IMG/VR virus record: IMGVR_UViG_3300011113_000545
Span: 1-52,322 of that record
Length of the DNA stretch: 52,322 bases
Source of the DNA: a virus
Taxonomy: Duplodnaviria; Caudoviricetes
Strand: one strand, 5' to 3'
Shown: positions 1 through 52,322 of the stretch, piece after piece
How the letters are laid out: every line of letters starts with the position of its first letter
How positions within the stretch are numbered: the first letter of the stretch is position 1
Notes under the pieces: model-generated
Told to the model about the DNA's origin: nothing
Database searches by the model: none
What the model saw: the letters and a program-made list of their open reading frames with translations, nothing else
Made by a program: the position numbers and the translations under genes

Positions 1-857
1 CCGAAGGCCAGAGTAGTAGACTAGAACACATTAACGATAAGATTACAAGAATCTATGGCGATTTGACAGACGAAATGAGCATTGCTAATGTAGTAAATCA
101 AGTTAAACCTGACGAGATTTATAATCTGGGAGCAATGAGTCATGTGCGTATCAGCTTTGATATGCCTGCATTTACTATTAAAACAAACAGTTTGGGTGTA
201 CTAAACATGTTAGAAGCGTACAGACAATTTTGTCCTGAAGCAAAATTTTATCAAGCCAGTTCCAGTGAAATGTTTGGAAACAGTATAGATTCTGATGGAG
301 TACAGCGACTAACTACCCCCATGGTACCAGTCAGTCCATATGGATGCAGTAAAGTTATGGGATATAACTTAACTCGACATTACAGAGATGCCTATAAGCT
401 ACATGCCTGCAACGGAATTTTGTTTAATCACGAAAGTCCACGACGTGGAACTAACTTTGTAACTAACAAAGTTGTTAAAACAGCAGTGGAAATTAAACGA
501 GGACTAACAGACAAACTAGAACTTGGCAACCTGGACAGTAGCAGAGATTGGGGGCACAGCTATGATTATGTTCGAGCCATGCATTTAATCATTAACAGTG
601 ACACACCTAAGGATTGGGTAGTGGCCACAGGAGAAAGTCATACTGTGCGTGACTTATGTAAATATGTATTTGATAGTTTAGACATGAACTACGAGGATTA
701 TGTAGTTCAAAATCAAAAATTTTTACGCCCTGAAGAATTAAAATTTCTTAAAGGTGACAGCGCACCTATTCGCAGTGAATTGGGATGGCAGCCAACCTAT
801 ACTTTTGAAACTATGTTAGATGAAATGATTGCACACTGGATGAAAGAAATAAAATGA
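1..857 (+). CDS. gmd: GDP-mannose 4,6-dehydratase (5'-truncated by window edge)
   Basis: Motifs PDEIYNLGAMSHV, FYQASSSEMFG, SPYGCSK, GILFNHESPRRG, RDWGH; the frame stays open upstream of 63 to the window start. Confidence 0.95.
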   Translation, partial: EGQSSRLEHINDKITRIYGDLTDEMSIANVVNQVKPDEIYNLGAMSHVRISFDMPAFTIKTNSLGVLNMLEAYRQFCPEAKFYQASSSEMFGNSIDSDGVQRLTTPMVPVSPYGCSKVMGYNLTRHYRDAYKLHACNGILFNHESPRRGTNFVTNKVVKTAVEIKRGLTDKLELGNLDSSRDWGHSYDYVRAMHLIINSDTPKDWVVATGESHTVRDLCKYVFDSLDMNYEDYVVQNQKFLRPEELKFLKGDSAPIRSELGWQPTYTFETMLDEMIAHWMKEIK

Positions 858-1696
858 ATAATCACATTTATGTAATGCCTGGCGGAGGCCCATTCAGTAG
901 ATTTTTACAATGCGGAGTTATTCCATTGGCAGACGTTGAGTTTGACAATGTATTCTTAACTTTAAGTCCTTTTGTAGAAGATACTAACAATGATGAGTAT
1001 CTTGAAGAAGCTGTAGGGCATATTGTCAGAAATAGAACAGCTATGCAAAGTTATGGAATAGAACGGCCCTATGATCATATCATGGGATACGTACTAAATC
1101 AGACCACAGATAAGACCTATGAGTACAAAGGATTTTTGCCAATTGGCAAGATGTACACGAAAGACAATCCCATAGAAAACAGTAATAGATTGTCAGACTA
1201 CAAGCGGGTGCTTAATAAGATTCATATCAATAATGAAATTACCACTAAAGTAGATAATTTATGTAAACTAGTTAATATTAATTCACGTACTTTGGGTGTT
1301 CACGTAAGAATGACCACTATGGCAGTTCATACTAACTATAATCCAATTACGCACGAAGATTATTGTCGAACTATTGACAATCAGCTAGCCACCGGTGACT
1401 GGGATGGGCTGTATGTGGCAACAGACAACGTTGAATCTTTAGTAAAGATGGAACAGCGATACGGAAATATAATTAGATACTATCCAAATTTATGGAGATT
1501 GCCCACAGAGCAGATTACCGAACGCTGGCAATGGTCTTGGGAATATGATACATTTTTTCATAAAAGATTTTGGCAAGAAAGTTTTATGGAGGCGATGACC
1601 CTGGCTCGTTGTGGTGGCATGGTATGCAGAGACAGTAACTTTAGTAATGCTGCTGTGGTGTTTAGTAATAGTTTAAAGAGGATAGTACGAGTTTAA
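854..1696 (+). CDS. NodZ/alpha-1,6- or O-fucosyltransferase-like glycosyltransferase
   Basis: LGVHVR, LYVATD and EAMTLARC..SNFS motifs typical of GT23/GT11-type GDP-fucose transferases; adjacent to gmd. Confidence 0.7.
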   Translation: MNNHIYVMPGGGPFSRFLQCGVIPLADVEFDNVFLTLSPFVEDTNNDEYLEEAVGHIVRNRTAMQSYGIERPYDHIMGYVLNQTTDKTYEYKGFLPIGKMYTKDNPIENSNRLSDYKRVLNKIHINNEITTKVDNLCKLVNINSRTLGVHVRMTTMAVHTNYNPITHEDYCRTIDNQLATGDWDGLYVATDNVESLVKMEQRYGNIIRYYPNLWRLPTEQITERWQWSWEYDTFFHKRFWQESFMEAMTLARCGGMVCRDSNFSNAAVVFSNSLKRIVRV

Positions 1697-1698
1697 AA

Positions 1699-2466
1699 AT
1701 GAATCATGCATTTTTTGTTACCTCAAGTATCGAGTTAGATCCTGCTCGCAATTTTAAAGGGACAAGGAAACGCACAGTCTTTTCTACCAATGAAAGGCTG
1801 GTTCAAACAATTAAAACTATAACCAATCTCCAAGAAAAAGATCCGACAGCGCCTATTTACTTAATAGATTCGTCTGCAAGGGCATTTGAACAATTAAATT
1901 GTATAGGTGTAAAGAATCTTCATTATATTAAACTACAAGAACTAAATCCCGCAGTAGCAGACATAGTAAGAACTCATTCGTCGAAATCGTACTGTGAATG
2001 TTTAATGATATTGGAATTTTTTAAACATTACAAAAAAGAATTACAAAAATATAACTTTATAACAAAGATATGTGCTCGTTATACACTGTCGGATAATTAC
2101 AGTATAGATCTGTTTACGCCTGAAAATATGGATAAGTTTTTTATGAAAAAAGAACTTATGTGGGACAATGAACATATTAATTTTTTAACAGAAGTGCAGT
2201 TACCTCGGGATTTATTAGTTGACAATAAACTTTATGGATTTTATACTGTAGCACATGCCATTGGCAATCAAAAAATTGATCAGTACGAAGCAATAATGGC
2301 AGCATCTGCACAAATGGCAGCAGAACACGGCAAGTATTATCATCAAGATGTTGAATATACATTGCATCTGTATTTGAGATTATTTGGACTTCTTAAAGAT
2401 GTAATTATTGTGGATTGGACTGTGGATGGTCGCTGCGGTGTTACCGGAGATTGGGTGAGATATTAA
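1699..2466 (+). CDS. hypothetical protein, possible glycosyltransferase-like
   Basis: 255-aa ORF translationally coupled within the sugar cluster; no decisive motif. Confidence 0.45.
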   Translation: MNHAFFVTSSIELDPARNFKGTRKRTVFSTNERLVQTIKTITNLQEKDPTAPIYLIDSSARAFEQLNCIGVKNLHYIKLQELNPAVADIVRTHSSKSYCECLMILEFFKHYKKELQKYNFITKICARYTLSDNYSIDLFTPENMDKFFMKKELMWDNEHINFLTEVQLPRDLLVDNKLYGFYTVAHAIGNQKIDQYEAIMAASAQMAAEHGKYYHQDVEYTLHLYLRLFGLLKDVIIVDWTVDGRCGVTGDWVRY

Positions 2467-3312
2467 ATGCACACTATTAAACAAATAGGATATATGCCGG
2501 GGTACGGACTTGACAGTCTGCATCGTTTTACAAAACAATTTAATAAACGTATTTCGGTCAGCATTGACAATATTAATAGTTGTCCAGATGCGGATTTTAA
2601 AGTGTTAATGCAAAGTGAGCCTCCTAACCTTTATATAATGTTTTGCGGGTTAGTGCAACAAAATTATCAAAATTTTGATTTAATATTAACATATGATGAT
2701 AGACTGTTGTCTTTGCCTAATGCAGTAGAATTTTGTCCTGTTGGATCTTGGATATCCGACAATTTAAAACTAGAAAAAAGAAATCAAATTAGTTATATGA
2801 TGAGCAGTAAATTAAATGGCACTGCCTATCATATGAGATATATGATAATGCGTCGATTTGAAAAAATAAAATCTATAGGCGAGTTTGAGTTATTATGGCA
2901 TCGTAGTCCTCCGCGGGTACCCAGTAAAGATCCATTTTTTGCAAATGCAAAATTTAACATTGCCTGCGAAAATCAAATTATGACAAACATGTTTACTGAA
3001 AAACTGTTGGACTGTTTTAAAACTTTAACAGTACCCATTTATTATGGATGCACAAATATTGAAAAATATTTCAATCCTAAAGGTATTATTCAATTTAACA
3101 CAATAGAAGAACTCGAGAACATTTTCGAAAATTTAACACCTGACGTATACGACGAAATGCTGCCATATCTTCATGAAAATTTCGAAGCAGCCAAGCCCTA
3201 TTGGGAAAAAACAATTTATCAAAGAATAGAAGATGAAATTGAAAAAGCGTTGAATAAACCGTCAATGTTTGAAGACGAAAATAATTTACTTTACACAGTT
3301 TTGCTTGAATAA
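2467..3312 (+). CDS. GT10 alpha-1,3-fucosyltransferase-like
   Basis: KFNIACEN..FTEKLLDCFKTLTVPIYYG matches the GT10 alpha-1,3-FucT motif. Confidence 0.85.
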   Translation: MHTIKQIGYMPGYGLDSLHRFTKQFNKRISVSIDNINSCPDADFKVLMQSEPPNLYIMFCGLVQQNYQNFDLILTYDDRLLSLPNAVEFCPVGSWISDNLKLEKRNQISYMMSSKLNGTAYHMRYMIMRRFEKIKSIGEFELLWHRSPPRVPSKDPFFANAKFNIACENQIMTNMFTEKLLDCFKTLTVPIYYGCTNIEKYFNPKGIIQFNTIEELENIFENLTPDVYDEMLPYLHENFEAAKPYWEKTIYQRIEDEIEKALNKPSMFEDENNLLYTVLLE

Positions 3313-3321
3313 GTACAATAT

Positions 3322-3879
3322 ATGAAAACTAATCTATTAATCACTGATAATTTCTATAGCGATCCAGATTCTGTCAGGAGTTTTGCACTACAACAAAAAT
3401 TTGATGTCACCGGTAACTATCCCGGGGCAAGAACCAAAAGTTTTCTTACACCGGATCTCAAAGAAACTGTGCAGACAATAATTTGGAATGCAGGCGGTGA
3501 AGTGACTAATTGGTACGAAAAAGATGGGTATACTGGAGCATATCAACTTACCACAGCAGCAGATCGCAGCTGGATACACACGGACCACTTTAATAAATGG
3601 GCTGGAGTATTGTATCTAACACCCGATGCCCCAATAAGTAGTGGTACAGGTCTGTTCAGGTATAAAGAAAACGGTGCAACTACTGCTGCTGAAATGGGAG
3701 ATAGGTCCTACGATGCACAAGACATGACTAAATGGGACTTATACGATATAATGGCCAACAAATATAATCGATTAGTCTTATACCGTGGCGATTTATTCCA
3801 CAGTAGCTTAGATTATTTTGGCAGCAACCTACACGATGGTCGTTTATTTCAGCTGTTCTTTTTTGACACTGTTTATTAA
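3322..3879 (+). CDS. 2OG-Fe(II) oxygenase (DUF6445-like), paralog 1
   Basis: DNFYSDPD, HTD...WAGVLYLTP...SGT, YNRLVLY..FH, R. Confidence 0.75.
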   Translation: MKTNLLITDNFYSDPDSVRSFALQQKFDVTGNYPGARTKSFLTPDLKETVQTIIWNAGGEVTNWYEKDGYTGAYQLTTAADRSWIHTDHFNKWAGVLYLTPDAPISSGTGLFRYKENGATTAAEMGDRSYDAQDMTKWDLYDIMANKYNRLVLYRGDLFHSSLDYFGSNLHDGRLFQLFFFDTVY

Positions 3880-3881
3880 TT

Positions 3882-4433
3882 ATGAAAACAAATTTAATTA
3901 TTGTGGATAATTTTTATAGTAATCCCGACGGAGTGCGGTCTTTTGCACTCAGTCAAGAGTTTACTAAACAAGCTAATTTTCCGGGTCGCCGTACCAAATC
4001 ATTTTTAAATCAAGGTACTAAAGATACTATACAAAATATCCTGCGTAACGCAGGCGGATTAGTCACAAACTGGAATGAGTCAGACGGATCCACTGGCAGC
4101 TTTGAAATGGCATTTGCACGAGATCGTAGTTGGATTCATACGGATCATTACAACACGTGGGCTGGGGTGTTATACTTAACACCTGATGCTCCATTAAGCG
4201 GAGGCACAGGTTTATACCGTTACAAAAAAACCGGCGCTTCGATAGCCAGCGAATTAGAAGAATATGAATCCCAAGATATGACCAAATGGGAATTATGTGA
4301 TGTTGTAGCAAATCGGTATAATCGATTAGTTCTATATCGCAGTGAGCAGTTTCATAATAGCTTAGATTATTTTGGATCTGACATGGAAACTGGCAGATTA
4401 TTTCAGCTTTTCTTTATAACAACAGAATTTTAA
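3882..4433 (+). CDS. 2OG-Fe(II) oxygenase (DUF6445-like), paralog 2
   Basis: Tandem paralog of 3322-3879 with the same HxD...H motifs. Confidence 0.75.
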   Translation: MKTNLIIVDNFYSNPDGVRSFALSQEFTKQANFPGRRTKSFLNQGTKDTIQNILRNAGGLVTNWNESDGSTGSFEMAFARDRSWIHTDHYNTWAGVLYLTPDAPLSGGTGLYRYKKTGASIASELEEYESQDMTKWELCDVVANRYNRLVLYRSEQFHNSLDYFGSDMETGRLFQLFFITTEF

Positions 4434-4444
4434 AAGGTATAACA

Positions 4445-4969
4445 ATGATTTATAAGGTCCCTAACTTTCTCGACGCTGATGTACTAGCAGCACTTAGAAA
4501 AAAATTCGAAACATCTAGAGGGCAAGCTGTATTCGAAGTTAATCACATGGGTCGCTGGGGAAAAGGACTAGAAGCAGGATCTTATGCTCCTGTTTTAATA
4601 TTGCCTATACCTGAATTCAGAGATTACCTCATTGAAAAATATCAAGCAATGGATCCGATATTTAACGAATATGCAAATCTAAATTGCTTTATGCATATTT
4701 GGTTGCCAGGAAGTCAAATCAATTTTCATCATGACGCCAGCGACGATAATCCCAGACTGAGCAGTACAATTTATATTAATGAAAGTTGGAACTGGAACTG
4801 GGGAGGTTTGTTTTTATATGATGATCCCGACACAGGACAAGGCTGGGTGTATCCGCATGAAAATTTAATGGTATGGTTTAAACCTCCTATTTTTCATGCA
4901 ACTTCAATGGTAAGTTCTCAGGCTGAACACCCCAGACTCAGCATTCAATTATTCTTTAACAAATACTAA
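4445..4969 (+). CDS. 2OG-Fe(II) oxygenase, prolyl-4-hydroxylase-like
   Basis: FHHD, IYINESW..NWGG, FHAT, RLSIQ. Confidence 0.8.
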   Translation: MIYKVPNFLDADVLAALRKKFETSRGQAVFEVNHMGRWGKGLEAGSYAPVLILPIPEFRDYLIEKYQAMDPIFNEYANLNCFMHIWLPGSQINFHHDASDDNPRLSSTIYINESWNWNWGGLFLYDDPDTGQGWVYPHENLMVWFKPPIFHATSMVSSQAEHPRLSIQLFFNKY

Positions 4970-4970
4970 T

Positions 4971-5555
4971 ATGAATTTAGATCATTGGTTTCCCAGCGTT
5001 ATTGGAAGGTCTGAGCACTTAGATTGGTTAGACCCGATGACTAGGGCCATGGATGATATCTTTAATAGCCCATCTACTAGACTAAACGAAGAATTTTATT
5101 ATAACGGGCAAACAACTTACGGCACAAGAAATCTCACCACAGAACCGCAATTTGCAGCGTTTGTATCTTTTATACAGCAACAAGCCTGTAATTTTTTAGA
5201 ATTACAAGGGTACGATTCTGCTAAAGTTCCGTGGAAACCATTTCTATTTGCTAACAGTTTCAAAGAAGGTAGTAATCATCCCAAGCATTTGCATAGCCAA
5301 TGTACCATTAGCGGAATATATTATATAAAAACTCCGCCAGGCAGTAGCAATATTATTTTTTATCCTAATCAACCTTTTAAAGATTTTTTTGATTATATGT
5401 TTATGATTAAAGATCCCGCCAATTGGTATAGTTTAGCTAAAACAGAATACAAGCCTTACCCTGGATTATTATTAATGTGGCCAGCCTGGCTTTATCATGA
5501 AGTACCGCCCAATCACAGCACAGAACCAAGAACTAGCTTAGTTTTTAACCTGTGA
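4971..5555 (+). CDS. putative 2OG-Fe(II) oxygenase (TIGR02466-like)
   Basis: HLH..ISGIYY, LLMWPAWLYHEV, RTSLVFN. Confidence 0.8.
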   Translation: MNLDHWFPSVIGRSEHLDWLDPMTRAMDDIFNSPSTRLNEEFYYNGQTTYGTRNLTTEPQFAAFVSFIQQQACNFLELQGYDSAKVPWKPFLFANSFKEGSNHPKHLHSQCTISGIYYIKTPPGSSNIIFYPNQPFKDFFDYMFMIKDPANWYSLAKTEYKPYPGLLLMWPAWLYHEVPPNHSTEPRTSLVFNL

Positions 5556-5979
5556 TTTTTTCGTGTAATTTAATTTTTTCTTTGATATTCTTAAATTTAA
5601 AAGTTCTGTGAACACCAGGATGCAACGGGGTAGGGTGTAAGTCTATGGGCACCCAACAGTATCCAATGTGTTCGTGATTCAATATGGGCACAAATTCTTC
5701 TTCCACTTTAAGAAGAAAAGTATGATATATAAATCTGTTATTGTTGCTAGTATATTTTTCGATGGGAATAATTTTAGCACCATCAATTTGACCGCCTAAT
5801 TCTTCTTTAATTTCTCGCTCTAACCCTTGTAGTATTGTTTCATTTTGTTCTATTTTACCGCCCACTATTCCCCACGTATTAGGAAACTTTCCATCATTTC
5901 TTAATAAGAACAAATATCTGCGAGTTGATGTGCAATAAATTAATGCTCCACATCCTTCTTTTATATTGTTAGTTGCCAT
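5545..5979 (-). CDS. NUDIX hydrolase
   Basis: Nudix box GGKIEQNETILQGLEREIKEELG. Confidence 0.9.
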   Translation of the reverse strand: MATNNIKEGCGALIYCTSTRRYLFLLRNDGKFPNTWGIVGGKIEQNETILQGLEREIKEELGGQIDGAKIIPIEKYTSNNNRFIYHTFLLKVEEEFVPILNHEHIGYCWVPIDLHPTPLHPGVHRTFKFKNIKEKIKLHEKITG

Positions 5980-7577
5980 TTTCCTGCAGGATAAAACCCT
6001 TCATAACTCTTGGCCCAGCTCGATCCATTCCACTTATATTGAGTTCCGGTTGTTAAATTTGTCACGTATTCAGTTTGAGTTTCGTATCTACTAGAAAATA
6101 CTACAGCCCAATGTTGTCCATTAAATTCTATAATGTCATTAGCATAAGCTTCTAATAGAGTATTGTCAATACCATACCAATTATATGCCGGTTGAGCCCC
6201 GGAAGCAGATACATAGTCATTGACTAATAAGTATCGAGTTCCAGTAGCTAAATCCTGTAAATTTTTATTTGGTCTAGCACTTTGCGGATCGATGATAGCA
6301 TTTACTGGTTCTAATGTATTTACGGGAATAGTATCGATATCCGGAGTCCATAACAGTGCAGTGTCGTCAACAGGATTGTATGCTACTGTGCCGATAACTT
6401 CGTTACCGTCGTCGAGTTCTAATCTAATAGTGCTAGTACCATTTACTAAATTTCCATAAACATTAATCAGATCTCTCCATGGTTCAGACGGTCCTTCTTT
6501 ACGAGTTGTGGCAGTAAACACAATTCTATCTCCGATATTTCCGGTAATTAAGTTACTGGCAGTCACAGTATCTCCATTAATGCCAATCACTATACAGTTC
6601 GGCACAGTTGTAATGGTCGGACTAGCATTACTAGTAATGCTTAGTCCGGATATAATCATATTATTTGAGATGCCGTCAGTGTCGGACAATATAACGTTGG
6701 TATTCGCCGTGACCGGTGCCAACAATTCTTTGACAACTTGAACGCCAAAGTCTTCTGTGACGTGCTGATCATATTTTACTAATCGAAGTTCGTTATCAAA
6801 TAATATAACACCGTAAGTCAATGGTGTGAAATACTGCCGAGACAGTAATTTTTCATCGTCGTAGATAGCTTCGTTAATCCCGCCAGATCCGTCGAATATA
6901 CTGGCAATAATTTTTTGCACTACTCCTAACTTCTTTACCAGTGCAGGAGCACTGATAAAAATAGGTAATTCAAAAGTCAGTGTTGCAACATCGATTGGCG
7001 TGTCAGTGCCTATAGGCACAGTTCTAGAACTCCAATTTACGTTGGTTAGTAAAACATAGGTAATACTAGTCCAATCGATATAATTGTCAGTGCTTTGAAT
7101 TTCTAACGCAGGATTGAATAGGATAGTTAATTGTTCTAACAGTTGTAGTTTTTGTTCGGTGTTGCTAGTCCAAATATCCAAATTCAATGTAAGTTTATAT
7201 GGTACAGGCATTAACCGTTCTACAGTAAACACATCACCCTGTGTGGTACTCATTTGACCGGTTGCAGGGTCAAAATACCTTTCTCGTAGATTTAATTTGC
7301 CTACGTAAGTGGGATTTTGCAGTCTTTCCCTGTCGTAAGTAAGTCCGCTGACATACACAGCCATGGCTGGAACAGCGTTTAAAACATTTTCGCTGTTCTG
7401 TTGAATAATGCTGGCAACTTGTCTACTGCTATCACCATATATTACAGGAACTCGTTGCAGTGCTATGACACTGTTACGGTCTTTGCCAAATTCAACTTGA
7501 AAGTTTGACACCATACGAATAAATTGTATGATGTATCTTCTTATTTGTTGATCGTAAAAAAAACTTTGTAAACTCAT
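5961..7577 (-). CDS. tail sheath stabilizer/terminator (T4 gp15-like) with C-terminal extension
   Basis: FFYDQQIRRY, VPVIYG, PVPY.L...LDIW, QLLEQL.ILFNP; structural gene context. Confidence 0.7.
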   Translation of the reverse strand: MSLQSFFYDQQIRRYIIQFIRMVSNFQVEFGKDRNSVIALQRVPVIYGDSSRQVASIIQQNSENVLNAVPAMAVYVSGLTYDRERLQNPTYVGKLNLRERYFDPATGQMSTTQGDVFTVERLMPVPYKLTLNLDIWTSNTEQKLQLLEQLTILFNPALEIQSTDNYIDWTSITYVLLTNVNWSSRTVPIGTDTPIDVATLTFELPIFISAPALVKKLGVVQKIIASIFDGSGGINEAIYDDEKLLSRQYFTPLTYGVILFDNELRLVKYDQHVTEDFGVQVVKELLAPVTANTNVILSDTDGISNNMIISGLSITSNASPTITTVPNCIVIGINGDTVTASNLITGNIGDRIVFTATTRKEGPSEPWRDLINVYGNLVNGTSTIRLELDDGNEVIGTVAYNPVDDTALLWTPDIDTIPVNTLEPVNAIIDPQSARPNKNLQDLATGTRYLLVNDYVSASGAQPAYNWYGIDNTLLEAYANDIIEFNGQHWAVVFSSRYETQTEYVTNLTTGTQYKWNGSSWAKSYEGFYPAGKWQLTI

Positions 7578-7606
7578 TGTTTCTTTCTTTCTATTAGATG
7601 CACATA

Positions 7607-8980
7607 TTAATTGTCAGCTCGAGGAGTAAGTGCCTTGCTGAGACTTTGTCTGGTAGGCATTGTCTGACCTTCATTATTGACATAAGTGGAAGTATCGTTA
7701 ACAAAGATACTACGCTGAGTTTTGTTGTCTGGGCCTGGGGTAAGATTGGTACGAACACCGTCTTCGATTTTAATCCATCTTGTGCCATTATAGCGGAACA
7801 AACGATTGGGAACATAATCTGTTCTTAGAACATAGTCTCCAATGGTTGGACTAGCTGGAAAACTTGTTCCGGCAGTAACAGGCCATCCATTGGGGGGTAT
7901 ATCGTCGCCTCCAAGATATGCGGGCACATTAGAGTCTGGCGTAGTCGGTTGGGTATTTGTAAAATCCAAGGTTGAATCTACAAATAAATTTGTTAAATCC
8001 ACTGTTTGTCCAGTTGGGTCACCTGGACTACCGTCAGGGTTTACGGGTTCGATGTACAAATCATTAATGTCAGTGCCACTCTTTGGCACATTAATTTCCG
8101 CTTGCTGGATAATTGCGTCATTAATGGATATAAGTTTATCTAAAGTACTCACGTAGTTTCCTATAGGAGTATTATTGGCACTGTTTGGAACAAGCTGGTT
8201 AATGATGTCTTTATATTCTTGACTGTCTACTAGCGGGGTAAGTTTTACACGCCACAAATGCGGCCACCAAGTTTGACTAAATCCTTCTGCTGCAAAACTG
8301 GCATCTTGCACAACATAATACCTTTTTAACACTGCGGGTATATCTTCATTTAGCGGGTAATAATCTTTTTTATGCTGTAGTTCTAATACATCACCACTCA
8401 TAATCTTACGACCCAGAGATGCTACGGTGTCATTGAGATGAAATGTCATATAAACAGTGTCTGCACTTAGGAAGATACCAAATTGTTTTAAATCAAAATC
8501 GTTATCATTAACAGTATAAATGCCCCGAAGAGTATAGACGGAAGTATCATATTTTCGGTCTCTATTTTCTAAAAATAATAAATCCTGGATATTTAAAGCA
8601 CTTTGATTTTGATAAACGGGTTGAGTAGCATCTTTCCAGTATATATTAAGTGGTTGTCCGGATGTTATGGCAGAAATAACATTAGCACTTATAGTAACAG
8701 TGTTGATAGTTACATTTGTTCCTGTTATAATTGTATTTGCTGCGATACCTATACCACTTACAGTCTGACCAACTTCAAATGGTGCCACATTTCCAAAATA
8801 TAATGTTCTGCCAGAAGAAGTTGTATTTGCAGTAGGATACGCATTTGCTTGCACATTAGTACCGATATATTTGTGCAACAGCACACCCGTACCACCAATG
8901 GTAAATTCTTCTGATATTCTTTTATCAAAAAATTTGTAATCGTTTGTGTGGTTGTCGCGCCACATGCTAAGTCTGGGCAT
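7607..8980 (-). CDS. neck/head-closure protein (T4 gp14-like) with insertions
   Basis: FGIFLSADTVYMTFH..GDVLEL pattern and context next to the gp15-like gene; TAAATA upstream on the minus strand (~9001-9006). Confidence 0.55.
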   Translation of the reverse strand: MPRLSMWRDNHTNDYKFFDKRISEEFTIGGTGVLLHKYIGTNVQANAYPTANTTSSGRTLYFGNVAPFEVGQTVSGIGIAANTIITGTNVTINTVTISANVISAITSGQPLNIYWKDATQPVYQNQSALNIQDLLFLENRDRKYDTSVYTLRGIYTVNDNDFDLKQFGIFLSADTVYMTFHLNDTVASLGRKIMSGDVLELQHKKDYYPLNEDIPAVLKRYYVVQDASFAAEGFSQTWWPHLWRVKLTPLVDSQEYKDIINQLVPNSANNTPIGNYVSTLDKLISINDAIIQQAEINVPKSGTDINDLYIEPVNPDGSPGDPTGQTVDLTNLFVDSTLDFTNTQPTTPDSNVPAYLGGDDIPPNGWPVTAGTSFPASPTIGDYVLRTDYVPNRLFRYNGTRWIKIEDGVRTNLTPGPDNKTQRSIFVNDTSTYVNNEGQTMPTRQSLSKALTPRADN

Positions 8981-9014
8981 TTTTGATTCCGTTTATTGTA
9001 TATTTATGGTTATG

Positions 9015-9043
9015 TTGACATAAAAAACCGTTTCTGCTATAAT
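9015..9043 (+). promoter_or_regulatory. sigma70-type early promoter
   Basis: TTGACA-17 nt-TATAAT, perfect consensus. Confidence 0.85.
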
Positions 9044-9049
9044 AACAAA

Positions 9050-9319
9050 ATGGACTATCAACATTTGGATCTAATAAATCGAATTGTCGACTGTGACAAA
9101 TTAGTCCGCGCTTACCCTTTTGGACAGACAAAACGAGATCTTACTAAAATGTATACTAATGTTATGTCTTTAAATAATGAAAGAGACAAAGCCTTAGTGG
9201 AATGTCGTCGATTGGGCAAAATCACTGTCGAATACAAAAAGAAACAGGCCGAATTAGAACTGGCCTTGGGAAATTTAGAAAGCTATATAACTATGGCAAT
9301 TTTAATTAAACCGGAGTAA
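9050..9319 (+). CDS. hypothetical protein
   Basis: ATG just downstream of the promoter is the more likely start than 8996. Confidence 0.65.
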   Translation: MDYQHLDLINRIVDCDKLVRAYPFGQTKRDLTKMYTNVMSLNNERDKALVECRRLGKITVEYKKKQAELELALGNLESYITMAILIKPE

Positions 9320-9322
9320 AAA

Positions 9323-10480
9323 ATGGCAATTGTTGCTGGAATTAAGATTAAAAATAAAGAAACTAAAATTCGAAATCCTCTGTTTGCGGATGAAAAATAT
9401 ACAGGCAGTGAGCCACAGTGGCCCGAAGAATCTGTGGACTGGTCTGATGATCAATTTGACAGCTTGCTTCGTCGTAGTTTCTACTACTATAACTATTATT
9501 ATAATCAAAAAGATTGTAAAAAATATGTGATAGAATGGATGAAAACTACTGCAACTTGGAATAAAGAACAGATTAAAGCATTTGAACGCAGCTCGGACCG
9601 AAGTATTCCGATGACAGCCTGTAGTCTTATTATGGCTCGGCGAGCCGGAATGACCCTAAGAACTCGCCACACGGAATTCCTAATTAAAACGATAGACAGT
9701 GCAATCGAGCAAGCAGAACCCGAAACACCAGTGGAAACTAGTTCGAAAACCATCGAAGTCTACAAGCCTACAATCCAAGACCGACTGTCAGAAAAAACCA
9801 GTGAACTGATTGGTGAATTGGAAGGTCTATACGACGACATAGACAATACCACTGTAAAGTTCTATAACTGGTTCACAGACAACAACGTAGTACAAAGTCA
9901 GCTTTCAAAATACGAAAACGTATATCAAAAAAGAAAAGCCGAACTAGAAGAAGCTCAACTCAAAACAGATCCTCAGCTAAAAGAAGGCTACAGGCATTAC
10001 AAAGCAGCAGATTTTAAGAAACATATTAAATGGATAGACGATTTGCTGGCAGCAATTGAACAATATCGCGACGTCAAGAAAGCTACTAAAAAAGCAAGGG
10101 TTAAAAAAGCTCCTAGTAAAGAAAAGCTGGTATCCAAACTTAAATACGCCAAAGAGGATAAAGCATTGAAAATTGTTTCTATTAATCCTGCAGACATTAT
10201 TGGATCTCAGGAGTTGTGGATTTATAACACTAAAACTCGAAAATTGGGCAAATACATTGCTGCCACTTATAAACAGCTTACTATCAAAGGAACTTCAATT
10301 GATGGATTTGATGTTGATAAGAGTGTCTGCAAGACTTTGCGTAAACCCGATGAAAAACTCAAAGAGTTTGCAAAATCGGGAAAAATTCAGTTGCGTAAGT
10401 TCTTGGACGATATCAAAGCCACAGAAACCAAACTTAATGGGCGTATCAGTGCAGATATTGTGCTATTAAAAACAGCATAA
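9323..10480 (+). CDS. hypothetical phage protein
   Basis: 385-aa ORF with GGAG SD; Lys-rich C-terminus. Confidence 0.75.
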   Translation: MAIVAGIKIKNKETKIRNPLFADEKYTGSEPQWPEESVDWSDDQFDSLLRRSFYYYNYYYNQKDCKKYVIEWMKTTATWNKEQIKAFERSSDRSIPMTACSLIMARRAGMTLRTRHTEFLIKTIDSAIEQAEPETPVETSSKTIEVYKPTIQDRLSEKTSELIGELEGLYDDIDNTTVKFYNWFTDNNVVQSQLSKYENVYQKRKAELEEAQLKTDPQLKEGYRHYKAADFKKHIKWIDDLLAAIEQYRDVKKATKKARVKKAPSKEKLVSKLKYAKEDKALKIVSINPADIIGSQELWIYNTKTRKLGKYIAATYKQLTIKGTSIDGFDVDKSVCKTLRKPDEKLKEFAKSGKIQLRKFLDDIKATETKLNGRISADIVLLKTA

Positions 10481-10501
10481 CGATTAACTCCCCAAACCGT
10501 G

Positions 10502-10537
10502 GTCCTGTTAGCTAAATATTGCTAACAGGACTTTTTT
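10502..10537 (+). terminator. intrinsic terminator with late-promoter motif in its loop
   Basis: GTCCTGTTAGC-TAAATATT-GCTAACAGGAC-TTTTTT immediately before the next ATG. Confidence 0.75.
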
Positions 10538-11707
10538 ATGACAGAAGTTGTAATACAACCCAATTTACGAAACGATCAAAGCCTTAGGGCTAAGAGTCTC
10601 GACGGCCCAGGTTTTATTAGCCAAGAAAGTGCAATAGCGGCCAACGAACAAATTCAAACTCTTAATCAGCTTCGCAATGAAATGACTGATTACATTAGGC
10701 TCCGGCTAGGTGATCAGATTGTGGATGTTGAATTAGACAAAGAGCACTATGATCTTGCTATAAAACAAGCATTAACAAAATACAGACAAAAAGCATCAAA
10801 TGCTGTAGAAGAAAGTTATGCATTTCTGGACTTATTGCCCAATGTGCAAGAATACATTTTGCCAAATAATATAATGGAAGTGCGACAGATTTTTAGACGA
10901 GGCATTGGTAGTACCACAGGAACCACAGCCAGTCAATTTGAACCATTTGCATCGGGATACTTGAACACTTATATGTTAGTCGCTGGTAGGGTGGGTGGAT
11001 TAACAAACTACGAATTATTTGCTCAATATCAGGAATTGGCCATGATGATGTTCGGTGGCTACATTAATTATACATGGAACCGTGTAACTAAAAAACTTAC
11101 TCTTGTGAGAAAAATTCCCTACGATGATGGTGTAGTAGTATCTCCGACTTCTATTACCGCAGCAAATACAGTAGTGAACAGTGTCATTACCATTGTCCTG
11201 CCAGCTCCGCAAACAAAATTAAAAGTTAATAGCAGCATATACATACAAAATTGTTCTGTGCAAGGGTACAGCACACAATATAGAATACAAACTATCGATG
11301 CTACTAGTACCGTGATTACGGTATTAGCTAATCAGACTCTTGGTGCAGCCAGTGTAACTGGCACTGCTTTGCAAAGAACACAGATTTCTTTTCAAACATA
11401 TCAGGATGAAACCAATGACTATCAGCCCGAAAGTGTGTTGCTTTGGATATACAACTACAAGCCAGACAGTATGTTGCTCAGTGACCCACAAGTTTATCCT
11501 TGGCTTCAAGAGTATGCTTTGGCATTTTCCAAAAGCATATTAGGACAAGCACGTGGTAAATTCAGTACTATTGCTGGACCGCAAGGTGGTGGCCAATTAA
11601 ATGGGGCCGCTCTGTTGGCAGAAGCTCAGCTCGAAATGGAACAACTCGAAAAAGATTTAGCCAATTACGTTGATGGATCACAACCGTTGACATGGGTCAT
11701 TGGATAA
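10538..11707 (+). CDS. neck protein (T4 gp13-like)
   Basis: YIRLRLG..VDVEL, WLQEYALA..K..LG..RGKF..GP.GG.LNG..L. Confidence 0.8.
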   Translation: MTEVVIQPNLRNDQSLRAKSLDGPGFISQESAIAANEQIQTLNQLRNEMTDYIRLRLGDQIVDVELDKEHYDLAIKQALTKYRQKASNAVEESYAFLDLLPNVQEYILPNNIMEVRQIFRRGIGSTTGTTASQFEPFASGYLNTYMLVAGRVGGLTNYELFAQYQELAMMMFGGYINYTWNRVTKKLTLVRKIPYDDGVVVSPTSITAANTVVNSVITIVLPAPQTKLKVNSSIYIQNCSVQGYSTQYRIQTIDATSTVITVLANQTLGAASVTGTALQRTQISFQTYQDETNDYQPESVLLWIYNYKPDSMLLSDPQVYPWLQEYALAFSKSILGQARGKFSTIAGPQGGGQLNGAALLAEAQLEMEQLEKDLANYVDGSQPLTWVIG

Positions 11708-11736
11708 TGTAAAATAGCAACTCCTTAGGAGTTTCT

Positions 11737-12333
11737 ATGATTATTGGTATTTGCGGTCTTATTGGCGCAGGCAAAGACACTGCCGCTGATTATTTGGTCA
11801 ACTTTCACGAATTTCGCAGGGATAGCTTTGCAGCCACTCTTAAAGATGCAGTTGCGTCTGTGTTTGGTTGGGATAGGGAACTGTTGGAAGGTCGAACAAA
11901 AACAGCAAGGGAATGGCGTGAACAAATCGATACATGGTGGGCTGCTCGTTTAAATATGCCAAATTTAACTCCTAGACTTGCACTCCAGTTATGGGGCACA
12001 GAAGTTTGTCGCAGAGGCTTTCACGATGAAATTTGGATCGCCAGCGTGGAAAATAAAATTCGCCAAAGTAAAGACAATATTGTTATCAGTGATTGTCGTT
12101 TTCCTAATGAAATAGCCAGTATTCGTAGAGCAGGGGGTCGAGTGATTAGAATTACCAGAGGACAAAATCCAGACTGGTTTGCAGTTGCTAGACGTAATCC
12201 AGAATTAATGCCAATACAACATCCTGAAGTCCATGCCAGTGAATATAGTTGGGCTGCTACTGATTTTGATTTTGTTATTGACAATAATGGGTCGATTGAA
12301 GACCTGTATGCTCAGCTTAAAAATCTGGTATAA
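11737..12333 (+). CDS. deoxynucleoside monophosphate kinase (T4 gp1-like)
   Basis: GLIGAGKDT P-loop, FAATLKD, TPR..LQ..GTE, ISDCRFPNE, HASE. Confidence 0.9.
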   Translation: MIIGICGLIGAGKDTAADYLVNFHEFRRDSFAATLKDAVASVFGWDRELLEGRTKTAREWREQIDTWWAARLNMPNLTPRLALQLWGTEVCRRGFHDEIWIASVENKIRQSKDNIVISDCRFPNEIASIRRAGGRVIRITRGQNPDWFAVARRNPELMPIQHPEVHASEYSWAATDFDFVIDNNGSIEDLYAQLKNLV

Positions 12334-12664
12334 TTGGACTTTCGCGCCAAGGTACTTTGGATACAGATACTTCTATTCTACAATTTAAGCAGACCGTTTT
12401 TAAATTGATACTGTCTGTGTTTCTTAAATTGCCGTCTAAATGAAAAACCGTTAATTGTTTTTCTGGAAACTTTGCACGATACCCGCATTTTTCACACTGT
12501 GGTTTTTTTCTATAACCAGACTTAAACCATGAAGGCGGCACAGGCTTTAATTTTTTTCCTTTTCGAGAACAGCTATTACAAACTTTTCTGTATCGAGTTT
12601 TTCCGTTGCTGGTATAATTGATAGCAACAGGATTTTGATGGCATAAAAGACAAGTTGGGCGCAT
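12317..12664 (-). CDS. HNH/zinc-finger protein
   Basis: Three CxxC motifs plus VFHLDGN...N...CLNC; ATG at 12664 is the likely start. Confidence 0.65.
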   Translation of the reverse strand: MRPTCLLCHQNPVAINYTSNGKTRYRKVCNSCSRKGKKLKPVPPSWFKSGYRKKPQCEKCGYRAKFPEKQLTVFHLDGNLRNTDSINLKTVCLNCRIEVSVSKVPWRESPIIPDF

Positions 12665-12759
12665 TGTAAAGATACTTAGTCTTTCGAAAGGCACACCAAA
12701 CTGCCTATATTTTTCATGTTTCGATAAATATCTTTAACAGTTTAATGAGGACATGAAAC

Positions 12760-15700
12760 ATGGCATTAGTTTCTCCAGGCGTACAAGTAACAGTTATAGA
12801 TGAAAGCAATTATGCACCAGCGGCGCTGGGATCTGTAGCTTACATTTTGTTGGCAACCGCCGAAAATAAAGTTGCACCAGGCGGAACTGCAATTGCAGCA
12901 GGCACGTTAGCAGAAAATGCAGGCAAAGTATACACAATTACTAGCCAGCGTGATTTGGTTACTACTTTTGGTACACCAATTTTCAAAACTACTGCAGGTG
13001 GTGCACCTATCAACGGCGACGAGCAAAACGAATATGGATTGTTGGCTGCATATAGTGCGCTAGGTGTTAGTAATACAATTTATATTCAACGAGCTGACGT
13101 TGACTTAGGTGCTCTCAATGGTACAACTACTCGTCCATTGTCTAATCCATCAGCAGGTAATTTATGGCTAGATGTTAGTAATAGTAACTGGGGTATTTTT
13201 GAGTGGAATGCAAGTACAAACTCATTCACACAAAAAGCAACATCTGTCATTACTTCTACAGAATATCTTGCTAGCGATAATTTTACACCTAACGCCACAG
13301 TTGGCACAGTGGGCGATTATATCGTTAACGCATATAATTCAGAAAATCCAGTTTTCTACAAACGCTATGATAACACTTGGCAACAAGTTGGTAATATCGG
13401 ATGGCAAACTGGTATACCAACAGTTACCGGAACACAAACAAATCCAGTAGTAGCAAGTCTAAGTTATATTTTGATTAACGGAACAAATGTATCAATTACT
13501 GGTGGATCTAACGTTACGACCGTAGCAGCACAGATTAATTCTGCAGGTATTACAGGTATCCTTGCCCGTACTTCGAATGGTCAATTGATAATTACAGCAA
13601 ACGCATCTGCAACAAGCGCGGCTGCAAATATTCAGAATGGTGGCGGTAATGCTATTACGACATTGGGTATTACAGCAGGTACATACCCAGCAGCTACAAC
13701 TAGTATTGCTCCATATTTTAGTGTTCCTTTATGGCAAAGCAATGCTGCCCCTACCGGAAGTGTATGGCAAAAAGCCAGCGCACTTGGTAATGGCGAAAAC
13801 ATGGTTGTTAAAGAGTTTAACACTTCGACACTAACTTGGAACTCGTTGACAGTTAACAGCTATGCAAATGTATTCGCAGCAACGTTTGGATTAGACCCCA
13901 CTGGTGGCGGTTCTAATATTGTTGAAGGTGCTGCTTTTAATCAATATAACCCCAACGAAAATGGTACATTAGCAAATCAAATTTGGTATCGTAAAAATAC
14001 TGGAGCAACAATTTTAACAGGAAATACTACCTCTCCAGTAGCACCTGGTGTTGGCGCAACGTTCTCGATTCAAACAAGAGCAAATGCTAGTTTAGCTAAT
14101 GTAACCACTGTTTCTGTAACAGTAACTACAGGAACTATCAACGGATTAATTCAAGCCATTGCTAGTGCATGTGGCGCTGCAGGAGTCACAGATATTGTGG
14201 GCGGCGTAGATTCGACGGGCGCATTTACTATTACACACCAAAAAGGTGGAGACGTGATTCTGACAGACGGAACTCAAACTCCGTTGTCTAATGTTGCACT
14301 AATTGCAGGGGCAACTAATGTTTATGCTTCTCCAGCTAACGCCAGTGTGTTAATAGGCACAAATTGGCAGCCGTTGAGTAATGCAAACACTTACGACAAA
14401 CCTTATACTGCTTCGACTACACAGCCATATGATGCTCCAGCCAGTGGAACATTATGGTATTACAATACACCGAGTCGTGTAGATATTATGGTAAGTAATG
14501 GAAGTGCTTGGTTGGGATATCAGAATTTAAGTAGTGATATTCGTGGTTATAACCTAACACAAACAAATCCAAATGGTCCGATTATTTCTACAACGGAACC
14601 CGCAAAACAAGATGACAGTACACCGTTGGTGTTAGGTGATTTATGGTTAGACTCCAGCGATTTAGAGAATTATCCAAAACTATACAGATATCAAAATGTG
14701 TCTGGTATTAATCAATGGGTGTTGATTGACAACACCGATAGTGTAAGTCAGAATGGTATTCTTTTTGCAGATGCTCGTTGGGCTCCAGATGGTGCTGTTA
14801 ACACAACTGATCCAGCAACAGACGCTATTCCAACTATCAAGTCGTTGCTAACCAGCAATCACACTGATTTAGATGCACCAGATCCAGCACTGTATCCTAG
14901 AGGCACATTGCTATGGAACACCCGTGCAAGCGGATATAACGTTAAGGAATACAGACCTAACTACTTTAGTCAGCAAGCATATCCACTAGATCCTGCTCAA
15001 ACAGAAACAGGTGCATGGGTCACTGTAAGCGGATTTGATGTTACCGGAGTGCCAAATTTTGGTCGTAAAGCTCCACGTGGTGTGGTTGTTGCTGCATTAA
15101 AATCTAGCATCGACAGCAGTACAGAATTGAGAGAAGACGCCAATCAGTTTAACTTAATCAGCTGCCCTGGGTATCCAGAACTTATCCCTAATATGATTTC
15201 TTTGAATGAAGATCGTGACAATACAGCATTCATCATTGGTGATTCACCATTAAGGTTGCAGGCTACTGGAACATCAATTCAATCATGGGCAACAAATACC
15301 AGTGATGTAACTAGTACTGGCGAATACGGTTTAAATACCGTGAATCCGTATGTAGGTATATACTATCCACAAGGACAAACAAATGATCTGAGCGGAACAG
15401 CAGTGGTTGTGCCATCAAGTCATGCAGTAATTCGTGCAATGATTAAGAGTGATAATAATAGCTATCCTTGGTTAGCCCCAGCTGGAACACGCCGCGGCCT
15501 AATTGACAATTTAAATGCAATTGGCTATATCGATCAAAACAGCGGAAGATTTATTAGTATTGGTGTAACACAAGGTCTTCGGGATGTTATGTACAGTAAT
15601 AAAATTAATCCATTGACCTTCTTACCAGGTAATGGGCTATTAATTTACGGACAAAAGACATTAAGTTCAACTCCCAGTGCCTTAGACCGCATTAATGTTG

Positions 15701-16038
15701 CTAGATTAGTTAACTATCTAAGACAACAATTGAATGTTATTGCAAGACCATTTATATTTGAACCAAATGACCCAATCACTCGCAACGGTATTTTAACAGT
15801 TGTAAATAGCTTGTTGAATGACCTTGTGGCAAAACGTGGTATTACAGACTATCTAGCAGTTTGTGATTCATCAAATAACACACCAGAACGTATTGCTAGA
15901 AATGAACTATATGTCGATGTTGCGATTCAGCCAACAAAAGACGTTGAGTTTATTTACATACCAATAAGGTTGAAGAACCCTGGTGAAATCCAAGCTGGCA
16001 ATTTAGCATCAGCTTCAGCCGTAGGAACAGGAGCATAA
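12760..16038 (+). CDS. tail sheath protein (T4 gp18-like)
   Basis: SPGVQVTVIDES N-terminus; PWLAPAG.RRG, INP, GQKT, DRINVARL, FEPND, CD.SNNT C-terminus. Confidence 0.95.
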   Translation: MALVSPGVQVTVIDESNYAPAALGSVAYILLATAENKVAPGGTAIAAGTLAENAGKVYTITSQRDLVTTFGTPIFKTTAGGAPINGDEQNEYGLLAAYSALGVSNTIYIQRADVDLGALNGTTTRPLSNPSAGNLWLDVSNSNWGIFEWNASTNSFTQKATSVITSTEYLASDNFTPNATVGTVGDYIVNAYNSENPVFYKRYDNTWQQVGNIGWQTGIPTVTGTQTNPVVASLSYILINGTNVSITGGSNVTTVAAQINSAGITGILARTSNGQLIITANASATSAAANIQNGGGNAITTLGITAGTYPAATTSIAPYFSVPLWQSNAAPTGSVWQKASALGNGENMVVKEFNTSTLTWNSLTVNSYANVFAATFGLDPTGGGSNIVEGAAFNQYNPNENGTLANQIWYRKNTGATILTGNTTSPVAPGVGATFSIQTRANASLANVTTVSVTVTTGTINGLIQAIASACGAAGVTDIVGGVDSTGAFTITHQKGGDVILTDGTQTPLSNVALIAGATNVYASPANASVLIGTNWQPLSNANTYDKPYTASTTQPYDAPASGTLWYYNTPSRVDIMVSNGSAWLGYQNLSSDIRGYNLTQTNPNGPIISTTEPAKQDDSTPLVLGDLWLDSSDLENYPKLYRYQNVSGINQWVLIDNTDSVSQNGILFADARWAPDGAVNTTDPATDAIPTIKSLLTSNHTDLDAPDPALYPRGTLLWNTRASGYNVKEYRPNYFSQQAYPLDPAQTETGAWVTVSGFDVTGVPNFGRKAPRGVVVAALKSSIDSSTELREDANQFNLISCPGYPELIPNMISLNEDRDNTAFIIGDSPLRLQATGTSIQSWATNTSDVTSTGEYGLNTVNPYVGIYYPQGQTNDLSGTAVVVPSSHAVIRAMIKSDNNSYPWLAPAGTRRGLIDNLNAIGYIDQNSGRFISIGVTQGLRDVMYSNKINPLTFLPGNGLLIYGQKTLSSTPSALDRINVARLVNYLRQQLNVIARPFIFEPNDPITRNGILTVVNSLLNDLVAKRGITDYLAVCDSSNNTPERIARNELYVDVAIQPTKDVEFIYIPIRLKNPGEIQAGNLASASAVGTGA

Positions 16039-16039
16039 T

Positions 16040-16657
16040 ATGGCAGTTTCATCGTTAACAAGATTTACAGTCCCTTTAGGTGGTAACCAAAGTGCTACCA
16101 CTCAAGGTCTTTTAATGCCAAAATTAAAGTTTCGTTATCGCGTAACTTTTGATAAATTTGGTGTAAGCAACCCTAAGACAGAAATGACCAAGCAAGTGAT
16201 GTCATTTGCTCGACCTCAGGTCACATTCGATCCAGTGGAAATTCCTATATATAACAGTCGTGTATATATTGCAGGTAGACCAACTTGGAATGCTGTGGCA
16301 ACCACACTCAGAGATGATGCGGGCGGCAATGTAAGTAGACTAGTGGGTGAGCAGTTACAAAAGCAATACGATTTTATGGAACAAGCTAGTGCAAGTTCTG
16401 GAGTCGATTATAAGTTTGTAACTACCATAGAAATGTTAGACGGTGCTAACGGAACAGTTGAACCAACAGTACTAGAAGCATGGCAATTATATGGTTGCTT
16501 CTTAACAGATGTAAATTATAATGATTTAGATTATGGTAGCAACGATCCAGTGACTATTACGATGAGTATTCGTTATGATAACGCTATTCAAACAACTGGT
16601 GCAGGCGTTGGCTCTCCAGGCATTACACAGTTTAATACAGCAGCTATTACAGGCTAA
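16040..16657 (+). CDS. tail tube protein (T4 gp19-like)
   Basis: Follows the sheath gene; AGRPTW, W.LYGCF...LDY..ND..I...IRYD. Confidence 0.9.
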   Translation: MAVSSLTRFTVPLGGNQSATTQGLLMPKLKFRYRVTFDKFGVSNPKTEMTKQVMSFARPQVTFDPVEIPIYNSRVYIAGRPTWNAVATTLRDDAGGNVSRLVGEQLQKQYDFMEQASASSGVDYKFVTTIEMLDGANGTVEPTVLEAWQLYGCFLTDVNYNDLDYGSNDPVTITMSIRYDNAIQTTGAGVGSPGITQFNTAAITG

Positions 16658-16675
16658 TATTTTAAACATTTATCT

Positions 16676-16700
16676 AAAGCCCACTTCAGTGGGCTTTTTT
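16676..16700 (+). terminator. intrinsic terminator
   Basis: AAAGCCCAC-TTCA-GTGGGCTTT-TTT. Confidence 0.85.
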
Positions 16701-16717
16701 ATTTGATAAATATTTTT

Positions 16718-19153
16718 ATGGCCTCATTATATAATGCTGATCTAAAACCCATTCAGGCAGGGCAATCTACGCATCCGTATGATCATGCCACACGATTATT
16801 TTTAGCAGATAATTTTAGACTAGCACCTAAACAAAGTTTTCTTTACTATGTAGTAATTAATTTAGATCCAAGTCAGACTCAATTGGGCGGCGGCTTTTTA
16901 GGCACTGCATTAAGCTTTGCAGATAGATATCAAAGTTTAGAAACTGGAATGCTGGTAAAAAGTGTAGAATTACCCAAATTTAGCATAGACACTAAAACAT
17001 TGAATGCCTACAATAGAAAAAATATTATACAAACTAACATTCGTTACGAGCCTGTTGACATTAAATTTCACGACGATGCAGCAGACGTGATTACAAATTT
17101 TTGGAATGATTATTATACTTACTATTATAGAGACAGTGATTATTCCACTACAGCATACGGGCAAGCATACAAGTATCAACAAAGAAATAAAATAGGGTGG
17201 GGATTTACTCCACGTAATAGTGGAATATCGAATTTTTTAAGTAGTATTAGAATTTTTAGTTTACACAATAAAAGATTCACGGAATACTATTTGGCTAATC
17301 CGATCATTACTAGCTGGAAACACGGAGAACACAAAGCTTCGGGTGATAATGAGACGTTAGAAAACAGCATGACAGTGGCATATGAAACTGTAAAATATTT
17401 CACAGGTTATGTAAATCCGGTAAGTGTAGACGGATTTAGTTTATTACATTATGATAATACCAACAGTCCAATTTCAACCAGTGTTACTAACATATACAGC
17501 GATGCAGGGATTTTGGGTGCAATCGATAGTGCTCCAAAAGATTTAAGAAAACCCGATGGTACTGACGGATCTGGCGGACCTGTGTCTAGTTTGTTATCAA
17601 TGTATCGTTTATACAACAACGTTAAAAATGTTAATTTAAATAATGTTGTTGGATCAGTGGTGGGTAACTACGGTGTTTCTGTAATAAACAATGTGTTAAA
17701 TGGTAGTAGTAATCCATTTAATTTTCCTATCACCCCCGGAGAGTCAACGCAGACAAGCTTTAATAATATTATTGGCAGCAGCGGCTATAGTGTAGGACTA
17801 CCTGGCCAGGGAGTGTCTATTGGTGGCACCCTTGCTGGCATTGCTGTTGGGGCGGGACTAAATACAACAAATATAGTGTTAGGCACTGTTGCTTCTGCAG
17901 TTGATAGGGGTATAAACACAATAGCTGAAAATATAACAGCAGGTAGTACCGCAGTATTTGATAATGTGAACAATAACGGAAGCATTCAAGTAAATCCTTC
18001 GAGTCTTCAGCCGGTGACCGGATCCACTACGGCTGCGATAGTCGATTCAACAGGAAAAGTTGTGGCACAAGTCCAAACTAGTACCACTGCCACTGGCGCA
18101 TATAATCCTAACAACTTAACAGAAAATCTTCTTTACGGGCAACGAGTAACAGATCCCAGTGGGCAAGAATATATCAGTAATACATATCGAGACGGTACAC
18201 AAATTAAGTATGATGCGGTCACCGGCAACACATTACAATTTATACCAGGTGCCGCAACTGCTTCAGTTATCGGTGCCCCTATTCAATTTGGTCCAGTGAC
18301 CCAAGACGCACGAACGTTGGCTGTACAAGGTGTATCGTTGCCAGCTAATAGAGTGCAGTACCAGACTGATCCTCAAACAGGATTAATATACACCGTCGGG
18401 GGAACTACTAGCGCAGTGATTACTAACACTATTGCAGGAGCTACGGGTGCAGTGTCAGGTCTATATGCCGGTCAAGCAATTAATCAAGCACTGAGCAGCA
18501 CATTCCTGGGTAAATCTCTTATTGGTAGAACTATTGCTACATCATTGTCTGCTGTTACAGGAGCTGCAATAGGCAGAGCTGTTAATAATGGTCTTCAGCC
18601 AATTATTAACAAAGCATCGGGTGCAGTTGTACAAGCTTGGGATGACAGTGCCGATAAAGTTAAAAATGTGGTTTCTTCATGGACTGGAACTGGCGGATAT
18701 AATCCTGCTACCCCCAGGGATAACCAAGTAAGCAGTACTCCCAATCCAGCTGGCGGATCTACAACTATATACAAAAATGGCGATATAGTATTCGAAGATC
18801 CTAATGGTGTAGTAACTTTCACTCCAGGAAAAAACGATACCGGATTGCTAAGTTTCTTTAATAGAGCGCCTGGTGTAAATGCAGATTCTGCTGTAGCAGG
18901 ACCTCCATACGGGTCAATATGGACTGATTCGCAGGGTAATCCGATATTGTCGGGTGGTGGTGAGGTATCACAAAATAACACCAATGTCAATCAAATTCCT
19001 ATATCAATAATTTCAGACGATACTTCTTCTGCAAATCAATATTTGGCGTTGGCACCTGATGATAGTTTTTATAGTTCACCTGAAGCATACCCTAGTTCAT
19101 ACAATAACGGAATCATTGTTGCAGGGATCAGGGACGACAGCTTTTTAGGATAA
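16718..19153 (+). CDS. tube-like baseplate/tail tube initiator protein with long G/T/S/A-rich extension
   Basis: N-terminal tube-fold-like LVKSVELPKF..YNRK..Y.PV.I.FHDD; TAAATA upstream, ATG at 16718. Confidence 0.55.
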   Translation: MASLYNADLKPIQAGQSTHPYDHATRLFLADNFRLAPKQSFLYYVVINLDPSQTQLGGGFLGTALSFADRYQSLETGMLVKSVELPKFSIDTKTLNAYNRKNIIQTNIRYEPVDIKFHDDAADVITNFWNDYYTYYYRDSDYSTTAYGQAYKYQQRNKIGWGFTPRNSGISNFLSSIRIFSLHNKRFTEYYLANPIITSWKHGEHKASGDNETLENSMTVAYETVKYFTGYVNPVSVDGFSLLHYDNTNSPISTSVTNIYSDAGILGAIDSAPKDLRKPDGTDGSGGPVSSLLSMYRLYNNVKNVNLNNVVGSVVGNYGVSVINNVLNGSSNPFNFPITPGESTQTSFNNIIGSSGYSVGLPGQGVSIGGTLAGIAVGAGLNTTNIVLGTVASAVDRGINTIAENITAGSTAVFDNVNNNGSIQVNPSSLQPVTGSTTAAIVDSTGKVVAQVQTSTTATGAYNPNNLTENLLYGQRVTDPSGQEYISNTYRDGTQIKYDAVTGNTLQFIPGAATASVIGAPIQFGPVTQDARTLAVQGVSLPANRVQYQTDPQTGLIYTVGGTTSAVITNTIAGATGAVSGLYAGQAINQALSSTFLGKSLIGRTIATSLSAVTGAAIGRAVNNGLQPIINKASGAVVQAWDDSADKVKNVVSSWTGTGGYNPATPRDNQVSSTPNPAGGSTTIYKNGDIVFEDPNGVVTFTPGKNDTGLLSFFNRAPGVNADSAVAGPPYGSIWTDSQGNPILSGGGEVSQNNTNVNQIPISIISDDTSSANQYLALAPDDSFYSSPEAYPSSYNNGIIVAGIRDDSFLG

Positions 19154-19159
19154 TTAAAT

Positions 19160-19543
19160 ATGCAAGAACAACCGTATAATCCGGTTCAACCTACTAATAT
19201 AGGATCCAGCGGGACAAATAAAACAACAAAATATTTTAACAATTATTTTGCTGGCACAGTTGATATTGATCAAAATATCAACGATTCAATACTAAGTTAT
19301 TTTGAACAACAAACAGGGAATATAGAAACTGCAAGATTATTGGTTCTTGCAGTAATTGAAACTGCAAAAGCTCAACGAGAAGATCCCATAGATGTTTTAA
19401 ATCAATTTCAAAAAATGCCCGAAGGAGATTTAAACGCATTCATGGCACTGTACTTAAACACTTCGAGAGTTAACACTAGCTTTCTGGGAATAAAGACAAG
19501 TCCCAAGGCCAATCAATATGTTACAAGAACTATAATAGCATGA
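19160..19543 (+). CDS. hypothetical protein
   Basis: ORF in the structural operon, overlaps the next start. Confidence 0.7.
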   Translation: MQEQPYNPVQPTNIGSSGTNKTTKYFNNYFAGTVDIDQNINDSILSYFEQQTGNIETARLLVLAVIETAKAQREDPIDVLNQFQKMPEGDLNAFMALYLNTSRVNTSFLGIKTSPKANQYVTRTIIA

Positions 19544-19974
19544 GCAAATATAGTCAAGGTAAGTACACAATAAAAAATCCTGAAAAATATATAGGCAAAC
19601 GAGATCCAACTTATAGATCTAGTTGGGAATTTGCTTTCATGAATTTTTGTGATAATAATCCTGCGGTATTACAATGGGCCAGTGAAGCAATTCATGTAAA
19701 TTACAGAAACCCTTTTACAAATAAAAATACAATTTATGTGCCTGATTTTTTAATCATTTATGTTGACAAAAACGGAAAACGTCACGGTGAAGTAATTGAA
19801 GTAAAGCCCACAAAAGAAACTACCATGGAAGCAGCTAAAAGTGTAAGAGACAAAGCAGCAGTCGCTCTTAACATGTACAAATGGGAAGCTGCAAGAAAAT
19901 TTTGTGCAGCACAAGGTCTCACTTTCAGAGTTGTCAACGAAACTGATATTTTTGCTGGTACCAAAAAACGGTAA
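19540..19974 (+). CDS. head completion nuclease (T4 gp4-like, TnsA-like fold)
   Basis: NPEKY.G, YRSSWE, WASE, YVPDF, EVKP, KWEAA..FC. Confidence 0.9.
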   Translation: MSKYSQGKYTIKNPEKYIGKRDPTYRSSWEFAFMNFCDNNPAVLQWASEAIHVNYRNPFTNKNTIYVPDFLIIYVDKNGKRHGEVIEVKPTKETTMEAAKSVRDKAAVALNMYKWEAARKFCAAQGLTFRVVNETDIFAGTKKR

Positions 19975-19979
19975 TTTGT

Positions 19980-20174
19980 ATAAAGTCAGAATTAAAGCGC
20001 GGGGAGTTAAATCCATTTTATGGAAAAACTCATACTATGGAATCCAGAAGTAAGATGGGGCTTGTATTAAAAGGAGTATCCAAACCTAAATATACTTGTG
20101 ACATATGTGGAAAAACTGTCGGCGGATTAAACAATTTTCTGCGCTGGCACAAAAATCGATGTAAGCCAAATTAA
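19980..20174 (+). pseudogene. homing endonuclease C-terminal remnant (NUMOD3 + Zn finger)
   Basis: Open frame translates to GELNPFYGKTHT...CDICGKTVGGLNNFLRWHKNRCK; no nuclease domain, first ATG only at 20037. Confidence 0.65.
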
Positions 20175-20191
20175 AGATCTATAAATACCAT

Positions 20192-20683
20192 ATGACGAAA
20201 AAATTGGAATCTCTTTTTAATTTGCCCCCTGCAGAAGATGTGGCTGAAGATAATCAAGATCCTCAAACTCTAGTGGAACAACAGCAAATATTCGACAAGG
20301 TAAATCTCACTATAGACAAAATAGATAGCGCATTACCCTTTGTTACTGGGTTAGATAAAAGTGACGAAGAGTTAGATGATTTGGCAAATATGGCAAAAAA
20401 TAGTGCAAAAGATTTACTCGATCTGGGAATGAACATGGAAGCAAGATTCAGTGGACAAGTATTTCAAACAGCCGGAGTACTGTTGGGTCATGCAATAACA
20501 GCCAAACAAGCTAAGTTAGATAAAAAACTAAGAATGGTAGATCTACAGTTAAAGAAAATGAGATTAGATCATCAACTTAAACAAGACGGCGCTGGTGTAG
20601 GTAATGATGCTATCGACGGGCAAGGGGTAGTGTTAGATAGAAATGCGCTATTGGCACAAATACTAAACAAACCCAAGCAATAA
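20192..20683 (+). CDS. hypothetical protein, possible terminase small subunit
   Basis: Helical 163-aa protein behind a TATAAATA promoter; function inferred from context only. Confidence 0.45.
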   Translation: MTKKLESLFNLPPAEDVAEDNQDPQTLVEQQQIFDKVNLTIDKIDSALPFVTGLDKSDEELDDLANMAKNSAKDLLDLGMNMEARFSGQVFQTAGVLLGHAITAKQAKLDKKLRMVDLQLKKMRLDHQLKQDGAGVGNDAIDGQGVVLDRNALLAQILNKPKQ

Positions 20684-20716
20684 TTACTGAATTTTAATAA
20701 ATATCGTATATTAGGA

Positions 20717-21346
20717 ATGAATATGAAACCATTTAAAGCCTATCTAACTGAAAGTCATAGAACATATGATTTTAGAATTAGATTAGCCTGCGAGCTACCA
20801 GACGATCTGATCTCTAAAATTAAAACTGTTTTAGAAGCTTACAAATTAGATTCTATTAGTAAGCCAAAGAGATTACCTATACAAGAAACTCCAGAATTTC
20901 CTAACATGGGACCTGTTGAAGTTAGCGTCATGGAAATTTCTTTGAACTACCCATGCAACGACGAACAAGTTAGAACATTGATTGCAGAACGAGCAGGAAT
21001 TAATCTAGCTTGCATTAAAGTTAATCCCACAAATAGCCCGTATGAAGCAGCATTACAGGGATTAGAACAGAGCAATAAATCTTCACAGCCAGGTGAATCA
21101 GTGCTATTACAGCCTGACATGGTAGCTGAAAAAGTAGAGTCAGATTTGGTAGGAAATGCAAGAATTCCCAATTTAATCAAAGAATTAGAAGAAACTCGCA
21201 AGTATGAGTACCCCGAAGTTGCTGGTGGTAAATCGCCCGCAGCAAAAACAACAAACGAGTTGCCGCAAGGAAGCGCAAGTCCAATCGGCACACATAAAAA
21301 CAAAATAATTAACCCACGTGGTATGAAGGCAGGAAACGGAAAATGA
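20717..21346 (+). CDS. hypothetical virion protein
   Basis: MKPFKAYLTE N-terminus resembles a T4-type capsid-targeting propeptide. Confidence 0.6.
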   Translation: MNMKPFKAYLTESHRTYDFRIRLACELPDDLISKIKTVLEAYKLDSISKPKRLPIQETPEFPNMGPVEVSVMEISLNYPCNDEQVRTLIAERAGINLACIKVNPTNSPYEAALQGLEQSNKSSQPGESVLLQPDMVAEKVESDLVGNARIPNLIKELEETRKYEYPEVAGGKSPAAKTTNELPQGSASPIGTHKNKIINPRGMKAGNGK

Positions 21347-24045
21347 GCGATAACATTTATAATATTCTAAATAATTTTAATAAAGTAGCTCAGGAGCCTC
21401 AAAAGCCTGCTACACAATCACAACCTAAAGCTAAAACGCAGCTTCAAGAAAGCATGGATCACGTGCTAGCAGAGAAGTATATGGGATTTAAAAAGGCCGC
21501 CAGTGCTGATAAAAAATCAGGCGAAGGCGACTCATTACGTATTGGTTCAAACCTTCCACAAAGCGACACTGAAACATTTGGAATTGAACCAGGTAGAGGT
21601 TACAAGGTTAACACCCCCAAGGACTGGAAGCCCGGTGACAGACCACGTGCTATACAGCAACTTATTCCTACGCAAGATAAAAAAGACCACATTCGTAGCC
21701 GTTTAGGCAAACACAAAGCTCCAGTACTGCCAGAAGGTGAAGTTGAAGAAAGCGGATTACAAGCATACTTAGGCAATAAGAAGTATGGTAAAGACGGCAT
21801 GGATGCGTTACGCAAAGCAGGCCGTGATGGCGCCAGTAAAGAAAAAATGGCTAAAATCCGTGCCAAACACGACAAGATGGACGAAGCTGCTAAACCAGAT
21901 TATATTGATTTAGACAAAGATGGCAATAAAGCTGAGCCTATGAAAAAAGCTGCCAAAGATGCTAAGTCTAAAAAAGTACAAGAAGTTGCACCTCCAGGAG
22001 CCAAAGCAGAACGCATGGTCAAGCATATCAAGAAGGGATATGCCAAAGACGGAAAAGTGACGCCCAAAGAGAAATCTATTGCTTATGCCACAGCATGGAA
22101 AGCACACAATAAAGGTAAAGTAGAAGAAGCAATTAGAGCCATGTATGAAGCTGGATTTAGTAAAGAGCAGATCATCGAAGGGTGGGATGACATGATGAAG
22201 GCTGTTGAAAAACGAAGTAAAGATAAAGGCACTGGAAAATTTGACAAGAAACAAATTTCCACAGGCACTGTTTATACTCGTAAATATGATCCAAAAACTG
22301 GCGAAACCGATGACAGTGAAAATGTAACAGCAGTTAAACGTGGTCGTGGACGTCCTAAAAAGTCTACGTTTGAAAGTTCTACTACTGCCAATAAAATGAT
22401 TGCTGAACATTTCAGAGAACTGATAGAAGGCAGTATTCAAGGTGGAGTCTGGACATCTAATCCTCCAAAGAAAGGACAGCCCGATGTACCAGTTCCACAA
22501 AATCCAGATGGGGGAAGTGTAAATCCTGCACCAAAACCTAAAGCGACTCAGAGCCCGCAAAAACCACAACCTACTCCACCGATGGGATCTATTAAAGGTG
22601 GAGTATGGACAGCCGAGCCACCGAAGCCAGGCGAAAAAGGTGTGCCAGTCCCAGTGCCGGTCGACGAAAATCGACCACCTGAATTCGACATGGGCGCAGG
22701 TAAACCTGCTGTTAAAATGCCTAGAACTAGAACATATGAACCAGAACCTGAATTCAGTATGGGCGCAGGTAAACCAGCACCAACAGCTCCACCGTCTGCA
22801 GCTAATATGATAGGACAGGCCATTGGCGGCACCGCAGGTATGATCTCTGCCGCACCTAGGGCAATGGCAAGTCTATCTTTTTCTCCGCCTAATTCTTCAA
22901 ATAAAGAAAAACAATCAGGCGGAGATTCACAAAGTTTTAAAGGGGGTATTAAAAAGGGATGGGATGACACTAACCCAGTAGAATTGTTTAAACGGATGAA
23001 TGCTACTAACGAAGACCAGCCCAACAAAACTGACTCAGCTGACATGGAAGAAGGCAATGAATTTAGTGGTGCTTTAGATGCTGCCAGAGATGCAGGCGAA
23101 AAGACATTTAAAGTAAATGGCAAAACTTATCCTGTCAAAGAAGGCCAAGAACTATTACAAATGCTTCGCATTGCTGGTATCAAAGTAATGGAAGATACAA
23201 AAGTTGACGAAGACGACATGGAAGAAGGCAACGAATTTTCTGGTGAGTTAGCAAAAGCAAAAGCAGCGGGCGCCAAAGAATTTAAAGTAGACGGTAAAAC
23301 TTATCCTGTCAAAGAAGATGCTCAACTCGATGAATGCGGTATGAGCTCAATGGGTAACGGTATGATGGGACAAGATGAACAAGAAGGCAAAATGAATATT
23401 AATACTAGTATGGACAGTGATGGACATAAAAGTGTTACCGTTAGCGCCGACGGCAATGCTGCTCTTGAACTAATGCAAATGCTAAAGCTAGCAGGCATGG
23501 GCGGCAGCGAAATGTCTCGGGAACAGCCACAGGGTGTTATGGTTGTTAGTACAGGAGATGACGAAGAAGAATTAAGTGAAAGAATGCCTTTACCTAATCT
23601 AGGACCTGATGGACAGCCCGATCCAGCCGATATGCAAAAATTGCAACAAGCAAGAGCCAGCCGCGAGCAAATGAGTCAAGAGTTGACAAAACAGCAGGCA
23701 TGGAATACTGCTAAACCAGAAACTTTAAAACCTTCAACCTCAACTCCAGCCGCTCCAGCGTCAATGGAAGTTCCAACTCCAAGACTTCCACAAAAGCCAG
23801 TGGATGTTCCTGAAGAAAAAGAAGTAGATGAAGCCAAAGACGAGCGTTATCATGCAAATACTACTCCTGAAGAACATGTAATGCCTGTACAAGTACAAAC
23901 AAAAGGCGGTGACGGTGACGTTGCCGGCAGAGAAAAGAAAATGACTCCTCATGGTTATCAATTTGGTGACAATCCTCAAGCTATGAAAGAAAGCATGAGT
24001 TTGAAACTGATTAAAGAATACGAAGCTATTAAGGTGAAAAAATGA
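21343..24045 (+). CDS. large internal head protein/polyprotein with internal repeats
   Basis: 900 aa, low complexity, many [ILVM]xE motifs and duplicated modules. Confidence 0.6.
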   Translation: MSDNIYNILNNFNKVAQEPQKPATQSQPKAKTQLQESMDHVLAEKYMGFKKAASADKKSGEGDSLRIGSNLPQSDTETFGIEPGRGYKVNTPKDWKPGDRPRAIQQLIPTQDKKDHIRSRLGKHKAPVLPEGEVEESGLQAYLGNKKYGKDGMDALRKAGRDGASKEKMAKIRAKHDKMDEAAKPDYIDLDKDGNKAEPMKKAAKDAKSKKVQEVAPPGAKAERMVKHIKKGYAKDGKVTPKEKSIAYATAWKAHNKGKVEEAIRAMYEAGFSKEQIIEGWDDMMKAVEKRSKDKGTGKFDKKQISTGTVYTRKYDPKTGETDDSENVTAVKRGRGRPKKSTFESSTTANKMIAEHFRELIEGSIQGGVWTSNPPKKGQPDVPVPQNPDGGSVNPAPKPKATQSPQKPQPTPPMGSIKGGVWTAEPPKPGEKGVPVPVPVDENRPPEFDMGAGKPAVKMPRTRTYEPEPEFSMGAGKPAPTAPPSAANMIGQAIGGTAGMISAAPRAMASLSFSPPNSSNKEKQSGGDSQSFKGGIKKGWDDTNPVELFKRMNATNEDQPNKTDSADMEEGNEFSGALDAARDAGEKTFKVNGKTYPVKEGQELLQMLRIAGIKVMEDTKVDEDDMEEGNEFSGELAKAKAAGAKEFKVDGKTYPVKEDAQLDECGMSSMGNGMMGQDEQEGKMNINTSMDSDGHKSVTVSADGNAALELMQMLKLAGMGGSEMSREQPQGVMVVSTGDDEEELSERMPLPNLGPDGQPDPADMQKLQQARASREQMSQELTKQQAWNTAKPETLKPSTSTPAAPASMEVPTPRLPQKPVDVPEEKEVDEAKDERYHANTTPEEHVMPVQVQTKGGDGDVAGREKKMTPHGYQFGDNPQAMKESMSLKLIKEYEAIKVKK

Positions 24046-24725
24046 AAATACGTGACGTCATTGTAGAAAACAATATTGAACTAGGCGACAGTTTTGATAT
24101 CGAGTTAGGTAATATAGTTATTGAAACCGGCGTAGTTGGCTTTATGCACGATGGCGTCATCGTCGAAGCTGATGCAAAAACACTGGCATTACTAAATGTT
24201 AGTGGAGCATTACTTGAATCTGTTGGTCAATTTACTAATGTAACAGAAGGTAGAATGGCCGAAGTTGATGCTGTATTTCAAAATTTAGCAAACGGTACTA
24301 TGGATATCTATGATGTTATGAACAATCCGCAGGATGCAGTTCAGAAATATGTATCTGAAAAATTACAAGATATGTACGACAACATTTCTATAGACCATCG
24401 TTTACACCCAGACGACGATTTTGAACAAATCATTGACATTATGGCAGGACAACTAGCAGATGATTACGGCACCGGCGAAATGCAAGAAGCCAAATATCAA
24501 GGTCGTGAAGTTGCATTAGGCAAGCCCATGCAAGGTGATGTTAAAAAATCTAAAGTATATGTCCGGGGCCCAAAAGGTAATGTAGTCAAAGTAAATTTTG
24601 GCGACAAAAAGATGAAAATTAAAAAATCGAATCCTAAGCGTCGTAAAAGTTTTAGAGCACGCCATAATTGCGCTAATCCCGGTCCTAGATGGAAAGCTCG
24701 TTATTGGTCCTGCCGTGCTTGGTAA
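24042..24725 (+). CDS. hypothetical phage protein with basic C-terminal domain
   Basis: MKIRDVIVE N-terminus; C-terminal KVNFGD...RRKSFRARHNC...ARYWSC. Confidence 0.7.
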   Translation: MKIRDVIVENNIELGDSFDIELGNIVIETGVVGFMHDGVIVEADAKTLALLNVSGALLESVGQFTNVTEGRMAEVDAVFQNLANGTMDIYDVMNNPQDAVQKYVSEKLQDMYDNISIDHRLHPDDDFEQIIDIMAGQLADDYGTGEMQEAKYQGREVALGKPMQGDVKKSKVYVRGPKGNVVKVNFGDKKMKIKKSNPKRRKSFRARHNCANPGPRWKARYWSCRAW

Positions 24726-24728
24726 TAT

Positions 24729-25112
24729 ATGAAAATTAAAGATATTATTTTAGAGGATAAAGTAGGAGAGGTTCCTCCTCGTCTACAACAAGCCACTGTA
24801 GGAATGGATAAATTTCGCGATGCTCAATTTGCCGACAGGGTATACGAATTAAATCGTGTAATGATGGCAGTGGCCGCAGCAGATGGAATAAACCCATTAG
24901 CACCTGAAGTAGATGCAGAATCTTGGGCTGGCAGAAATAATTTAGCTTTTCCTTATACTCCTGAAGAACAAGAAATGTTAAAAGCAGCTTTCGGTGTAGT
25001 AGGCAGTCACTATGAAGATCTAAATAACGGTGATTTAAAAAGTCGCGAACTTAACAGTACAAATAAAGTCAGTCCAGTAGCCAAACCTAAAAAGAACAAG
25101 TATGGCGTATAA
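24729..25112 (+). CDS. hypothetical virion protein
   Basis: MKIKDIILE N-terminus. Confidence 0.65.
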   Translation: MKIKDIILEDKVGEVPPRLQQATVGMDKFRDAQFADRVYELNRVMMAVAAADGINPLAPEVDAESWAGRNNLAFPYTPEEQEMLKAAFGVVGSHYEDLNNGDLKSRELNSTNKVSPVAKPKKNKYGV

Positions 25113-25321
25113 TGGACGAAATTCAAGAACTTAAAATGCTTGCCGGAATCGGCAATCGCCCTAAATGGACTACTTATAAAGGGCACCCTGGTAGTAATAT
25201 AAGTGTCACAGGAAATGAAAAAGCCCAGTTGATGCGTAAACACGACATCAAACCGGGCACTGACGCTTGGTTCAAACTTTGGTTCAGTAAACCTTATCTA
25301 ACAGGTGAGAAACCTATCTAA
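25112..25321 (+). CDS. hypothetical protein
   Basis: Coupled start; ELKMLAGI and IKPGT..WFKLWF motifs. Confidence 0.65.
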   Translation: MDEIQELKMLAGIGNRPKWTTYKGHPGSNISVTGNEKAQLMRKHDIKPGTDAWFKLWFSKPYLTGEKPI

Positions 25322-25842
25322 GACTTTGGCTTAAGTCCCAAATATTGATACCAGCTATCATGTCGTACTTGCACAGGCCGCTCCCTCCATTTCTTGATTA
25401 ATTGGAAATGGTCAGGCTTGTAGGGTTGACGCAGTGGCTTGATCAATTTATGCCCTTTTTTATGGTTACAGTCGCGGCATGCAGTTACTGAATTCTCCCA
25501 AGTAGTTTTTCCTCCTTGAGCACGTGGGACCACGTGGTCTAGCGTAAGTTCTTTGTGTTCGAAAACTTCACCACAGTACTGACATTGGTACATGTCACGT
25601 AGGAACATGTTACTACGTGAAAACTTTGCCGACTTTTTAAAGTGAAAATATTCTTTGGTAACTGCAACACAGGGCACATTCATACTGAAATTTTCACTAC
25701 GAATTACCCAGTCTTCGTATTCTTCAACCACAGTGATGCGATCCAAGAAGTAAAGTTTGACAGCATGTTGCCAACCTATAACACTCAGAGGTAAAACTGA
25801 AATTGGATTGTAGTCGCTGTTCAGCAGCAGTACATCAGACAT
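25318..25842 (-). CDS. HNH endonuclease (McrA-like)
   Basis: RD.Y.CQYCG..LTLDHVVPR..GG..W.N.V.AC..CN..K. Confidence 0.9.
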   Translation of the reverse strand: MSDVLLLNSDYNPISVLPLSVIGWQHAVKLYFLDRITVVEEYEDWVIRSENFSMNVPCVAVTKEYFHFKKSAKFSRSNMFLRDMYQCQYCGEVFEHKELTLDHVVPRAQGGKTTWENSVTACRDCNHKKGHKLIKPLRQPYKPDHFQLIKKWRERPVQVRHDSWYQYLGLKPKS

Positions 25843-25911
25843 TTTGAAATCTCACTGGTTAATTCAATAAATACTATTATGTAATATTTACTTATTTAGA
25901 GCAACCGAAAT

Positions 25912-27477
25912 ATGGCAAAACCTTTAGAAAATGTGCTGATAAAAAAGCCAAATATGCGGGAAAGCTACACCGAACAACAACTTCGAGAAGTTATTCAGTG
26001 TGCAGATCCTGTAACAGGTCCGCAATATTTTCTTGACAATTATTTTTACATTCAACATCCCACCAGGGGACGTATGCTCTATCGTCCTTTTGATTATCAA
26101 CGCAGGCTAGTAGACACTTATCATAATTATAGATACAGTATAAGTCTCATGCCTCGCCAAACAGGAAAATCCACTACGGCTGCAGGGTATTTGCTTTGGT
26201 ATGCTATGTTTGTGCCTGATAGCACGATTTTGGTAGCAGCACACAAATATACCGGATCCCAAGAAATTATGCAGCGTATTCGTTATGCATACGAAAGCGT
26301 GCCAGACTATATTCGAGCAGGAGTTACAAGTTACAACAAAGGCAGTATAGATTTTGACAACGGATCTCGTATAGTCAGCGCCACTACTACAGAAAATACA
26401 GGTCGTGGTATGAGTATATCATTACTATACTGCGACGAGTTTGCATTCGTTCGACCAACCATTGCCAGTGAATTTTGGACTTCTATTAGTCCTACATTAG
26501 CAACCGGCGGTAAATGTATCATCACCAGCACACCTAACAGCGACGAAGATCAATTTGCTCAAATTTGGAGGCAAGCAAACAAGTGCATCGATGAATACGG
26601 TAATGAAACTGAATTAGGTGTTAACGGTTTTAGAGCCTACAGAAGTAAATGGCAGGAACATCCAGATAGAGATGATGTGTGGGCAGCTGAAATGCGGGCC
26701 CAACTCGGGGAAGAACGTTTCCGCAGAGAAATGGAGTGCGAATTCATCATATATGATGAGACACTAATTAATCCTATTTTTCTAACAGAAATGGCTGGCA
26801 TCGATCCTTTAATAAAACAAGGTCAAGTACGTTGGTATAAAAAGCCCGAACAAGGAAACGTGTATATTGTTGCACTAGATCCTAGTTTAGGCACCGGCGG
26901 CGATCCAGCGGCGATCCAAGTACTTGAATTGCCTAGTATGAAACAAATAGCAGAATGGCAGCATAATAAAACACCAGTTCAAACTCAAATTAAAATTTTA
27001 TCTGAGATTACAAAAACCTTAGTCGAATCTACAAAATCTAACAATGATGTTTATTACAGTGTTGAAAACAATACCTTAGGTGAGGCTGCTTTGGTAGCTA
27101 TAAGTGAATTTGGTGAAGAAAATATTAAAGGTATGTTTTTAAGTGAGCCTAAAAAACAGGGATCTAGTAGAGTATACCGAAAAGGTTTCACTACTACCAA
27201 CAAATCAAAATTATCTGCTTGTGCTAAGTTAAAAAATTTAATCGAAACCAGAAAATTACACATTGCCAGTAAAGCTCTTGTAAGCGAATTAAAAACTTTT
27301 ATTGCATCAGGCAGCGGATATGCAGCGAAACTCGGGGAAACAGATGATTTGGTTATGTCGTTGATTCTCGCTGTCAGAATGGCAGTGTTCTTAAGAGAAT
27401 TTGACCCAAACTTGGACGAAAAACTAAAAGACGACAGGGACGACATAATAATGCCAATGCCCTTCATAATGATTTGA
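25912..27477 (+). CDS. terminase large subunit (T4 gp17-like)
   Basis: PRQTGKS Walker A, LLYCDEFAF Walker B, ITSTPN, C-terminal nuclease ALDPS, VENN, DDLVM. Confidence 0.95.
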   Translation: MAKPLENVLIKKPNMRESYTEQQLREVIQCADPVTGPQYFLDNYFYIQHPTRGRMLYRPFDYQRRLVDTYHNYRYSISLMPRQTGKSTTAAGYLLWYAMFVPDSTILVAAHKYTGSQEIMQRIRYAYESVPDYIRAGVTSYNKGSIDFDNGSRIVSATTTENTGRGMSISLLYCDEFAFVRPTIASEFWTSISPTLATGGKCIITSTPNSDEDQFAQIWRQANKCIDEYGNETELGVNGFRAYRSKWQEHPDRDDVWAAEMRAQLGEERFRREMECEFIIYDETLINPIFLTEMAGIDPLIKQGQVRWYKKPEQGNVYIVALDPSLGTGGDPAAIQVLELPSMKQIAEWQHNKTPVQTQIKILSEITKTLVESTKSNNDVYYSVENNTLGEAALVAISEFGEENIKGMFLSEPKKQGSSRVYRKGFTTTNKSKLSACAKLKNLIETRKLHIASKALVSELKTFIASGSGYAAKLGETDDLVMSLILAVRMAVFLREFDPNLDEKLKDDRDDIIMPMPFIMI

Positions 27478-27503
27478 TAACCTTTTAGCATAAATATAAT
27501 ACT

Positions 27504-28970
27504 ATGATTGAAATTGAAAAAGTAGCTGAAAATTTATTTGACAAGATTCGCAGCCGATTTGACTCTGTTAACATCGGGGACGAAAACGCTAAAGCCACAC
27601 TGGACCCTTCCTTGGCCAGATTTTTTAATTTCGATTATACTAAAGATGGCAAAGAGTTTGGAAACATAACAGTCAGTCTGGTGGATGACAACAATCTCAA
27701 AGTTTATTTTGATAAAGAGATCGATAAAGGCATGACCCCAGAAGAAAAAAAAGTATGGTATACTTTTTTAAAAAATTTAAGACTTTTTGCTAAAAGAAAT
27801 TTGTTAACTTTCGACATCAGAGACATTGCTAAAAGTGGATTAAATTTGCGAGATCTGAAACATGCTAATAAAAATGCAGAAGTATTGAACAAAGATGATA
27901 TCCGCGTAACAGAAAGTAAGCAATACGGAACAAGTCGCAGTAGTTATGAACTTTACGACAATGTAAAAATTATAGCCAGACACAGCAAGCCGATTGTAGA
28001 CGAAACTCGTCCCGGTGCAAGAAGCCGAAATATACAGGCATTCTACATCGAGAATTCCTTGGGCGAAAGATTTAGATTGCCCGAAGGCACTACATTTAAT
28101 GGTGCAAGAGCATACGCCCGCCACGTAAAAAACAATGGCGCAATACACGACGATTTTGGACAACATATAACTAAAATTATTAAAGAGATGTCGTCTTTGA
28201 AATTATTTGTTCGAAACATGCGTGGTAGGACATTTGAAGACATCGAAACGTCTCAGATGGTAGAAAGCGCCATTGATCATTATGGTAAATTACATCGAGA
28301 CTTATTTACTATACGAGGTCAGCGCGGGTACGAACAGTATAAATCATTGTGGCAACCAGAAATAATGGATGAGGACCAATTTGACATCGACGAACTTCGT
28401 GAACGATTTGTTCGCAAAGTATTTGATGACAGATTAATGGATGCATTGCCTGTGGTTCGCCGAGCATATATGCAAAGAAAAAATGCAGTGTCGGACGAAT
28501 TCGAATCATGGGCTAACGGTATAATTGAAAATATTGGTAATACTATAGACAATCAAAACAAAAAACATGCTAGCTTAAAGCTAGACGTTGAAGAAGACGC
28601 AGAGGATGACAACGGCAACACAGACAGCCCGTTTGCAAACAGCTTAACTTCGGCAGATTCGGATGGCAATGTAATAGACGGCGACGCAGAAGATGAACAA
28701 CTAGTTCAACTTTTTCAAGAGCATGGGTTCGAATTTAGATTCAGCGACGGGGTATATTATTTCGAAAGTCGAGAAGAACTAGAACGAGCCAAGGATATCA
28801 TAGCAGCATGGGATCCACATTTTGAATTCCCTCGTATGGGAGTTTATGAATATGGGTATGGCAGCTACGGAAGTACCACTGCTGATAGAGAAATTGGTAG
28901 CTATAGCAATGGTGTAATGGAAGAACTAGAAACCAATCTTCTCAAACAACTAGCTGGTATTACCAAATAA
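27504..28970 (+). CDS. hypothetical phage protein
   Basis: 488-aa ORF behind TAAATA; acidic C-terminus ending LKQLAGI. Confidence 0.75.
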   Translation: MIEIEKVAENLFDKIRSRFDSVNIGDENAKATLDPSLARFFNFDYTKDGKEFGNITVSLVDDNNLKVYFDKEIDKGMTPEEKKVWYTFLKNLRLFAKRNLLTFDIRDIAKSGLNLRDLKHANKNAEVLNKDDIRVTESKQYGTSRSSYELYDNVKIIARHSKPIVDETRPGARSRNIQAFYIENSLGERFRLPEGTTFNGARAYARHVKNNGAIHDDFGQHITKIIKEMSSLKLFVRNMRGRTFEDIETSQMVESAIDHYGKLHRDLFTIRGQRGYEQYKSLWQPEIMDEDQFDIDELRERFVRKVFDDRLMDALPVVRRAYMQRKNAVSDEFESWANGIIENIGNTIDNQNKKHASLKLDVEEDAEDDNGNTDSPFANSLTSADSDGNVIDGDAEDEQLVQLFQEHGFEFRFSDGVYYFESREELERAKDIIAAWDPHFEFPRMGVYEYGYGSYGSTTADREIGSYSNGVMEELETNLLKQLAGITK

Positions 28971-29127
28971 CTTGAATTCTATCTCTGGCACAGTTATACT
29001 TTAATTGTGCTAAACAAAAATTTCACTTTTAGTGTTGACAGACTAAATACAATTGTTATATACTGCAACGGTGCAGTATGTATCTAGGCACAACAAAGAC
29101 CATCTTAAATCATATAGGAGAAACATT

Positions 29128-30117
29128 ATGGCAACATCTTTAGCAGAAATTCGCGCAAAATTGCAAGCGCAGGAAAGCAAAGGCCAAGGCGGCCAATCAG
29201 GCGGTGACAATGGCATTTATGCCCATTGGAACATCCCAGAAGGTACTACAGCTCGTGTACGATTCCTTCCAGATGCAAATACCAAAAACACTTTTTTCTG
29301 GGTCGAACGACTAATGATTAAACTGCCATTCGCGGGTATCAAAGGCCAGGTAGACAGCAAGCCAACATTCGTACAAGTTCCTTGTGTTGAAATGTGGGGC
29401 GAAGCATGTCCAATCTTGGCAGAAGTGCGTACTTGGTTCAAAGACAAAAGTCTTGAAGAAATGGGTCGTAAATATTGGAAGAAGAAATCTTATCTATTCC
29501 AAGGTTTTGTTCGCGATAATCCATTGAGTGACGACAAGTCAACTGACAATCCGATCCGTCGTTTTATTATTAGCCCTCAGATTTTTAATCTGGTAAAAAA
29601 TGCACTCATGGATCCAGAGTTGGAAAATCTTCCCACCGACTACGAAGGTGGTCTTGACTTCAATATCAAGAAAACCAGTAAAGGCGGATACGCTGATTAC
29701 AACACCAGTACTTGGGCTCGTAAAGAAAGTGCTCTGACTCAAGCCGAACTTGAAGCAGTAGAAAAGTTTGGATTGTATAATCTGGCAGACTTTTTGCCCA
29801 AAAAGCCCAGTGATGCTGAACTAAAAATCATCAAAGAAATGTTCGAAGCCAGTGTAAACGGTGAACCCTTTGACGCAGACAAATGGAGTGCTTATTACAA
29901 GCCAGCTGGAATGGCTGCTACTGCTAGTAGCAGTAAATCCGATGACGATCATGCATCTGTTGCGAAACCTGTAGCTCGTCCGGCACCTGCGGCAACACAG
30001 GATGATCCTCCTTTCGAAGTGGACGAGCCAGAAGTCACTGCACCAGTAGCAGCAGCTAAACCTGCTAGTCAACGTGCTGAGGATATTTTGGCAATGATTC
30101 GTAATCGTCAAAAGTAA
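29128..30117 (+). CDS. single-stranded DNA-binding protein (T4 gp32-like)
   Basis: VRFLPD, C..W...CP, YWKKKSY, G.DF.IKK..GGYADY..S, acidic tail; SD AGGAG before ATG 29128. Confidence 0.9.
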   Translation: MATSLAEIRAKLQAQESKGQGGQSGGDNGIYAHWNIPEGTTARVRFLPDANTKNTFFWVERLMIKLPFAGIKGQVDSKPTFVQVPCVEMWGEACPILAEVRTWFKDKSLEEMGRKYWKKKSYLFQGFVRDNPLSDDKSTDNPIRRFIISPQIFNLVKNALMDPELENLPTDYEGGLDFNIKKTSKGGYADYNTSTWARKESALTQAELEAVEKFGLYNLADFLPKKPSDAELKIIKEMFEASVNGEPFDADKWSAYYKPAGMAATASSSKSDDDHASVAKPVARPAPAATQDDPPFEVDEPEVTAPVAAAKPASQRAEDILAMIRNRQK

Positions 30118-30138
30118 TAAAAATCTTTTGATTGATCT

Positions 30139-31032
30139 ATGCGAATTAAGCTAGTGTTCGAGCACAGCGGGGACGAACTAGAGTTCGTCCCTATTAATCA
30201 TGAAGTTGTGGAATATTATCTTGATCATTTGGATAAAAATAATCTTAATGACTTCTCGACATACGATTCAACCTATAACTATATTTCTCGAACCATCAAT
30301 GAATTACAGAAGTCGATTAGTGTTTCAAACGAGTTTATACAAAAATTAACTGGCAAAAAGTTCGATGAGTATTCAGAATTCGAATGTCTTGATCAGTATG
30401 TTTTAAACAAGATACACTCGCAATGGGTTAATATCCAAACCGTTAATTATAGTATTCAAGAATACAGAAGTAATGGCAATTGTTCAAAAAATAACGAGAT
30501 AGATGAAAAATTACATCACGGGTTGCCAGATGAAATATCAGTAATACCACTGTTTCAATGTTTGAATATATTAGAATTATCACACACATATCTTCAAATT
30601 AACGAAAATGTGCATATTCTTGAAGAGTCTTTCAACTCCATTAAATTTTTCAATGGCAGTCATTTTTCTATCTCGAATCCTTTCTCTAAGTTTTTGTTAT
30701 CTAACGATATTTGTAGTTTAAGGATAGCATTTAATCATCGTGGAAGAACTCTGTATAATAAGTTTCTCAACTTCGATGATAAATTAGAGCATCGAGACGA
30801 AAACTCTTATGATCAGTTGCTAGGGTTTGTTAGTTTGCATTTATGTCGCCCGCAAACTATTAATCTAAGTTCGGAATATGTAAATTGGTGTAAGGAACGA
30901 AATGTAATTCCGTCTGGAAACTTTTTAAATATCGGAAATCTAGTAGATATTCAAAATAAATTAACTGAATATAGACAGGTTGTATATAGAAATCTTAAAA
31001 ACAACAACAAATTTAAATTATTAAAAGGATAA
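30139..31032 (+). CDS. hypothetical protein
   Basis: 297-aa AT-rich ORF inserted between the gp32-like gene and uvsX. Confidence 0.7.
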   Translation: MRIKLVFEHSGDELEFVPINHEVVEYYLDHLDKNNLNDFSTYDSTYNYISRTINELQKSISVSNEFIQKLTGKKFDEYSEFECLDQYVLNKIHSQWVNIQTVNYSIQEYRSNGNCSKNNEIDEKLHHGLPDEISVIPLFQCLNILELSHTYLQINENVHILEESFNSIKFFNGSHFSISNPFSKFLLSNDICSLRIAFNHRGRTLYNKFLNFDDKLEHRDENSYDQLLGFVSLHLCRPQTINLSSEYVNWCKERNVIPSGNFLNIGNLVDIQNKLTEYRQVVYRNLKNNNKFKLLKG

Positions 31033-31037
31033 ACATT

Positions 31038-32105
31038 ATGGCAAATAAACCATTTGACTTAAGCAAATTTAGAAAAAGTATTACAAAAAGCATTGACGGC
31101 ATCAGCGTGGGATTCAGGGATCCTGACACATGGATTTCTACAAACAACTATGCACTAAATTATCTTATCAGCGGAGACTTTAACAAGGGAATCCCCATGG
31201 GCAAGGTTACTGTATTTGCAGGAGAATCCGGCGCAGGTAAGAGTTTTATTTGTTCCGGCAATCTTGTTAAAAACGCCCAACAGCAAGGCATTTATGTTAT
31301 CTTAATTGACACTGAAAATGCACTAGATGAAGCATGGTTACACGCCCTTGGCGTTGATACATCAGAAGATAAACTATTAAAGCTGAACATGGCAATGATT
31401 GATGATGTTGCTAAAATGATCAGCGAATTTGTTAAAGAATATAAAACATTACCAGAAGCAGAAAGACCCAAGGTGTTATTTGTGTTAGACAGTTTGGGGA
31501 TGTTGCTAACACCCACTGATGTTAATCAATTTGATGCAGGTGACCTTAAAGGTGACATGGGTCGAAAACCCAAAGCTCTAACTGCCTTAGTTCGTAACTG
31601 TGTTAATATGTTTGGTGATTTGAATATTGGACTCGTTGCAACGAATCATACTTACGCTAGCCAGGACATGTTTGATCCCGACGATAAAATTTCAGGCGGC
31701 CAAGGCTTTATCTATGCAAGCTCAATTGTTGTTGCTATGCGTAAACTTAAACTTAAAGAGGACGAAGACGGCAACAAAATCAGCGAAGTTAAAGGTATTC
31801 GTGCCAGCTGCAAGATTATGAAAACTCGTTACGCCAAACCTTTTGAAAGTGTACAGGTTAAAATTCCCTATGAAACTGGTATGAATCCTTATAGCGGTCT
31901 GGTTGATATGTTTGAAGCTAAAGGTTTATTATCCAAAGAAGGCAATAGCCTTAAATATACTCTAGCAGACGGCGTAGTTATTAAACAATTTCGTAAAGCA
32001 TGGGAGCGAAACGAAAATAACAGTTTAGATAACGTAATGGCGGATTATATTAAAAATCCCCATCAAAAATTGTCTGTTGAAGATGAACAGGAAATCGAAG
32101 AATGA
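31038..32105 (+). CDS. uvsX: RecA-like recombinase UvsX
   Basis: AGESGAGKS Walker A, IDTENA, VLDSLG, SGG.G..YASS. Confidence 0.92.
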   Translation: MANKPFDLSKFRKSITKSIDGISVGFRDPDTWISTNNYALNYLISGDFNKGIPMGKVTVFAGESGAGKSFICSGNLVKNAQQQGIYVILIDTENALDEAWLHALGVDTSEDKLLKLNMAMIDDVAKMISEFVKEYKTLPEAERPKVLFVLDSLGMLLTPTDVNQFDAGDLKGDMGRKPKALTALVRNCVNMFGDLNIGLVATNHTYASQDMFDPDDKISGGQGFIYASSIVVAMRKLKLKEDEDGNKISEVKGIRASCKIMKTRYAKPFESVQVKIPYETGMNPYSGLVDMFEAKGLLSKEGNSLKYTLADGVVIKQFRKAWERNENNSLDNVMADYIKNPHQKLSVEDEQEIEE

Positions 32106-32332
32106 CAATTGACACAGAGTTATTGGGCGAAGTTTATTCGACACTTAAACAATATATACCTCAAAAAGATAGACAAGAAGCCAGCGATAATCTAATGAGT
32201 ATATTAGTTGACTTATTGGGTGACATAGAACTTAAAGAGTTCAGTGGTATTGACAGCTATACTAAACGTAGTTACGACGAATATGCCGGCAATCTATTAG
32301 ATGAAGAAGATCAGGACGATTACGAAGAGTAA
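32102..32332 (+). CDS. hypothetical protein
   Basis: Overlapping start/stop with uvsX; acidic. Confidence 0.65.
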   Translation: MTIDTELLGEVYSTLKQYIPQKDRQEASDNLMSILVDLLGDIELKEFSGIDSYTKRSYDEYAGNLLDEEDQDDYEE

Positions 32333-32341
32333 TAACTGAGT

Positions 32342-33586
32342 ATGCCAAAATATTTTCCAATAAAAACAGATACGTCATGCAGATTAAAATGGGCATGGAG
32401 TACAATTTATTTAAACAGTGGAAAAACATCATCGTGTCATAGAGCAAGTCAAAGTTCTATAGATGTATCAAATTTTGAAAATTTTCATAATACAACTGAG
32501 AAGCTAAGTGCTCGGGCTGAAATGTTAGAAGGCAAGTGGCCAACTGGTACTTGTGAGTATTGTAAAAGTATAGAAGAATCTGGTGGAATAAGCGACAGGA
32601 TGTTTCAAAATCAAATACCGGAAATATATCCTAAGGTACTAGATAGCAATCCTAATAAACTTGATGTTCAGCCAGTTATTTTAGAAGTATTTTTTTCTAA
32701 TGCCTGCAATTTAAAATGTGTGTACTGTAATGGTTCGTTTAGTTCTGCCATACAAGCAGAAGATAATAAATTTGGCGGTAGTATAATTACACGTCTGAAT
32801 AACATCGATTCGGGTAATTATAAAGAACTTGTACCTCTATTTTGGAAATGGTTTAAAGAAAATAGCACATCGCTGCTACGTTTGCAAATCGCAGGCGGTG
32901 AGCCATTTCTTCAAAAAGACTTTTTTTTATTGATTGAATATTTTGAATCAAACCCTCATCCGAACTTAGAATTTAATATTATTACAAATTTAAATATAAA
33001 AAATAATATAGTTAAAGACACTGCAACGAGACTTGCAAAATTATCAGCTGATGGAAAAGTTAAACGAGTAGACATACAAGTCAGCGTTGACTGTTGGGGT
33101 AAGAGTCAAGAGTATGTTCGTTCTGGATTTAATCATTTTCAATTTGATGAAAATATGAAAACAATAGTTGAACTAAAATATCTAAGAATTGGATTATTGT
33201 CGACTATATGTTCATTGACTATACACGACATGGAACATCTGGCGACGAAATATAAAGAGTGGAGTAAAAATAAAGAAATTTTTTGGTACATGCATTTAGT
33301 ACTGCCCGAAGACAGTATTTTTAGTCCTGTAAATTTTGATCTAAGCGTGTTCGAGCATTCATTGAATAATGTATATAAAGCTATTCCAAAAGATTCATGG
33401 GACCAGCAGCAAACTCTAAATGTATTGTCTGGAATTATAGAAAAGATAAAACAAAAATCAAATTCTAATTTAAAACTTCAACAAAATCTGATTTCTTACT
33501 TAGAGCAGAATGATTTACGCCGTGGACTAAATTGGAGAGAATATTTCCCATGGTTAGATAAAATGGTTAAAAATAATGTGGTATAA
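32342..33586 (+). CDS. radical SAM protein (N-terminal twitch/SPASM-like Cys cluster)
   Basis: CNLKCVYC, GGEP, N-terminal C..W, CH, C..C..E. Confidence 0.88.
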   Translation: MPKYFPIKTDTSCRLKWAWSTIYLNSGKTSSCHRASQSSIDVSNFENFHNTTEKLSARAEMLEGKWPTGTCEYCKSIEESGGISDRMFQNQIPEIYPKVLDSNPNKLDVQPVILEVFFSNACNLKCVYCNGSFSSAIQAEDNKFGGSIITRLNNIDSGNYKELVPLFWKWFKENSTSLLRLQIAGGEPFLQKDFFLLIEYFESNPHPNLEFNIITNLNIKNNIVKDTATRLAKLSADGKVKRVDIQVSVDCWGKSQEYVRSGFNHFQFDENMKTIVELKYLRIGLLSTICSLTIHDMEHLATKYKEWSKNKEIFWYMHLVLPEDSIFSPVNFDLSVFEHSLNNVYKAIPKDSWDQQQTLNVLSGIIEKIKQKSNSNLKLQQNLISYLEQNDLRRGLNWREYFPWLDKMVKNNVV

Positions 33587-34028
33587 TCGAGTTGTTCAGG
33601 ATTTGGGTAACATACCTGCATTCATAATTCATTTTGAAAATGAACTAGCAGATGCCAAATTTGATTGTGCTATTAAAGGTCATTTAGAAAAAAATATTGC
33701 ATCACTGCCTGGTATAACCGAACTTCGATTTAATCAGTTACAGGAAATTGAAGCCATTCTTAATTATTTAAATATTCAATTACGTAAGATACGTAAAAAG
33801 CATTTTCAAAAATATTTAGAAAATTATCCCCGAGCATTAACTAGCAGAGACGCTGAAAAATATGTAGACGGCGAAGATGAAGTAATTGATTTTGAAACAA
33901 TCATCAATGAAGTCGCATTGGTTCGTAATAAATGGCTGGGCTTAATGAAAGGCTTGGAAAGTAAAAACTTTATGCTGGGTCATGTCAGTAGACTCAGAAC
34001 TGCAGGTATGGAAGATATTACCTTATAA
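33576..34028 (+). CDS. uvsY: recombination mediator UvsY-like
   Basis: Helical 150-aa protein with Y.....RD..KY.DGE.E motif, near uvsX. Confidence 0.7.
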   Translation: MWYNRVVQDLGNIPAFIIHFENELADAKFDCAIKGHLEKNIASLPGITELRFNQLQEIEAILNYLNIQLRKIRKKHFQKYLENYPRALTSRDAEKYVDGEDEVIDFETIINEVALVRNKWLGLMKGLESKNFMLGHVSRLRTAGMEDITL

Positions 34029-34036
34029 GTAATTGT

Positions 34037-34798
34037 ATGAAAATTGTACTAGTAACAGGCGGATTTGATCCAATTCACAGCGGCCATATTGCTTATTTTG
34101 AAGAAGCGAAAAAATTAGGAGACCTACTAATAGTAGGTGTTAACAGCGATGCATGGTTAGAACGTAAAAAGGGCCGAGCATTTATGCCATGGTCAGAACG
34201 TGCAGCTATAGTTGATAATCTTAAAATGGTAGATTTTGTCTACGAATTCTACGACGATGACGGATCCAGTATAGACGCGATTAAGAGAGTTAGAGAAACT
34301 TACCCCGATGCAAAAATTATTTTTGCCAATGGGGGCGACCGTACTAAAGATAATATTCCTGAAATGTCTTGCCAAGATAATAACATAGAATTTGTTTTTG
34401 GTATTGGGGGTGAGGATAAACGCAATTCATCTAGCTGGATATTAGAAGAATGGAAAGCGCCTAAGACCTCCCGCGCTTGGGGGTATTACAGGATTCTGCA
34501 CACCTGTGGCCCAGGGGTTAAACTTAAAGAACTTACAGTAGCACCCAAGACTTGCCTAAGTATGCAGCGACATGAAAAACGTGCAGAATTTTGGTTCGTG
34601 GCCGAAGGGCAAGCAGCAGTGTATACGTTGGATTCAAGCACAGATCATGATTTAAAATGTAGTTTGGTAGCACATCAAAGCACATTCATTGATACTAATG
34701 AATGGCATATGCTGTGCAACGAAACTAATCAACCACTAAAGCTCATTGAAATTCAATACGGTGAAAATTGTATTGAGGAAGATATAGAACGAAAATAA
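34037..34798 (+). CDS. cytidylyltransferase-like domain fused to mannose-6-phosphate isomerase-type cupin
   Basis: TGGFDPIHSGH (HxGH), GVNSD, ANGGDR, SSS; then R.WG.Y, LSMQRH..RAEFW, WH, IEIQYG..EEDIER. Confidence 0.85.
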   Translation: MKIVLVTGGFDPIHSGHIAYFEEAKKLGDLLIVGVNSDAWLERKKGRAFMPWSERAAIVDNLKMVDFVYEFYDDDGSSIDAIKRVRETYPDAKIIFANGGDRTKDNIPEMSCQDNNIEFVFGIGGEDKRNSSSWILEEWKAPKTSRAWGYYRILHTCGPGVKLKELTVAPKTCLSMQRHEKRAEFWFVAEGQAAVYTLDSSTDHDLKCSLVAHQSTFIDTNEWHMLCNETNQPLKLIEIQYGENCIEEDIERK

Positions 34799-34892
34799 AT
34801 TACCTTTTAGGTAGTCTTCCGTAATTTACCCAATCCCAATCTTCATCAGTCATCGAATAAGTTCAAAATCGAGTAGACATAAATACACTATT

Positions 34893-36116
34893 ATGACAAA
34901 CGATATTCGTAAATTTATTAATATAGTGGAAGAAGATCCGGAAAAACTACGTTCTGCGATCACCAAACGGGTTGAAAAAATACCCGATGAACAAGATTTA
35001 ACAGATATTTTAAAATTTACCAACAAGTACGGTATCAAAAAAGATGTAGAAAAATTTACAACATTGCGTAATTATAAAGGCATTGTTAGTAATGTTTTCT
35101 TAGAAGCATTGGCCAATGCAAATTTAACCGATGCTGAAATTAAAAAGTTTTTAAAAAAGCTGAGCACAGACGGAATATTAGACGAACAGAAATTATTAAC
35201 TCCACGTAAATTGCATAGTTATGCAGAATTGATAGACAGTGAATATAGAAAAACTTTTGATGCTATCAAAGTTGATATTTTTGAAAAAATTTCTGGAAAA
35301 ATAGGCGAAAAAGGCGATGTGGGCAAGGGCGAATATATGTTAGATATTATTAGTCCAGGAGTAAATCGTCGTGGAGCCCCAGGAGATTTAGATATTGATG
35401 GGACCAAAATTGAATTAAAAGCTGGCCAAAATGGAAGACTTGGTCCAGCCGGCAGTCAAGCATTAGTAGGACGTTTTTCCAGAGAATATGCACCTATAAT
35501 AAAACAGATTGACCCTGAAGCAGAGATTCCAACGGATAATAGCCAAATTGCAGAAATTTTTAATCCTAAATTAAACATGTCGGCATTCAGTGCTTTTTTT
35601 GGCAATGACAGCAAAAAAGTAAAACTAGCACTAAAAGCAATGTTGGAAATGCACTACCCTAGTGTAAATGTCAATTCAATGGTTAATAAAATCGTTGGCT
35701 CAAACGGTGTTATTAACGGCACAGAATTAAAAAAACAAATGCTTAATACTAGTTTTGACGTCTATAAAGCCGATAAAGATTTTGACGGTATTATAATTAT
35801 GGACAGTGCAGTCACTGGATTTTTATATGTGAACAGTGGTGATGATGTTGCCGCAATATCTGACCAACTCGGTGTGAGCTTTCCAAGTTGGACAGACACA
35901 CAGGGTAACTGTATGAAAGTTACATTAAGTGCAGGGGCACTTAAAGCCGCAGGGCAAGCAGCAGGCATTCTACCAACAGCCAAATCAAAACAATCAAAAG
36001 TCAAAGATCCGTCATCAGTGGCAGTTGCTACACACGGAGTGACCGGACTAAAACCAACTCGGTCAAAACCAGCACCGGAAGCACCTACAATATCTGCACC
36101 ACGTGCTCGCAGATAA
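34893..36116 (+). CDS. hypothetical protein with PD-(D/E)xK-like motif
   Basis: GKGE...GDL.IDG..IELK; MTNDIRKFINIVE N-terminus; TAAATA upstream. Confidence 0.55.
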   Translation: MTNDIRKFINIVEEDPEKLRSAITKRVEKIPDEQDLTDILKFTNKYGIKKDVEKFTTLRNYKGIVSNVFLEALANANLTDAEIKKFLKKLSTDGILDEQKLLTPRKLHSYAELIDSEYRKTFDAIKVDIFEKISGKIGEKGDVGKGEYMLDIISPGVNRRGAPGDLDIDGTKIELKAGQNGRLGPAGSQALVGRFSREYAPIIKQIDPEAEIPTDNSQIAEIFNPKLNMSAFSAFFGNDSKKVKLALKAMLEMHYPSVNVNSMVNKIVGSNGVINGTELKKQMLNTSFDVYKADKDFDGIIIMDSAVTGFLYVNSGDDVAAISDQLGVSFPSWTDTQGNCMKVTLSAGALKAAGQAAGILPTAKSKQSKVKDPSSVAVATHGVTGLKPTRSKPAPEAPTISAPRARR

Positions 36117-36119
36117 TGT

Positions 36120-36148
36120 TTGACATTAATTCCTGATTAGCATACAAT
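36120..36148 (+). promoter_or_regulatory. sigma70-type promoter
   Basis: TTGACA-17-TACAAT directly before the first tRNA. Confidence 0.75.
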
Positions 36149-36157
36149 AACTCTATA

Positions 36158-36235
<78 letters not shown>

Positions 36236-36249
36236 TATACTTTTAATAA

Positions 36250-36456
36250 ATGGAAAACCAGCCTATTTTCGTAATGCGAGAAGTTGCGCCCAGTAATATA
36301 GTCATGACTACCGGCTCTGATGAAATGCTTAAGATTACCAAAGACGGATTTTATGTTCGTGGGGTAAAGGTACCACAAGACGAGAGAGAAGCAGAAGCCG
36401 TGTATAATGCTTTTTTGCAGTGGATGAGCTATATGGCGTTGACAAGAAATTATTAA
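36250..36456 (+). CDS. hypothetical protein
   Basis: 68-aa ORF between tRNAs. Confidence 0.6.
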   Translation: MENQPIFVMREVAPSNIVMTTGSDEMLKITKDGFYVRGVKVPQDEREAEAVYNAFLQWMSYMALTRNY

Positions 36457-36467
36457 ATCAGTATAAT
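36439..36467 (+). promoter_or_regulatory. sigma70-type promoter
   Basis: TTGACA-17-TATAAT. Confidence 0.8.
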
Positions 36468-36476
36468 AGACAAATT

Positions 36477-36567
36477 GCCCGGATGGTGGAATAGGTAGAC
36501 ACAACAGACTTAAAATCTGTCGCTTTCCGAAAGGGGCGTGCCGGTTCGATTCCGGCTCCGGGCACCA
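36477..36567 (+). tRNA. tRNA-Leu(TAA)
   Basis: ACAGA-CTTAAAA-TCTGT, long variable arm, ACCA. Confidence 0.93.
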
Positions 36568-36611
36568 GTTTAAAACAAAAGTATAAATAATTTTAACTTT
36601 ATCAAAAGTAG

Positions 36612-36640
36612 TTGACAAAAAAGACTAAATAAATTACAAT
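36612..36640 (+). promoter_or_regulatory. sigma70-type promoter
   Basis: TTGACA-17-TACAAT. Confidence 0.78.
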
Positions 36641-36650
36641 AGAAACTGTT

Positions 36651-36791
36651 ATGAACACATTCACATCATTATCGCAGATACATTGCAGAGCCAAACAGGC
36701 AGGCTTTATGCCCACCTATTGGTCTGCGATTAGTCTAGATAATGATCGTACACCAGAGGTGACCGGGGTCCAGGGGGATCTTGTAGCGTAA
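36651..36791 (+). CDS. putative attenuator leader peptide (46 aa, all 20 amino acids)
   Basis: MNTFTSLSQIHCRAKQAGFMPTYWSAISLDNDRTPEVTGVQGDLVA; ATG 10 nt after the -10 box. Confidence 0.6.
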   Translation: MNTFTSLSQIHCRAKQAGFMPTYWSAISLDNDRTPEVTGVQGDLVA

Positions 36792-36851
36792 AAACAACAC
36801 TACAAAAAACTCTAAAGGACCCCAGGATTAAAAACCCTGGGGTTTTTGTTT
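36765..36851 (+). terminator. mutually exclusive antiterminator/terminator
   Basis: GGGGTCC(36765-71) pairs with GGACCCC(36817-23); terminator ACCCCAGG(36819-26)/CCTGGGGT(36836-43) followed by a T-run. Confidence 0.75.
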
Positions 36852-36864
36852 ATAAAAGGAGATT

Positions 36865-37026
36865 ATGAGGAAGATAGATTTAAAACGAAGAATGCGTGAG
36901 GTAAGGTTTACGACAGAGCACACTCTAACACCTGAACAGCGTAATAAGTTGATTCAGGATAAATTAGAACGTGCCAGGCTAGACTCTGAAACTCGCAAAC
37001 GAGTTGACAGTCAAACTTACGCATAA
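36865..37026 (+). CDS. small basic hypothetical protein (53 aa)
   Basis: SD AAGGAG; MRKIDLKRRMREVRFTTEHTLTPEQRNKLIQDKLERARLDSETRKRVDSQTYA. Confidence 0.6.
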   Translation: MRKIDLKRRMREVRFTTEHTLTPEQRNKLIQDKLERARLDSETRKRVDSQTYA

Positions 37027-37032
37027 TTTTAT

Positions 37033-37260
37033 ACAGTGTAAAAAGGTGGAAACGAGGTCCACGCTACACACTCTAAAAAGTAGCAAACGGGCGTACTGAA
37101 GCATAAAACCCACGGCGATAACGTGGGGAGTCAGAATCAGGGCAGGGTATCGACCCTGTCATATCCTGCGGCAACGCAGGGTATTCTATAACACACTATC
37201 CTTCGGATCCCAAGCACAAGGGCTTGGGCAAGGACTAACAATAGTGTGTTACAGAATACC
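37033..37260 (+). ncRNA. multi-hairpin structured RNA candidate
   Basis: Hairpins CCCACG/CGTGGG, GGCAGGGT/ACCCTGTC, CCTGCG-GCAA-CGCAGG and a long stem 37180-37260. Confidence 0.5.
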
Positions 37261-37329
37261 TTTGGATGAAAACAGCAGAGTCTCTTTTGACGAGCCTGCG
37301 CCAAACTAGATTTTGGCAACCATAAGGCA

Positions 37330-37358
37330 TTGACAAATATATATGTTGAATATATACT
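37330..37358 (+). promoter_or_regulatory. sigma70-type promoter
   Basis: TTGACA-17-TATACT. Confidence 0.75.
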
Positions 37359-37378
37359 TGCAAACGTTAGGAAAAAAT

Positions 37379-37558
37379 ATGAAAACAACTTCAACGTTCA
37401 AACTTAATAAAACTGTGAAAACAATGTTAGCAACAGGTCGGTTTCGGTCACAAGAAGATCGCAATGGATTTAAACGTGCAATGATTGATGCACAAGTCAG
37501 CGGCGAAATGCAATCTAAAAATTCACAGAAACGTTCTAAGAACAGTGAACAAGAGTAA
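37379..37558 (+). CDS. small basic hypothetical protein
   Basis: SD AGGA, ATG at 37379, 59 aa. Confidence 0.6.
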   Translation: MKTTSTFKLNKTVKTMLATGRFRSQEDRNGFKRAMIDAQVSGEMQSKNSQKRSKNSEQE

Positions 37559-37567
37559 ATAACATAT

Positions 37568-37642
37568 TCCTCAGTAGCTCAGCGGTAGAGCAATCGGCTG
37601 TTAACCGATCGGTCATTGGTTCGATCCCAGTCTGAGGAGCCA
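37568..37642 (+). tRNA. tRNA-Asn(GTT)
   Basis: ATCGG-CTGTTAA-CCGAT, GCCA. Confidence 0.93.
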
Positions 37643-37650
37643 GATTTAAT

Positions 37651-37727
37651 GCCCCGGTGACGGAATTGGTATACGTGCTTGCCTTAGAAGCAAGATTCTA
37701 GGAGTTCAAGTCTCCTCTGGGGCACCA
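37651..37727 (+). tRNA. tRNA-Leu(TAG), short variable arm
   Basis: CTTGC-CTTAGAA-GCAAG, ACCA. Confidence 0.88.
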
Positions 37728-37752
37728 AGTTATAGAGTAAATAGATGTATAT

Positions 37753-37826
37753 GCGGGGTTCGTATAGTGGTAATACCTTAGCCTTCCAAGCTAAAGCGAG
37801 GAGTTCGATTCTCCTACCCCGCTCCA
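37753..37826 (+). tRNA. tRNA-Gly(TCC)
   Basis: TTAGC-CTTCCAA-GCTAA, TCCA. Confidence 0.93.
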
Positions 37827-38115
37827 AACAACCCGGTTACACTTTTCCGTTAAGAAAGTGGGCGGGTGGTTCCTCGCCATAACGGCGAACTAGGTGCGTA
37901 GGATCTTACCTTGGTCTCCGCTATTCATGGAGCAGCCAAAAATATCCTAGGGGGAGAACACAACTTAAACCCAGAGCAAAAAATGTGTGGACAGAGTAAC
38001 AGCTCAGTTCAGGGCTTTTGTGGTGAAAGTGGCTGAACAATTTTATAAGTGTATAACACACCCTGCCGATAAGACAGGCTCTGTTTGTGAAAATGTTGTA
38101 TGCTTATAAAATTGA

Positions 38116-38191
38116 TGCGGAGTGTTAGAAGAGGTATCTGGCAAGGCTCATAACCTTGAGGTCGGTGGTTCGATTCCACCCTCCGCTACCA
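38116..38191 (+). tRNA. tRNA-Met(CAT), initiator-like
   Basis: CAAGG-CTCATAA-CCTTG; 1:72 mismatch. Confidence 0.85.
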
Positions 38192-38197
38192 CAATTT

Positions 38198-38271
38198 GGG
38201 TCGTTAGTTTAATGGTAGAACCTCGCTTTTACACGGCGATGACAGCAGTTCGATTCTGTTACGACCTACCA
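38198..38271 (+). tRNA. tRNA-Val(TAC)
   Basis: TCGCT-TTTACAC-GGCGA, ACCA. Confidence 0.9.
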
Positions 38272-38277
38272 GTTTTT

Positions 38278-38351
38278 CTCGGTATAGTGAAATGGTATCA
38301 CCCGACGTTTGGGACGTTGAAGCGCAAGTTCGATTCCTGCTACCGAGACCA
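38278..38351 (+). tRNA. tRNA-Pro(TGG)
   Basis: CGACG-TTTGGGA-CGTTG, ACCA. Confidence 0.9.
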
Positions 38352-38358
38352 ATTTTAT

Positions 38359-38433
38359 GGGCTGTTAGTGATAATGGGAGCACGAGGCCTTTGCACGGCT
38401 TAGGTGGGAGTTCGATTCTCCCACGGTCCACCA
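38359..38433 (+). tRNA. tRNA-Ala(TGC)
   Basis: AGGCC-TTTGCAC-GGCTT, G3:U70, ACCA. Confidence 0.92.
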
Positions 38434-38438
38434 AGTTT

Positions 38439-38503
38439 TAGGATAGTTACAGCAAACTTCAAGCTAAACTTTATGGTTGTCTAGCGACAAAAGCTATCCT
38501 GTT
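38439..38503 (+). ncRNA. CAGCAA-stem RNA, copy 1
   Basis: TAGGATAGT-TA-CAGCAA ... GCTATCCTGTT closing stem. Confidence 0.6.
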
Positions 38504-38510
38504 ATATTAT

Positions 38511-38588
38511 GTCCGCGTAGCTCAGTTGGATTAGAGCACTTGCCTACGAAGCAGGGGGTCAGAGGTTCGAATCCTTTCGCGGACGCCA
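38511..38588 (+). tRNA. tRNA-Arg(ACG)
   Basis: CTTGC-CTACGAA-GCAGG, GCCA. Confidence 0.93.
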
Positions 38589-38592
38589 AAAA

Positions 38593-39321
38593 CTAAAAAG
38601 TTTTTTGTTTGAAATCTTCAGAAAAAACACCGTCGACTCTTATTGAATAACATGCATGTTCTGCTGGATCTGATCCATGGTAGTTGCCTGTATTAAACCA
38701 TAAACAATGTCCTGGTAAATAGATTTTATCATTGTTTGACATATCTAATAAGAAAAACTTTTTTCTGTTATTAAAACTAAGCCAAATAAATTCATCAGAA
38801 TTGGCTTGATTGACGTCTGGAAAATCTTTATGAATTACAGTTGATGTACCTGTGTAATTTAAAAATATTGTTATCCTGCCATAGTCTTTAAAAATATTCT
38901 GATTATCTAACCAATTATAAAAAAAATTTAATTGACTGTCTTCGGGAATTTTTGTACAGTTTGATTCTAAATGTTTGTTAGTATAATTATTGGCGTATCT
39001 TGTTGTAATTGTAAAAGGTCCGCTGGAAATTTCTTCTTCAAATATTATGTAATTACCAAATAAATCTCGGTTACATAAATCAATTAATTCTGTTCTTAAT
39101 TTGTTATTTTCTATAGAATTAATATTTTGTTCAAAAGCGTTTTGATAGTACCATACTGTATTTTCGGGAGCCAGTAAGTTTCCTCTTACATATTTTGTGG
39201 GCTTGATTAAATGGTTATTTCTTGCAATAAATGTTGACACAAAAGGTTTAAGTTCAAATAAACTATTTAAATCAACATAATTATCGAAACTGACAAATGG
39301 TTTGTTGTTAACTAGAAACAT
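38593..39321 (-). CDS. hypothetical protein, possible 2OG/cupin oxygenase
   Basis: IHKD...YHG...SIRVDG pattern; TAAATA upstream. Confidence 0.55.
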   Translation of the reverse strand: MFLVNNKPFVSFDNYVDLNSLFELKPFVSTFIARNNHLIKPTKYVRGNLLAPENTVWYYQNAFEQNINSIENNKLRTELIDLCNRDLFGNYIIFEEEISSGPFTITTRYANNYTNKHLESNCTKIPEDSQLNFFYNWLDNQNIFKDYGRITIFLNYTGTSTVIHKDFPDVNQANSDEFIWLSFNNRKKFFLLDMSNNDKIYLPGHCLWFNTGNYHGSDPAEHACYSIRVDGVFSEDFKQKTF

Positions 39322-39401
39322 GAAAATATTTAGTAAGTTTTTTATCAGCGTTATAATAAGAAATCACTGGTCGATTCGACCAGTGATAATGATTTGAAAA
39401 T

Positions 39402-39479
39402 GCACCGATGGCGGAGCGGCCCAACGCAACTGTCTGCAAAACAGTAAAACCGCAGGTTCAAATCCTGCTCGGTGCTCCA
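39402..39479 (+). tRNA. tRNA-Cys(GCA)
   Basis: ACTGT-CTGCAAA-ACAGT, TCCA. Confidence 0.9.
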
Positions 39480-39523
39480 ACTTAAAACCGAAGTACTACA
39501 AGTCCTACTAAAATGCAGGGTCT

Positions 39524-39598
39524 TTGACAGTAATTCGGTTTTTTGCTATACTAGAGCTTAGACAGTTAGAAATAACTGACGAACAAGTTCTTTAAAAA
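39524..39598 (+). promoter_or_regulatory. sigma70 promoter followed by rrn-like boxB/boxA
   Basis: TTGACA-17-TATACT; hairpin CAGTTA-GAAA-TAACTG (39563-78); GTTCTTTAAAAA (39587-98). Confidence 0.7.
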
Positions 39599-39703
39599 TT
39601 TATGACATATATACCGCTGGGAAGCGGTCACTATATGTAAACGCACTGCCGAACAGTCAAATGGCCATCGCCGATGAGTGGTGCGTTTACATATAGTGAA
39701 TAC

Positions 39704-39787
39704 GCGACTGTGGCGTAATCGGTAGCCGCAGGAGACTTAAAATCTCCCGTCTTTGACGTGCCGGTTCGAGTCCGGCCAGTCGCACCA
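39704..39787 (+). tRNA. tRNA-Leu(TAA), second copy
   Basis: GGAGA-CTTAAAA-TCTCC, variable arm, ACCA. Confidence 0.92.
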
Positions 39788-39855
39788 AGTATTATTGCAC
39801 GATTCGTCTATCGGTTAGGACGCCCTTTTGTATAAATAAAACAGAGGGGTGTAAT

Positions 39856-40530
39856 ATGGCAATAGGCGGATATAGAGAAGGTTCAGGAAGATCAAAGAGT
39901 GGTTACTATAATGGAATTTATTGTGGTAGCACTTATGAACTTTGTTGGGTGATCTATAATATAGACCATCAAATAGAATTTACAAGATTTCCTGGAAAGT
40001 TAGAAAAAGACGGTATAACTTATTATCCTGATTTTCTACTATCTGATGGAAAGACGATAGTAGAAACAAAAGGATACGAGAAACAAGAATCTGTTGACAA
40101 TAAAACAAAGGTTGCTGAATCTTTTGGTTATTCTGTAAAAGTGTTGCGTAAAGAGGATTTACAATATGCTTTTGAATATGTTACTAAAAAATATGGAACA
40201 AAGAAATATTTTGAACTGTATGATGGATATAAACCAAAATATAAACATCTTTGTGAATGTTGTAAAATTGAGTTCGAAACAGATAGAAAGATAAAAGCCG
40301 AAACAAAATTTTGTAGCAGAGTTTGTGCCGGCAGATATCAAAAATCTAAGAACGTAATGACAGACGAGATGAAGAAGAAAATTTCTGATTCATTGCTTGG
40401 TAAAAAAGTTAAACCATATAAAAGAAAATATAAACAAGTTTGGATTACTGACGGTAAAGTAAACACTAGAATAAAAGATGGTGATAAAATTTCTGAAGGA
40501 TTCAAGCAAGGTAGAACAATGTCGCATTAG
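39856..40530 (+). CDS. putative free-standing homing endonuclease (PD-(D/E)xK + Zn finger + NUMOD-like)
   Basis: STYEL, YYPDF...VETKG, C..C...FCS..C, EMKKKISDSLLG, WITDG..N. Confidence 0.8.
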   Translation: MAIGGYREGSGRSKSGYYNGIYCGSTYELCWVIYNIDHQIEFTRFPGKLEKDGITYYPDFLLSDGKTIVETKGYEKQESVDNKTKVAESFGYSVKVLRKEDLQYAFEYVTKKYGTKKYFELYDGYKPKYKHLCECCKIEFETDRKIKAETKFCSRVCAGRYQKSKNVMTDEMKKKISDSLLGKKVKPYKRKYKQVWITDGKVNTRIKDGDKISEGFKQGRTMSH

Positions 40531-40595
40531 ATTATCGGTTAGATCAACAGCCTTTCACGCTGTAGAGACGGGTTCGATTCCCGTATGCGACTCCA
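40521..40595 (+). tRNA. tRNA-Glu(TTC), nested in the split tRNA
   Basis: ACAGC-CTTTCAC-GCTGT, GTCGCAT/ATGCGAC, TCCA; overlaps the ORF stop codon. Confidence 0.9.
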
Positions 40596-40742
40596 CTAAT
40601 ATTCGGAAAGACGAGTTCGACTCTCGTATCGTGTACCAGTTTTATTGGGGGAGTGGCGAGTATGGTGAATGCCCAATTTGGCAGAGACCCAATGCGCCTA
40701 TTCTTAAATGACCATGTGAGGCGCCCCTTATCATTTTTTTTT

Positions 40743-40831
40743 GGATCCTGTTCCCAGCGGCGGACTGTAAATTCGTTGCCTTAATATGCTGGGTGGTTGG
40801 CGGTTAGGTTCGATTCCTTCAGGGTCCACCA
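40743..40831 (+). tRNA. atypical tRNA-Tyr(GTA)
   Basis: GGATCCT/AGGGTCC-ACCA, GCGGA-CTGTAAA-TTCGT, T loop; no normal D arm. Confidence 0.65.
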
Positions 40832-40836
40832 AATTT

Positions 40837-40915
40837 GGCTCGTTAGCATAGTCTGGCCTATTGCGCCGCCCTGTCACGGCGGAGGACACCGGTTCGAATC
40901 CGGTACGGGTCGCCA
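40837..40915 (+). tRNA. tRNA-Asp(GTC)
   Basis: CCGCC-CTGTCAC-GGCGG, GCCA. Confidence 0.93.
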
Positions 40916-40918
40916 AGT

Positions 40919-41321
40919 TTTGCAAGTGTAGATATTGTGAAAGCAAGGCGTCGAAAACCTTGTGAGTTGGGATTAATTATCCTAGTAGCAAACAAGTAAC
41001 AATTAGTACTACGTACCTCTAACCCTGCCGGCCTTGTATCAAGGGTAAAATGATAGCGAATGAAGGAGGCGCTATTACTTGCAAACCTAACGTTCCGTCG
41101 TCAACGGATAGTCTGACCCAGACGATGAGAAGTGCAGTGACAAGCACGGGTGGTTCTGAGATTTGGAATATAAGTCTCACAGTAGGAGTACTGCGGTCCA
41201 ACCTAACCGGCGTTAGCAACACGATAGCGGTCCCTGTCGGGAAGCGGGTGGAGGGTGTGTGAGATTTGCGGGGCAACCCAAGAGATGATGCACTATAATT
41301 ACCGCCGGGGGATGCAGAGCA
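40919..41321 (+). ncRNA. large GC-rich structured ncRNA candidate
   Basis: ~400 nt without a credible ORF; closing stem TTTGCAAGT/ACTTGCAAA and many hairpins. Confidence 0.55.
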
Positions 41322-41364
41322 TTTTAAAGGGTATAATATATTCTTTAAAATGTTTTGACACAAT

Positions 41365-41459
41365 GGTGAGTTGGATGAGTTGGCTTAAATCACTTTCCTG
41401 CTAAGAAAGAGACTTGGCAAAAACCAGGTCCGTGGGTTCGAATCCCACACTCACCACCA
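41365..41459 (+). tRNA. tRNA-Ser(GCT)
   Basis: CTTTC-CTGCTAA-GAAAG, long variable arm. Confidence 0.92.
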
Positions 41460-41466
41460 ATTAATT

Positions 41467-41931
41467 ATGATACGATTTTTATTTGCAACAATTTTATTTT
41501 TTCCTATTTCTTTGTATGCCTGTGTGGGATATGTCATCGGCTTTAAAGGCAGCGACGATATATTTGACCATCAAGCATTTAATCAATATGTGAATCAAAT
41601 TGATTATTGCAGTAAACTTTTTAGTTGGCATCGACCCAACGATGCCGTAAAATTTATTAACAGCATAGATGAAAAATATCAGTTATACGGTTTTAGCAAA
41701 GGTGCTGAAACAATTAGTAAATTGCTGAAAAATTCTTCTATTAGAAAACCTGAATACGTTTTAACTATCGGTGCATTTAGAACCACTGATGTTGATTTTA
41801 GAAAATACGACGTCAAATTTGATAATTATTTTGACGATTCGGGGCGAGGACAAAAAAGTCCCGGAGTATTTTTATCAGTCAGTCATTCTAAAATTCAAAA
41901 AGAAGTTAACACAGTAATTTTTAAAAAATAA
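41467..41931 (+). CDS. secreted alpha/beta-hydrolase-like protein
   Basis: Signal-peptide-like N-terminus, GFSKG (GxSxG). Confidence 0.55.
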   Translation: MIRFLFATILFFPISLYACVGYVIGFKGSDDIFDHQAFNQYVNQIDYCSKLFSWHRPNDAVKFINSIDEKYQLYGFSKGAETISKLLKNSSIRKPEYVLTIGAFRTTDVDFRKYDVKFDNYFDDSGRGQKSPGVFLSVSHSKIQKEVNTVIFKK

Positions 41932-41963
41932 GTTTGCCTTTGGTAATTTTACTAAATATTTGT

Positions 41964-42590
41964 ATGATCAAATATTGCTACAAACTTAGTAAACTACCGC
42001 CGATACTTGATACTGGACTTCCATTAATAAATGATCACGGGGTAAAACCAGTAGATTATTCGAAAACGTTTTATCATAGACTCGACGAAACACCGACAGT
42101 GTTTAATCAACAATTGTTTGATTGGCTTGATTCGTTAAATTTATGTTATATAACTGCAGGCTACATGTATGTTCCAAAAAATGGTAGTGTTTTGCCGCAT
42201 GTTGATAGTCGATTATTTTTTAATCAACAAAAATTTGTAGATTTTTGTAAAATCAATTGGCGCATAGGCGGCCCAGGTTCTGTGGCAAAATGGTATGATA
42301 GTTTGCCTGGATTTGAATTAACTTCTCAAGATATGTTACCAGAATCTATTACAACCGATAACCAAACTCATACTAATTTTTGTTTACCGGTAGATATTGA
42401 TAAATTTGAGGTATCGTTTTCTATGGAACATCCAGAAATATGTTTGTTTAATCCTGGCAGATTGCACAGTTTTGACGCTGGTCCATACGCACAACATATA
42501 ATATCTGTGGCAGTGGGCATAAAAAATACAAGTTCAGTATTAAAATGGAATCAAGGAATAAAAACTTTTAAAAACTATATTGTCCATTGA
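41964..42590 (+). CDS. hypothetical protein, possible cupin/2OG oxygenase
   Basis: PHVD...KINW...LH motif; ATG at 41964 after TAAATA. Confidence 0.55.
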   Translation: MIKYCYKLSKLPPILDTGLPLINDHGVKPVDYSKTFYHRLDETPTVFNQQLFDWLDSLNLCYITAGYMYVPKNGSVLPHVDSRLFFNQQKFVDFCKINWRIGGPGSVAKWYDSLPGFELTSQDMLPESITTDNQTHTNFCLPVDIDKFEVSFSMEHPEICLFNPGRLHSFDAGPYAQHIISVAVGIKNTSSVLKWNQGIKTFKNYIVH

Positions 42591-42642
42591 TAGTATATCA
42601 ATATATCAAATTATTTAAATTAATCAGTATAAGTAAATTTAC

Positions 42643-42718
42643 GCTCCTGAAGCATTGCTGGCGATGCGCCGGATTTGTAACCCGGAGATAATCTGTTCGA
42701 TTCAGATCGGGAGCACCA
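42643..42718 (+). tRNA. tRNA-Thr(TGT)
   Basis: CCGGA-TTTGTAA-CCCGG, ACCA. Confidence 0.88.
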
Positions 42719-42725
42719 AATAATT

Positions 42726-42799
42726 GCGGGTATGATGTAAAGGTAACCTGAATCCTTGCCAAGGATTATTTCCGAGTTCGATTCTCGGTACCCGCTCCA
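42726..42799 (+). tRNA. tRNA-Gly(GCC)
   Basis: AATCC-TTGCCAA-GGATT, TCCA. Confidence 0.9.
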
Positions 42800-42806
42800 A
42801 ATTTTC

Positions 42807-42896
42807 GGAAGTGTGGCAGAGTCCGGCTTATTGCGTTAGTCTTGAAAACTAAAGGCTCGAAAGGGTCCGTGAGTTCGAATCTCACCGCTTCCACCA
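42807..42896 (+). tRNA. tRNA-Ser(TGA)
   Basis: TTAGT-CTTGAAA-ACTAA, long variable arm. Confidence 0.92.
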
Positions 42897-42901
42897 ATTA
42901 T

Positions 42902-42975
42902 GTATCCCTAATGTAATGGCAGCATCACAGTCTCCAAAACTGTTCGTCGGGGTTCGAGTCCCTGGGGGTACGCCA
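42902..42975 (+). tRNA. tRNA-Trp(CCA)
   Basis: ACAGT-CTCCAAA-ACTGT, GCCA. Confidence 0.9.
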
Positions 42976-42976
42976 A

Positions 42977-43159
42977 TTATTTTTTGTTAGTGTTTATTTT
43001 ATGTAAGATTCTGTTTCTGATGGCCGAATCATCGGCCATCATGCTTGCAATAAATCCTATTAAACAGCCTAGCTGATAAGCAGCTCGATGTCGATTATGT
43101 TTATCGGGCATCGATTTAATGAATGCAAATAGAAGGTCTAGATCTTTTTGATTTGCCAT
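42977..43159 (-). CDS. hypothetical protein
   Basis: 60-aa ORF, TAAATA just upstream on the minus strand. Confidence 0.55.
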   Translation of the reverse strand: MANQKDLDLLFAFIKSMPDKHNRHRAAYQLGCLIGFIASMMADDSAIRNRILHKINTNKK

Positions 43160-43331
43160 ATTATATTTACAGTCTTAGTCGATTAGGAAATACGACAACA
43201 AATTGATTTTATATCTGGTGGTATTCTGTCAGATTTCGATACTTAGAATCTTATGAATGCAATATATAATTCTATAAATATTTTTATAGTTAATAATAGA
43301 TAGCTAAGAAACAATAAATTAATTTTGTATA

Positions 43332-44936
43332 ATGATACACGGCATAATTCTCACAGACAATACTTTTAGTAACATGGACATTACTTGTCATAGAGGATCT
43401 GGTGCCCATAAAATTGCAACTCATCTAAGAAATCATGGCTATAACATAGAAGTTGTCGATTATTGTTTAAGCTGGTCACAGGAAGAATTAGAATTATTAC
43501 TGGCTAAACTGATTTCAAAAGATACATTGTTTTTAGGTATAGGCAGTAATTTATTTTTAGATAGATCCCACTTTGACAATAACATTCTTTGGTTTAAAAA
43601 CAAATATCCTAAGATAGCAGTTATTCTAGGGGGAAATCAAACTTTGTCACGTTCTACCCCAGGAGTTGATTATTATGTGGAAGGGTATGCAGAAAATGCT
43701 ATACTGCACCTATTAGAATATCTTCGGGGAAATATTAATAAAGATGCTATTCATTGGAGTGCTAATGCCGAAGGCAAAAATCTAATAGATGCTCTTGGTA
43801 ATTACGGCCAAGTTGACACCAGGGATTTAAGTATACAATACTTACCTTCGGATTTTTTACAACCTGAACAAACACTGGGTCTAGAAACAGCAAGAGGCTG
43901 TATCTTTAAATGCAAATTTTGCACATATCCATTGATCGGAAAAAGTAAATTAGACTATATTAGAGATTCTTCTACCATTGTTCGAGAACTACAACAAAAT
44001 TACGATCAATGGGGAATTACAAATTATCTAATCAACGAAGATACTTTTAATGACAGCATTGAAAAACTAGAGCTGCTTGAAAAAGCTATTACTAGTTTGC
44101 CTTTTAAAATTAATTTTACTGCGTATGCCAGATTGGATCTGATAGTAGCAAAACCTCATAGCATTGAATTACTCAGAAATATGGGTATGAAAGGTGTACA
44201 TTTCGGCATCGAAACTTTTAGTAAAGATGCTGGAAGGTTAGTGGGAAAAGGATTTTCGGGACAACGTCTTAAAGATGGATTATTATGGTGGAAAGAACAA
44301 ACACCAGACATTTCCACTGGATGCTCTTTGATAGTTGGGTTGCCAGGAGACACCAGCGATTATCATGCAGAAAATGAATGGTTTGCTAACAATGAAATTG
44401 ATTATTGGTTTTGGCAACCTTTATATATTACTAAGAATCAGCAATTCGTTTATTCGAGTGAGTTTAGTAAAGATTATAACAAGTATGGTCTTGAAATTAT
44501 GTCAGATTCTGAAGTGTCTGCTGAAGTTAGAAATCTTTGGAAATTAGAGTATAAATTTACAAAAAAATCTCATCCGTTTAGCTATAGATCGCTGCTCAAT
44601 GAGAACTTCAGAAGTAAAGTAAATTATTGGAAAGATATTAAATCTGGCCAAAATTATTTTACCGCACTAAAATTAAGTTGTGAACTTAATCAAAGTGTCA
44701 AAAATCAAAAGGTTAGTCCGTGGACTATGTTTGATTATGTAAGTTTAGGATACAAAATAGATGAAATAAGAACATGGGGTAAACATATCCCTGTTCCGCC
44801 TGTGCGTGAAATAAAAATTCAAGCAGATAACAGAATAAATGAATATAAACGCAAAAAACTTGCATATGATTACTTAGAATTTTATAGTCATAGGCAACAA
44901 TCAATTCGACGAACTATTCCTATAGTTCTACAGTAA
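43332..44936 (+). CDS. B12-binding-domain radical SAM protein
   Basis: ETARGCIFKCKFC, EDTFND, FGIET, LIVGLPG; N-terminal cobalamin-binding-like domain. Confidence 0.88.
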   Translation: MIHGIILTDNTFSNMDITCHRGSGAHKIATHLRNHGYNIEVVDYCLSWSQEELELLLAKLISKDTLFLGIGSNLFLDRSHFDNNILWFKNKYPKIAVILGGNQTLSRSTPGVDYYVEGYAENAILHLLEYLRGNINKDAIHWSANAEGKNLIDALGNYGQVDTRDLSIQYLPSDFLQPEQTLGLETARGCIFKCKFCTYPLIGKSKLDYIRDSSTIVRELQQNYDQWGITNYLINEDTFNDSIEKLELLEKAITSLPFKINFTAYARLDLIVAKPHSIELLRNMGMKGVHFGIETFSKDAGRLVGKGFSGQRLKDGLLWWKEQTPDISTGCSLIVGLPGDTSDYHAENEWFANNEIDYWFWQPLYITKNQQFVYSSEFSKDYNKYGLEIMSDSEVSAEVRNLWKLEYKFTKKSHPFSYRSLLNENFRSKVNYWKDIKSGQNYFTALKLSCELNQSVKNQKVSPWTMFDYVSLGYKIDEIRTWGKHIPVPPVREIKIQADNRINEYKRKKLAYDYLEFYSHRQQSIRRTIPIVLQ

Positions 44937-44948
44937 TTTAATAATTTC

Positions 44949-45043
44949 GCCCCTATAGTTTAATGGTAGAACTCCGGCCTTATACACCGGCATCGGCGCC
45001 AGATTAGCGCACAGTCCAGGTTCGAATCCTGGTGGGGGTACCA
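44949..45043 (+). tRNA. tRNA-Ile(TAT) with long variable arm
   Basis: CCGGC-CTTATAC-ACCGG, ~25-nt variable region, ACCA. Confidence 0.8.
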
Positions 45044-45068
45044 TATAACCTTTCAAATTGAAAGGACA

Positions 45069-45097
45069 TTGACAATAAATCCAATTTATTGTATAAT
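45069..45097 (+). promoter_or_regulatory. sigma70-type promoter
   Basis: TTGACA-17-TATAAT. Confidence 0.85.
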
Positions 45098-45120
45098 AAT
45101 GAAATAGTAAGGAGAACGAC

Positions 45121-45261
45121 ATGAAACGAAAGTGTCATAAACAGATCGTCGCACAACGTAACCCCTTCGTTGTTGCGGCTTTGAAACGTAAAGCGGGTAG
45201 CCACCGTAAGAGCAATAAAGCTCTGCGTCGGGCACAAAATCAAGTACCTTTGGGGGTATAG
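45121..45261 (+). CDS. small basic protein (46 aa), possibly ArfA-like
   Basis: SD AAGGAG; MKRKCHKQIVAQRNPFVVAALKRKAGSHRKSNKALRRAQNQVPLGV; stop TAG lies inside tRNA-Lys. Confidence 0.65.
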   Translation: MKRKCHKQIVAQRNPFVVAALKRKAGSHRKSNKALRRAQNQVPLGV

Positions 45262-45328
45262 CTCAACTGGCTAGAGCAACCGGCTTTTAACCGGTAGGTT
45301 CAGAGTTCAAGTCTCTGTGCCCCTACCA
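45252..45328 (+). tRNA. tRNA-Lys(TTT)
   Basis: ACCGG-CTTTTAA-CCGGT, ACCA. Confidence 0.92.
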
Positions 45329-45489
45329 TATAAAAACACATTCTGGCCAAGCGCATTGGCTTGTTGGTTACAGCCCTGGGCCTCGGGGTGGTGGGTTCGA
45401 TTCCCATAAGTGCCTGATCAGCACCGAGTGTGTTTCTATATGGTAAAGGAGTAATTAACCGTTACTGTAGTCGGAAGTCATGACTCCGA

Positions 45490-45623
45490 CGACCCGTAGT
45501 AGTGTAATGGCTAACACGCAGAGAGACATGGGTTCGAATCCCATACGTTCCTCCAGGGGCGTTAGCTTAGTGGTCTAGAGCGCGGCGAGATAAGGGTTTC
45601 GAAATCCCTTCCACAATGGGTCG
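45490..45623 (+). ncRNA. anticodon-less double tRNA-elbow RNA
   Basis: D-like arm, T arm, ACGTTCC-TCCA-GGGGCGT stem, D arm, T-like arm, closed by CGACCC/GGGTCG. Confidence 0.55.
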
Positions 45624-45773
45624 CTATATTGAAGCACATTCGTTGATCGGTGAGCCCATGGCAGATCCGCAAATGTCAAAGAGTTGTCACTCTCAGTTTC
45701 GGTCTTGGCCATACCGCGCCAGGTATCGGGTAAGACGGTTTAATTCCGTAGTGTGTTTCAATATAGTATTTTT

Positions 45774-45847
45774 ACCCGGTTAGCTCAAAAGTAGAGCATT
45801 CGACTGATAATCGAAAGACAGAGGAGCGTTACCTCTACTGGGTACCA
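45774..45847 (+). tRNA. tRNA-Ile(GAT) with non-canonical D and T loops
   Basis: TTCGA-CTGATAA-TCGAA; T loop AGCGTTA, D loop AAAAGTA. Confidence 0.8.
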
Positions 45848-45849
45848 AA

Positions 45850-47106
45850 TTAAATTTCAATATCTTTTAGTAATTTTGCTATAGTCGGAAATGTCTTAGT
45901 ATAATCGGTGCCACGACGTCGATCTAACTCAGTTAAGTATGTTTTTAGTTGACATTGTAAATTTGGATTAGATTGACTATGTGCTATCTCTTTGGCAATG
46001 CCTTCGAAATATTCTTTATATTTCATTTTGTCGGGATCTCCCATAGCATCAAATTTATCAATTGCTTGTTGATATCCCATGTTTAATAACATGGGGCCGA
46101 ATATAGTGGGATGAAAATATTTATGTCCTCCAGTTTTCATTAGAGACCAGTATACTGTTCTGACCCGACTCCAACTATTAATTTTTTCAACAAGATCTGG
46201 TAAACTCGGAATTGTTAGCGGCCCAAGGGCAGAGTTAATGTTTAGCACTATATCTGTGTTGTTTAGAACATATTCAAAATTCTTTTCAAAAAGATCCAGC
46301 TGTAGACCATAGCGAACATATTCTGCGGGTTTACCCCAACAATCGATGCTGCCTATTAGATTAATTTGATTTAATTGGGAATTGATTTTTAATTTTTGTA
46401 TCTGATCAATTTGATATTTAAATTTTTCATGATCTATTGTAAGATTACTAAAGAATACAAGATCTAGATTGGGTAGCTTTTTAGTTTCTATAAAATTTAA
46501 TAACCGTTGTGTTTCTTTTTGTATGAACGGCTCGCCCCCTAAAATTAGAAGTTTATTCAGATTCTGAATGTTTTTATCTAGCCACTTAAACATTTGATCG
46601 GTTGCATCAGAAAAATTTTCAGGTATTTGAAATTCTGAATTAATATGAACTCCATTTTTATTGAAGGTACCAAATTTAATATTTTCTTGATTAATTTGAC
46701 TGCTAAACTTGGGCGTACAATATGTGCATTTTAGATTACAAACATTGCTAAAATAAATTTCTAGTATTCTTGGGCTTATATTTACCGCTGTTAAATCTGT
46801 ATCTAGTTCAGGTGGTGCAGTAATTCCTGGAAAATCTAAATGTATCATACGGTCGCTGGTTCCGCCGGCAACTTCGATAGACTTACAATGTTCGCAGCCG
46901 CGCCCAGGCCATTTGCCTTCGAGCATTAATCGGCGATCCTGAAGTTTTTCGGGAGTATTATGAAAATTAAAAGTGTTTAAATCAAACTTGGTTTGATTAA
47001 CTCTATGACAACTTGCAGTAGACAAAGACGTAAGAAATACTGTGCTATGACTCCATTTTAATTGACATGCAGTCGCAGTTTTAATCGGAAATATTTTTTG
47101 ATTCAC
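45850..47106 (-). CDS. radical SAM protein, paralog of 32342-33586
   Basis: CNLKCTYC, GGEP, FPIKT..C.LKW; GTG at 47106 is the likely start because the longer call overlaps a tRNA. Confidence 0.85.
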   Translation of the reverse strand: MNQKIFPIKTATACQLKWSHSTVFLTSLSTASCHRVNQTKFDLNTFNFHNTPEKLQDRRLMLEGKWPGRGCEHCKSIEVAGGTSDRMIHLDFPGITAPPELDTDLTAVNISPRILEIYFSNVCNLKCTYCTPKFSSQINQENIKFGTFNKNGVHINSEFQIPENFSDATDQMFKWLDKNIQNLNKLLILGGEPFIQKETQRLLNFIETKKLPNLDLVFFSNLTIDHEKFKYQIDQIQKLKINSQLNQINLIGSIDCWGKPAEYVRYGLQLDLFEKNFEYVLNNTDIVLNINSALGPLTIPSLPDLVEKINSWSRVRTVYWSLMKTGGHKYFHPTIFGPMLLNMGYQQAIDKFDAMGDPDKMKYKEYFEGIAKEIAHSQSNPNLQCQLKTYLTELDRRRGTDYTKTFPTIAKLLKDIEI

Positions 47107-47153
47107 TGAATACTTAGCTAAGTTACTTAATGCAAGTTTAAAACATTTAACAT

Positions 47154-47229
47154 AGAAGCGTAGCATAGCGGCTAATGCGCCACCTTCATACGGTGTTTAT
47201 CGTGGGTTCGAGTCCCACCGCTTCTACCA
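47154..47229 (+). tRNA. tRNA-Met(CAT), elongator-like
   Basis: CCACC-TTCATAC-GGTGT, ACCA. Confidence 0.88.
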
Positions 47230-47238
47230 AATCATTGT

Positions 47239-47316
47239 TGGGGGTTAGCTTAGTTTGGCCTAAAGCAACGGTCTTTGAAATCGTGATCACTGGTTCGAAT
47301 CCAGTACCCTCTGCCA
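47239..47316 (+). tRNA. tRNA-Gln(TTG)
   Basis: ACGGT-CTTTGAA-ATCGT, GCCA. Confidence 0.9.
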
Positions 47317-47319
47317 AAT

Positions 47320-48129
47320 TTATATATTTACAAAATATTTTTCAACGTGATGCCAGTATAACTCTGCAAGTTTTTGATGAAATAAAGGTCCGGGGTGTGA
47401 TCCATCTCTGGCCAGATCACTGCTTCGGAAATTAATTTGAAAAGTGTCTATCAAAGGAAAAGAATCAAACAATGATTTAATGTCATTGGGTGTACTTTCC
47501 CAAGATGTACAACATATTTTTGTGTCATTTTGACGACATATAGAGTCAATCGTCATCAAACTACGTTCAGTCTGATGAATTGAAAAATATGAATCAGTAA
47601 ACAAAGTATTAACGTAAGTGCCAAGAGGCGCAGTGGAATCAGTCCAACGAGGTATCCAGTTCCGATATTTATTACTTTCAACTTTGTATTCTCTTCTACA
47701 TATTGGAGGTATCAAACTAAACACAAATTTTATTTTTGTGTTTAATATTGTTGATAAAAAATATAAATTTCTAGCCTGAGTATCTATTCCGGTCGCACAA
47801 AGACCTAAATTCCAGTACGGAATATTCTTGTTGGTTTTTTGTCTTATTTTTTCTAATAACAAATAAGACCAAGTCTCAGTTTGTCTAAGACCTATTCCTT
47901 CGGTAAGACTGCATCCCAGAAATACTATTGGAATTTCTGAGTGAATATCAAACTCATCGCATCTGAATCCGTGTCCATTAAATTTGTACTCAATGTCGTG
48001 TTGAGAATAAGGATTGGAAAATCTTGAAGATATTGCGTTATAGTTGCTAAGAGTGTCGGATCCTAGCCATTCAGTGGTTGTATTGGCTCTACTTTTTATA
48101 GATGGATCTACTAAGGTGTTAGATGTCAT
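47320..48129 (-). CDS. SGNH-hydrolase-like protein
   Basis: FLGCSLTEGIG, NLG, DGSHPG. Confidence 0.65.
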   Translation of the reverse strand: MTSNTLVDPSIKSRANTTTEWLGSDTLSNYNAISSRFSNPYSQHDIEYKFNGHGFRCDEFDIHSEIPIVFLGCSLTEGIGLRQTETWSYLLLEKIRQKTNKNIPYWNLGLCATGIDTQARNLYFLSTILNTKIKFVFSLIPPICRREYKVESNKYRNWIPRWTDSTAPLGTYVNTLFTDSYFSIHQTERSLMTIDSICRQNDTKICCTSWESTPNDIKSLFDSFPLIDTFQINFRSSDLARDGSHPGPLFHQKLAELYWHHVEKYFVNI

Positions 48130-48375
48130 ATCAACATATTTATATGCTTGGTTAGTAACGAAAAAATCAAGTATGGTTAATCTTTAGTTAAGGGTTCAAA
48201 TTATGTACCCCGTACCAGTTAGCGGGATAGACGGTGACTTTGAGTCCTGCCCAGCCTAGCACAAGGACTCACTTGTGCGACTACAGCAGAGTGGTTAGGA
48301 GCAGTATTTAGACTTGGTCATTCGAGACAATCCAGCGAGTCCTCTCAGGAGGATAGTTGGGCTCCCCATTTTTAT

Positions 48376-48450
48376 CGGTCCTTGGTGAAATGGATATCAT
48401 CTCTGTCTTCGAAACAGAAGTCGTGGGTTCAACTCCTGCAGGACCGGCCA
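48376..48450 (+). tRNA. tRNA-Arg(TCG)
   Basis: TCTGT-CTTCGAA-ACAGA, GCCA. Confidence 0.88.
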
Positions 48451-48451
48451 T

Positions 48452-48528
48452 GCCCTTGTAGACCAATTGGTAGAGTCGGCTCTCTCAAAAGGAGTGAAGT
48501 GTGGGTTCGAATCCCCCCAAGGGTACCA
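48452..48528 (+). tRNA. tRNA-Leu(CAA), short variable arm
   Basis: GCTCT-CTCAAAA-GGAGT, ACCA. Confidence 0.82.
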
Positions 48529-48533
48529 AATTT

Positions 48534-48594
48534 TAGGATGCGGACAGCAATTTAAAAACTCAAACTCATAATTTGACTAAAAATGCATCCTGTT
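48534..48594 (+). ncRNA. CAGCAA-stem RNA, copy 2 (cargo: CAT anticodon stem-loop)
   Basis: TAGGATGC-GGA-CAGCAA...TCAAA-CTCATAA-TTTGA...GCATCCTGTT. Confidence 0.65.
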
Positions 48595-48622
48595 GTATAA
48601 TATACACTTTAATGGACAAAGC

Positions 48623-48838
48623 ATGATTCCTCTTATAGCTAAAAAAGAAATAGCACAAGAAAGATATAATATTTGTAAAGCCTGTGAAAGTTTTACTGCG
48701 GCAAAAATATGCAAAGAATGTAATTGTTTTATGCCAGTTAAAGTTAAAATAGCTCATGCCTGGTGTCCCAAAACTAAATGGCTTAGTAAAATGGACCCTA
48801 GGGAACATCAAGCAGATGCGTATGAAAATTTAGAATAA
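48623..48838 (+). CDS. small Cys-rich protein
   Basis: R..IC..C..F...C..C.CFM..K......CP..KW; downstream of TTGACT-17-TATAAT (48573-48601). Confidence 0.65.
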   Translation: MIPLIAKKEIAQERYNICKACESFTAAKICKECNCFMPVKVKIAHAWCPKTKWLSKMDPREHQADAYENLE

Positions 48839-48860
48839 AGTTATATAAGACTATTTAGGT

Positions 48861-48931
48861 GTGACTATGTTGTAATGGTAGCAACCTAGACTGTGACTCT
48901 GGTAGTACGGGTTCGAATCCCGTTAGTCACC
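48861..48931 (+). tRNA. tRNA-His(GTG), no encoded CCA
   Basis: CTAGA-CTGTGAC-TCTGG, C73 discriminator. Confidence 0.85.
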
Positions 48932-48945
48932 CCTAAGTAGTTTAT

Positions 48946-49021
48946 GCCATAGTAGCTCCAATGGTAGAGCAGCGGACTGAAAATTCGTGTGTTACTGGTT
49001 CGAGTCCAGTCTATGGCACCA
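48946..49021 (+). tRNA. tRNA-Phe(GAA)
   Basis: GCGGA-CTGAAAA-TTCGT, ACCA. Confidence 0.92.
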
Positions 49022-49050
49022 ATAAATATTTTATATTGGAGGATCAAAAA

Positions 49051-49230
49051 ATGCAACCAAAACCCATTACATTTAAAAACTCTTTCAATGGCGAACAATG
49101 GATCTGTGAAGATACTAAAAAAATCAAATTGATCGATGGGGTTAGTTATCTAACGGTACACAAGCCTGGAAGTTATCGCATGGTTTTGATGCGTAAAGAC
49201 AGTCTAGTCCCATTAAAAACTAAACAGTGA
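49051..49230 (+). CDS. hypothetical protein
   Basis: SD GGAGG, ATG at 49051, 59 aa. Confidence 0.6.
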   Translation: MQPKPITFKNSFNGEQWICEDTKKIKLIDGVSYLTVHKPGSYRMVLMRKDSLVPLKTKQ

Positions 49231-49306
49231 GCTGATGTGGCACAGTAGGTAGCGCATTTGCATGGTAAGCAAAAGGTCCCCAGTTCGATTCTGGGCATCA
49301 GCACCA
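49231..49306 (+). tRNA. tRNA-Thr(GGT)
   Basis: TTTGC-ATGGTAA-GCAAA, ACCA. Confidence 0.9.
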
Positions 49307-49308
49307 CA

Positions 49309-49383
49309 CTCGCTGTAGTTCAATGGATAGAACGGGGTCCTCCTAAGACTCAAATCCAGGTTCGATTCCTGGCAGTGAGGCCA
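49309..49383 (+). tRNA. tRNA-Arg(CCT)
   Basis: GGGTC-CTCCTAA-GACTC, GCCA. Confidence 0.9.
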
Positions 49384-49398
49384 TTATAAATATAACAT

Positions 49399-50214
49399 AT
49401 GATCACTTATTTAAGATTCGTCGACCCAGATCAAATAGCAGTGTCGCATGTTGCAATAAAAGTTAAACTATTAATTCTTATAAGTTTTATTACAACTGTA
49501 TGGTGGGTAATCACTAACAACGAAACTTGGTGGGTAAATTTTTTATATTTTTACGTTTCTTTGTTGGCTGGCAGAGTTTTTGTAGAGATAGGATTACATA
49601 GGTTTTTTAGTCACAAAAGCTTTAAAACTTCTGAATTTAAAAAAAATTTTTTGTTGATTGGCGGAACCTTAATAGGATTAGGTAGTTGTATATCTTATGT
49701 AGGAGTACACAGAACTCATCATAGGTACTCCGACACTCCCAAAGATCCTCATAGTCCTGCTAATATAGGAATAATTAAAACTTGGTTAACAATGTGGGAT
49801 AAAAACTGGGTAGTTGATTTTTCTTCAGTTAAAGATTTATTAAGAGACCCATTGCAAATGTTTTTGCACAGACACTATTTTAAAATTATAATATGTTGGA
49901 TACTACTACTAAGTTTGATTTCCCTTATTATAAGTTCGATAGTTCCGTTGTTACTCTTATTTGCACTACCGAATCTAATGACATTCATTACAGCGGGTTT
50001 TACTAATGCCATCGGGCATACAGTAGGTTACAGAAATTTTGACACAGATGACCGTAGTACAAATCAATATTTTACTAGATTTTTACTTTTAAGTGCAGGA
50101 CTACACAATAATCATCATGCATATCCCAATGCTTGGAATTTTAATGTTCGTAGCAAGTGGTTTGAGTTTGATACCGAGGGAACATTAATCAAACATTTTT
50201 TCATAAAATATTGA
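49399..50214 (+). CDS. membrane fatty acid desaturase (delta-9-like)
   Basis: His boxes HRFFSH, HRTHH, HNNHH; DPHSP; transmembrane segments. Confidence 0.9.
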   Translation: MITYLRFVDPDQIAVSHVAIKVKLLILISFITTVWWVITNNETWWVNFLYFYVSLLAGRVFVEIGLHRFFSHKSFKTSEFKKNFLLIGGTLIGLGSCISYVGVHRTHHRYSDTPKDPHSPANIGIIKTWLTMWDKNWVVDFSSVKDLLRDPLQMFLHRHYFKIIICWILLLSLISLIISSIVPLLLLFALPNLMTFITAGFTNAIGHTVGYRNFDTDDRSTNQYFTRFLLLSAGLHNNHHAYPNAWNFNVRSKWFEFDTEGTLIKHFFIKY

Positions 50215-50238
50215 AATAAAATTATTCAGAAATACTGC

Positions 50239-50745
50239 TCATTTATTAAGAAATTTCTCCATAGCCCAATATTCTGAGCCCAGCGGAGTCCAACGATTGG
50301 TCCAATCAATTTTACTATCATATCTGAATTGATCATCATTTACTTTATCAATCGGATCTTCAAGAGATATTAAGCTAGGATGACTAAACGTTAAAAAATT
50401 AATATAATTTTTTCTCGTCAATGACAGTAATCCGATGTTGCTGTGATGAACACATATGTCCCAAGCAGCACCCCCAATTAACCAATGCCCTGCAACAGAT
50501 GTGGAATCGAAATGTAATTCTAAATCCTCCCAACTTTTGCAGATTAGATGCTCGCCCGGCAATGCTTTTAAATTCTCTGCTAGGTTTTCAATAGATGACA
50601 CAATATACTGATATTCTATATTATTTAGAATAAATTGTTCTAACTGAGAATAAAACTGTGAATATTCTGGATGTTGATCTAACCACGGTTCCCCCCAACA
50701 ATCTATTAGAATTATACCCGTTACTTGAAATTTTTTCATTGACAA
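50239..50745 (-). CDS. hypothetical protein, isochorismatase-like fold possible
   Basis: GIILIDCW N-terminus and G.AW..CV motif. Confidence 0.5.
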   Translation of the reverse strand: MSMKKFQVTGIILIDCWGEPWLDQHPEYSQFYSQLEQFILNNIEYQYIVSSIENLAENLKALPGEHLICKSWEDLELHFDSTSVAGHWLIGGAAWDICVHHSNIGLLSLTRKNYINFLTFSHPSLISLEDPIDKVNDDQFRYDSKIDWTNRWTPLGSEYWAMEKFLNK

Positions 50746-50776
50746 TAAATTAAAAAAAACATATACTAATATTTAC

Positions 50777-50851
50777 CTGGCGTTAGTTCAATGGACAGAA
50801 CAGTAGCCTTCTAAGCTATAAATACAGGTTCGATTCCTGTACGCCGGACCA
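50777..50851 (+). tRNA. tRNA-Arg(TCT)
   Basis: GTAGC-CTTCTAA-GCTAT, ACCA; promoter TTGACA-17-TATACT at 50739-50767. Confidence 0.92.
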
Positions 50852-50855
50852 GTTT

Positions 50856-50972
50856 TAGGATACATACAGCAAAACTATCACAAACGATAGGTAGTTGGTT
50901 CGACTCCAACATTTGGCTTCAAGCCAGATTAGCTCATTTGGTAGAGCATTCGTCAAACGAAGGTATCCTGCT
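50856..50972 (+). ncRNA. CAGCAA-stem RNA, copy 3 (cargo: circularly permuted tRNA, YrlA-like order)
   Basis: TAGGATAC-ATA-CAGCAA; T arm GTTGG-TTCGACT-CCAAC, acceptor ATTTGGC-TTCAA-GCCAGAT, D arm GCTC-ATTTGGTA-GAGC; GTATCCTGCT. Confidence 0.75.
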
Positions 50973-50986
50973 ATTTTTTGACCATT

Positions 50987-51104
50987 TAGGTTCTTTTCAG
51001 CAATTTTATTAATCTTTCTGTAAAAAAGACGGTCCAGGTTCGAATCCTGGCAGCAGGTTGGTCACTGCTGTGGTGTAATGGTAGCACAAAAATGAGAACC
51101 TGTT
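50987..51104 (+). ncRNA. CAGCAA-stem RNA, copy 4 (cargo: permuted tRNA-Tyr-like)
   Basis: TAGGTTCT-TTT-CAGCAA; TCTTT-CTGTAAA-AAAGA, T arm CCAGG-TTCGAAT-CCTGG, CAGCAG/CTGCTG, D arm GTGT-AATGGTA-GCAC; AGAACCTGTT. Confidence 0.75.
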
Positions 51105-51107
51105 ATT

Positions 51108-51183
51108 GTCCGGTTAGTTCAGTGGTACGAACGCTACCTTGACACGGTAGAGGTCACTGGTTCGATCCCAGTATCGGACACCA
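51108..51183 (+). tRNA. tRNA-Val(GAC)
   Basis: CTACC-TTGACAC-GGTAG, ACCA. Confidence 0.92.
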
Positions 51184-51242
51184 AAATAAAAATAAATTTT
51201 ATTAAAGTATAAATACATATATGTATTCATCTGGAGATTATT

Positions 51243-51521
51243 ATGATTTTTACTAAAAAAGTTGCTGGCACAATGACAGAAGAAACAGGTCAGCAAGTGG
51301 CAGCAAATGTATCGTACATGCTCGCTTTTGACGAATTTATGGATCAATTAGTAAGTCAGGGTAAGACCGACGGTATGGTCAGTGTATTTCATAATGATGG
51401 GTTTGTAGTACGTGAACGAAGATTTACAGATCAATCTGCTGTAGACGAATATCTGACATATTGTAATACCAGACAACTAGAAGCCGGATACGATATTTCT
51501 TTGGTTCCGGGCGACATCTGA
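51243..51521 (+). CDS. hypothetical protein
   Basis: TATAAATA upstream, SD GGAG. Confidence 0.65.
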   Translation: MIFTKKVAGTMTEETGQQVAANVSYMLAFDEFMDQLVSQGKTDGMVSVFHNDGFVVRERRFTDQSAVDEYLTYCNTRQLEAGYDISLVPGDI

Positions 51522-51553
51522 TAATCAAACATGCATTTTAATAGATTATTTTG

Positions 51554-51582
51554 TTGACTTTAATCTATCTATTCTATATAAT
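51554..51582 (+). promoter_or_regulatory. sigma70-type promoter for the ncRNA/DUF2828 unit
   Basis: TTGACT-17-TATAAT. Confidence 0.7.
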
Positions 51583-51600
51583 AAGAACTTAATAAATTTT

Positions 51601-51715
51601 AAGGCTAGGTTCAGCAAGTAACCATTACATGGACAGGTGAACAGCGATAACTTCAAGTTTACCGGGGTGAGTTTCGATTTCTCACTGTAATCAAAAAGTA
51701 GACAACTAGCCTGTT
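51601..51715 (+). ncRNA. CAGCAA-stem RNA, copy 5 (cargo: degenerate tRNA-like, UCA loop)
   Basis: AGGCTAG-GTT-CAGCAA ... CTAGCCTGTT; internal ATTACA/TGTAAT and GTGAG-TTTCGATTT-CTCAC. Confidence 0.65.
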
Positions 51716-51722
51716 ATTTTTT

Positions 51723-51981
51723 TGGATGAGTTCAGCACTTTAAAACATACTCTGACGCAATTACCATTGACAGCGGTAGAAGTACACAGTAGAAATACTG
51801 TTCTGGGAAACTAGACGCCCAAGGAATGGATGACAGCATGGAAAGACATACTATGTTGCTGGTAGCAGACACAATTACCAGATAGTCAACATGAATTGTT
51901 GATAGGGTCACGGTAACTGAACCGATATACAGGGGATTAGGCGGACCAGAAAATAAACATACCAGTTTCGATCATCCAGCT
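51723..51981 (+). ncRNA. CAGCAA-stem RNA, copy 6 (cargo: ~230-nt multi-hairpin RNA)
   Basis: TGGATGA-GTT-CAGCA ... TCATCCAGCT; GAAA-capped hairpins inside. Confidence 0.55.
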
Positions 51982-52018
51982 ATTGACTTAATTAATTTTT
52001 CTAGTAAAATACATTTTT

Positions 52019-52083
52019 TAGGATACTACCAGCAATTTTTATACATTAGACTTCTAATCTAAACCGTAAAAATGTATCCTGTT
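52019..52083 (+). ncRNA. CAGCAA-stem RNA, copy 7 (cargo: TCT anticodon stem-loop)
   Basis: TAGGATAC-TAC-CAGCAA...TTAGA-CTTCTAA-TCTAA...GTATCCTGTT. Confidence 0.68.
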
Positions 52084-52110
52084 GCATAAAATCAAAGAAA
52101 GGAGAGTACT

Positions 52111-52322
52111 ATGCAATTCGTTGAAGCAATCAAAAACCAAGAAGCTCGTACTGCCAATGGCATGAAGGCTCGTAAGTCCAGTGCTAACGCATGTGTTGAC
52201 TTGTTTTATAATATTGGTGCAAGCCGAGGCAAGAACATTGTTCCTGCTTTCACAGCGGCTTACGTAGAAAATCCTGACTTGGCATTGCGTATCGCCCAAT
52301 GGGCACGTGATGTACGCGGTGG
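52111..52322 (+). CDS. DUF2828-family protein (3'-truncated by window edge)
   Basis: SD AAGGAG; MQFVEAIKNQEARTANGMKARKSSANACVDLFYNIGASRGKNIVPAFTAAYVENPDLALRIAQWARDVRG, with the T.NG...S...CVDLF and RD.RG motifs. Confidence 0.8.
   Translation, partial: MQFVEAIKNQEARTANGMKARKSSANACVDLFYNIGASRGKNIVPAFTAAYVENPDLALRIAQWARDVRG

What the first reader, a model, noticed from the sequence alone, without database searches (positions are those of the whole stretch)
36612..37026. Pan-amino-acid transcription attenuator at the head of the tRNA region
A sigma70 promoter is followed almost immediately by a 46-codon ORF. It contains all 20 amino acids within its first 37 codons and uses 36 distinct codons, including four different Ser codons and three each for Ala, Leu and Val. 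Its 3' end (GGGGTCC, TTGTAG) can pair with CTACAA and GGACCCC, and the latter overlaps the 5' arm of a strong terminator. This is the classical attenuator geometry: a ribosome reaching the stop masks the antiterminator and transcription terminates, while a stall anywhere upstream allows read-through. Known leaders (trp, his, thr) sense one to three amino acids. Inference: this one would sense loss of almost any tRNA, such as host anti-phage tRNA cleavage, and switch on a 53-aa basic protein, ncRNAs and extra tRNA transcription. Caveat: downstream tRNAs also have their own promoters (37330, 39524 and others).
Basis: partly seen in the sequence, partly recalled or inferred. Interest (0 to 1): 0.88.

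Follow-up and report, generated by a model that had tools for sequence, protein, structure and literature searches.

The report
All-amino-acid leader gating phage tRNAs
A giant phage carries, in front of its tRNA genes, a short test gene that nearly always holds all 20 amino acids and ends inside an RNA switch, which probably lets tRNA transcription through whenever translation falters.

Summary
The window (a fragment of an uncultured jumbo myovirus) has a consensus promoter, a 46-codon ORF with all 20 amino acids and 36 distinct codons, and alternative antiterminator and terminator pairings.

I found the same element in 167 related viral loci.
- Of 117 distinct full-length leader peptides, 107 hold all 20 amino acids and 10 hold 19. 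Null models give 2-20%.
- Cys, His and Tyr are mostly single-copy. They sit at many different positions but are almost never lost.
- In 97 of the 107 complete leaders, the set is already complete upstream of the antiterminator strand.
- The antiterminator (GGGGTCC:GGACCCC) and the terminator share one strand. Both show compensatory changes.
- The stop codon sits at the apex of the antiterminator hairpin.
- All 81 members with at least 3 kb of downstream sequence have same-strand tRNA genes within 3 kb.

Best reading (about 0.7): a ribosome-mediated transcription attenuator. It terminates when the leader is translated smoothly and reads through when the ribosome stalls at any codon.

The closest precedent is the mycobacterial whiB7 uORF, a broad sensor of amino-acid starvation. 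This element differs in its conserved completeness, its phage origin and its tRNA-array target. All evidence is computational. Start signals for the leader are weak, and the trigger is untested.

The parts
36612..36640 (+). Sigma-70-type promoter: TTGACA, 17 nt, TACAAT.
   Evidence: 11 of 12 matches. It is conserved in the six closest versions. A promoter-like site of at least 10 of 12 matches lies just before the leader in 112 of 114 distinct relatives.
36651..36791 (+). Leader ORF: 46 sense codons plus TAA. It holds all 20 amino acids and 36 distinct codons.
   Evidence: The frame is open in all 121 distinct homologous coding sequences, while frames +1 and +2 carry a mean of 3.2 and 4.3 stops. 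All-20 content is found in 107 of 117 distinct peptides.
36691..36722 (+). Central hairpin inside the ORF (CCAA..UUGG, AGG..CCU, GGC..GCC). It includes the invariant Trp codon.
   Evidence: These pairs are 57-97% paired across 117 sequences, mostly through sequence conservation, with few double changes. Its role is unknown.
36765..36771 (+). A: 5' strand of the antiterminator (GGGGTCC), codons 39-41 of the leader.
   Evidence: No search pattern ever fixed this sequence, yet it is near-invariant. It covaries with C.
36773..36813 (+). Inner helices of the antiterminator. P2 is GGGG 36773-36776 with CUCU 36810-36813. P3 is UUGUAG 36781-36786 with CUACAA 36800-36805. The stop codon 36789-36791 lies at the apex.
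   Evidence: An extended hairpin is the minimum-energy fold in 108 of 114 distinct segments. In the model-fitted alignment P2 is 65.7% paired and P3 62.8%.
36817..36823 (+). C: shared strand (GGACCCC). It pairs either with A (antiterminator) or, through CCCC, with D (terminator).
   Evidence: Its last base covaries with both partners.
36820..36847 (+). Intrinsic terminator: CCCCAGG, 9-nt loop, CCTGGGG, then T5.
   Evidence: 99.9% of cells paired, 3 of 7 pairs with double changes.
36856..37026 (+). Shine-Dalgarno site AAGGAG and a 53-aa basic protein, the first gene behind the attenuator.
   Evidence: Homologs follow the terminator in 102 of 157 members. The third codon position is the most variable. 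The predicted fold is a two-helix hairpin with pLDDT 88.4. No known family matches.
37030..37320 (+). Structured non-coding RNA of unknown kind, lying between the small gene and the next promoter.
   Evidence: z -6.59; compensatory changes; a homolog on the same strand downstream of the terminator in 51 of 157 loci. No Rfam match.
37330..37358 (+). Internal sigma-70-type promoter: TTGACA, 17 nt, TATACT.
   Evidence: A promoter-like site in this interval is present in 44 of 114 distinct relatives.
37568..51183 (+). tRNA array downstream of the attenuator: 30 of the window's 32 tRNA genes, all on the + strand.

Best explanation
This is a ribosome-mediated transcription attenuator at the head of a jumbo phage's tRNA array.

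Proposed mechanism:
1. Host RNA polymerase starts at the consensus promoter and transcribes a roughly 200-nt leader.
2. The leader holds a 42-54-codon ORF. Its last 7-9 codons form the 5' strand of a long antiterminator hairpin (A:C plus two inner helices), and its stop codon sits at the tip of that hairpin.
3. If a ribosome follows the polymerase closely through the whole ORF, it occupies or unwinds that 5' strand as the shared strand C emerges. C then pairs with D, the terminator forms, and transcription stops at the U-tract.
4. If the ribosome is late, because it waits at a codon for any scarce aminoacyl-tRNA or never loaded, the antiterminator folds first. The polymerase then reads on into a small conserved protein gene, a structured RNA and the tRNA genes.
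5. Selection keeps at least one codon for each of the 20 amino acids in the part of the ORF upstream of the antiterminator strand. The element therefore reports on the supply of every amino acid or tRNA, not just one.

Shown here: the conserved open frame, the all-20 content and where it lies, the covarying and mutually exclusive helices, the position of the stop codon, and the link to tRNA arrays.

Inferred: translation of the ORF, coupling of ribosome and polymerase, the direction of the switch, and the physiological trigger.
For: (1) Family. A nucleotide profile finds one copy in each of 167 of 230 held sources. Of these, 159 are full length and 157 have a called terminator.

(2) Open frame. 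All 121 distinct coding sequences are open from an invariant ATG. Frames +1 and +2 carry a mean of 3.2 and 4.3 stops. Base composition predicts a 6.4% chance that 46 codons stay open.

(3) All-20 content.
- 107 of 117 distinct peptides hold all 20 amino acids and 10 hold 19.
- Among members found by the terminator pattern alone, which puts no constraint on the ORF, the count is 68 of 75.
- Nulls: family composition 3.7% (maximum 11% in 2000 draws); column shuffle 20.5% (maximum 34%); other small ORFs in the same loci 28 of 1229, or 2.3%; downstream small proteins 2 of 71.

(4) Presence is kept but position is not.
- Cys is single-copy in 98 of 117 peptides, absent in 3, and spread over 21 alignment columns.
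- His is single-copy in 104 and occupies 15 columns. Tyr is single-copy in 94 and occupies 17 columns.
- On a tree there are at least 47, 41 and 39 changes of position for Cys, His and Tyr, against 3, 0 and 0 changes of presence.
- Tyr sits at column 31 in 52 peptides, at column 45 in 47, elsewhere in 18, and never at both.

(5) A prediction specific to this model. 97 of 107 complete leaders are already complete upstream of A. Shuffling residue order gives 26.3 +/- 4.5, with a maximum of 40 in 1000 permutations.

(6) Codons.
- Leaders use 35.6 distinct codons on average, against 32.3-32.7 expected from synonymous resampling.
- The window's leader exercises 26 of the 29 tRNA species encoded in the window (25 by the stricter count). 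Gene windows of 46 codons use 18.3 +/- 2.0, and 0 of 2361 reach 25.

(7) The switch.
- A:C is 98.7% paired, with double changes at 4 of 7 pairs (first pair: GC 66, AU 27, GU 1, other 6).
- The terminator is 99.9% paired, with double changes at 3 of 7 pairs. The shared column pairs as CG 71, UG 17, UA 12.
- Single loci carry an inserted pair (L160) or two double changes matched in all three strands (L211).
- Without D, the minimum-energy fold holds all 7 A:C pairs in 108 of 114 distinct segments.
- The two conformers are nearly equal in energy: -27.0 against -26.2 kcal/mol, difference 0.8 +/- 1.8.
- At least the first base of the stop codon is paired in the 5' strand at the tip in 97 of 114 segments, and the whole codon is unpaired in 13.

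(8) Context.
- 81 of 81 members with at least 3 kb of downstream sequence have a tRNA gene within 3 kb.
- All 2129 downstream tRNA genes lie on the same strand.
- Only 33 of 103 members have a tRNA within 3 kb upstream.
- 70 of 114 have no strong promoter-like site between the terminator and the first tRNA.

(9) Not an ordinary protein gene. Entropy at codon positions 1, 2 and 3 is 1.13, 1.06 and 1.14. The neighbouring small protein gene gives 1.23, 1.06 and 1.46.

(10) Precedent for the logic. In the whiB7 attenuator, efficient uORF translation gives termination. Removing the Trp or His codons from the uORF reduced the response to Trp deprivation and abolished the response to His deprivation (PMC10274678, passages read).
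Against: - There is no experimental evidence of any kind.
- Start signals for the leader are weak or unusual. Of 121 distinct versions, 21 have the -10 box 8-12 nt before the ATG (a 5' UTR of a few bases, no Shine-Dalgarno site). Another 67 have a Shine-Dalgarno-like word, mostly 14-22 nt upstream. The remaining 33 have none.
- The ORF lacks the usual relaxation at the third codon position. The case for translation therefore rests on the open frame and the amino-acid pattern.
- I found no conserved strand that would sequester A when nothing is translated, and no pause site. An untranslated leader should therefore read through, and tight coupling has to be assumed.
- A lies 14-20 nt upstream of the stop, at or beyond the trailing edge of a terminating ribosome. 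Blocking of A:C at that moment is inferred, not shown.
- P2 and P3 are only 65.7% and 62.8% paired in the fitted alignment. The window's long-range helix in the 5' half is poorly kept: 58.0% paired against 34.8-43.8% in slid controls.
- 10 of 117 leaders lack one amino acid (Leu 4, Cys 3, and Phe, Asp and Val once each). Two diverged partial members, L029 and L121, have 19 and 18.
- The sequences are related. The phylogenetically paired test of the Tyr swap had only 4 supported pairs and no power. The tree also included the leader's own columns.
- In this window a strong internal promoter (37330) and others feed the tRNAs independently.
- RNA contigs from one freshwater metatranscriptome cover the leader and the downstream gene at similar depth, 15.5 and 15.8. 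Contigs cannot measure termination.
Confidence: 0.7

Rival explanations
1. An ordinary small-protein gene followed by an ordinary terminator. The 46-aa product has its own function, and the A:C hairpin only stabilises the mRNA or tunes termination.
For: The frame is conserved and part of the peptide is well conserved (..AKQ.GFMP.YW....NDRTPE..). The Trp position is invariant.
Against: - Third codon positions are no more variable than the others, unlike the neighbouring real small gene.
- Single-copy Cys, His and Tyr move among 15-21 columns while staying present. A folded or binding peptide would not tolerate that easily.
- Conserved blocks are conserved as nucleotides. GGGGTCC is kept in L014 although it is read in another frame there.
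- A:C and the terminator are mutually exclusive, covary through one shared strand, and are nearly equal in energy.
Confidence: 0.08
2. An RNA-only switch. The 5' half of the leader binds a small molecule, protein or tRNA that decides between antiterminator and terminator, and the open frame is incidental.
For: - The leader is strongly structured (z -6.52).
- It has a well-conserved central hairpin.
- Canonical translation start signals are lacking in most members.
- There is no third-position relaxation.
Against: - An incidental frame would not stay open in 121 of 121 distinct versions while the other frames fill with stops.
- It would not hold all 20 amino acids in 91% of peptides.
- It would not place them upstream of A.
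- It would not put the stop at the hairpin apex.
- No Rfam family, T-box or riboswitch matched. The best leader-type match was His_leader at 18.6 bits against a gathering score of 49.
- The window's 5' long-range helix is not conserved.
Confidence: 0.07
3. Mainly a trans-acting small RNA, or a dual-function RNA. The promoter and terminator make a stable RNA of about 200 nt, termination is largely constitutive, and the alternative pairing serves folding or processing.
For: - The unit runs from a strong promoter to a strong terminator.
- RNA contigs cover it in a metatranscriptome in which the adjacent 407-aa gene has zero depth.
- Released attenuator RNAs can act in trans in other systems (PMC6614838, abstract start seen in the listings).
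Against: This does not explain the all-20 content or where it lies. It also does not explain the fixed position at the head of same-strand tRNA arrays, without an intervening promoter in 70 of 114 relatives. It is compatible with the attenuator reading as a second role, not a replacement for it.
Confidence: 0.08

Closest known systems
Mycobacterial whiB7 uORF transcription attenuator (PMC10274678; passages read)
   Same: - A fairly long, compositionally diverse upstream ORF.
- Efficient translation gives a rho-independent terminator. Translation stress or starvation for many amino acids gives an antiterminator and read-through.
- Which starvations are sensed depends on which amino acids the uORF holds. 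The M. smegmatis uORF has every amino acid except Cys.
- The Trp-less variant responded significantly less to Trp deprivation, and the His-less variant did not respond to His deprivation.
   Different: - The whiB7 uORF varies among species, lacks several amino acids in M. tuberculosis and is enriched for Ala.
- It controls a transcription factor for intrinsic drug resistance.
- Here completeness itself is conserved (107 of 117), with single copies that move.
- The element is viral and gates a tRNA array and a small protein.
- No sequence relation was tested.
Classical amino-acid operon attenuators (trp, his, leu, thr, ilv, pheA leaders). My account of them is recalled textbook knowledge; Rfam models were searched.
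   Same: - A leader ORF directly behind the promoter.
- A mutually exclusive antiterminator and intrinsic terminator.
- A ribosome that completes the leader favours termination.
   Different: - Those leaders are 14-32 codons long, with runs of one to three cognate amino acids. They have a 1:2 pause or anti-antiterminator hairpin and control biosynthetic genes.
- Here there is no run of any codon, all 20 amino acids are present, no region-1 partner was found, and the target is tRNA genes.
- The Rfam His_leader match is far below threshold (18.6 against 49 bits).
Antibiotic-responsive ribosome-mediated attenuators of resistance genes, for example vmlR (PMC9226507; only the title and abstract start were seen)
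   Same: A leader region and a transcription terminator respond to impaired translation in general, not to one amino acid.
   Different: They are triggered by drug-stalled ribosomes and control resistance factors in Firmicutes. Their leaders are not reported, in what I saw, to be compositionally complete.
Leaderless poly-Cys short ORF attenuators of mycobacteria (bioRxiv 10.1101/834739; title and abstract start seen)
   Same: This is a precedent for a regulatory short ORF on a leaderless or near-leaderless transcript. 21 of 121 versions here, including the window's, have that layout.
   Different: Those sense cysteine through runs of Cys codons. This element holds one Cys codon among all 20 amino acids.
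T-box riboswitch (recalled; Rfam holds it)
   Same: It reads tRNA status and controls genes of the translation apparatus through an antiterminator/terminator choice.
   Different: A T-box binds one uncharged tRNA directly and needs no ribosome. No T-box match was found in the window.

Membership tests
Ribosome-mediated transcription attenuator (general class) | A short ORF in the 5' leader, on the same transcript as the regulated genes. | tested here: met
   ORF 36651-36791 lies behind promoter 36612-36640. It is open in 121 of 121 distinct homologs.
Ribosome-mediated transcription attenuator (general class) | Mutually exclusive antiterminator and intrinsic terminator that share a strand. | tested here: met
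   A:C is 98.7% paired with 4 of 7 pairs compensated. C:D is 99.9% paired with 3 of 7 compensated. The shared column covaries with both partners. The energy difference is 0.8 +/- 1.8 kcal/mol.
Ribosome-mediated transcription attenuator (general class) | The end of the ORF is placed so that a ribosome finishing it interferes with the antiterminator. | tested here: met
   The last 7-9 codons make up the 5' strand in 108 of 117 peptides. The stop lies at the hairpin tip. The effect on folding is inferred.
Ribosome-mediated transcription attenuator (general class) | The leader ORF is translated, and read-through depends on its translation. | not testable with these tools
   Only indirect evidence: the open frame and the amino-acid pattern. 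Start signals are weak.
Classical amino-acid biosynthetic operon leaders (trp, his, leu, thr, ilv, phe) | Clustered codons for the cognate amino acid or acids. | tested here: not met
   No runs were seen. Ser is the commonest residue at 12.8%, and all 20 amino acids are present.
Classical amino-acid biosynthetic operon leaders (trp, his, leu, thr, ilv, phe) | The regulated genes make the sensed amino acid. | tested here: not met
   Downstream are a 53-aa protein of no known family, a structured RNA and tRNA genes.
Classical amino-acid biosynthetic operon leaders (trp, his, leu, thr, ilv, phe) | A region 1:2 pause or anti-antiterminator hairpin. | tested here: inconclusive
   A local partner for A exists in the window and some relatives but not in all (read by eye). 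The 5' long-range helix is 58% paired against 35-44% in controls.
Classical amino-acid biosynthetic operon leaders (trp, his, leu, thr, ilv, phe) | A match to a curated leader model in Rfam. | tested here: not met
   Only tRNA matches reach the gathering score. His_leader scores 18.6 bits against 49, E 2.4.
whiB7-type broad translation-stress uORF attenuator | A long, diverse uORF whose composition sets which starvations are sensed, with termination when translation is efficient. | tested here: inconclusive
   The composition and geometry fit. The response itself is untested. Homology to whiB7 leaders was not tested and is not claimed.
T-box riboswitch | Specifier loop and T-box antiterminator bulge; a match to the Rfam model. 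| tested here: not met
   No match at the gathering score or at E up to 10 in 36560-37570.

The most novel reading that the evidence does not exclude
The leader is a universal decoding probe that evolved to hold one codon for each of the 20 amino acids, and in this window codons for 26 of the phage's 29 tRNA species. Loss of any single aminoacyl-tRNA would stall the ribosome and open transcription into the phage's own replacement tRNA set. The loss could come from starvation, from phage-induced decay of host tRNAs, or from host anticodon nucleases. The element would then be a self-regulating tRNA homeostat and a sensor of tRNA-targeting immunity, widespread in uncultured freshwater jumbo phages.
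Probability: 0.5. Interest if true: 0.92.

Novelty: new variant of a known kind. Interest (0 to 1): 0.83.

Why it matters
Why phages carry tRNA genes, and how those genes are controlled, are open questions. Recent papers link phage tRNAs to escape from tRNA-cleaving defences (PMC10264068, PMC11464382, PMC11555353; titles and abstract starts seen). A conserved attenuator in front of the tRNA array would be a dedicated control device. In seven full-text searches I found no such device described for phage tRNA genes. It would tie tRNA expression to decoding performance.

The evolutionary pattern is also unusual: selection on the presence of each amino acid, not on its position. It gives a clean sequence signature by which similar probe ORFs could be sought elsewhere.

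The idea is directly testable. The promoter is a sigma-70 consensus and the whole unit is about 240 nt. It can be placed before a reporter, or into a reconstituted transcription-translation system, and challenged by leaving out one amino acid or one tRNA at a time.

Tried and rejected
- Cultured relatives. Megablast and blastn of the region against 50,697 phage records gave only a 39-base tRNA-like match or nothing. tblastn of the 407-aa neighbour and of the 53-aa protein gave no match. I could therefore name no cultured relative or host.
- Cellular genomes. A composite pattern scan of one genome per prokaryote species gave 19 stretches. Only one (L242, a 6.2-kb contig binned with a Polynucleobacter MAG) is a real member. 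That is a host hint at best, and possibly mis-binning.
- RNAalifold on the MAFFT alignment A1 found only the terminator, because the alignment was not structure-aware. I replaced it with a covariance model and per-sequence folds.
- The window's long-range helix in the 5' half of the ORF is not well conserved. I dropped it as a defined part.
- The paired phylogenetic test of the Tyr column swap had only 4 supported pairs and no power. It counts neither for nor against.
- RNA evidence. One freshwater metatranscriptome, held as contigs with a 0.14 share of words, was laid. It shows that the tRNA region, the leader and the downstream gene occur in an RNA library in which the adjacent 407-aa gene has zero depth. 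It cannot show ends, strand or termination. Parts without cover mean nothing.
- Small protein. There was no Pfam or NCBIfam match, and only a weak match to an unnamed PHROG (E 0.001). There was no PDB fold match. The best PDB sequence match, ATP synthase delta at E 0.002 over 23 residues, I take as spurious. All 120 listed of the 356 homologs are unnamed or 'hypothetical protein'.
- A nascent-peptide arrest motif (Trp..Asp..Pro spacing, recalled from TnaC) was considered. It was not pursued, because no test was available.
- Literature. Seven full-text searches found no description of an all-amino-acid leader or of an attenuator before phage tRNA genes. Subscription journals are largely missing from the library, and supplements were closed.

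Rows dropped.
- Of 167 profile hits, 8 were partial. Four were cut by contig ends: L054, L082, L098 and L105. Four had a diverged 5' half: L029 with 19 amino acids, L121 with 18, and L065 and L081 with all 20 in 35 residues.
- Two full-length hits had no callable terminator: L166, and L205 at a contig end.
- For the covariance-model alignment I used 100 of 114 distinct 3' domains. The 14 left out are named.
Full report
**What the window is.**
The window is a complete IMG/VR virus record of 52,322 bases. It is linear and estimated 15% complete, so it is a fragment of a genome of roughly 350 kb. It encodes a tail sheath, a tail tube and a T4-type large terminase. It also carries 32 tRNA genes, all on the + strand, between 36158 and 51183. 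No cultured phage in 50,697 GenBank records resembles the region, either as DNA or through two neighbouring proteins.

**The observation.**
- TTGACA, 17 nt, TACAAT at 36612-36640.
- An ATG 10 nt after the -10 box.
- A 46-codon ORF (36651-36791) with 36 distinct codons, reaching all 20 amino acids by codon 37.
- GGGGTCC (36765-36771) and TTGTAG (36781-36786) pairing with GGACCCC (36817-36823) and CTACAA (36800-36805) in the minimum-energy fold.
- A terminator CCCCAGG..CCTGGGG plus T5 (36820-36847) that shares CCCC with GGACCCC.

Only 0.84% of 45-codon windows in the window's own long ORFs hold all 20 amino acids, and 0.04% hold 36 or more codons. Of 49 small ATG-ORFs of similar length in six frames, this is the only complete one.

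**Finding relatives.**
- The 407-aa gene upstream led to 20 related loci. These held six distinct versions of the leader at 71-92% identity. All six had an open frame of 43-47 codons and all 20 amino acids.
- Of the 90 new loci from the second scan, 43 are members and the rest are chance matches in unrelated genes.
- A nucleotide profile finds exactly one copy in each of 167 of 230 held sources. Of these, 159 are full length and 157 have a callable terminator.
- One further copy lies on a 6.2-kb contig binned with a Polynucleobacter MAG. The other 18 pattern matches in cellular genomes are chance.

**The ORF is maintained, but not as a normal protein.**
All 121 distinct coding sequences are open from an ATG that is invariant in the 86-sequence alignment A1. 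Frames +1 and +2 carry 3.2 and 4.3 stops on average, and base composition gives a 6.4% chance that 46 codons stay open. Lengths are 42-54 codons. The stop is TAA in 110 of 117 peptides and begins 20-34 nt before GGACCCC.

Yet variability is the same at the three codon positions (1.13, 1.06, 1.14 bits). The small gene next door shows the usual excess at position 3 (1.23, 1.06, 1.46). Conserved blocks are conserved as nucleotides. In L014 a one-base insertion puts GGGGTCC in another frame, and it is kept.

**All 20 amino acids is a selected property.**
- Of 117 distinct peptides, 107 hold all 20 and 10 hold 19.
- Members found through the terminator pattern, which says nothing about the ORF, give 68 of 75.
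- Drawing peptides from the family's own composition gives 3.7% (maximum 11%). Shuffling residues within alignment columns gives 20.5% (maximum 34%).
- Other small ORFs in the same loci give 28 of 1229, and the downstream small proteins give 2 of 71.

The rare residues behave oddly.
- Cys is present exactly once in 98 of 117 peptides and absent in 3, but occupies 21 alignment columns.
- His occurs once in 104 peptides over 15 columns. Tyr occurs once in 94 over 17 columns.
- On a quick tree the position state changes at least 47, 41 and 39 times, while presence changes 3, 0 and 0 times.
- Tyr is at column 31 in 52 peptides, at column 45 in 47 and elsewhere in 18, and never at both 31 and 45.

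Caveats: alignment noise and a weakly resolved tree, which included the leader's own columns, inflate the position counts. The paired test of the Tyr swap had only 4 supported pairs, so it says nothing.

**Two model-specific checks.**
- A stall can favour the antiterminator only if it happens upstream of strand A. In 97 of the 107 complete leaders, all 20 amino acids already occur before A. Shuffling residue order within each peptide gives 26.3 +/- 4.5, with a maximum of 40 in 1000 permutations.
- Leaders use more distinct codons than their amino-acid sequences require: 35.6 against 32.3-32.7, and above expectation in 96-97% of cases. The window's leader calls on 26 of the 29 tRNA species encoded in the window (25 by the stricter count). 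Gene windows of 46 codons use 18.3 +/- 2.0, and 0 of 2361 reach 25.

Leader codon usage is unlike that of the phage genes; GAG, for example, is 90% against 17%. That may reflect RNA structure as much as sensing.

**The switch.**
A covariance model of the 3' domain aligned 100 distinct copies, with one hit per source.
- The A:C helix is paired in 98.7% of cells. Four of its 7 pairs show changes on both sides; the first pair is GC 66, AU 27, GU 1, other 6.
- The terminator is paired in 99.9% of cells, with 3 of 7 pairs compensated. The column shared with A:C pairs as CG 71, UG 17, UA 12.
- One base of strand C therefore covaries with both alternative partners.
- Single loci add an inserted base pair in A and C (L160), a second compensated pair (L227), and two double changes mirrored in A, C and D (L211).
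- No search pattern ever fixed strand A.

Folding each of 114 distinct A-to-D segments gave the following.
- Without D, the minimum-energy structure is one extended hairpin containing all 7 A:C pairs in 108 cases. GGAG/CUYC and GUGUA/UACAC-type inner helices appear in the folds printed.
- At least the first base of the stop codon is paired in the 5' strand at the tip in 97 of 114 segments. The whole codon is unpaired in 13.
- The antiterminator and terminator conformers average -27.0 and -26.2 kcal/mol, a difference of 0.8 +/- 1.8.

In the fitted alignment the inner helices are only 65.7% and 62.8% paired, above the slid controls but not strong.

**How it most likely works.**
The last 7-9 codons of the ORF form the whole 5' strand of the antiterminator. 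A ribosome that keeps pace with the polymerase is inside that strand when C and D emerge, so C pairs with D and transcription ends. A ribosome delayed anywhere in the first 35 or more codons, or absent, leaves the antiterminator free to fold first, and the polymerase reads through.

This is inference from geometry. Three things weaken it.
- A itself lies 14-20 nt upstream of the stop, at the trailing edge of a terminating ribosome.
- No pause site or anti-antiterminator was found.
- Start signals are weak: 21 of 121 versions are near-leaderless, 67 have a distant Shine-Dalgarno-like word, and 33 have none.

**What it controls.**
- All 81 members with at least 3 kb of downstream sequence have a tRNA gene within 3 kb, usually 190-700 nt away.
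- All 2129 downstream tRNA genes lie on the same strand. Only 33 of 103 members have a tRNA within 3 kb upstream.
- A promoter-like site of at least 10 of 12 matches precedes the leader in 112 of 114 distinct members. 70 of 114 have none between the terminator and the first tRNA.
- Directly behind the terminator, 102 of 157 members have a well-initiated gene for a 50-60-aa protein (motif HTLT.EQ..KLIQDK.ERA). It is predicted to be a two-helix hairpin with pLDDT 88.4. It has no known family, fold match or named homolog.
- A structured RNA homologous to 37030-37320 follows in at least 51 of 157 members.
- In this window an internal promoter at 37330 also feeds the array.

**Expression.**
One freshwater metatranscriptome, held as contigs, has zero depth over the 407-aa gene. 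It has depth over the tRNAs, the leader (15.5) and an exact 282-nt contig at 36855-37136 (15.8). That shows the region occurs as RNA, and nothing about termination.

**Comparison with what is known.**
The mechanism belongs to ribosome-mediated attenuation. It fails two defining features of the classical amino-acid operon leaders, namely codon runs and biosynthetic targets. It also matches no Rfam leader.

The closest precedent is the whiB7 uORF of mycobacteria (PMC10274678; passages read).
- Efficient uORF translation gives termination.
- Knockdown of genes related to 18 of 20 amino acids activates whiB7.
- The M. smegmatis uORF has every amino acid except Cys.
- The Trp-less variant responded significantly less to Trp deprivation, and the His-less variant did not respond to His deprivation.

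That work shows that single codons suffice for sensing. It makes the present reading mechanistically credible, and it also means the principle is not new.

What is new here is the conserved completeness with mobile single-copy residues, the viral setting, and the tRNA array as target. Seven full-text searches found no description of such an element. The library lacks most subscription journals, and supplements were closed.

**Verdict.**
The mechanism is inferred at about 0.7. This is a new variant of a known kind, and interest is high. The physiological trigger (starvation, decay of host tRNAs, or tRNA-cleaving defence) is open.

Noticed in passing
window 37030-37320 (+): A strongly structured RNA (MFE -107.6 kcal/mol, z -6.59). 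It shows compensatory changes among relatives, for example CCCACGG/CGTGGGG against CCCGCGG/CGCGGGG and CCCATGG/CATGGGG. There is no Rfam match. A homolog lies on the same strand, either 14-49 nt or about 190-230 nt after the attenuator's terminator, in 51 of 157 loci by a single-sequence search. Its kind is unknown.
   Followed up: partly
window 36865-37026 (+): A small basic protein family (50-60 aa, motif HTLT.EQ..KLIQDK.ERA). It is predicted to be a two-helix hairpin. A profile search found 356 homologs in metagenomes, and all 120 listed are unnamed or 'hypothetical protein'. It is always the first gene behind the attenuator where it is present.
   Followed up: partly
window 36120-36148 and 36439-36467 (+): tRNA-Met (36158-36235) and tRNA-Leu-TAA (36477-36567), just upstream of the attenuator, each have their own near-perfect sigma-70 promoter (11 of 12 and 12 of 12 matches). 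A 68-codon ORF (36250-36456) lies between them.
   Followed up: no
window 44949-45043 (+): An unusually long tRNA (92-95 nt) with a long extra arm after the anticodon stem. ARAGORN calls it Ile with anticodon TAT, and the Rfam tRNA model scores 55.8 bits. No tRNA-Tyr is called in the window, although tRNA-Tyr-GTA is the commonest first tRNA behind the attenuator in relatives (44 of 157).
   Followed up: partly
window 32342-33586 and 43332-44936 (+): Two radical-SAM proteins. One has a weak QueE-like PHROG match. The other has a Radical_SAM match and a sub-threshold B12-binding match (19.8 bits against a cutoff of 32.1) and sits inside the tRNA array. They could be tRNA-modification enzymes.
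   Followed up: no
window 34893-36116 (+): A 407-aa protein with no Pfam or PHROG family. It is conserved at 49-99% identity in 20 viral loci and lies directly upstream of the tRNA region. Loci that are 99% identical in this protein are only 87% identical across the leader region, which suggests faster change or exchange of the leader.
   Followed up: no
locus L242 (genome contigs), about 5716-5927 (+): A copy of the leader and attenuator lies on a 6.2-kb contig binned with a Polynucleobacter MAG. This is either a host hint for this phage group or a mis-binned phage contig. ARAGORN called no tRNA on the stretch held.
   Followed up: partly
window 37379-37558 (+): A 59-codon ORF behind the internal promoter (37330) ends 10 nt before tRNA-Asn (37568). 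It has no family match. I did not examine whether it is a second leader-like unit.
   Followed up: no

Follow-up and report, generated by a model that had tools for sequence, protein, structure and literature searches.

A putative free-standing homing-endonuclease cassette that splits a phage tRNA-Glu gene and carries a tRNA-Glu of its own

In the tRNA cluster of a Caudoviricetes genome (the window, all 52,322 nt of IMG/VR record IMGVR_UViG_3300011113_000545), two ends of one tRNA-Glu gene lie hundreds of nucleotides apart, with an open reading frame and a second, complete tRNA-Glu between them. How did the gene come to be split, and what replaces it? An earlier note, made from the sequence of the window, had placed the two ends at coordinates that proved exact:

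39797..39823, + strand: 5′ remnant of the resident tRNA-Glu(UUC), 27 nt, tRNA positions 1-27 (acceptor strand, D arm, bases 26-27)
40604..40638, + strand: 3′ remnant of the resident tRNA-Glu, 35 nt, tRNA positions 41-76

The 3′ remnant comprises the last 3 nt of the anticodon stem, the variable loop, the T arm, the acceptor strand, the A73 discriminator and CCA. Compared with the intact tRNA-Glu of a related viral contig (L065, 5402-5476), the 5′ remnant is identical at 27/27 positions and the 3′ remnant at 34/35, a single T-loop base being different. The outer acceptor strands pair at 7/7 positions, with a G1-U72 pair like that of the intact allele. An exact 25-mer from the 5′ remnant is carried by 71 viral contigs; it continues into a whole tRNA-Glu in 70 of them, and in the one exception (L035) a homologue of the ORF breaks it at the point where it is broken in the window. 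An exact 28-mer from the 3′ remnant had no match in the viral contigs, because the window departs from the common allele at one T-loop base. L065 is syntenic with the window, with the same tRNA order, flanks that are 84-98% identical and an intact tRNA-Glu at the insertion site; L029 and L006 are likewise syntenic and also have the intact gene there. The earlier note had proposed a comparison with relatives for an uninterrupted allele, and such an allele is present in 70 of 71 contigs, including syntenic L065. The boundaries of the insert follow from BLAST alignment to these three contigs:

39704..39787, + strand: tRNA-Leu(TAA), upstream neighbour of the split gene, as it also is in the empty-site contig L065
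39824..40603, + strand: inserted cassette, 780 bp in place of 13 bp (tRNA positions 28-40), from BLAST against L065, L029 and L006

The absent 13 nt (TGCCCTTTCAAGG) are positions 28-40 of the intact gene and include the whole anticodon loop; the same 13 letters linking both sides were also read in an RNA-library contig of a relative. The halves had been described as separated by an insert of ~770 nt: the separation stands, and the distance measures 780 nt. The string GCCCTTT, which had been assigned to the tRNA 5′ half, belongs to it through G26-C27, and the remainder is insert sequence. A 1104-nt contig from DNA run X2, a separate study, matches window 39758-40861 with zero differences, and so the locus is not an assembly artefact. 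Presence and absence of the insert at one locus among close relatives is the polymorphism expected of a free-standing homing gene.

The cassette has three parts, a TATAAATA box within a hairpin, an ORF of 675 nt and a tRNA of 75 nt; the ORF and the tRNA leave just 32 nt ahead of the one and 8 nt past the other:

39856..40530, + strand: ORF of 224 aa, putative homing endonuclease with a PD-(D/E)xK-type core, a four-Cys module and a NUMOD3-like tail
40521..40595, + strand: nested tRNA-Glu(UUC), complete, CCA encoded (ARAGORN; Rfam tRNA 63.7 bits, gathering score 29)
40596..40603, + strand: 8-nt spacer that separates the nested tRNA from the 3′ remnant, right end of the cassette

The ORF is out of frame with any host protein. 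Residues E28, P58-D59 and E70-x-K72, together with the four cysteines C133, C136, C153 and C157, are invariant in 24 sequences. This is the residue pattern of PD-(D/E)xK enzymes and agrees with the assignment in the earlier note, the product being a putative nuclease. A structure model (pLDDT 86) gave zero matches at E<=0.001 in a search of PDB folds; the best of the weak matches (E 0.014-0.16) were all PD-(D/E)xK proteins, namely Bax1 nuclease, lambda-exonuclease-like folds and the I-Bth0305I core. BFVD yielded 24 matches at E<=0.001, some of them named TnsA-N endonuclease, Endonuclease I, NUMOD3 or homing endonuclease. Pfam matches to DUF7487, DUF559 and NUMOD3 all fell below cut-off, and a PDB profile search with the ORF returned nothing meaningful. 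Membership of the GIY-YIG Seg family (SegB-like) was considered and rejected, as no GIY-YIG family appeared among the Pfam or PHROG matches.

ARAGORN and Rfam agree with the earlier note that the nested tRNA-Glu (anticodon TTC) is complete, and it is the sole tRNA-Glu among the 32 tRNAs of the window. It has the same D-loop string as the outer tRNA, as had been seen before. Its D stem reads GATT/GATC, compared with GTCT/GGAC in the resident gene. The ORF stop codon TAG does form bases 8-10 of the nested tRNA, giving an ORF/tRNA overlap of 10 nt. Among the companion tRNAs of homologous ORFs, compensatory changes occur at 21/21 cloverleaf pairs across 29 sequences. The usual D stem of the remnants, GTCT/GGAC, was found in 1/30 companion tRNAs and GGAC in 19/23 remnants, a comparison limited by a remnant search pattern that permitted just six D-stem endings and by companion tRNAs that, being co-inherited with the nuclease, are non-independent samples. 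Four of 19 other tRNA-Glu genes in the homologue loci have the canonical D stem (L084, L140, L143 and L152), and that of L084 lies ~60 nt from the ORF. D-stem positions matter for recognition by glutamyl-tRNA synthetase, and the companion changes include such positions. The combination of a divergent D stem and a retained cloverleaf fits resistance to cleavage, rather than proving it.

The ORF belongs to a large unannotated family, with 828 metagenomic matches and close relatives (<=91% identity) across many samples. Among 50,697 records of deposited phages there are 10 distant family matches, every one metagenome-derived, and when 39600-40950 was searched against the deposited phages in distant mode, the only matches were to unrelated phages, in their tRNA-Asp region. 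A tRNA-Glu overlaps or adjoins the ORF in 43 of 64 distinct homologue loci: 12 share the window's 10-nt overlap, a further 16 have the tRNA directly past the ORF, 9 directly ahead of it and 6 antisense. The window-type overlap, kept in those 12 of 64 other loci, persists among homologues down to ~50-60% identity. In 22/64 loci the ORF follows a tRNA-Glu 5′ remnant that stops near position 26-28. The window and L082/L035 have the same remnant with differing companion tRNAs; the window and L083 have a companion acceptor stem in common and differing target alleles. The cassette recurs with varied target remnants and varied companions, as a mobile unit would. ARAGORN detected no adjacent tRNA-Glu in the remaining 21/64 loci, and two loci (L087 and L114) have a remnant and no companion; thus the companion tRNA is not obligatory.

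We interpret the locus as a free-standing homing-endonuclease cassette carrying its own, probably uncleavable, tRNA-Glu, with a probability of roughly 0.8. Directly visible in the comparisons are the empty- and filled-site polymorphism, the recurrence of the layout, the family link to tRNA-Glu, and the conservation of catalytic residues and cloverleaf. The 780-bp unit would have replaced the resident anticodon stem-loop (13 bp, positions 28-40) and left two dead remnants. The 224-aa protein would recognise and cut cassette-free tRNA-Glu DNA in co-infecting relatives, probably somewhere between the 3′ strand of the D stem and the anticodon loop, and repair of the break would copy the cassette from the donor genome, by analogy with the T4 Seg and Mob enzymes. 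Comparative data suggest that the donor would escape cutting, since the remnants no longer contain the site and the companion has a changed version of it, different chiefly at the D stem. Decoding would pass to the companion, since the cluster of 32 tRNAs contains no other tRNA-Glu and the cloverleaf is retained in related companions, and invasion would then be cheap for the phage. Simple homologous homing cannot account for the first insertion, since the junctions are untidy and 13 bp were lost.

Candidate signals for expression of the nuclease lie upstream of the ORF:

39524..39552, + strand: sigma-70-like promoter, upstream of tRNA-Leu, 11/12 consensus positions and a TG extension (a consensus match only)
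39822..39850, + strand: hairpin of 10 pairs, with the TATAAATA box in its loop and the Shine-Dalgarno sequence GAGGGG (39844-39849) in its 3′ strand
39831..39838, + strand: TATAAATA box, promoter-like, 25 nt ahead of the start codon

The hairpin has a predicted energy of -12.3 kcal/mol (RNAfold; z -4.7 against 200 shuffles). That of L087 is comparable (z -4.7) and those elsewhere are weaker, being clear (z <= -2) in just 7/19 loci. The exact TATAAATA box is present in 9/20 remnant-bearing loci and ATAAATA in 14/20; over the whole window TATAAATA is not enriched, with 8 found and 7.06 expected. We take the box to fit the T4 late-promoter consensus, and it may act as a promoter. Expression would probably be delayed: read-through transcripts from the tRNA cluster, for which the promoter at 39524..39552 is the likely source, would fold the hairpin and hide the ribosome-binding site, and transcripts starting at the box inside the hairpin would leave it free. 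A hairpin hiding the ribosome-binding site, with transcripts from inside it, is described for I-TevI, segB and mobE in PMC2988022. The region 40639-40750 folds no better than shuffles (z -0.07). A terminator at the D arm of the 5′ remnant and the T-rich run after it was a pattern match that we treated as chance. The nuclease ORF was not covered in the RNA-library runs X15 and X16, which is uninformative on expression because these are contigs of metagenome libraries.

More tentatively, the nuclease and tRNA might form a co-evolved, self-complementing unit in which placing the stop codon in the tRNA throttles a dangerous enzyme, a possibility that we regard as doubtful. With the stop codon inside the companion tRNA, 5′ processing of the companion could, speculatively, remove it from the nuclease message. 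RNase P maturation of the tRNA and termination of the nuclease would be mutually exclusive on each transcript, which would give either a tRNA and a stop-less message targeted by quality control, or a translatable nuclease message. Such a unit may spread at almost no cost, replacing and diversifying tRNA-Glu alleles among freshwater jumbo phages. If true, the coupling would tie tRNA maturation to the control of a selfish gene.

Several other explanations of the split gene have to be weighed. In its place within the anticodon arm the insert resembles the group I introns of bacterial tRNA genes; even so, an intron of group I, group II or bulge-helix-bulge type, whose removal would restore the outer tRNA, has a negligible probability. 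Rfam at E<=1 reported tRNAs and chance-level matches alone, with no group I or II intron, and ARAGORN, allowing introns of <=1500 nt and with lowered thresholds too, found no split tRNA spanning the insert. The conserved ORF (675 nt) and the tRNA (75 nt) take up nearly all of the 780 nt, so that, as the earlier note had argued for a non-splicing insert, the 32 + 8 nt left free have no room for a group I core. Splicing could not restore the tRNA in any case, because the remnants lack the 13 nt of positions 28-40, anticodon included, and their ligation yields no tRNA; a group I intron in the anticodon loop and an archaeal-type split or permuted tRNA were rejected on the same ground. The sole contig that joins 39823 to 40604 carries the 13 missing letters and is thus the intact allele of a relative. 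A joined form without them was not seen in the contigs of four runs, which cannot exclude one, and several apparent splicing joints from the 5′ remnant to the nested tRNA come from other tRNA-Glu alleles mapping across both. The nuclease ORF accordingly lies outside any self-splicing intron or intein, as a free-standing gene does. It is also very unlikely that the outer pieces function as RNA, forming a tRNA-like frame round the nuclease mRNA that gives RNase P or 3′-end processing sites or message stability. Encoded CCA is still present, and both remnants with 7/7 acceptor pairing occur in the window, L083, L086, L088 and L125, but the frame is not conserved, as most loci with a 5′ remnant lack a 3′ remnant (for example L081, L082, L076, L096, L100, L106 and L113). 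The 3′ remnant of L083 has a decayed T stem, and the frame would in any case be cut when the nested tRNA is processed.

A fossil invasion is unlikely, though better placed: the cassette would have arrived once, via break repair that co-converted the donor's neighbouring tRNA-Glu, leaving an immobile or repurposed nuclease and a companion that is a mere hitch-hiker. The untidy junctions with 13 bp lost, the loci without an adjacent tRNA-Glu (21/64) or companion (L087, L114), and a lone tRNA-Glu in L160, whose first 25 bases are those of the nested tRNA and which stands without the ORF, speak for it. Against it, the ORF is untruncated and none of the invariant residues has been lost, close relatives at <=91% identity occur in many samples, the remnants are nearly undecayed (27/27 and 34/35), the ORF/tRNA overlap is retained down to ~50-60% identity, and one remnant is found with several companions and one companion with several remnants. 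Finally, the protein might cut tRNA-Glu as RNA, as a weapon against the host or a competing phage, paired with a resistant phage tRNA-Glu and with no DNA homing. The tight link to tRNA-Glu in 43/64 loci and the altered stems of the companions would suit such a role, and phage tRNAs counteract tRNA-cutting defences according to PMC13096335. We consider it highly improbable, as an ORF inside broken tRNA-Glu genes requires a DNA event at that gene, and the PD-(D/E)xK core, Zn module, NUMOD3-like tail and BFVD neighbours are of DNA-endonuclease type.

Homing endonucleases usually avoid harm by occupying introns, inteins or intergenic sites. The proposed homing cassette apparently deals with an RNA gene in another way, by breaking the target and bringing a spare. 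T4 SegF, SegG and MobE home without introns and convert a neighbouring marker in relatives via break repair with co-conversion. The cassette resembles them in having a nuclease gene without an intron; theirs adjoin intact protein genes, whereas the cassette destroys its target and a full substitute travels along. I-Ssp6803I, the PD-(D/E)xK homing endonuclease of a cyanobacterial tRNA-fMet group I intron, has its site in the anticodon region and is alike in tRNA region and in the nuclease type proposed for the cassette. Unlike the cassette nuclease, it comes from a self-splicing intron whose removal restores the tRNA; it had no match to the ORF in PDB sequence or fold searches. Aeh1 mobE splits nrdA. 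It is named in PMC2988022, and PMC2677866 describes ‘fractured genes’, in which a free-standing endonuclease lies between split-intein halves. The likeness is that an endonuclease splits a host gene, rescue needs no RNA splicing and the nuclease has its own control elements. Their rescue comes from protein assembly or trans splicing of the halves, whereas the halves here are dead and a second complete gene would rescue. The T4 SegB gene is, in PMC2330249, a free-standing nuclease gene in the midst of phage tRNA genes whose product cuts the tRNA genes of relatives without segB, and which spreads with neighbouring tRNA genes; PMC2988022 adds a late promoter and a hairpin hiding the ribosome-binding site. 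The two share a free-standing nuclease in a phage tRNA cluster, a promoter-like box and a hairpin that pairs with the ribosome-binding site. SegB is a GIY-YIG enzyme encoded between tRNA genes that recognises the T-arm motif present at many tRNA 3′ ends, whereas the cassette protein is PD-(D/E)xK-type and its gene lies inside tRNA-Glu alone, with a break in the anticodon arm and a 10-nt overlap with the companion.

A literature search, with subscription journals and supplements outside its scope, found no account of a tRNA gene split by a nuclease cassette that also supplies a replacement. The analysis defines a large unannotated nuclease family with a clear predicted target, the tRNA-Glu gene, so the specificity of the family is directly testable, and the recognition site could be mapped with the naturally occurring tRNA-Glu alleles, some cut and some uncut. 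Cassettes of this kind could account for stray tRNA halves in phage tRNA clusters and for part of the mosaicism there, features that an annotation pipeline would overlook or label as pseudogenes. The idea that the cassette brings just a new 5′ half for the resident 3′ half was rejected as a general explanation, since most companions depart from the remnants in both strands of the acceptor stem; L100 may be an exception. The phage bearing the cassette is a large freshwater phage, and the layout recurs in many related phages.

A tRNA-Glu gene in the tRNA cluster of the window has been split in two by a 780-base insert, which holds, in order, a hairpin with a TATAAATA box, a 224-aa ORF, a complete tRNA-Glu(TTC) and an 8-nt spacer. 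The parts are as follows.

39797-39823: 5' remnant of tRNA-Glu, its first 27 bases (acceptor strand, D arm, positions 26-27)
39822-39850: hairpin
39856-40530: ORF, 224 aa
40521-40595: complete tRNA-Glu(TTC) (ARAGORN; Rfam 63.7 bits)
40604-40638: 3' remnant of tRNA-Glu, its last 35 bases (anticodon-stem end, variable loop, T arm, acceptor strand, A73, CCA)

The earlier note had taken the outer pieces for halves of one tRNA, separated by an ORF and a second tRNA-Glu whose bases 8-10 are the TAG stop of that ORF. Each of these claims was confirmed, the first by the 7/7 pairs formed between the acceptor strands of the remnants and by an intact gene in L065, a syntenic relative with an identical tRNA gene order and 84-98% flank identity. 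Here an uninterrupted tRNA-Glu lies exactly at the position of the insert, and the window pieces match it at 27/27 (5') and 34/35 (3') bases; 13 bases of the L065 allele, TGCCCTTTCAAGG (tRNA positions 28-40), are replaced in the window by the 780. An RNA-library contig of a relative joins 39823 to 40604 via exactly the same 13 letters. An exact match to the 25-mer of the 5' piece was found in 71 viral contigs, 70 of which continue into an entire tRNA-Glu with an identical 3' acceptor strand; in the remaining contig, L035, a homologous ORF interrupts the gene at this very point. A 1104-nt contig of DNA run X2, from a study other than the possible source, equals 39758-40861 with zero differences, which rules out an artefact of assembly. 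The split is real and beyond chance.

A reading of the insert as an intron was rejected. No Rfam intron family matched at E<=1, ARAGORN found no tRNA spanning the insert when long introns were allowed, and the ORF and tRNA take up 740 of the 780 bases. The weightiest point is that the joined flanks cannot form a tRNA, because the whole anticodon loop is missing from them. The statement in the earlier note that a group I intron core has no room here is borne out.

The layout recurs widely. A protein search (8 loci) and an alignment search (80) gave 64 distinct homologue loci, in 43 of which the ORF has a tRNA-Glu overlapping or adjacent to it. Twelve loci share the 10-nt overlap of the window, in which tRNA bases 8-10 double as the stop codon; the tRNA-Glu otherwise lies just downstream of the ORF in 16, lies <=150 nt upstream in nine, or is entered antisense by the ORF in six (L108, L110, L118, L121, L124, L136). 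In these last loci the homologue is antisense to the tRNA cluster and runs into the tRNA-Glu from its 3' side, and in 5/6 it terminates at a stop codon in, or close to, the antisense of that gene's anticodon loop. ARAGORN found no adjacent tRNA-Glu in the other 21 loci, 19 of which have other tRNAs. In 22/64 loci the ORF is preceded by a 5' remnant of tRNA-Glu that breaks off around position 26-28, with many different acceptor sequences. The window, L083, L086, L088 and L125 have both remnants, with 7/7 acceptor pairs. L092 has the 3' remnant only; seven loci (L081, L082, L076, L096, L100, L106, L113) have the 5' remnant, ORF and tRNA without a 3' remnant; in L111 the ORF follows a complete tRNA-Glu and precedes a 3' remnant; and in L087 and L114 a remnant is found without a companion. 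In L084 (about 2360-3280), three tRNA-Glu-derived units follow one another: a canonical complete tRNA-Glu, a 5' remnant with the nuclease ORF behind it, and a companion whose D stem is altered.

Parts of the cassette are also found in new combinations. The window shares its remnant with L035 and L082, whose companion tRNAs are quite different (nucleases 75% identical), and shares a companion acceptor stem with L083, where the target allele differs (nucleases 67% identical). Such cross-combination is as expected of a mobile unit of nuclease and tRNA, and indicates a cassette that is mobile with respect to its target. Together with the empty site and the recurrence, it supports the proposal in the earlier note of a non-splicing mobile element carrying its own tRNA-Glu. 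Another phage contig, L160, has a lone tRNA-Glu whose first 25 bases are those of the nested tRNA; alleles of the nested type thus occur as ordinary resident genes as well.

The companion is the sole tRNA-Glu among the 32 tRNAs of the window, and L065 likewise has one, the intact resident gene. Across 29 of 30 distinct companions (that of L139, with a long extra arm, was excluded), compensatory changes occur at 21/21 predicted cloverleaf pairs. Both points speak for a companion that is probably functional. Of 23 remnants, counting that of the window, 19 have GGAC as the 3' strand of the D stem (the search pattern allowed only six endings). The usual remnant D stem, GTCT/GGAC, was seen in 1/30 companions, the others having GATT/GATC (9), GTTT/GAAC (5), TTCT/GGAA (3) or further variants. 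This contrast would fit a companion immune to cleavage, with the reservation that companions passed on together with the nuclease do not count as independent samples. The D-stem changes hit positions that we take to be identity elements for E. coli glutamyl-tRNA synthetase. The break always falls just 3' of the D stem, and the anticodon stem is freely variable among the 70 intact alleles, whose D arm was fixed by the search itself. From this we infer that the recognition site includes the D-stem 3' strand and the anticodon loop. A canonical D stem is present in 4 of 19 other tRNA-Glu genes of homologue loci, and the one that adjoins the ORF, in L084, argues against a simple rule of immunity by D stem only. 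Many companions (L081, L086, L092, L095, L099, L102, L105, L112) have an unusual T loop (ATCGTCR, or ATCGAAA in others) in place of the usual TTCGA type, with the T stem kept.

The 224-aa protein has 828 relatives at E<=0.001 in a metagenome protein collection, almost all unnamed and without Pfam domains. A 24-sequence alignment has invariant E28, P58-D59, E70, K72 and cysteines 133, 136, 153 and 157. Pfam gave sub-threshold matches to DUF7487, NUMOD3 and DUF559, and PHROGs matched the C-terminal modules weakly to families named 'HNH endonuclease' and 'endonuclease'. AlphaFold modelled the protein with good confidence (pLDDT 86). The best PDB matches of the model, none significant (best E 0.014), are all PD-(D/E)xK nucleases: Bax1, a lambda-exonuclease relative and the I-Bth0305I core. 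Among viral structure models there were 24 matches at E<=0.001, two of them family members, the others including proteins named TnsA-N endonuclease, Endonuclease I, NUMOD3 protein, Holliday junction resolvase and homing endonuclease; ESM Atlas neighbours, as leads only, agree in direction. We read the protein as a putative DNA endonuclease whose PD-(D/E)xK core is joined by a zinc module and a NUMOD3-like tail for binding DNA, the customary architecture of phage homing enzymes. Matches were found in only 10 of 50,697 deposited phage records, nine of them from Lak megaphages and one from an uncultured phage; all are distant (36-43% identity over about half of the protein), and the records are metagenome-derived and unannotated. 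Those of the Prevotella phage Lak-B records (H41-H49) are about 42% identical over residues 4-128.

The hairpin before the ORF has 10 pairs (-12.3 kcal/mol, z -4.7), with TATAAATA in its loop and the Shine-Dalgarno sequence GAGGGG as its 3' strand. The L087 hairpin is equally strong with different bases, and z is <= -2 in 7/19 loci. An exact copy of TATAAATA, which we take to be the T4 late-promoter consensus, was found in 9 of the 20 loci with a remnant, 25-30 nt upstream of the start codon in 8/9, and ATAAATA in 14/20. The box is not enriched across the window (8 found, 7.06 expected); of the seven copies elsewhere, four precede tRNA-region ORFs (43332, 48129 (-), 49399, 51243) by 8-60 nt. 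A strong sigma-70-like promoter, by consensus match, lies upstream of tRNA-Leu. As described in PMC2988022, the RBS of I-TevI, I-TevII, I-TevIII, segB and Aeh1 mobE is hidden by a hairpin in read-through transcripts and freed in late transcripts that start inside it. By the same control logic, read-through transcripts of the cassette would mask the RBS and those begun at TATAAATA within the hairpin would expose it. The idea in the earlier note that tRNA processing could leave a non-stop nuclease mRNA builds on the position of the ORF stop codon inside the tRNA, an overlap kept in 12/64 loci besides the window.

With enzyme activity, immunity and regulation as we infer them, the cassette resembles intron-less homing in its mode of working. 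Of the cases described so far, T4 SegB comes nearest: this GIY-YIG enzyme, encoded free-standing in the tRNA cluster, cuts the tRNA genes of relatives at a T-arm motif, neighbouring tRNA genes being carried along (PMC2330249); a 2026 paper describes tRNA-locus amplification driven by SegB (PMC13096335). In contrast to SegB, the putative enzyme here is of PD-(D/E)xK type, has a single predicted target gene (tRNA-Glu), is encoded inside that gene, which is thereby destroyed, and is accompanied by a complete substitute gene overlapping its ORF. Aeh1 mobE splits the protein gene nrdA. In 'fractured genes', protein genes are split by free-standing endonucleases (PMC2677866). Rescue in those cases is by protein assembly or trans-splicing, whereas here it would be by a spare gene. 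Literature outside subscription journals and supplements yielded no account of the split-tRNA/substitute arrangement or of the nuclease family.

The window is a 52-kb viral contig fragment encoding a large tail sheath and terminase, with its 32 tRNA genes at 36-51 kb; runs holding the stretch are labelled mostly as freshwater, drinking-water, river or lake metagenomes. Three ORFs of the cluster (43332-44936, 45850-47166 (-), 49399-50214) comprise two radical-SAM-domain proteins and one fatty-acid-desaturase-like protein. A second indel relative to L065 is an 881-bp segment (38512-39392), missing from the relative, with a tRNA-Arg(ACG) and a 242-aa minus-strand ORF (38593-39321) that had no Pfam match. 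The window and L065 diverge immediately to the right of the 3' remnant (40644-40825 in the window, 5482-5787 in L065), with an extra tRNA-Asp in L065 and unrelated sequence plus a tRNA-Tyr-like gene in the window; this is local mosaicism adjoining the cassette. The tRNA-Tyr(GTA)-like gene (40742-40828) has a long extra arm, paired acceptor ends, a CCA and an aberrant-looking D arm; it was not called by ARAGORN and gave a weak Rfam match to tRNA-Sec (22.8 bits). It is covered by RNA-library contigs of X15.

What the first reader, a model, noticed from the sequence alone, without database searches (positions are those of the whole stretch)
48534..52083. Bare anticodon stem-loops (CAT, TCT) displayed on the conserved stem: possible anticodon-nuclease decoys
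Copies 2 and 7 contain only A/T linkers plus a perfect 5-bp stem and 7-nt loop of canonical CT-NNN-AA form: TCAAA-CTCATAA-TTTGA and TTAGA-CTTCTAA-TCTAA. The loops are identical to those of the phage's own CAT tRNAs (36158, 38116) and tRNA-Arg(TCT) (50777). Established: host anticodon nucleases (PrrC, VapC, colicin D) recognise such loops. Inference: the RNAs sponge defence nucleases or tRNA-modifying enzymes.
Basis: partly seen in the sequence, partly recalled or inferred. Interest (0 to 1): 0.75.

Follow-up and report, generated by a model that had tools for sequence, protein, structure and literature searches.

The report
Phage Y-like RNAs beside Ro-like gene
The two small hairpin RNAs are the shortest members of a family of phage RNAs that share one conserved handle and sit beside a gene for a Ro60-like RNA-binding protein, so they are most likely that protein's partner RNAs rather than free-standing nuclease decoys.

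Summary
Copies 2 (48535-48595) and 7 (52020-52084) are as described, and their loops equal those of the phage's tRNA-Met and tRNA-Arg(UCU).

They are two of seven + strand elements with one plan: a 7-bp covarying stem, 3 nt, CAGCA(A), a variable cargo, the returning stem, then G-Y-U-R. The cargo is a bare hairpin, a permuted tRNA-like module or a larger fold.

The ORF at the window's end starts a DUF2828+vWA protein whose model matches only Ro60 over its whole length. The same RNA plan lies on the gene's strand in 80 close relatives, at 195 hits against 0. It recurs beside this gene in Rhizobium, Listeria, Felix O1, mycobacterial, KVP40-like and giant-virus loci, at 22 against 2.

I read them as Y-RNA-like partners of a divergent Ro protein. 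Copy 7 is also the 5' leader of that gene's mRNA.

The anticodon look is conserved only in copy 7's subfamily, where 15 of 15 loops are CUUCUAA or CUUUUAA. Copy 2's subfamily has 7-9-nt loops. The decoy idea stays untested.

The handle also matches the plan of Dictyostelium Class I RNAs.

The parts
38440..38504 (+). Copy 1: short element (stem AGGATAG/CTATCCT, TTA, CAGCA, 39-nt cargo, GTTA), 7 nt after tRNA-Ala
48535..48595 (+). Copy 2: short element. Stem AGGATGC/GCATCCT, GGA, CAGCA, apical hairpin TCAAA-CTCATAA-TTTGA (48560-48576), tail GTTG. It starts 7 nt after tRNA-Leu(CAA).
   Evidence: Rfam RF01414 14.9 bits. The hairpin is not in the MFE fold.
48573..48601 (+). Sigma-70-like site TTGACT-17-TATAAT that overlaps the 3' half of copy 2 and precedes the ORF at 48623
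   Evidence: 11 of 12 matches; the region as a whole has no more such sites than shuffles do
50739..50767 (+). Promoter-like site before the unit tRNA-Arg(TCT) - copy 3 - copy 4 - tRNA-Val
50777..50851 (+). tRNA-Arg(TCT), anticodon loop CTTCTAA, the same as the loop of copy 7
50857..50973 (+). Copy 3: the handle plus a permuted tRNA-like module (hairpin, T arm, loop-closed acceptor stem, D arm)
   Evidence: Rfam YrlA RF02553 end to end, 31.8 bits, below the gathering score of 69
50988..51105 (+). Copy 4: the handle plus hairpin TCTTT-CTGTAAA-AAAGA, T arm, closed acceptor stem and D arm. tRNA-Val follows 3 nt later.
   Evidence: (tRNA model 28.8 bits over 50967-51058)
51554..51582 (+). Promoter-like site TTGACT-17-TATAAT, 20 nt before copy 5
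51602..51716 (+). Copy 5: the handle (AGGCTAG/CTAGCCT) plus an 89-nt structured cargo conserved in relatives
51723..51982 (+). Copy 6: the handle (TGGATGA/TCATCCA) plus a 234-nt structured cargo conserved in relatives
   Evidence: A contig of an RNA library covers 51786-52053 (weak).
51983..52010 (+). Promoter-like site TTGACT-16-TAAAAT whose -10 box ends 9 nt before copy 7
   Evidence: the same layout recurs in most of 45 distinct relatives, by my reading of the printed flanks
52020..52084 (+). Copy 7: short element at the 5' end of the Ro-like gene's transcript. Stem AGGATAC/GTATCCT, TAC, CAGCA, apical hairpin TTAGA-CTTCTAA-TCTAA (52046-52062), tail GTTG.
   Evidence: Rfam RF01414 18.3 bits.
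52111..52322 (+). First 70 codons of the DUF2828+DUF7788(vWA) Ro60-like protein. The gene runs off the contig; the full 471 aa are in L002:6026-7438.

Best explanation
Copies 2 and 7 are the minimal members of a family of small structured RNAs. All members share a protein-binding handle: a 6-7-bp terminal stem that starts (A)GG, a 5'-side bulge N-U-W-CAGCAA, and a 3' tail G-U-U-R.

The handle is the recognition site of the Ro60-like protein encoded next to it (Pfam DUF2828 plus a vWA domain). The RNAs therefore play the part that Y RNAs play for Ro60. The handle docks on the protein, and the variable cargo is the working end that gates the protein or tethers it to other factors. The cargo can be a bare hairpin, a whole permuted tRNA-like module or a larger fold.

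The RNAs are transcribed with the phage tRNAs and cut out of those transcripts. Copy 7 is in addition the 5'-terminal structure of the Ro-like gene's own mRNA, so the protein probably also binds its own leader as feedback.

What is shown: the family, its covariation, its strand and position, the fold of the protein, and the co-occurrence across distant viruses. What is inferred: physical binding, processing, feedback, and the role in tRNA/RNA repair or quality control during infection.
For: 1. Family. There are seven copies in the window. In the window plus 80 related loci the strict pattern hits 195 times on the gene's strand and 0 times on the other. In 130 distinct copies G2, G3 and U5 of the stem are invariant. 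Stem positions 4, 6 and 7 vary, and the scan required their partners on the returning strand to pair. The base after CAGCA is A in 95%.

2. Position. 60 of 77 loci have a short element 70-100 nt before the ATG, and 67 of 69 have at least one within 700 nt. By my reading of the flanks that one search printed (no script count), about 33 of the 45 distinct versions have a -35/-10 pair whose -10 box ends 8-9 nt before the element.

3. Protein. The AlphaFold model built on a 131-sequence alignment has pLDDT 93.5. The 13 best PDB matches are all Ro60/TROVE over the whole length, with E from 2.8e-9 to 1.8e-5 and TM 0.44-0.64; below them come vWA domains only. The MIDAS residues D274, S276 and S278 are invariant.

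4. Distant co-occurrence. In 10 loci whose proteins are about 21-52% identical, 22 strict hits lie on the gene's strand and 2 on the other. Shuffles give a mean of 1.5 and a maximum of 7 in 200. A linker of 3 nt gives 22 hits, other linker lengths 1-7. The loci include Rhizobium phage RHph_I1_18, Listeria phage LMSP-25, Felix O1, mycobacteriophage LeBron, KVP40 and two giant-virus contigs.

5. Y-RNA likeness. Copy 3 and its orthologues match Rfam YrlA end to end at 30.8-31.8 bits.

6. Neighbourhood. A DSP-type phosphatase and an AAA_33/polynucleotide-kinase-like protein follow the gene in L002. A tRNA-splicing ligase gene lies downstream in the Listeria phage.

7. Outside data. In Listeria phage CKA15 the three most transcribed unannotated regions lie within 2 kb upstream of an Rsr-like gene, and the authors suggest they are Y RNAs (PMC12282133, passages read).
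Against: No binding was tested.

Pfam's TROVE family does not match the protein. Sequence-only profile matches to Ro60 are weak, at E 0.02.

The handle lacks the GNCGAA/CGAA motif that marks Ro60 sites in bacterial and phiLo Y RNAs (PMC4201824 and PMC12135203, passages read). All Rfam YrlA scores are far below the gathering score of 69.

Aeh1 shows no convincing element within 4 kb of its gene, and Vibrio phage F86 has only a 6-bp version.

The strict scan demands pairing, so the fact that the stems it finds are paired is partly built in. The strand, shuffle and linker controls are what carry the weight.

Expression in this phage rests on contigs of one RNA library, which cannot show transcript ends and may contain DNA.
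Confidence: 0.7

Rival explanations
1. One reading: the bare hairpins are decoys that imitate anticodon stem-loops. They soak up host anticodon nucleases (PrrC, VapC or colicin-D type) or tRNA-modifying enzymes, alone or displayed on the Ro-like protein.
For: Copy 7's subfamily keeps a 5-bp stem and a 7-nt loop in 15 of 15 distinct members, with CUUCUAA or CUUUUAA. A distant member has CUCUUAA. These are the loops of the phage's own tRNA-Arg(UCU) and tRNA-Lys(UUU).

The tRNA-like copies carry a further hairpin, TCTTT-CUGNAAA-AAAGA, that recurs nearly unchanged (loop CTGTCAA) in a Rhizobium phage.

The neighbourhood has a tRNA array, a kinase, a phosphatase and in one relative an RtcB-type ligase gene. 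That fits a conflict over tRNA integrity. From my own knowledge, not from a call: tRNA-Lys(UUU), tRNA-Arg and initiator tRNA-Met are known targets of such nucleases.
Against: 53 of the 60 elements at the conserved position before the gene are not of this subfamily.

Copy 2's subfamily has 7-9-nt loops, and only CTGTAAA among them has the CU-NNN-AA form. Copy 2's own hairpin is thermodynamically marginal. In the tRNA-like copies the middle 'anticodon' base takes all four values among close relatives, which is odd for a mimic of one tRNA.

Listeria and Rhizobium short elements show no anticodon-like hairpin. Real substrates carry base modifications that these RNAs may lack. No call gave a precedent for an RNA decoy of an anticodon nuclease (search, listing only).
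Confidence: 0.12
2. Copy 7 and its positional equivalents act only in cis. They are a 5'-terminal stem-loop that stabilises the Ro-like gene's mRNA, or an operator through which the protein represses its own translation. They are not freed as small RNAs.
For: The element starts 8-9 nt after a -10 box and ends about 27 nt before the ATG in the 45 distinct versions. It is present at that place in 60 of 77 loci. In KVP40 and Vibrio phage F86 a 6-bp version of the stem has the start codon in its 3' strand and the ribosome-binding site in its loop.
Against: The other six copies in the window, and most copies elsewhere, are not in that leader. They lie among tRNA genes or downstream of the gene (Felix O1, LeBron, giant viruses). 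The handle therefore has a use beyond one mRNA. This reading is compatible with the best explanation for copy 7 and does not explain copy 2.
Confidence: 0.3
3. The short copies are decayed remnants of tRNA-like copies, or punctuation for processing the tRNA transcripts, and have no partner protein. Copy 2's conservation is that of a promoter read at the DNA level.
For: Copy 2 overlaps an 11-of-12 promoter-like site. Each copy in the tRNA array follows or precedes a tRNA by a few bases. L002 carries a full tRNA-like copy on the stem AGGATAC with the loop CTTCTAA, the same stem and loop as the short copy 7.
Against: The handle is conserved in sequence and spacing across phages of unrelated hosts and in giant viruses, always with the DUF2828 gene. 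Remnants or host-specific processing signals would not behave so. Promoter-like matches in the region are no more frequent than in shuffles, 16 against 15.7. The other six copies show no such overlap.
Confidence: 0.06

Closest known systems
Bacterial and phage Y RNAs (YrlA, Rfam RF02553; Yrl1 and Yrl2 of Thermus phage phiLo), partners of Ro60/Rsr
   Same: They are encoded within a few kb of a ring-plus-vWA protein, on the same strand and often in several copies. The 5' and 3' ends pair into a stem that carries the protein site. The other end of the RNA is a module that in YrlA imitates tRNA (T arm, D arm, closed acceptor stem), as in copies 3 and 4.
   Different: The protein is Pfam DUF2828, not TROVE. 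The site motif is N-U-W-CAGCAA with a 3' G-U-U-R tail, not GNCGAA/CGAA. Scores against RF02553 are 30.8-31.8 bits against a gathering score of 69. Many members, copies 2 and 7 among them, have no tRNA-like module at all. Arrays reach seven copies, interleaved with 32 tRNA genes.
Class I RNAs of Dictyostelium and other dictyostelids (Rfam RF01414)
   Same: Both are RNAs of about 60 nt with a 6-bp stem that joins the ends and starts with an invariant G. A conserved motif ending in CAGCAA lies directly after the 5' strand. The middle is variable and the 3' end reads C-UGU. There are many copies per genome, often clustered (PMC7919456, passages read). The Rfam model aligns end to end from G2 of the phage stem: GGAUGC AUU CAGCAA ... 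GCAUCC UG.
   Different: Scores are 14.9-24.6 bits against a gathering score of 41.5. The linker is 3 nt, not 4. Class I RNAs were reported only in dictyostelids, and the one protein known to bind them directly is the RRM protein Rnp1A/CIBP. I could not check whether dictyostelids encode a DUF2828 protein.
Phage answers to host anticodon nucleases: extra or variant phage tRNAs, and tRNA repair by kinase-phosphatase plus ligase (recalled from general knowledge, not from a call)
   Same: The setting is similar: a very large tRNA array, a kinase-like and a phosphatase-like gene after the Ro-like gene, and in the Listeria relative a tRNA-splicing-ligase gene.
   Different: Those systems replace or mend tRNAs. 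No RNA decoy of that kind came up in my search (listing only). The elements here cannot be charged, because their acceptor ends are absent or closed by a loop.

Membership tests
Y RNA / YrlA (RF02553) | Encoded close to, and on the strand of, a Ro60-type protein gene | tested here: met
   Copies 3-7 lie 91 to 1254 nt before the ATG on the same strand. The protein has the Ro60 fold, although Pfam files it as DUF2828 and not TROVE.
Y RNA / YrlA (RF02553) | Terminal stem carrying the Ro60 site motif GNCGAA(N)G / CGAA | tested here: not met
   The terminal stem is present and covaries, but the conserved motif is CAGCAA after a 3-nt linker. The YrlA motif is as described in PMC4201824 and PMC12135203.
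Y RNA / YrlA (RF02553) | tRNA-like module (T arm, closed acceptor stem, D arm) | tested here: met
   Met for copies 3 and 4. Not met for copies 2 and 7, which hold only a hairpin.
Y RNA / YrlA (RF02553) | Score at or above Rfam's gathering threshold (69 bits) | tested here: not met
   31.8 bits for copy 3 and 30.8 bits for L039 and L045. Copies 2 and 7 gave no YrlA match.
Y RNA / YrlA (RF02553) | Physical binding to the Ro-type protein | not testable with these tools
   This needs EMSA or immunoprecipitation. The complex-prediction tool here takes proteins only.
Dictyostelid Class I RNA (RF01414) | Short stem joining the 5' and 3' ends, with an invariant 5' G | tested here: met
   G2 and G3 are 100% in 130 distinct copies. 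Stem covariation is shown. The definition is from PMC7919456.
Dictyostelid Class I RNA (RF01414) | 11-nt motif CCUUACAGCAA next to the 5' strand (near-invariant U3, C6, C9, A10, A11) | tested here: inconclusive
   In one search the base after CAGCA is A in 95% and the middle linker base is U in 82% of the 130 copies. CAGCA itself is invariant only because the scan required it. The linker is one base shorter, and the first two motif positions are not conserved.
Dictyostelid Class I RNA (RF01414) | 3' end C-UGU, the C paired with the 5' G | tested here: met
   The sequence after the stem reads ...CC-U-G-U-U-R (U 92% and U 100% after the G). Actual RNA ends were not mapped.
Dictyostelid Class I RNA (RF01414) | Score at or above Rfam's gathering threshold (41.5 bits) | tested here: not met
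   14.9 bits (copy 2), 16.5 (copy 4), 18.3 (copy 7), 23.7 (L084) and 24.6 (L039, L045).
Anticodon stem-loop mimic | 5-bp stem and 7-nt loop with U at loop position 2 and a purine at position 6, kept in relatives | tested here: met
   Met for copy 7's subfamily in 15 of 15 distinct members. Not kept in copy 2's subfamily, where loops are 7-9 nt.
Anticodon stem-loop mimic | Recognised or cut by anticodon nucleases or tRNA-modifying enzymes | not testable with these tools
   An enzyme assay is needed.
Ro60/TROVE proteins (for the partner gene) | HEAT-repeat ring followed by a vWA domain with a MIDAS motif | tested here: met
   The Foldseek top 13 hits are all Ro60 over the full length. D274, S276 and S278 are invariant in 131 sequences.
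Ro60/TROVE proteins (for the partner gene) | Match to Pfam TROVE (accession PF05731 recalled, not from a call) | tested here: not met
   Only DUF7788, DUF2828 and a weak VWA_2 match at E up to 0.1. NCBIfam gave nothing. PHROG 850 is named 'RNA-binding protein'.

The most novel reading that the evidence does not exclude
The phage elements, their counterparts in giant viruses and the Class I RNAs of Dictyostelium are one old class of RNA. Its handle (a G-started stem, CAGCAA and a 3' UGU) is the docking site for DUF2828-type Ro paralogues. In phages this ribonucleoprotein shows tRNA parts, either whole tRNA-like modules or bare anticodon arms, to host enzymes that act on tRNA, anticodon nucleases included. 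That would give a protein partner and a job to two orphans at once: Pfam DUF2828 (711 phage records) and the Class I RNAs, which are said to be unique to dictyostelids.
Probability: 0.3. Interest if true: 0.88.

Novelty: new variant of a known kind. Interest (0 to 1): 0.72.

Why it matters
Ro60 and its Y RNAs are a classic RNA quality-control pair. Here a second, very widespread branch of Ro-like proteins turns out to travel with its own RNA handle, and that handle can be found by eye. This branch is Pfam DUF2828, present in 711 phage records, in giant viruses and, by annotation, in plants.

The partnership becomes testable in well-known laboratory phages: Felix O1, KVP40, P100-like Listeria phages and mycobacteriophage LeBron. 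It offers an identity for the unexplained, very abundant RNAs reported in a Listeria phage. It also suggests where to look for the function of Dictyostelium Class I RNAs.

For phage biology, the finding links large tRNA arrays to an RNA-protein machine that may guard or mend tRNAs during infection.

Tried and rejected
1. Pseudoknot between CAGCA and the 3' tail. In this clade CAGCA could pair with U-G-Y-U-G. In distant phages the tail is GAUA, GACA, GGUA, GUAA or GUAC, so the pairing is not kept. A zero-length linker after a 7-bp stem would also be sterically implausible.

2. Known Rfam family. At gathering thresholds the window gives tRNAs only.

3. Permuted, functional tRNA genes. Copies 3 and 4 have all arms in permuted order, but the acceptor end is closed by a loop without CCA. 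I did not pursue this further.

4. Single-sequence structure prediction of the protein was useless, with pLDDT 42. It was redone with an alignment.

5. Sequence search of the single protein against PDB found nothing relevant.

6. Presence of DUF2828 in Dictyostelium. A search from the giant-virus homologue listed only viral and metagenomic names in its best 120 hits. The atlas search gave Nucleocytoviricota and Uroviricota clusters. A paper search for DDB_G0281243 found only the Class I preprint. The question stays open.

7. Expression. One freshwater RNA library holds related contigs. One contig of depth 412 covers 51786-52053, while neighbouring contigs have depths of 4-20. Contigs cannot rank expression or show ends, and DNA may be present, so this is no more than a hint.

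8. Aeh1 showed no convincing element.

Full report
THE OBSERVATION

The window is a whole 52,322-base viral contig, rated about 15% complete. It carries 32 tRNA genes, all on the + strand.

Copy 2 spans 48535-48595 and holds TCAAA-CTCATAA-TTTGA. Copy 7 spans 52020-52084 and holds TTAGA-CTTCTAA-TCTAA.

The loops equal the anticodon loops of tRNA-Met at 36158 and 38116 and of tRNA-Arg(TCT) at 50777. CT...AA is the loop form of 20 of the 32 tRNAs.

A script scan for a 7-bp stem, 3 nt, CAGCA, a cargo and the returning stem recovers seven + strand copies: 38440, 48535, 50857, 50988, 51602, 51723 and 52020. The stems differ by paired changes: AGGATAG, AGGATGC, AGGATAC, AGGTTCT, AGGCTAG, TGGATGA.

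WHAT THE FAMILY LOOKS LIKE

All copies share a handle. From 130 distinct copies in relatives it reads UUUU | A-G-G-W-U-N-N | N-U-W | CAGCA-A ... A-rich | N-N-A-W-C-C-U | G-U-U-R.

The cargo between the two halves varies.
- Copies 1, 2 and 7 hold 35-39 nt with a hairpin.
- Copies 3 and 4 hold a hairpin, a T arm, an acceptor stem closed by a loop and a D arm. That is a tRNA in permuted order. Copy 3 matches Rfam's YrlA model end to end at 31.8 bits, and copy 4 is picked up by the tRNA model at 28.8 bits.
- Copies 5 and 6 hold 89 and 234 nt of conserved structured RNA with no Rfam family.

Promoter-like sites stand before tRNA-Arg(TCT)/copy 3/copy 4/tRNA-Val, before copies 5-6 and before copy 7. 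Such sites are no commoner in the region than in shuffles.

THE NEIGHBOUR

The ORF that runs off the contig at 52111 is the start of a 471-residue protein, complete in L002 and 100% identical over the 70 shared residues. Pfam sees DUF2828 and DUF7788, a vWA-type domain, but not TROVE.

A single-sequence model was poor. With 131 homologues the model reaches pLDDT 93.5. Its 13 best PDB matches are all Ro60 proteins over the whole length: Xenopus, human, Deinococcus Rsr and Thermus phage phiLo. E runs from 2.8e-9 to 1.8e-5, and bare vWA domains follow below. The MIDAS residues are invariant. A sequence profile also ranks Ro60 first, but weakly, at E 0.02.

So the gene encodes a divergent Ro60-like ring protein. 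Mycobacteriophage annotators already call its homologues 'Ro-like RNA binding protein'.

In L002 it is followed by a DSP-type phosphatase and an AAA_33, polynucleotide-kinase-like protein.

ASSOCIATION OF THE RNA AND THE GENE

In the window plus 80 related viral loci the strict pattern occurs 195 times on the gene's strand and never on the other. Two of the hits are plainly spurious (stems AATTTAT and TTGTCAA). Twelve span two adjacent elements.

A short element sits 70-100 nt before the ATG in 60 of 77 loci. In 67 of 69 loci at least one element lies within 700 nt upstream. In most of the 45 distinct versions a TTGACA/TTTACA-17-TATAAT promoter ends 8-9 nt before the element. The element is therefore the very 5' end of the gene's transcript.

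The link survives great distance. I examined ten loci whose proteins are roughly 21-52% identical to my queries. They are Aeh1, Vibrio phage F86, Rhizobium phage RHph_I1_18, a viral contig L085, two giant-virus contigs whose protein family is mostly Nucleocytoviricota, Listeria phage LMSP-25, Felix O1, mycobacteriophage LeBron and KVP40.

In these loci the strict pattern with CAGCAA hits 22 times on the gene's strand and 2 times on the other. Block shuffles give a mean of 1.5 and a maximum of 7 in 200. Moving the linker from 3 nt to any other length from 0 to 8 gives 1-7 hits.

Eight of the ten loci have intergenic elements close to the gene.
- There are three directly upstream in the Rhizobium phage and three in the Listeria phage.
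- Felix O1 has four among the tRNAs just downstream.
- LeBron has three in the gap after the gene, one of them tRNA-like.
- The giant-virus contigs have elements next to a tRNA.

Aeh1 has none that convinces. F86 and KVP40 have a 6-bp version whose 3' strand holds the gene's start codon.

HOW IT MOST LIKELY WORKS

The anatomy is that of Y RNAs. These are small RNAs encoded beside a Ro-type gene on its strand, often several of them. Their paired ends carry a bulged protein site, and their far end is a module that in bacteria imitates tRNA (PMC4201824, passages read).

I therefore read the handle as the docking site of the DUF2828 protein and the cargo as the working end. Copy 7 serves also as the leader of the protein's own mRNA, which suggests feedback.

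The kinase-like and phosphatase-like neighbours, the ligase gene in the Listeria relative and the tRNA array suggest a role in keeping tRNAs or other stable RNAs intact during infection. Binding, processing and role are inferences.

There is outside support, though it is not proof for this phage. In Listeria phage CKA15 the three most transcribed unannotated regions lie within 2 kb upstream of an Rsr-like gene. The authors raise Y RNAs as one explanation, and they found that protein in purified virions (PMC12282133, passages read).

For the window itself, contigs of one freshwater RNA library cover relatives of copies 3, 6 and 7. I count this only as a hint.

Among 54 distinct short elements (81 instances), folded with the handle fixed, the apical loop is 7 nt in 21, 8 nt in 7, 9 nt in 14 and other or none in 12.

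Copy 7's subfamily is strict. It has 15 distinct members, 9 with the loop CUUCUAA and 6 with CUUUUAA, and the stems change in pairs. A distant member has CUCUUAA. These are the loops of tRNA-Arg(UCU) and tRNA-Lys.

Copy 2's subfamily is not strict. Loops such as ACCATAAA, ATCATAAA, ACTCATAAA and TTTCATAAT share C/G/U-A-U-A-A, but neither the length nor the CU start.

Copy 2's hairpin is also too weak to appear in the fold and overlaps a strong promoter-like site.

At the conserved place before the gene only 7 of 60 elements are of the anticodon-like kind.

The decoy idea is thus possible for one subfamily and untested. I give it about 0.12.

COMPARISON WITH WHAT IS KNOWN

Against YrlA/Y RNAs the setting, plan and tRNA mimicry agree. 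The protein family, the site motif (CAGCAA, not GNCGAA/CGAA) and the Rfam score do not. It works like a Y RNA but is not a member of RF02553.

There is an unexpected second resemblance. Rfam's model of Dictyostelium Class I RNAs is the best non-tRNA match for copies 2, 4 and 7 (14.9-18.3 bits) and for relatives (23.7-24.6 bits). It aligns end to end from the G at stem position 2.

The published definition of Class I RNAs has these features: a 6-bp end-joining stem with an invariant 5' G, a motif ending in CAGCAA beside it, a variable middle, a 3' C-UGU, a length of about 60 nt and many clustered genes (PMC7919456, passages read). The phage handle fits it feature for feature, apart from a linker one base shorter. 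The scores are below threshold, and convergence is possible.

One of the four proteins pulled down with a Class I RNA, DDB_G0281243, has no known function (bioRxiv 10.1101/2020.04.05.026054, passages read). I could not find out whether it, or any dictyostelid protein, is a DUF2828 member.

NOVELTY

Several things are in print or in annotation. Phages carry Ro-like genes. Some phages carry YrlA-like RNAs. A Listeria phage may make Y RNAs.

I did not find any description of the CAGCAA handle, of its fixed association with DUF2828 genes across phages and giant viruses, or of its likeness to Class I RNAs. The searches were DUF2828 (5 papers, none on RNA partners by their listings), Y RNA/YrlA/bacteriophage, Class I RNA and anticodon nuclease/decoy. 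Supplementary tables that I could not open may list some of these RNAs as YrlA candidates.

I rate it a new variant of a known kind.

VERDICT

The best explanation is Y-RNA-like partners of a divergent Ro protein, with confidence 0.7. Interest is 0.72.

Noticed in passing
window 51602-51716 and 51723-51982; relatives listed: The larger cargos (about 89, 121-148, 165-176 and 207-234 nt) are conserved, clearly structured RNAs with recurring blocks such as GGTAG...CTGGAG...GTTGAAGG...TATTGAA. They have no Rfam family. One RNA-library contig of depth 412 covers 51786-52053.
   Followed up: partly
window 50988-51105; L084 3865-3967: The hairpin TCTTT-CTGNAAA-AAAGA ahead of the T arm recurs nearly unchanged (loop CTGTCAA) in a Rhizobium phage. 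Among close relatives the middle loop base takes all four values (GUA, GCA, GAA, GGA readings). The 32 tRNAs of the window include no tRNA-Tyr, whereas copy 4's loop reads GUA.
   Followed up: partly
L092 3457-3496 (KVP40); L083 3955-3996 (Vibrio phage F86): A 6-bp version of the handle has the Ro-like gene's start codon in its 3' strand and the ribosome-binding site in its loop. It looks like a translational operator.
   Followed up: partly
L091 4952-5005 (mycobacteriophage LeBron): The short element's apical hairpin is TTTCA-ATGGTAA-TGAAA, with the same arm sequences as copy 2's subfamily in the freshwater phages (TTTCA...TGAAA). So the arms, and not only the pairing, may matter.
   Followed up: no
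L002 7832-8407 and 8595-9059; L089 6344-7555: The Ro-like gene is followed by a DSP-type phosphatase and an AAA_33, polynucleotide-kinase-like protein. In Listeria phage LMSP-25 a gene annotated as tRNA-splicing ligase lies 1.3 kb downstream.
   Followed up: partly
PMC12282133 (Listeria phage CKA15): The Rsr-like protein CKA15_055 was detected in purified virions (20 peptides, 57% coverage), although it is not in the structural module. The Ro-like protein may be carried into the cell.
   Followed up: no
window 44949-45043: tRNA-Ile(TAT) is 95 nt long, far longer than a usual class I tRNA. It may hold an insertion or a long extra arm.
   Followed up: no
window 32342-33586, 43332-44936, 45850-47166, 49399-50214: Three radical-SAM ORFs and a fatty-acid-desaturase ORF are interspersed with the tRNA array.
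   Followed up: no
L086 4840-4960: The giant-virus contig has further CAGCAA sites (for example GGAAGCACACAGCAA and GAGAGATTACAGCAA) whose stems my strict scan did not close. The family there may be larger and looser.
   Followed up: no
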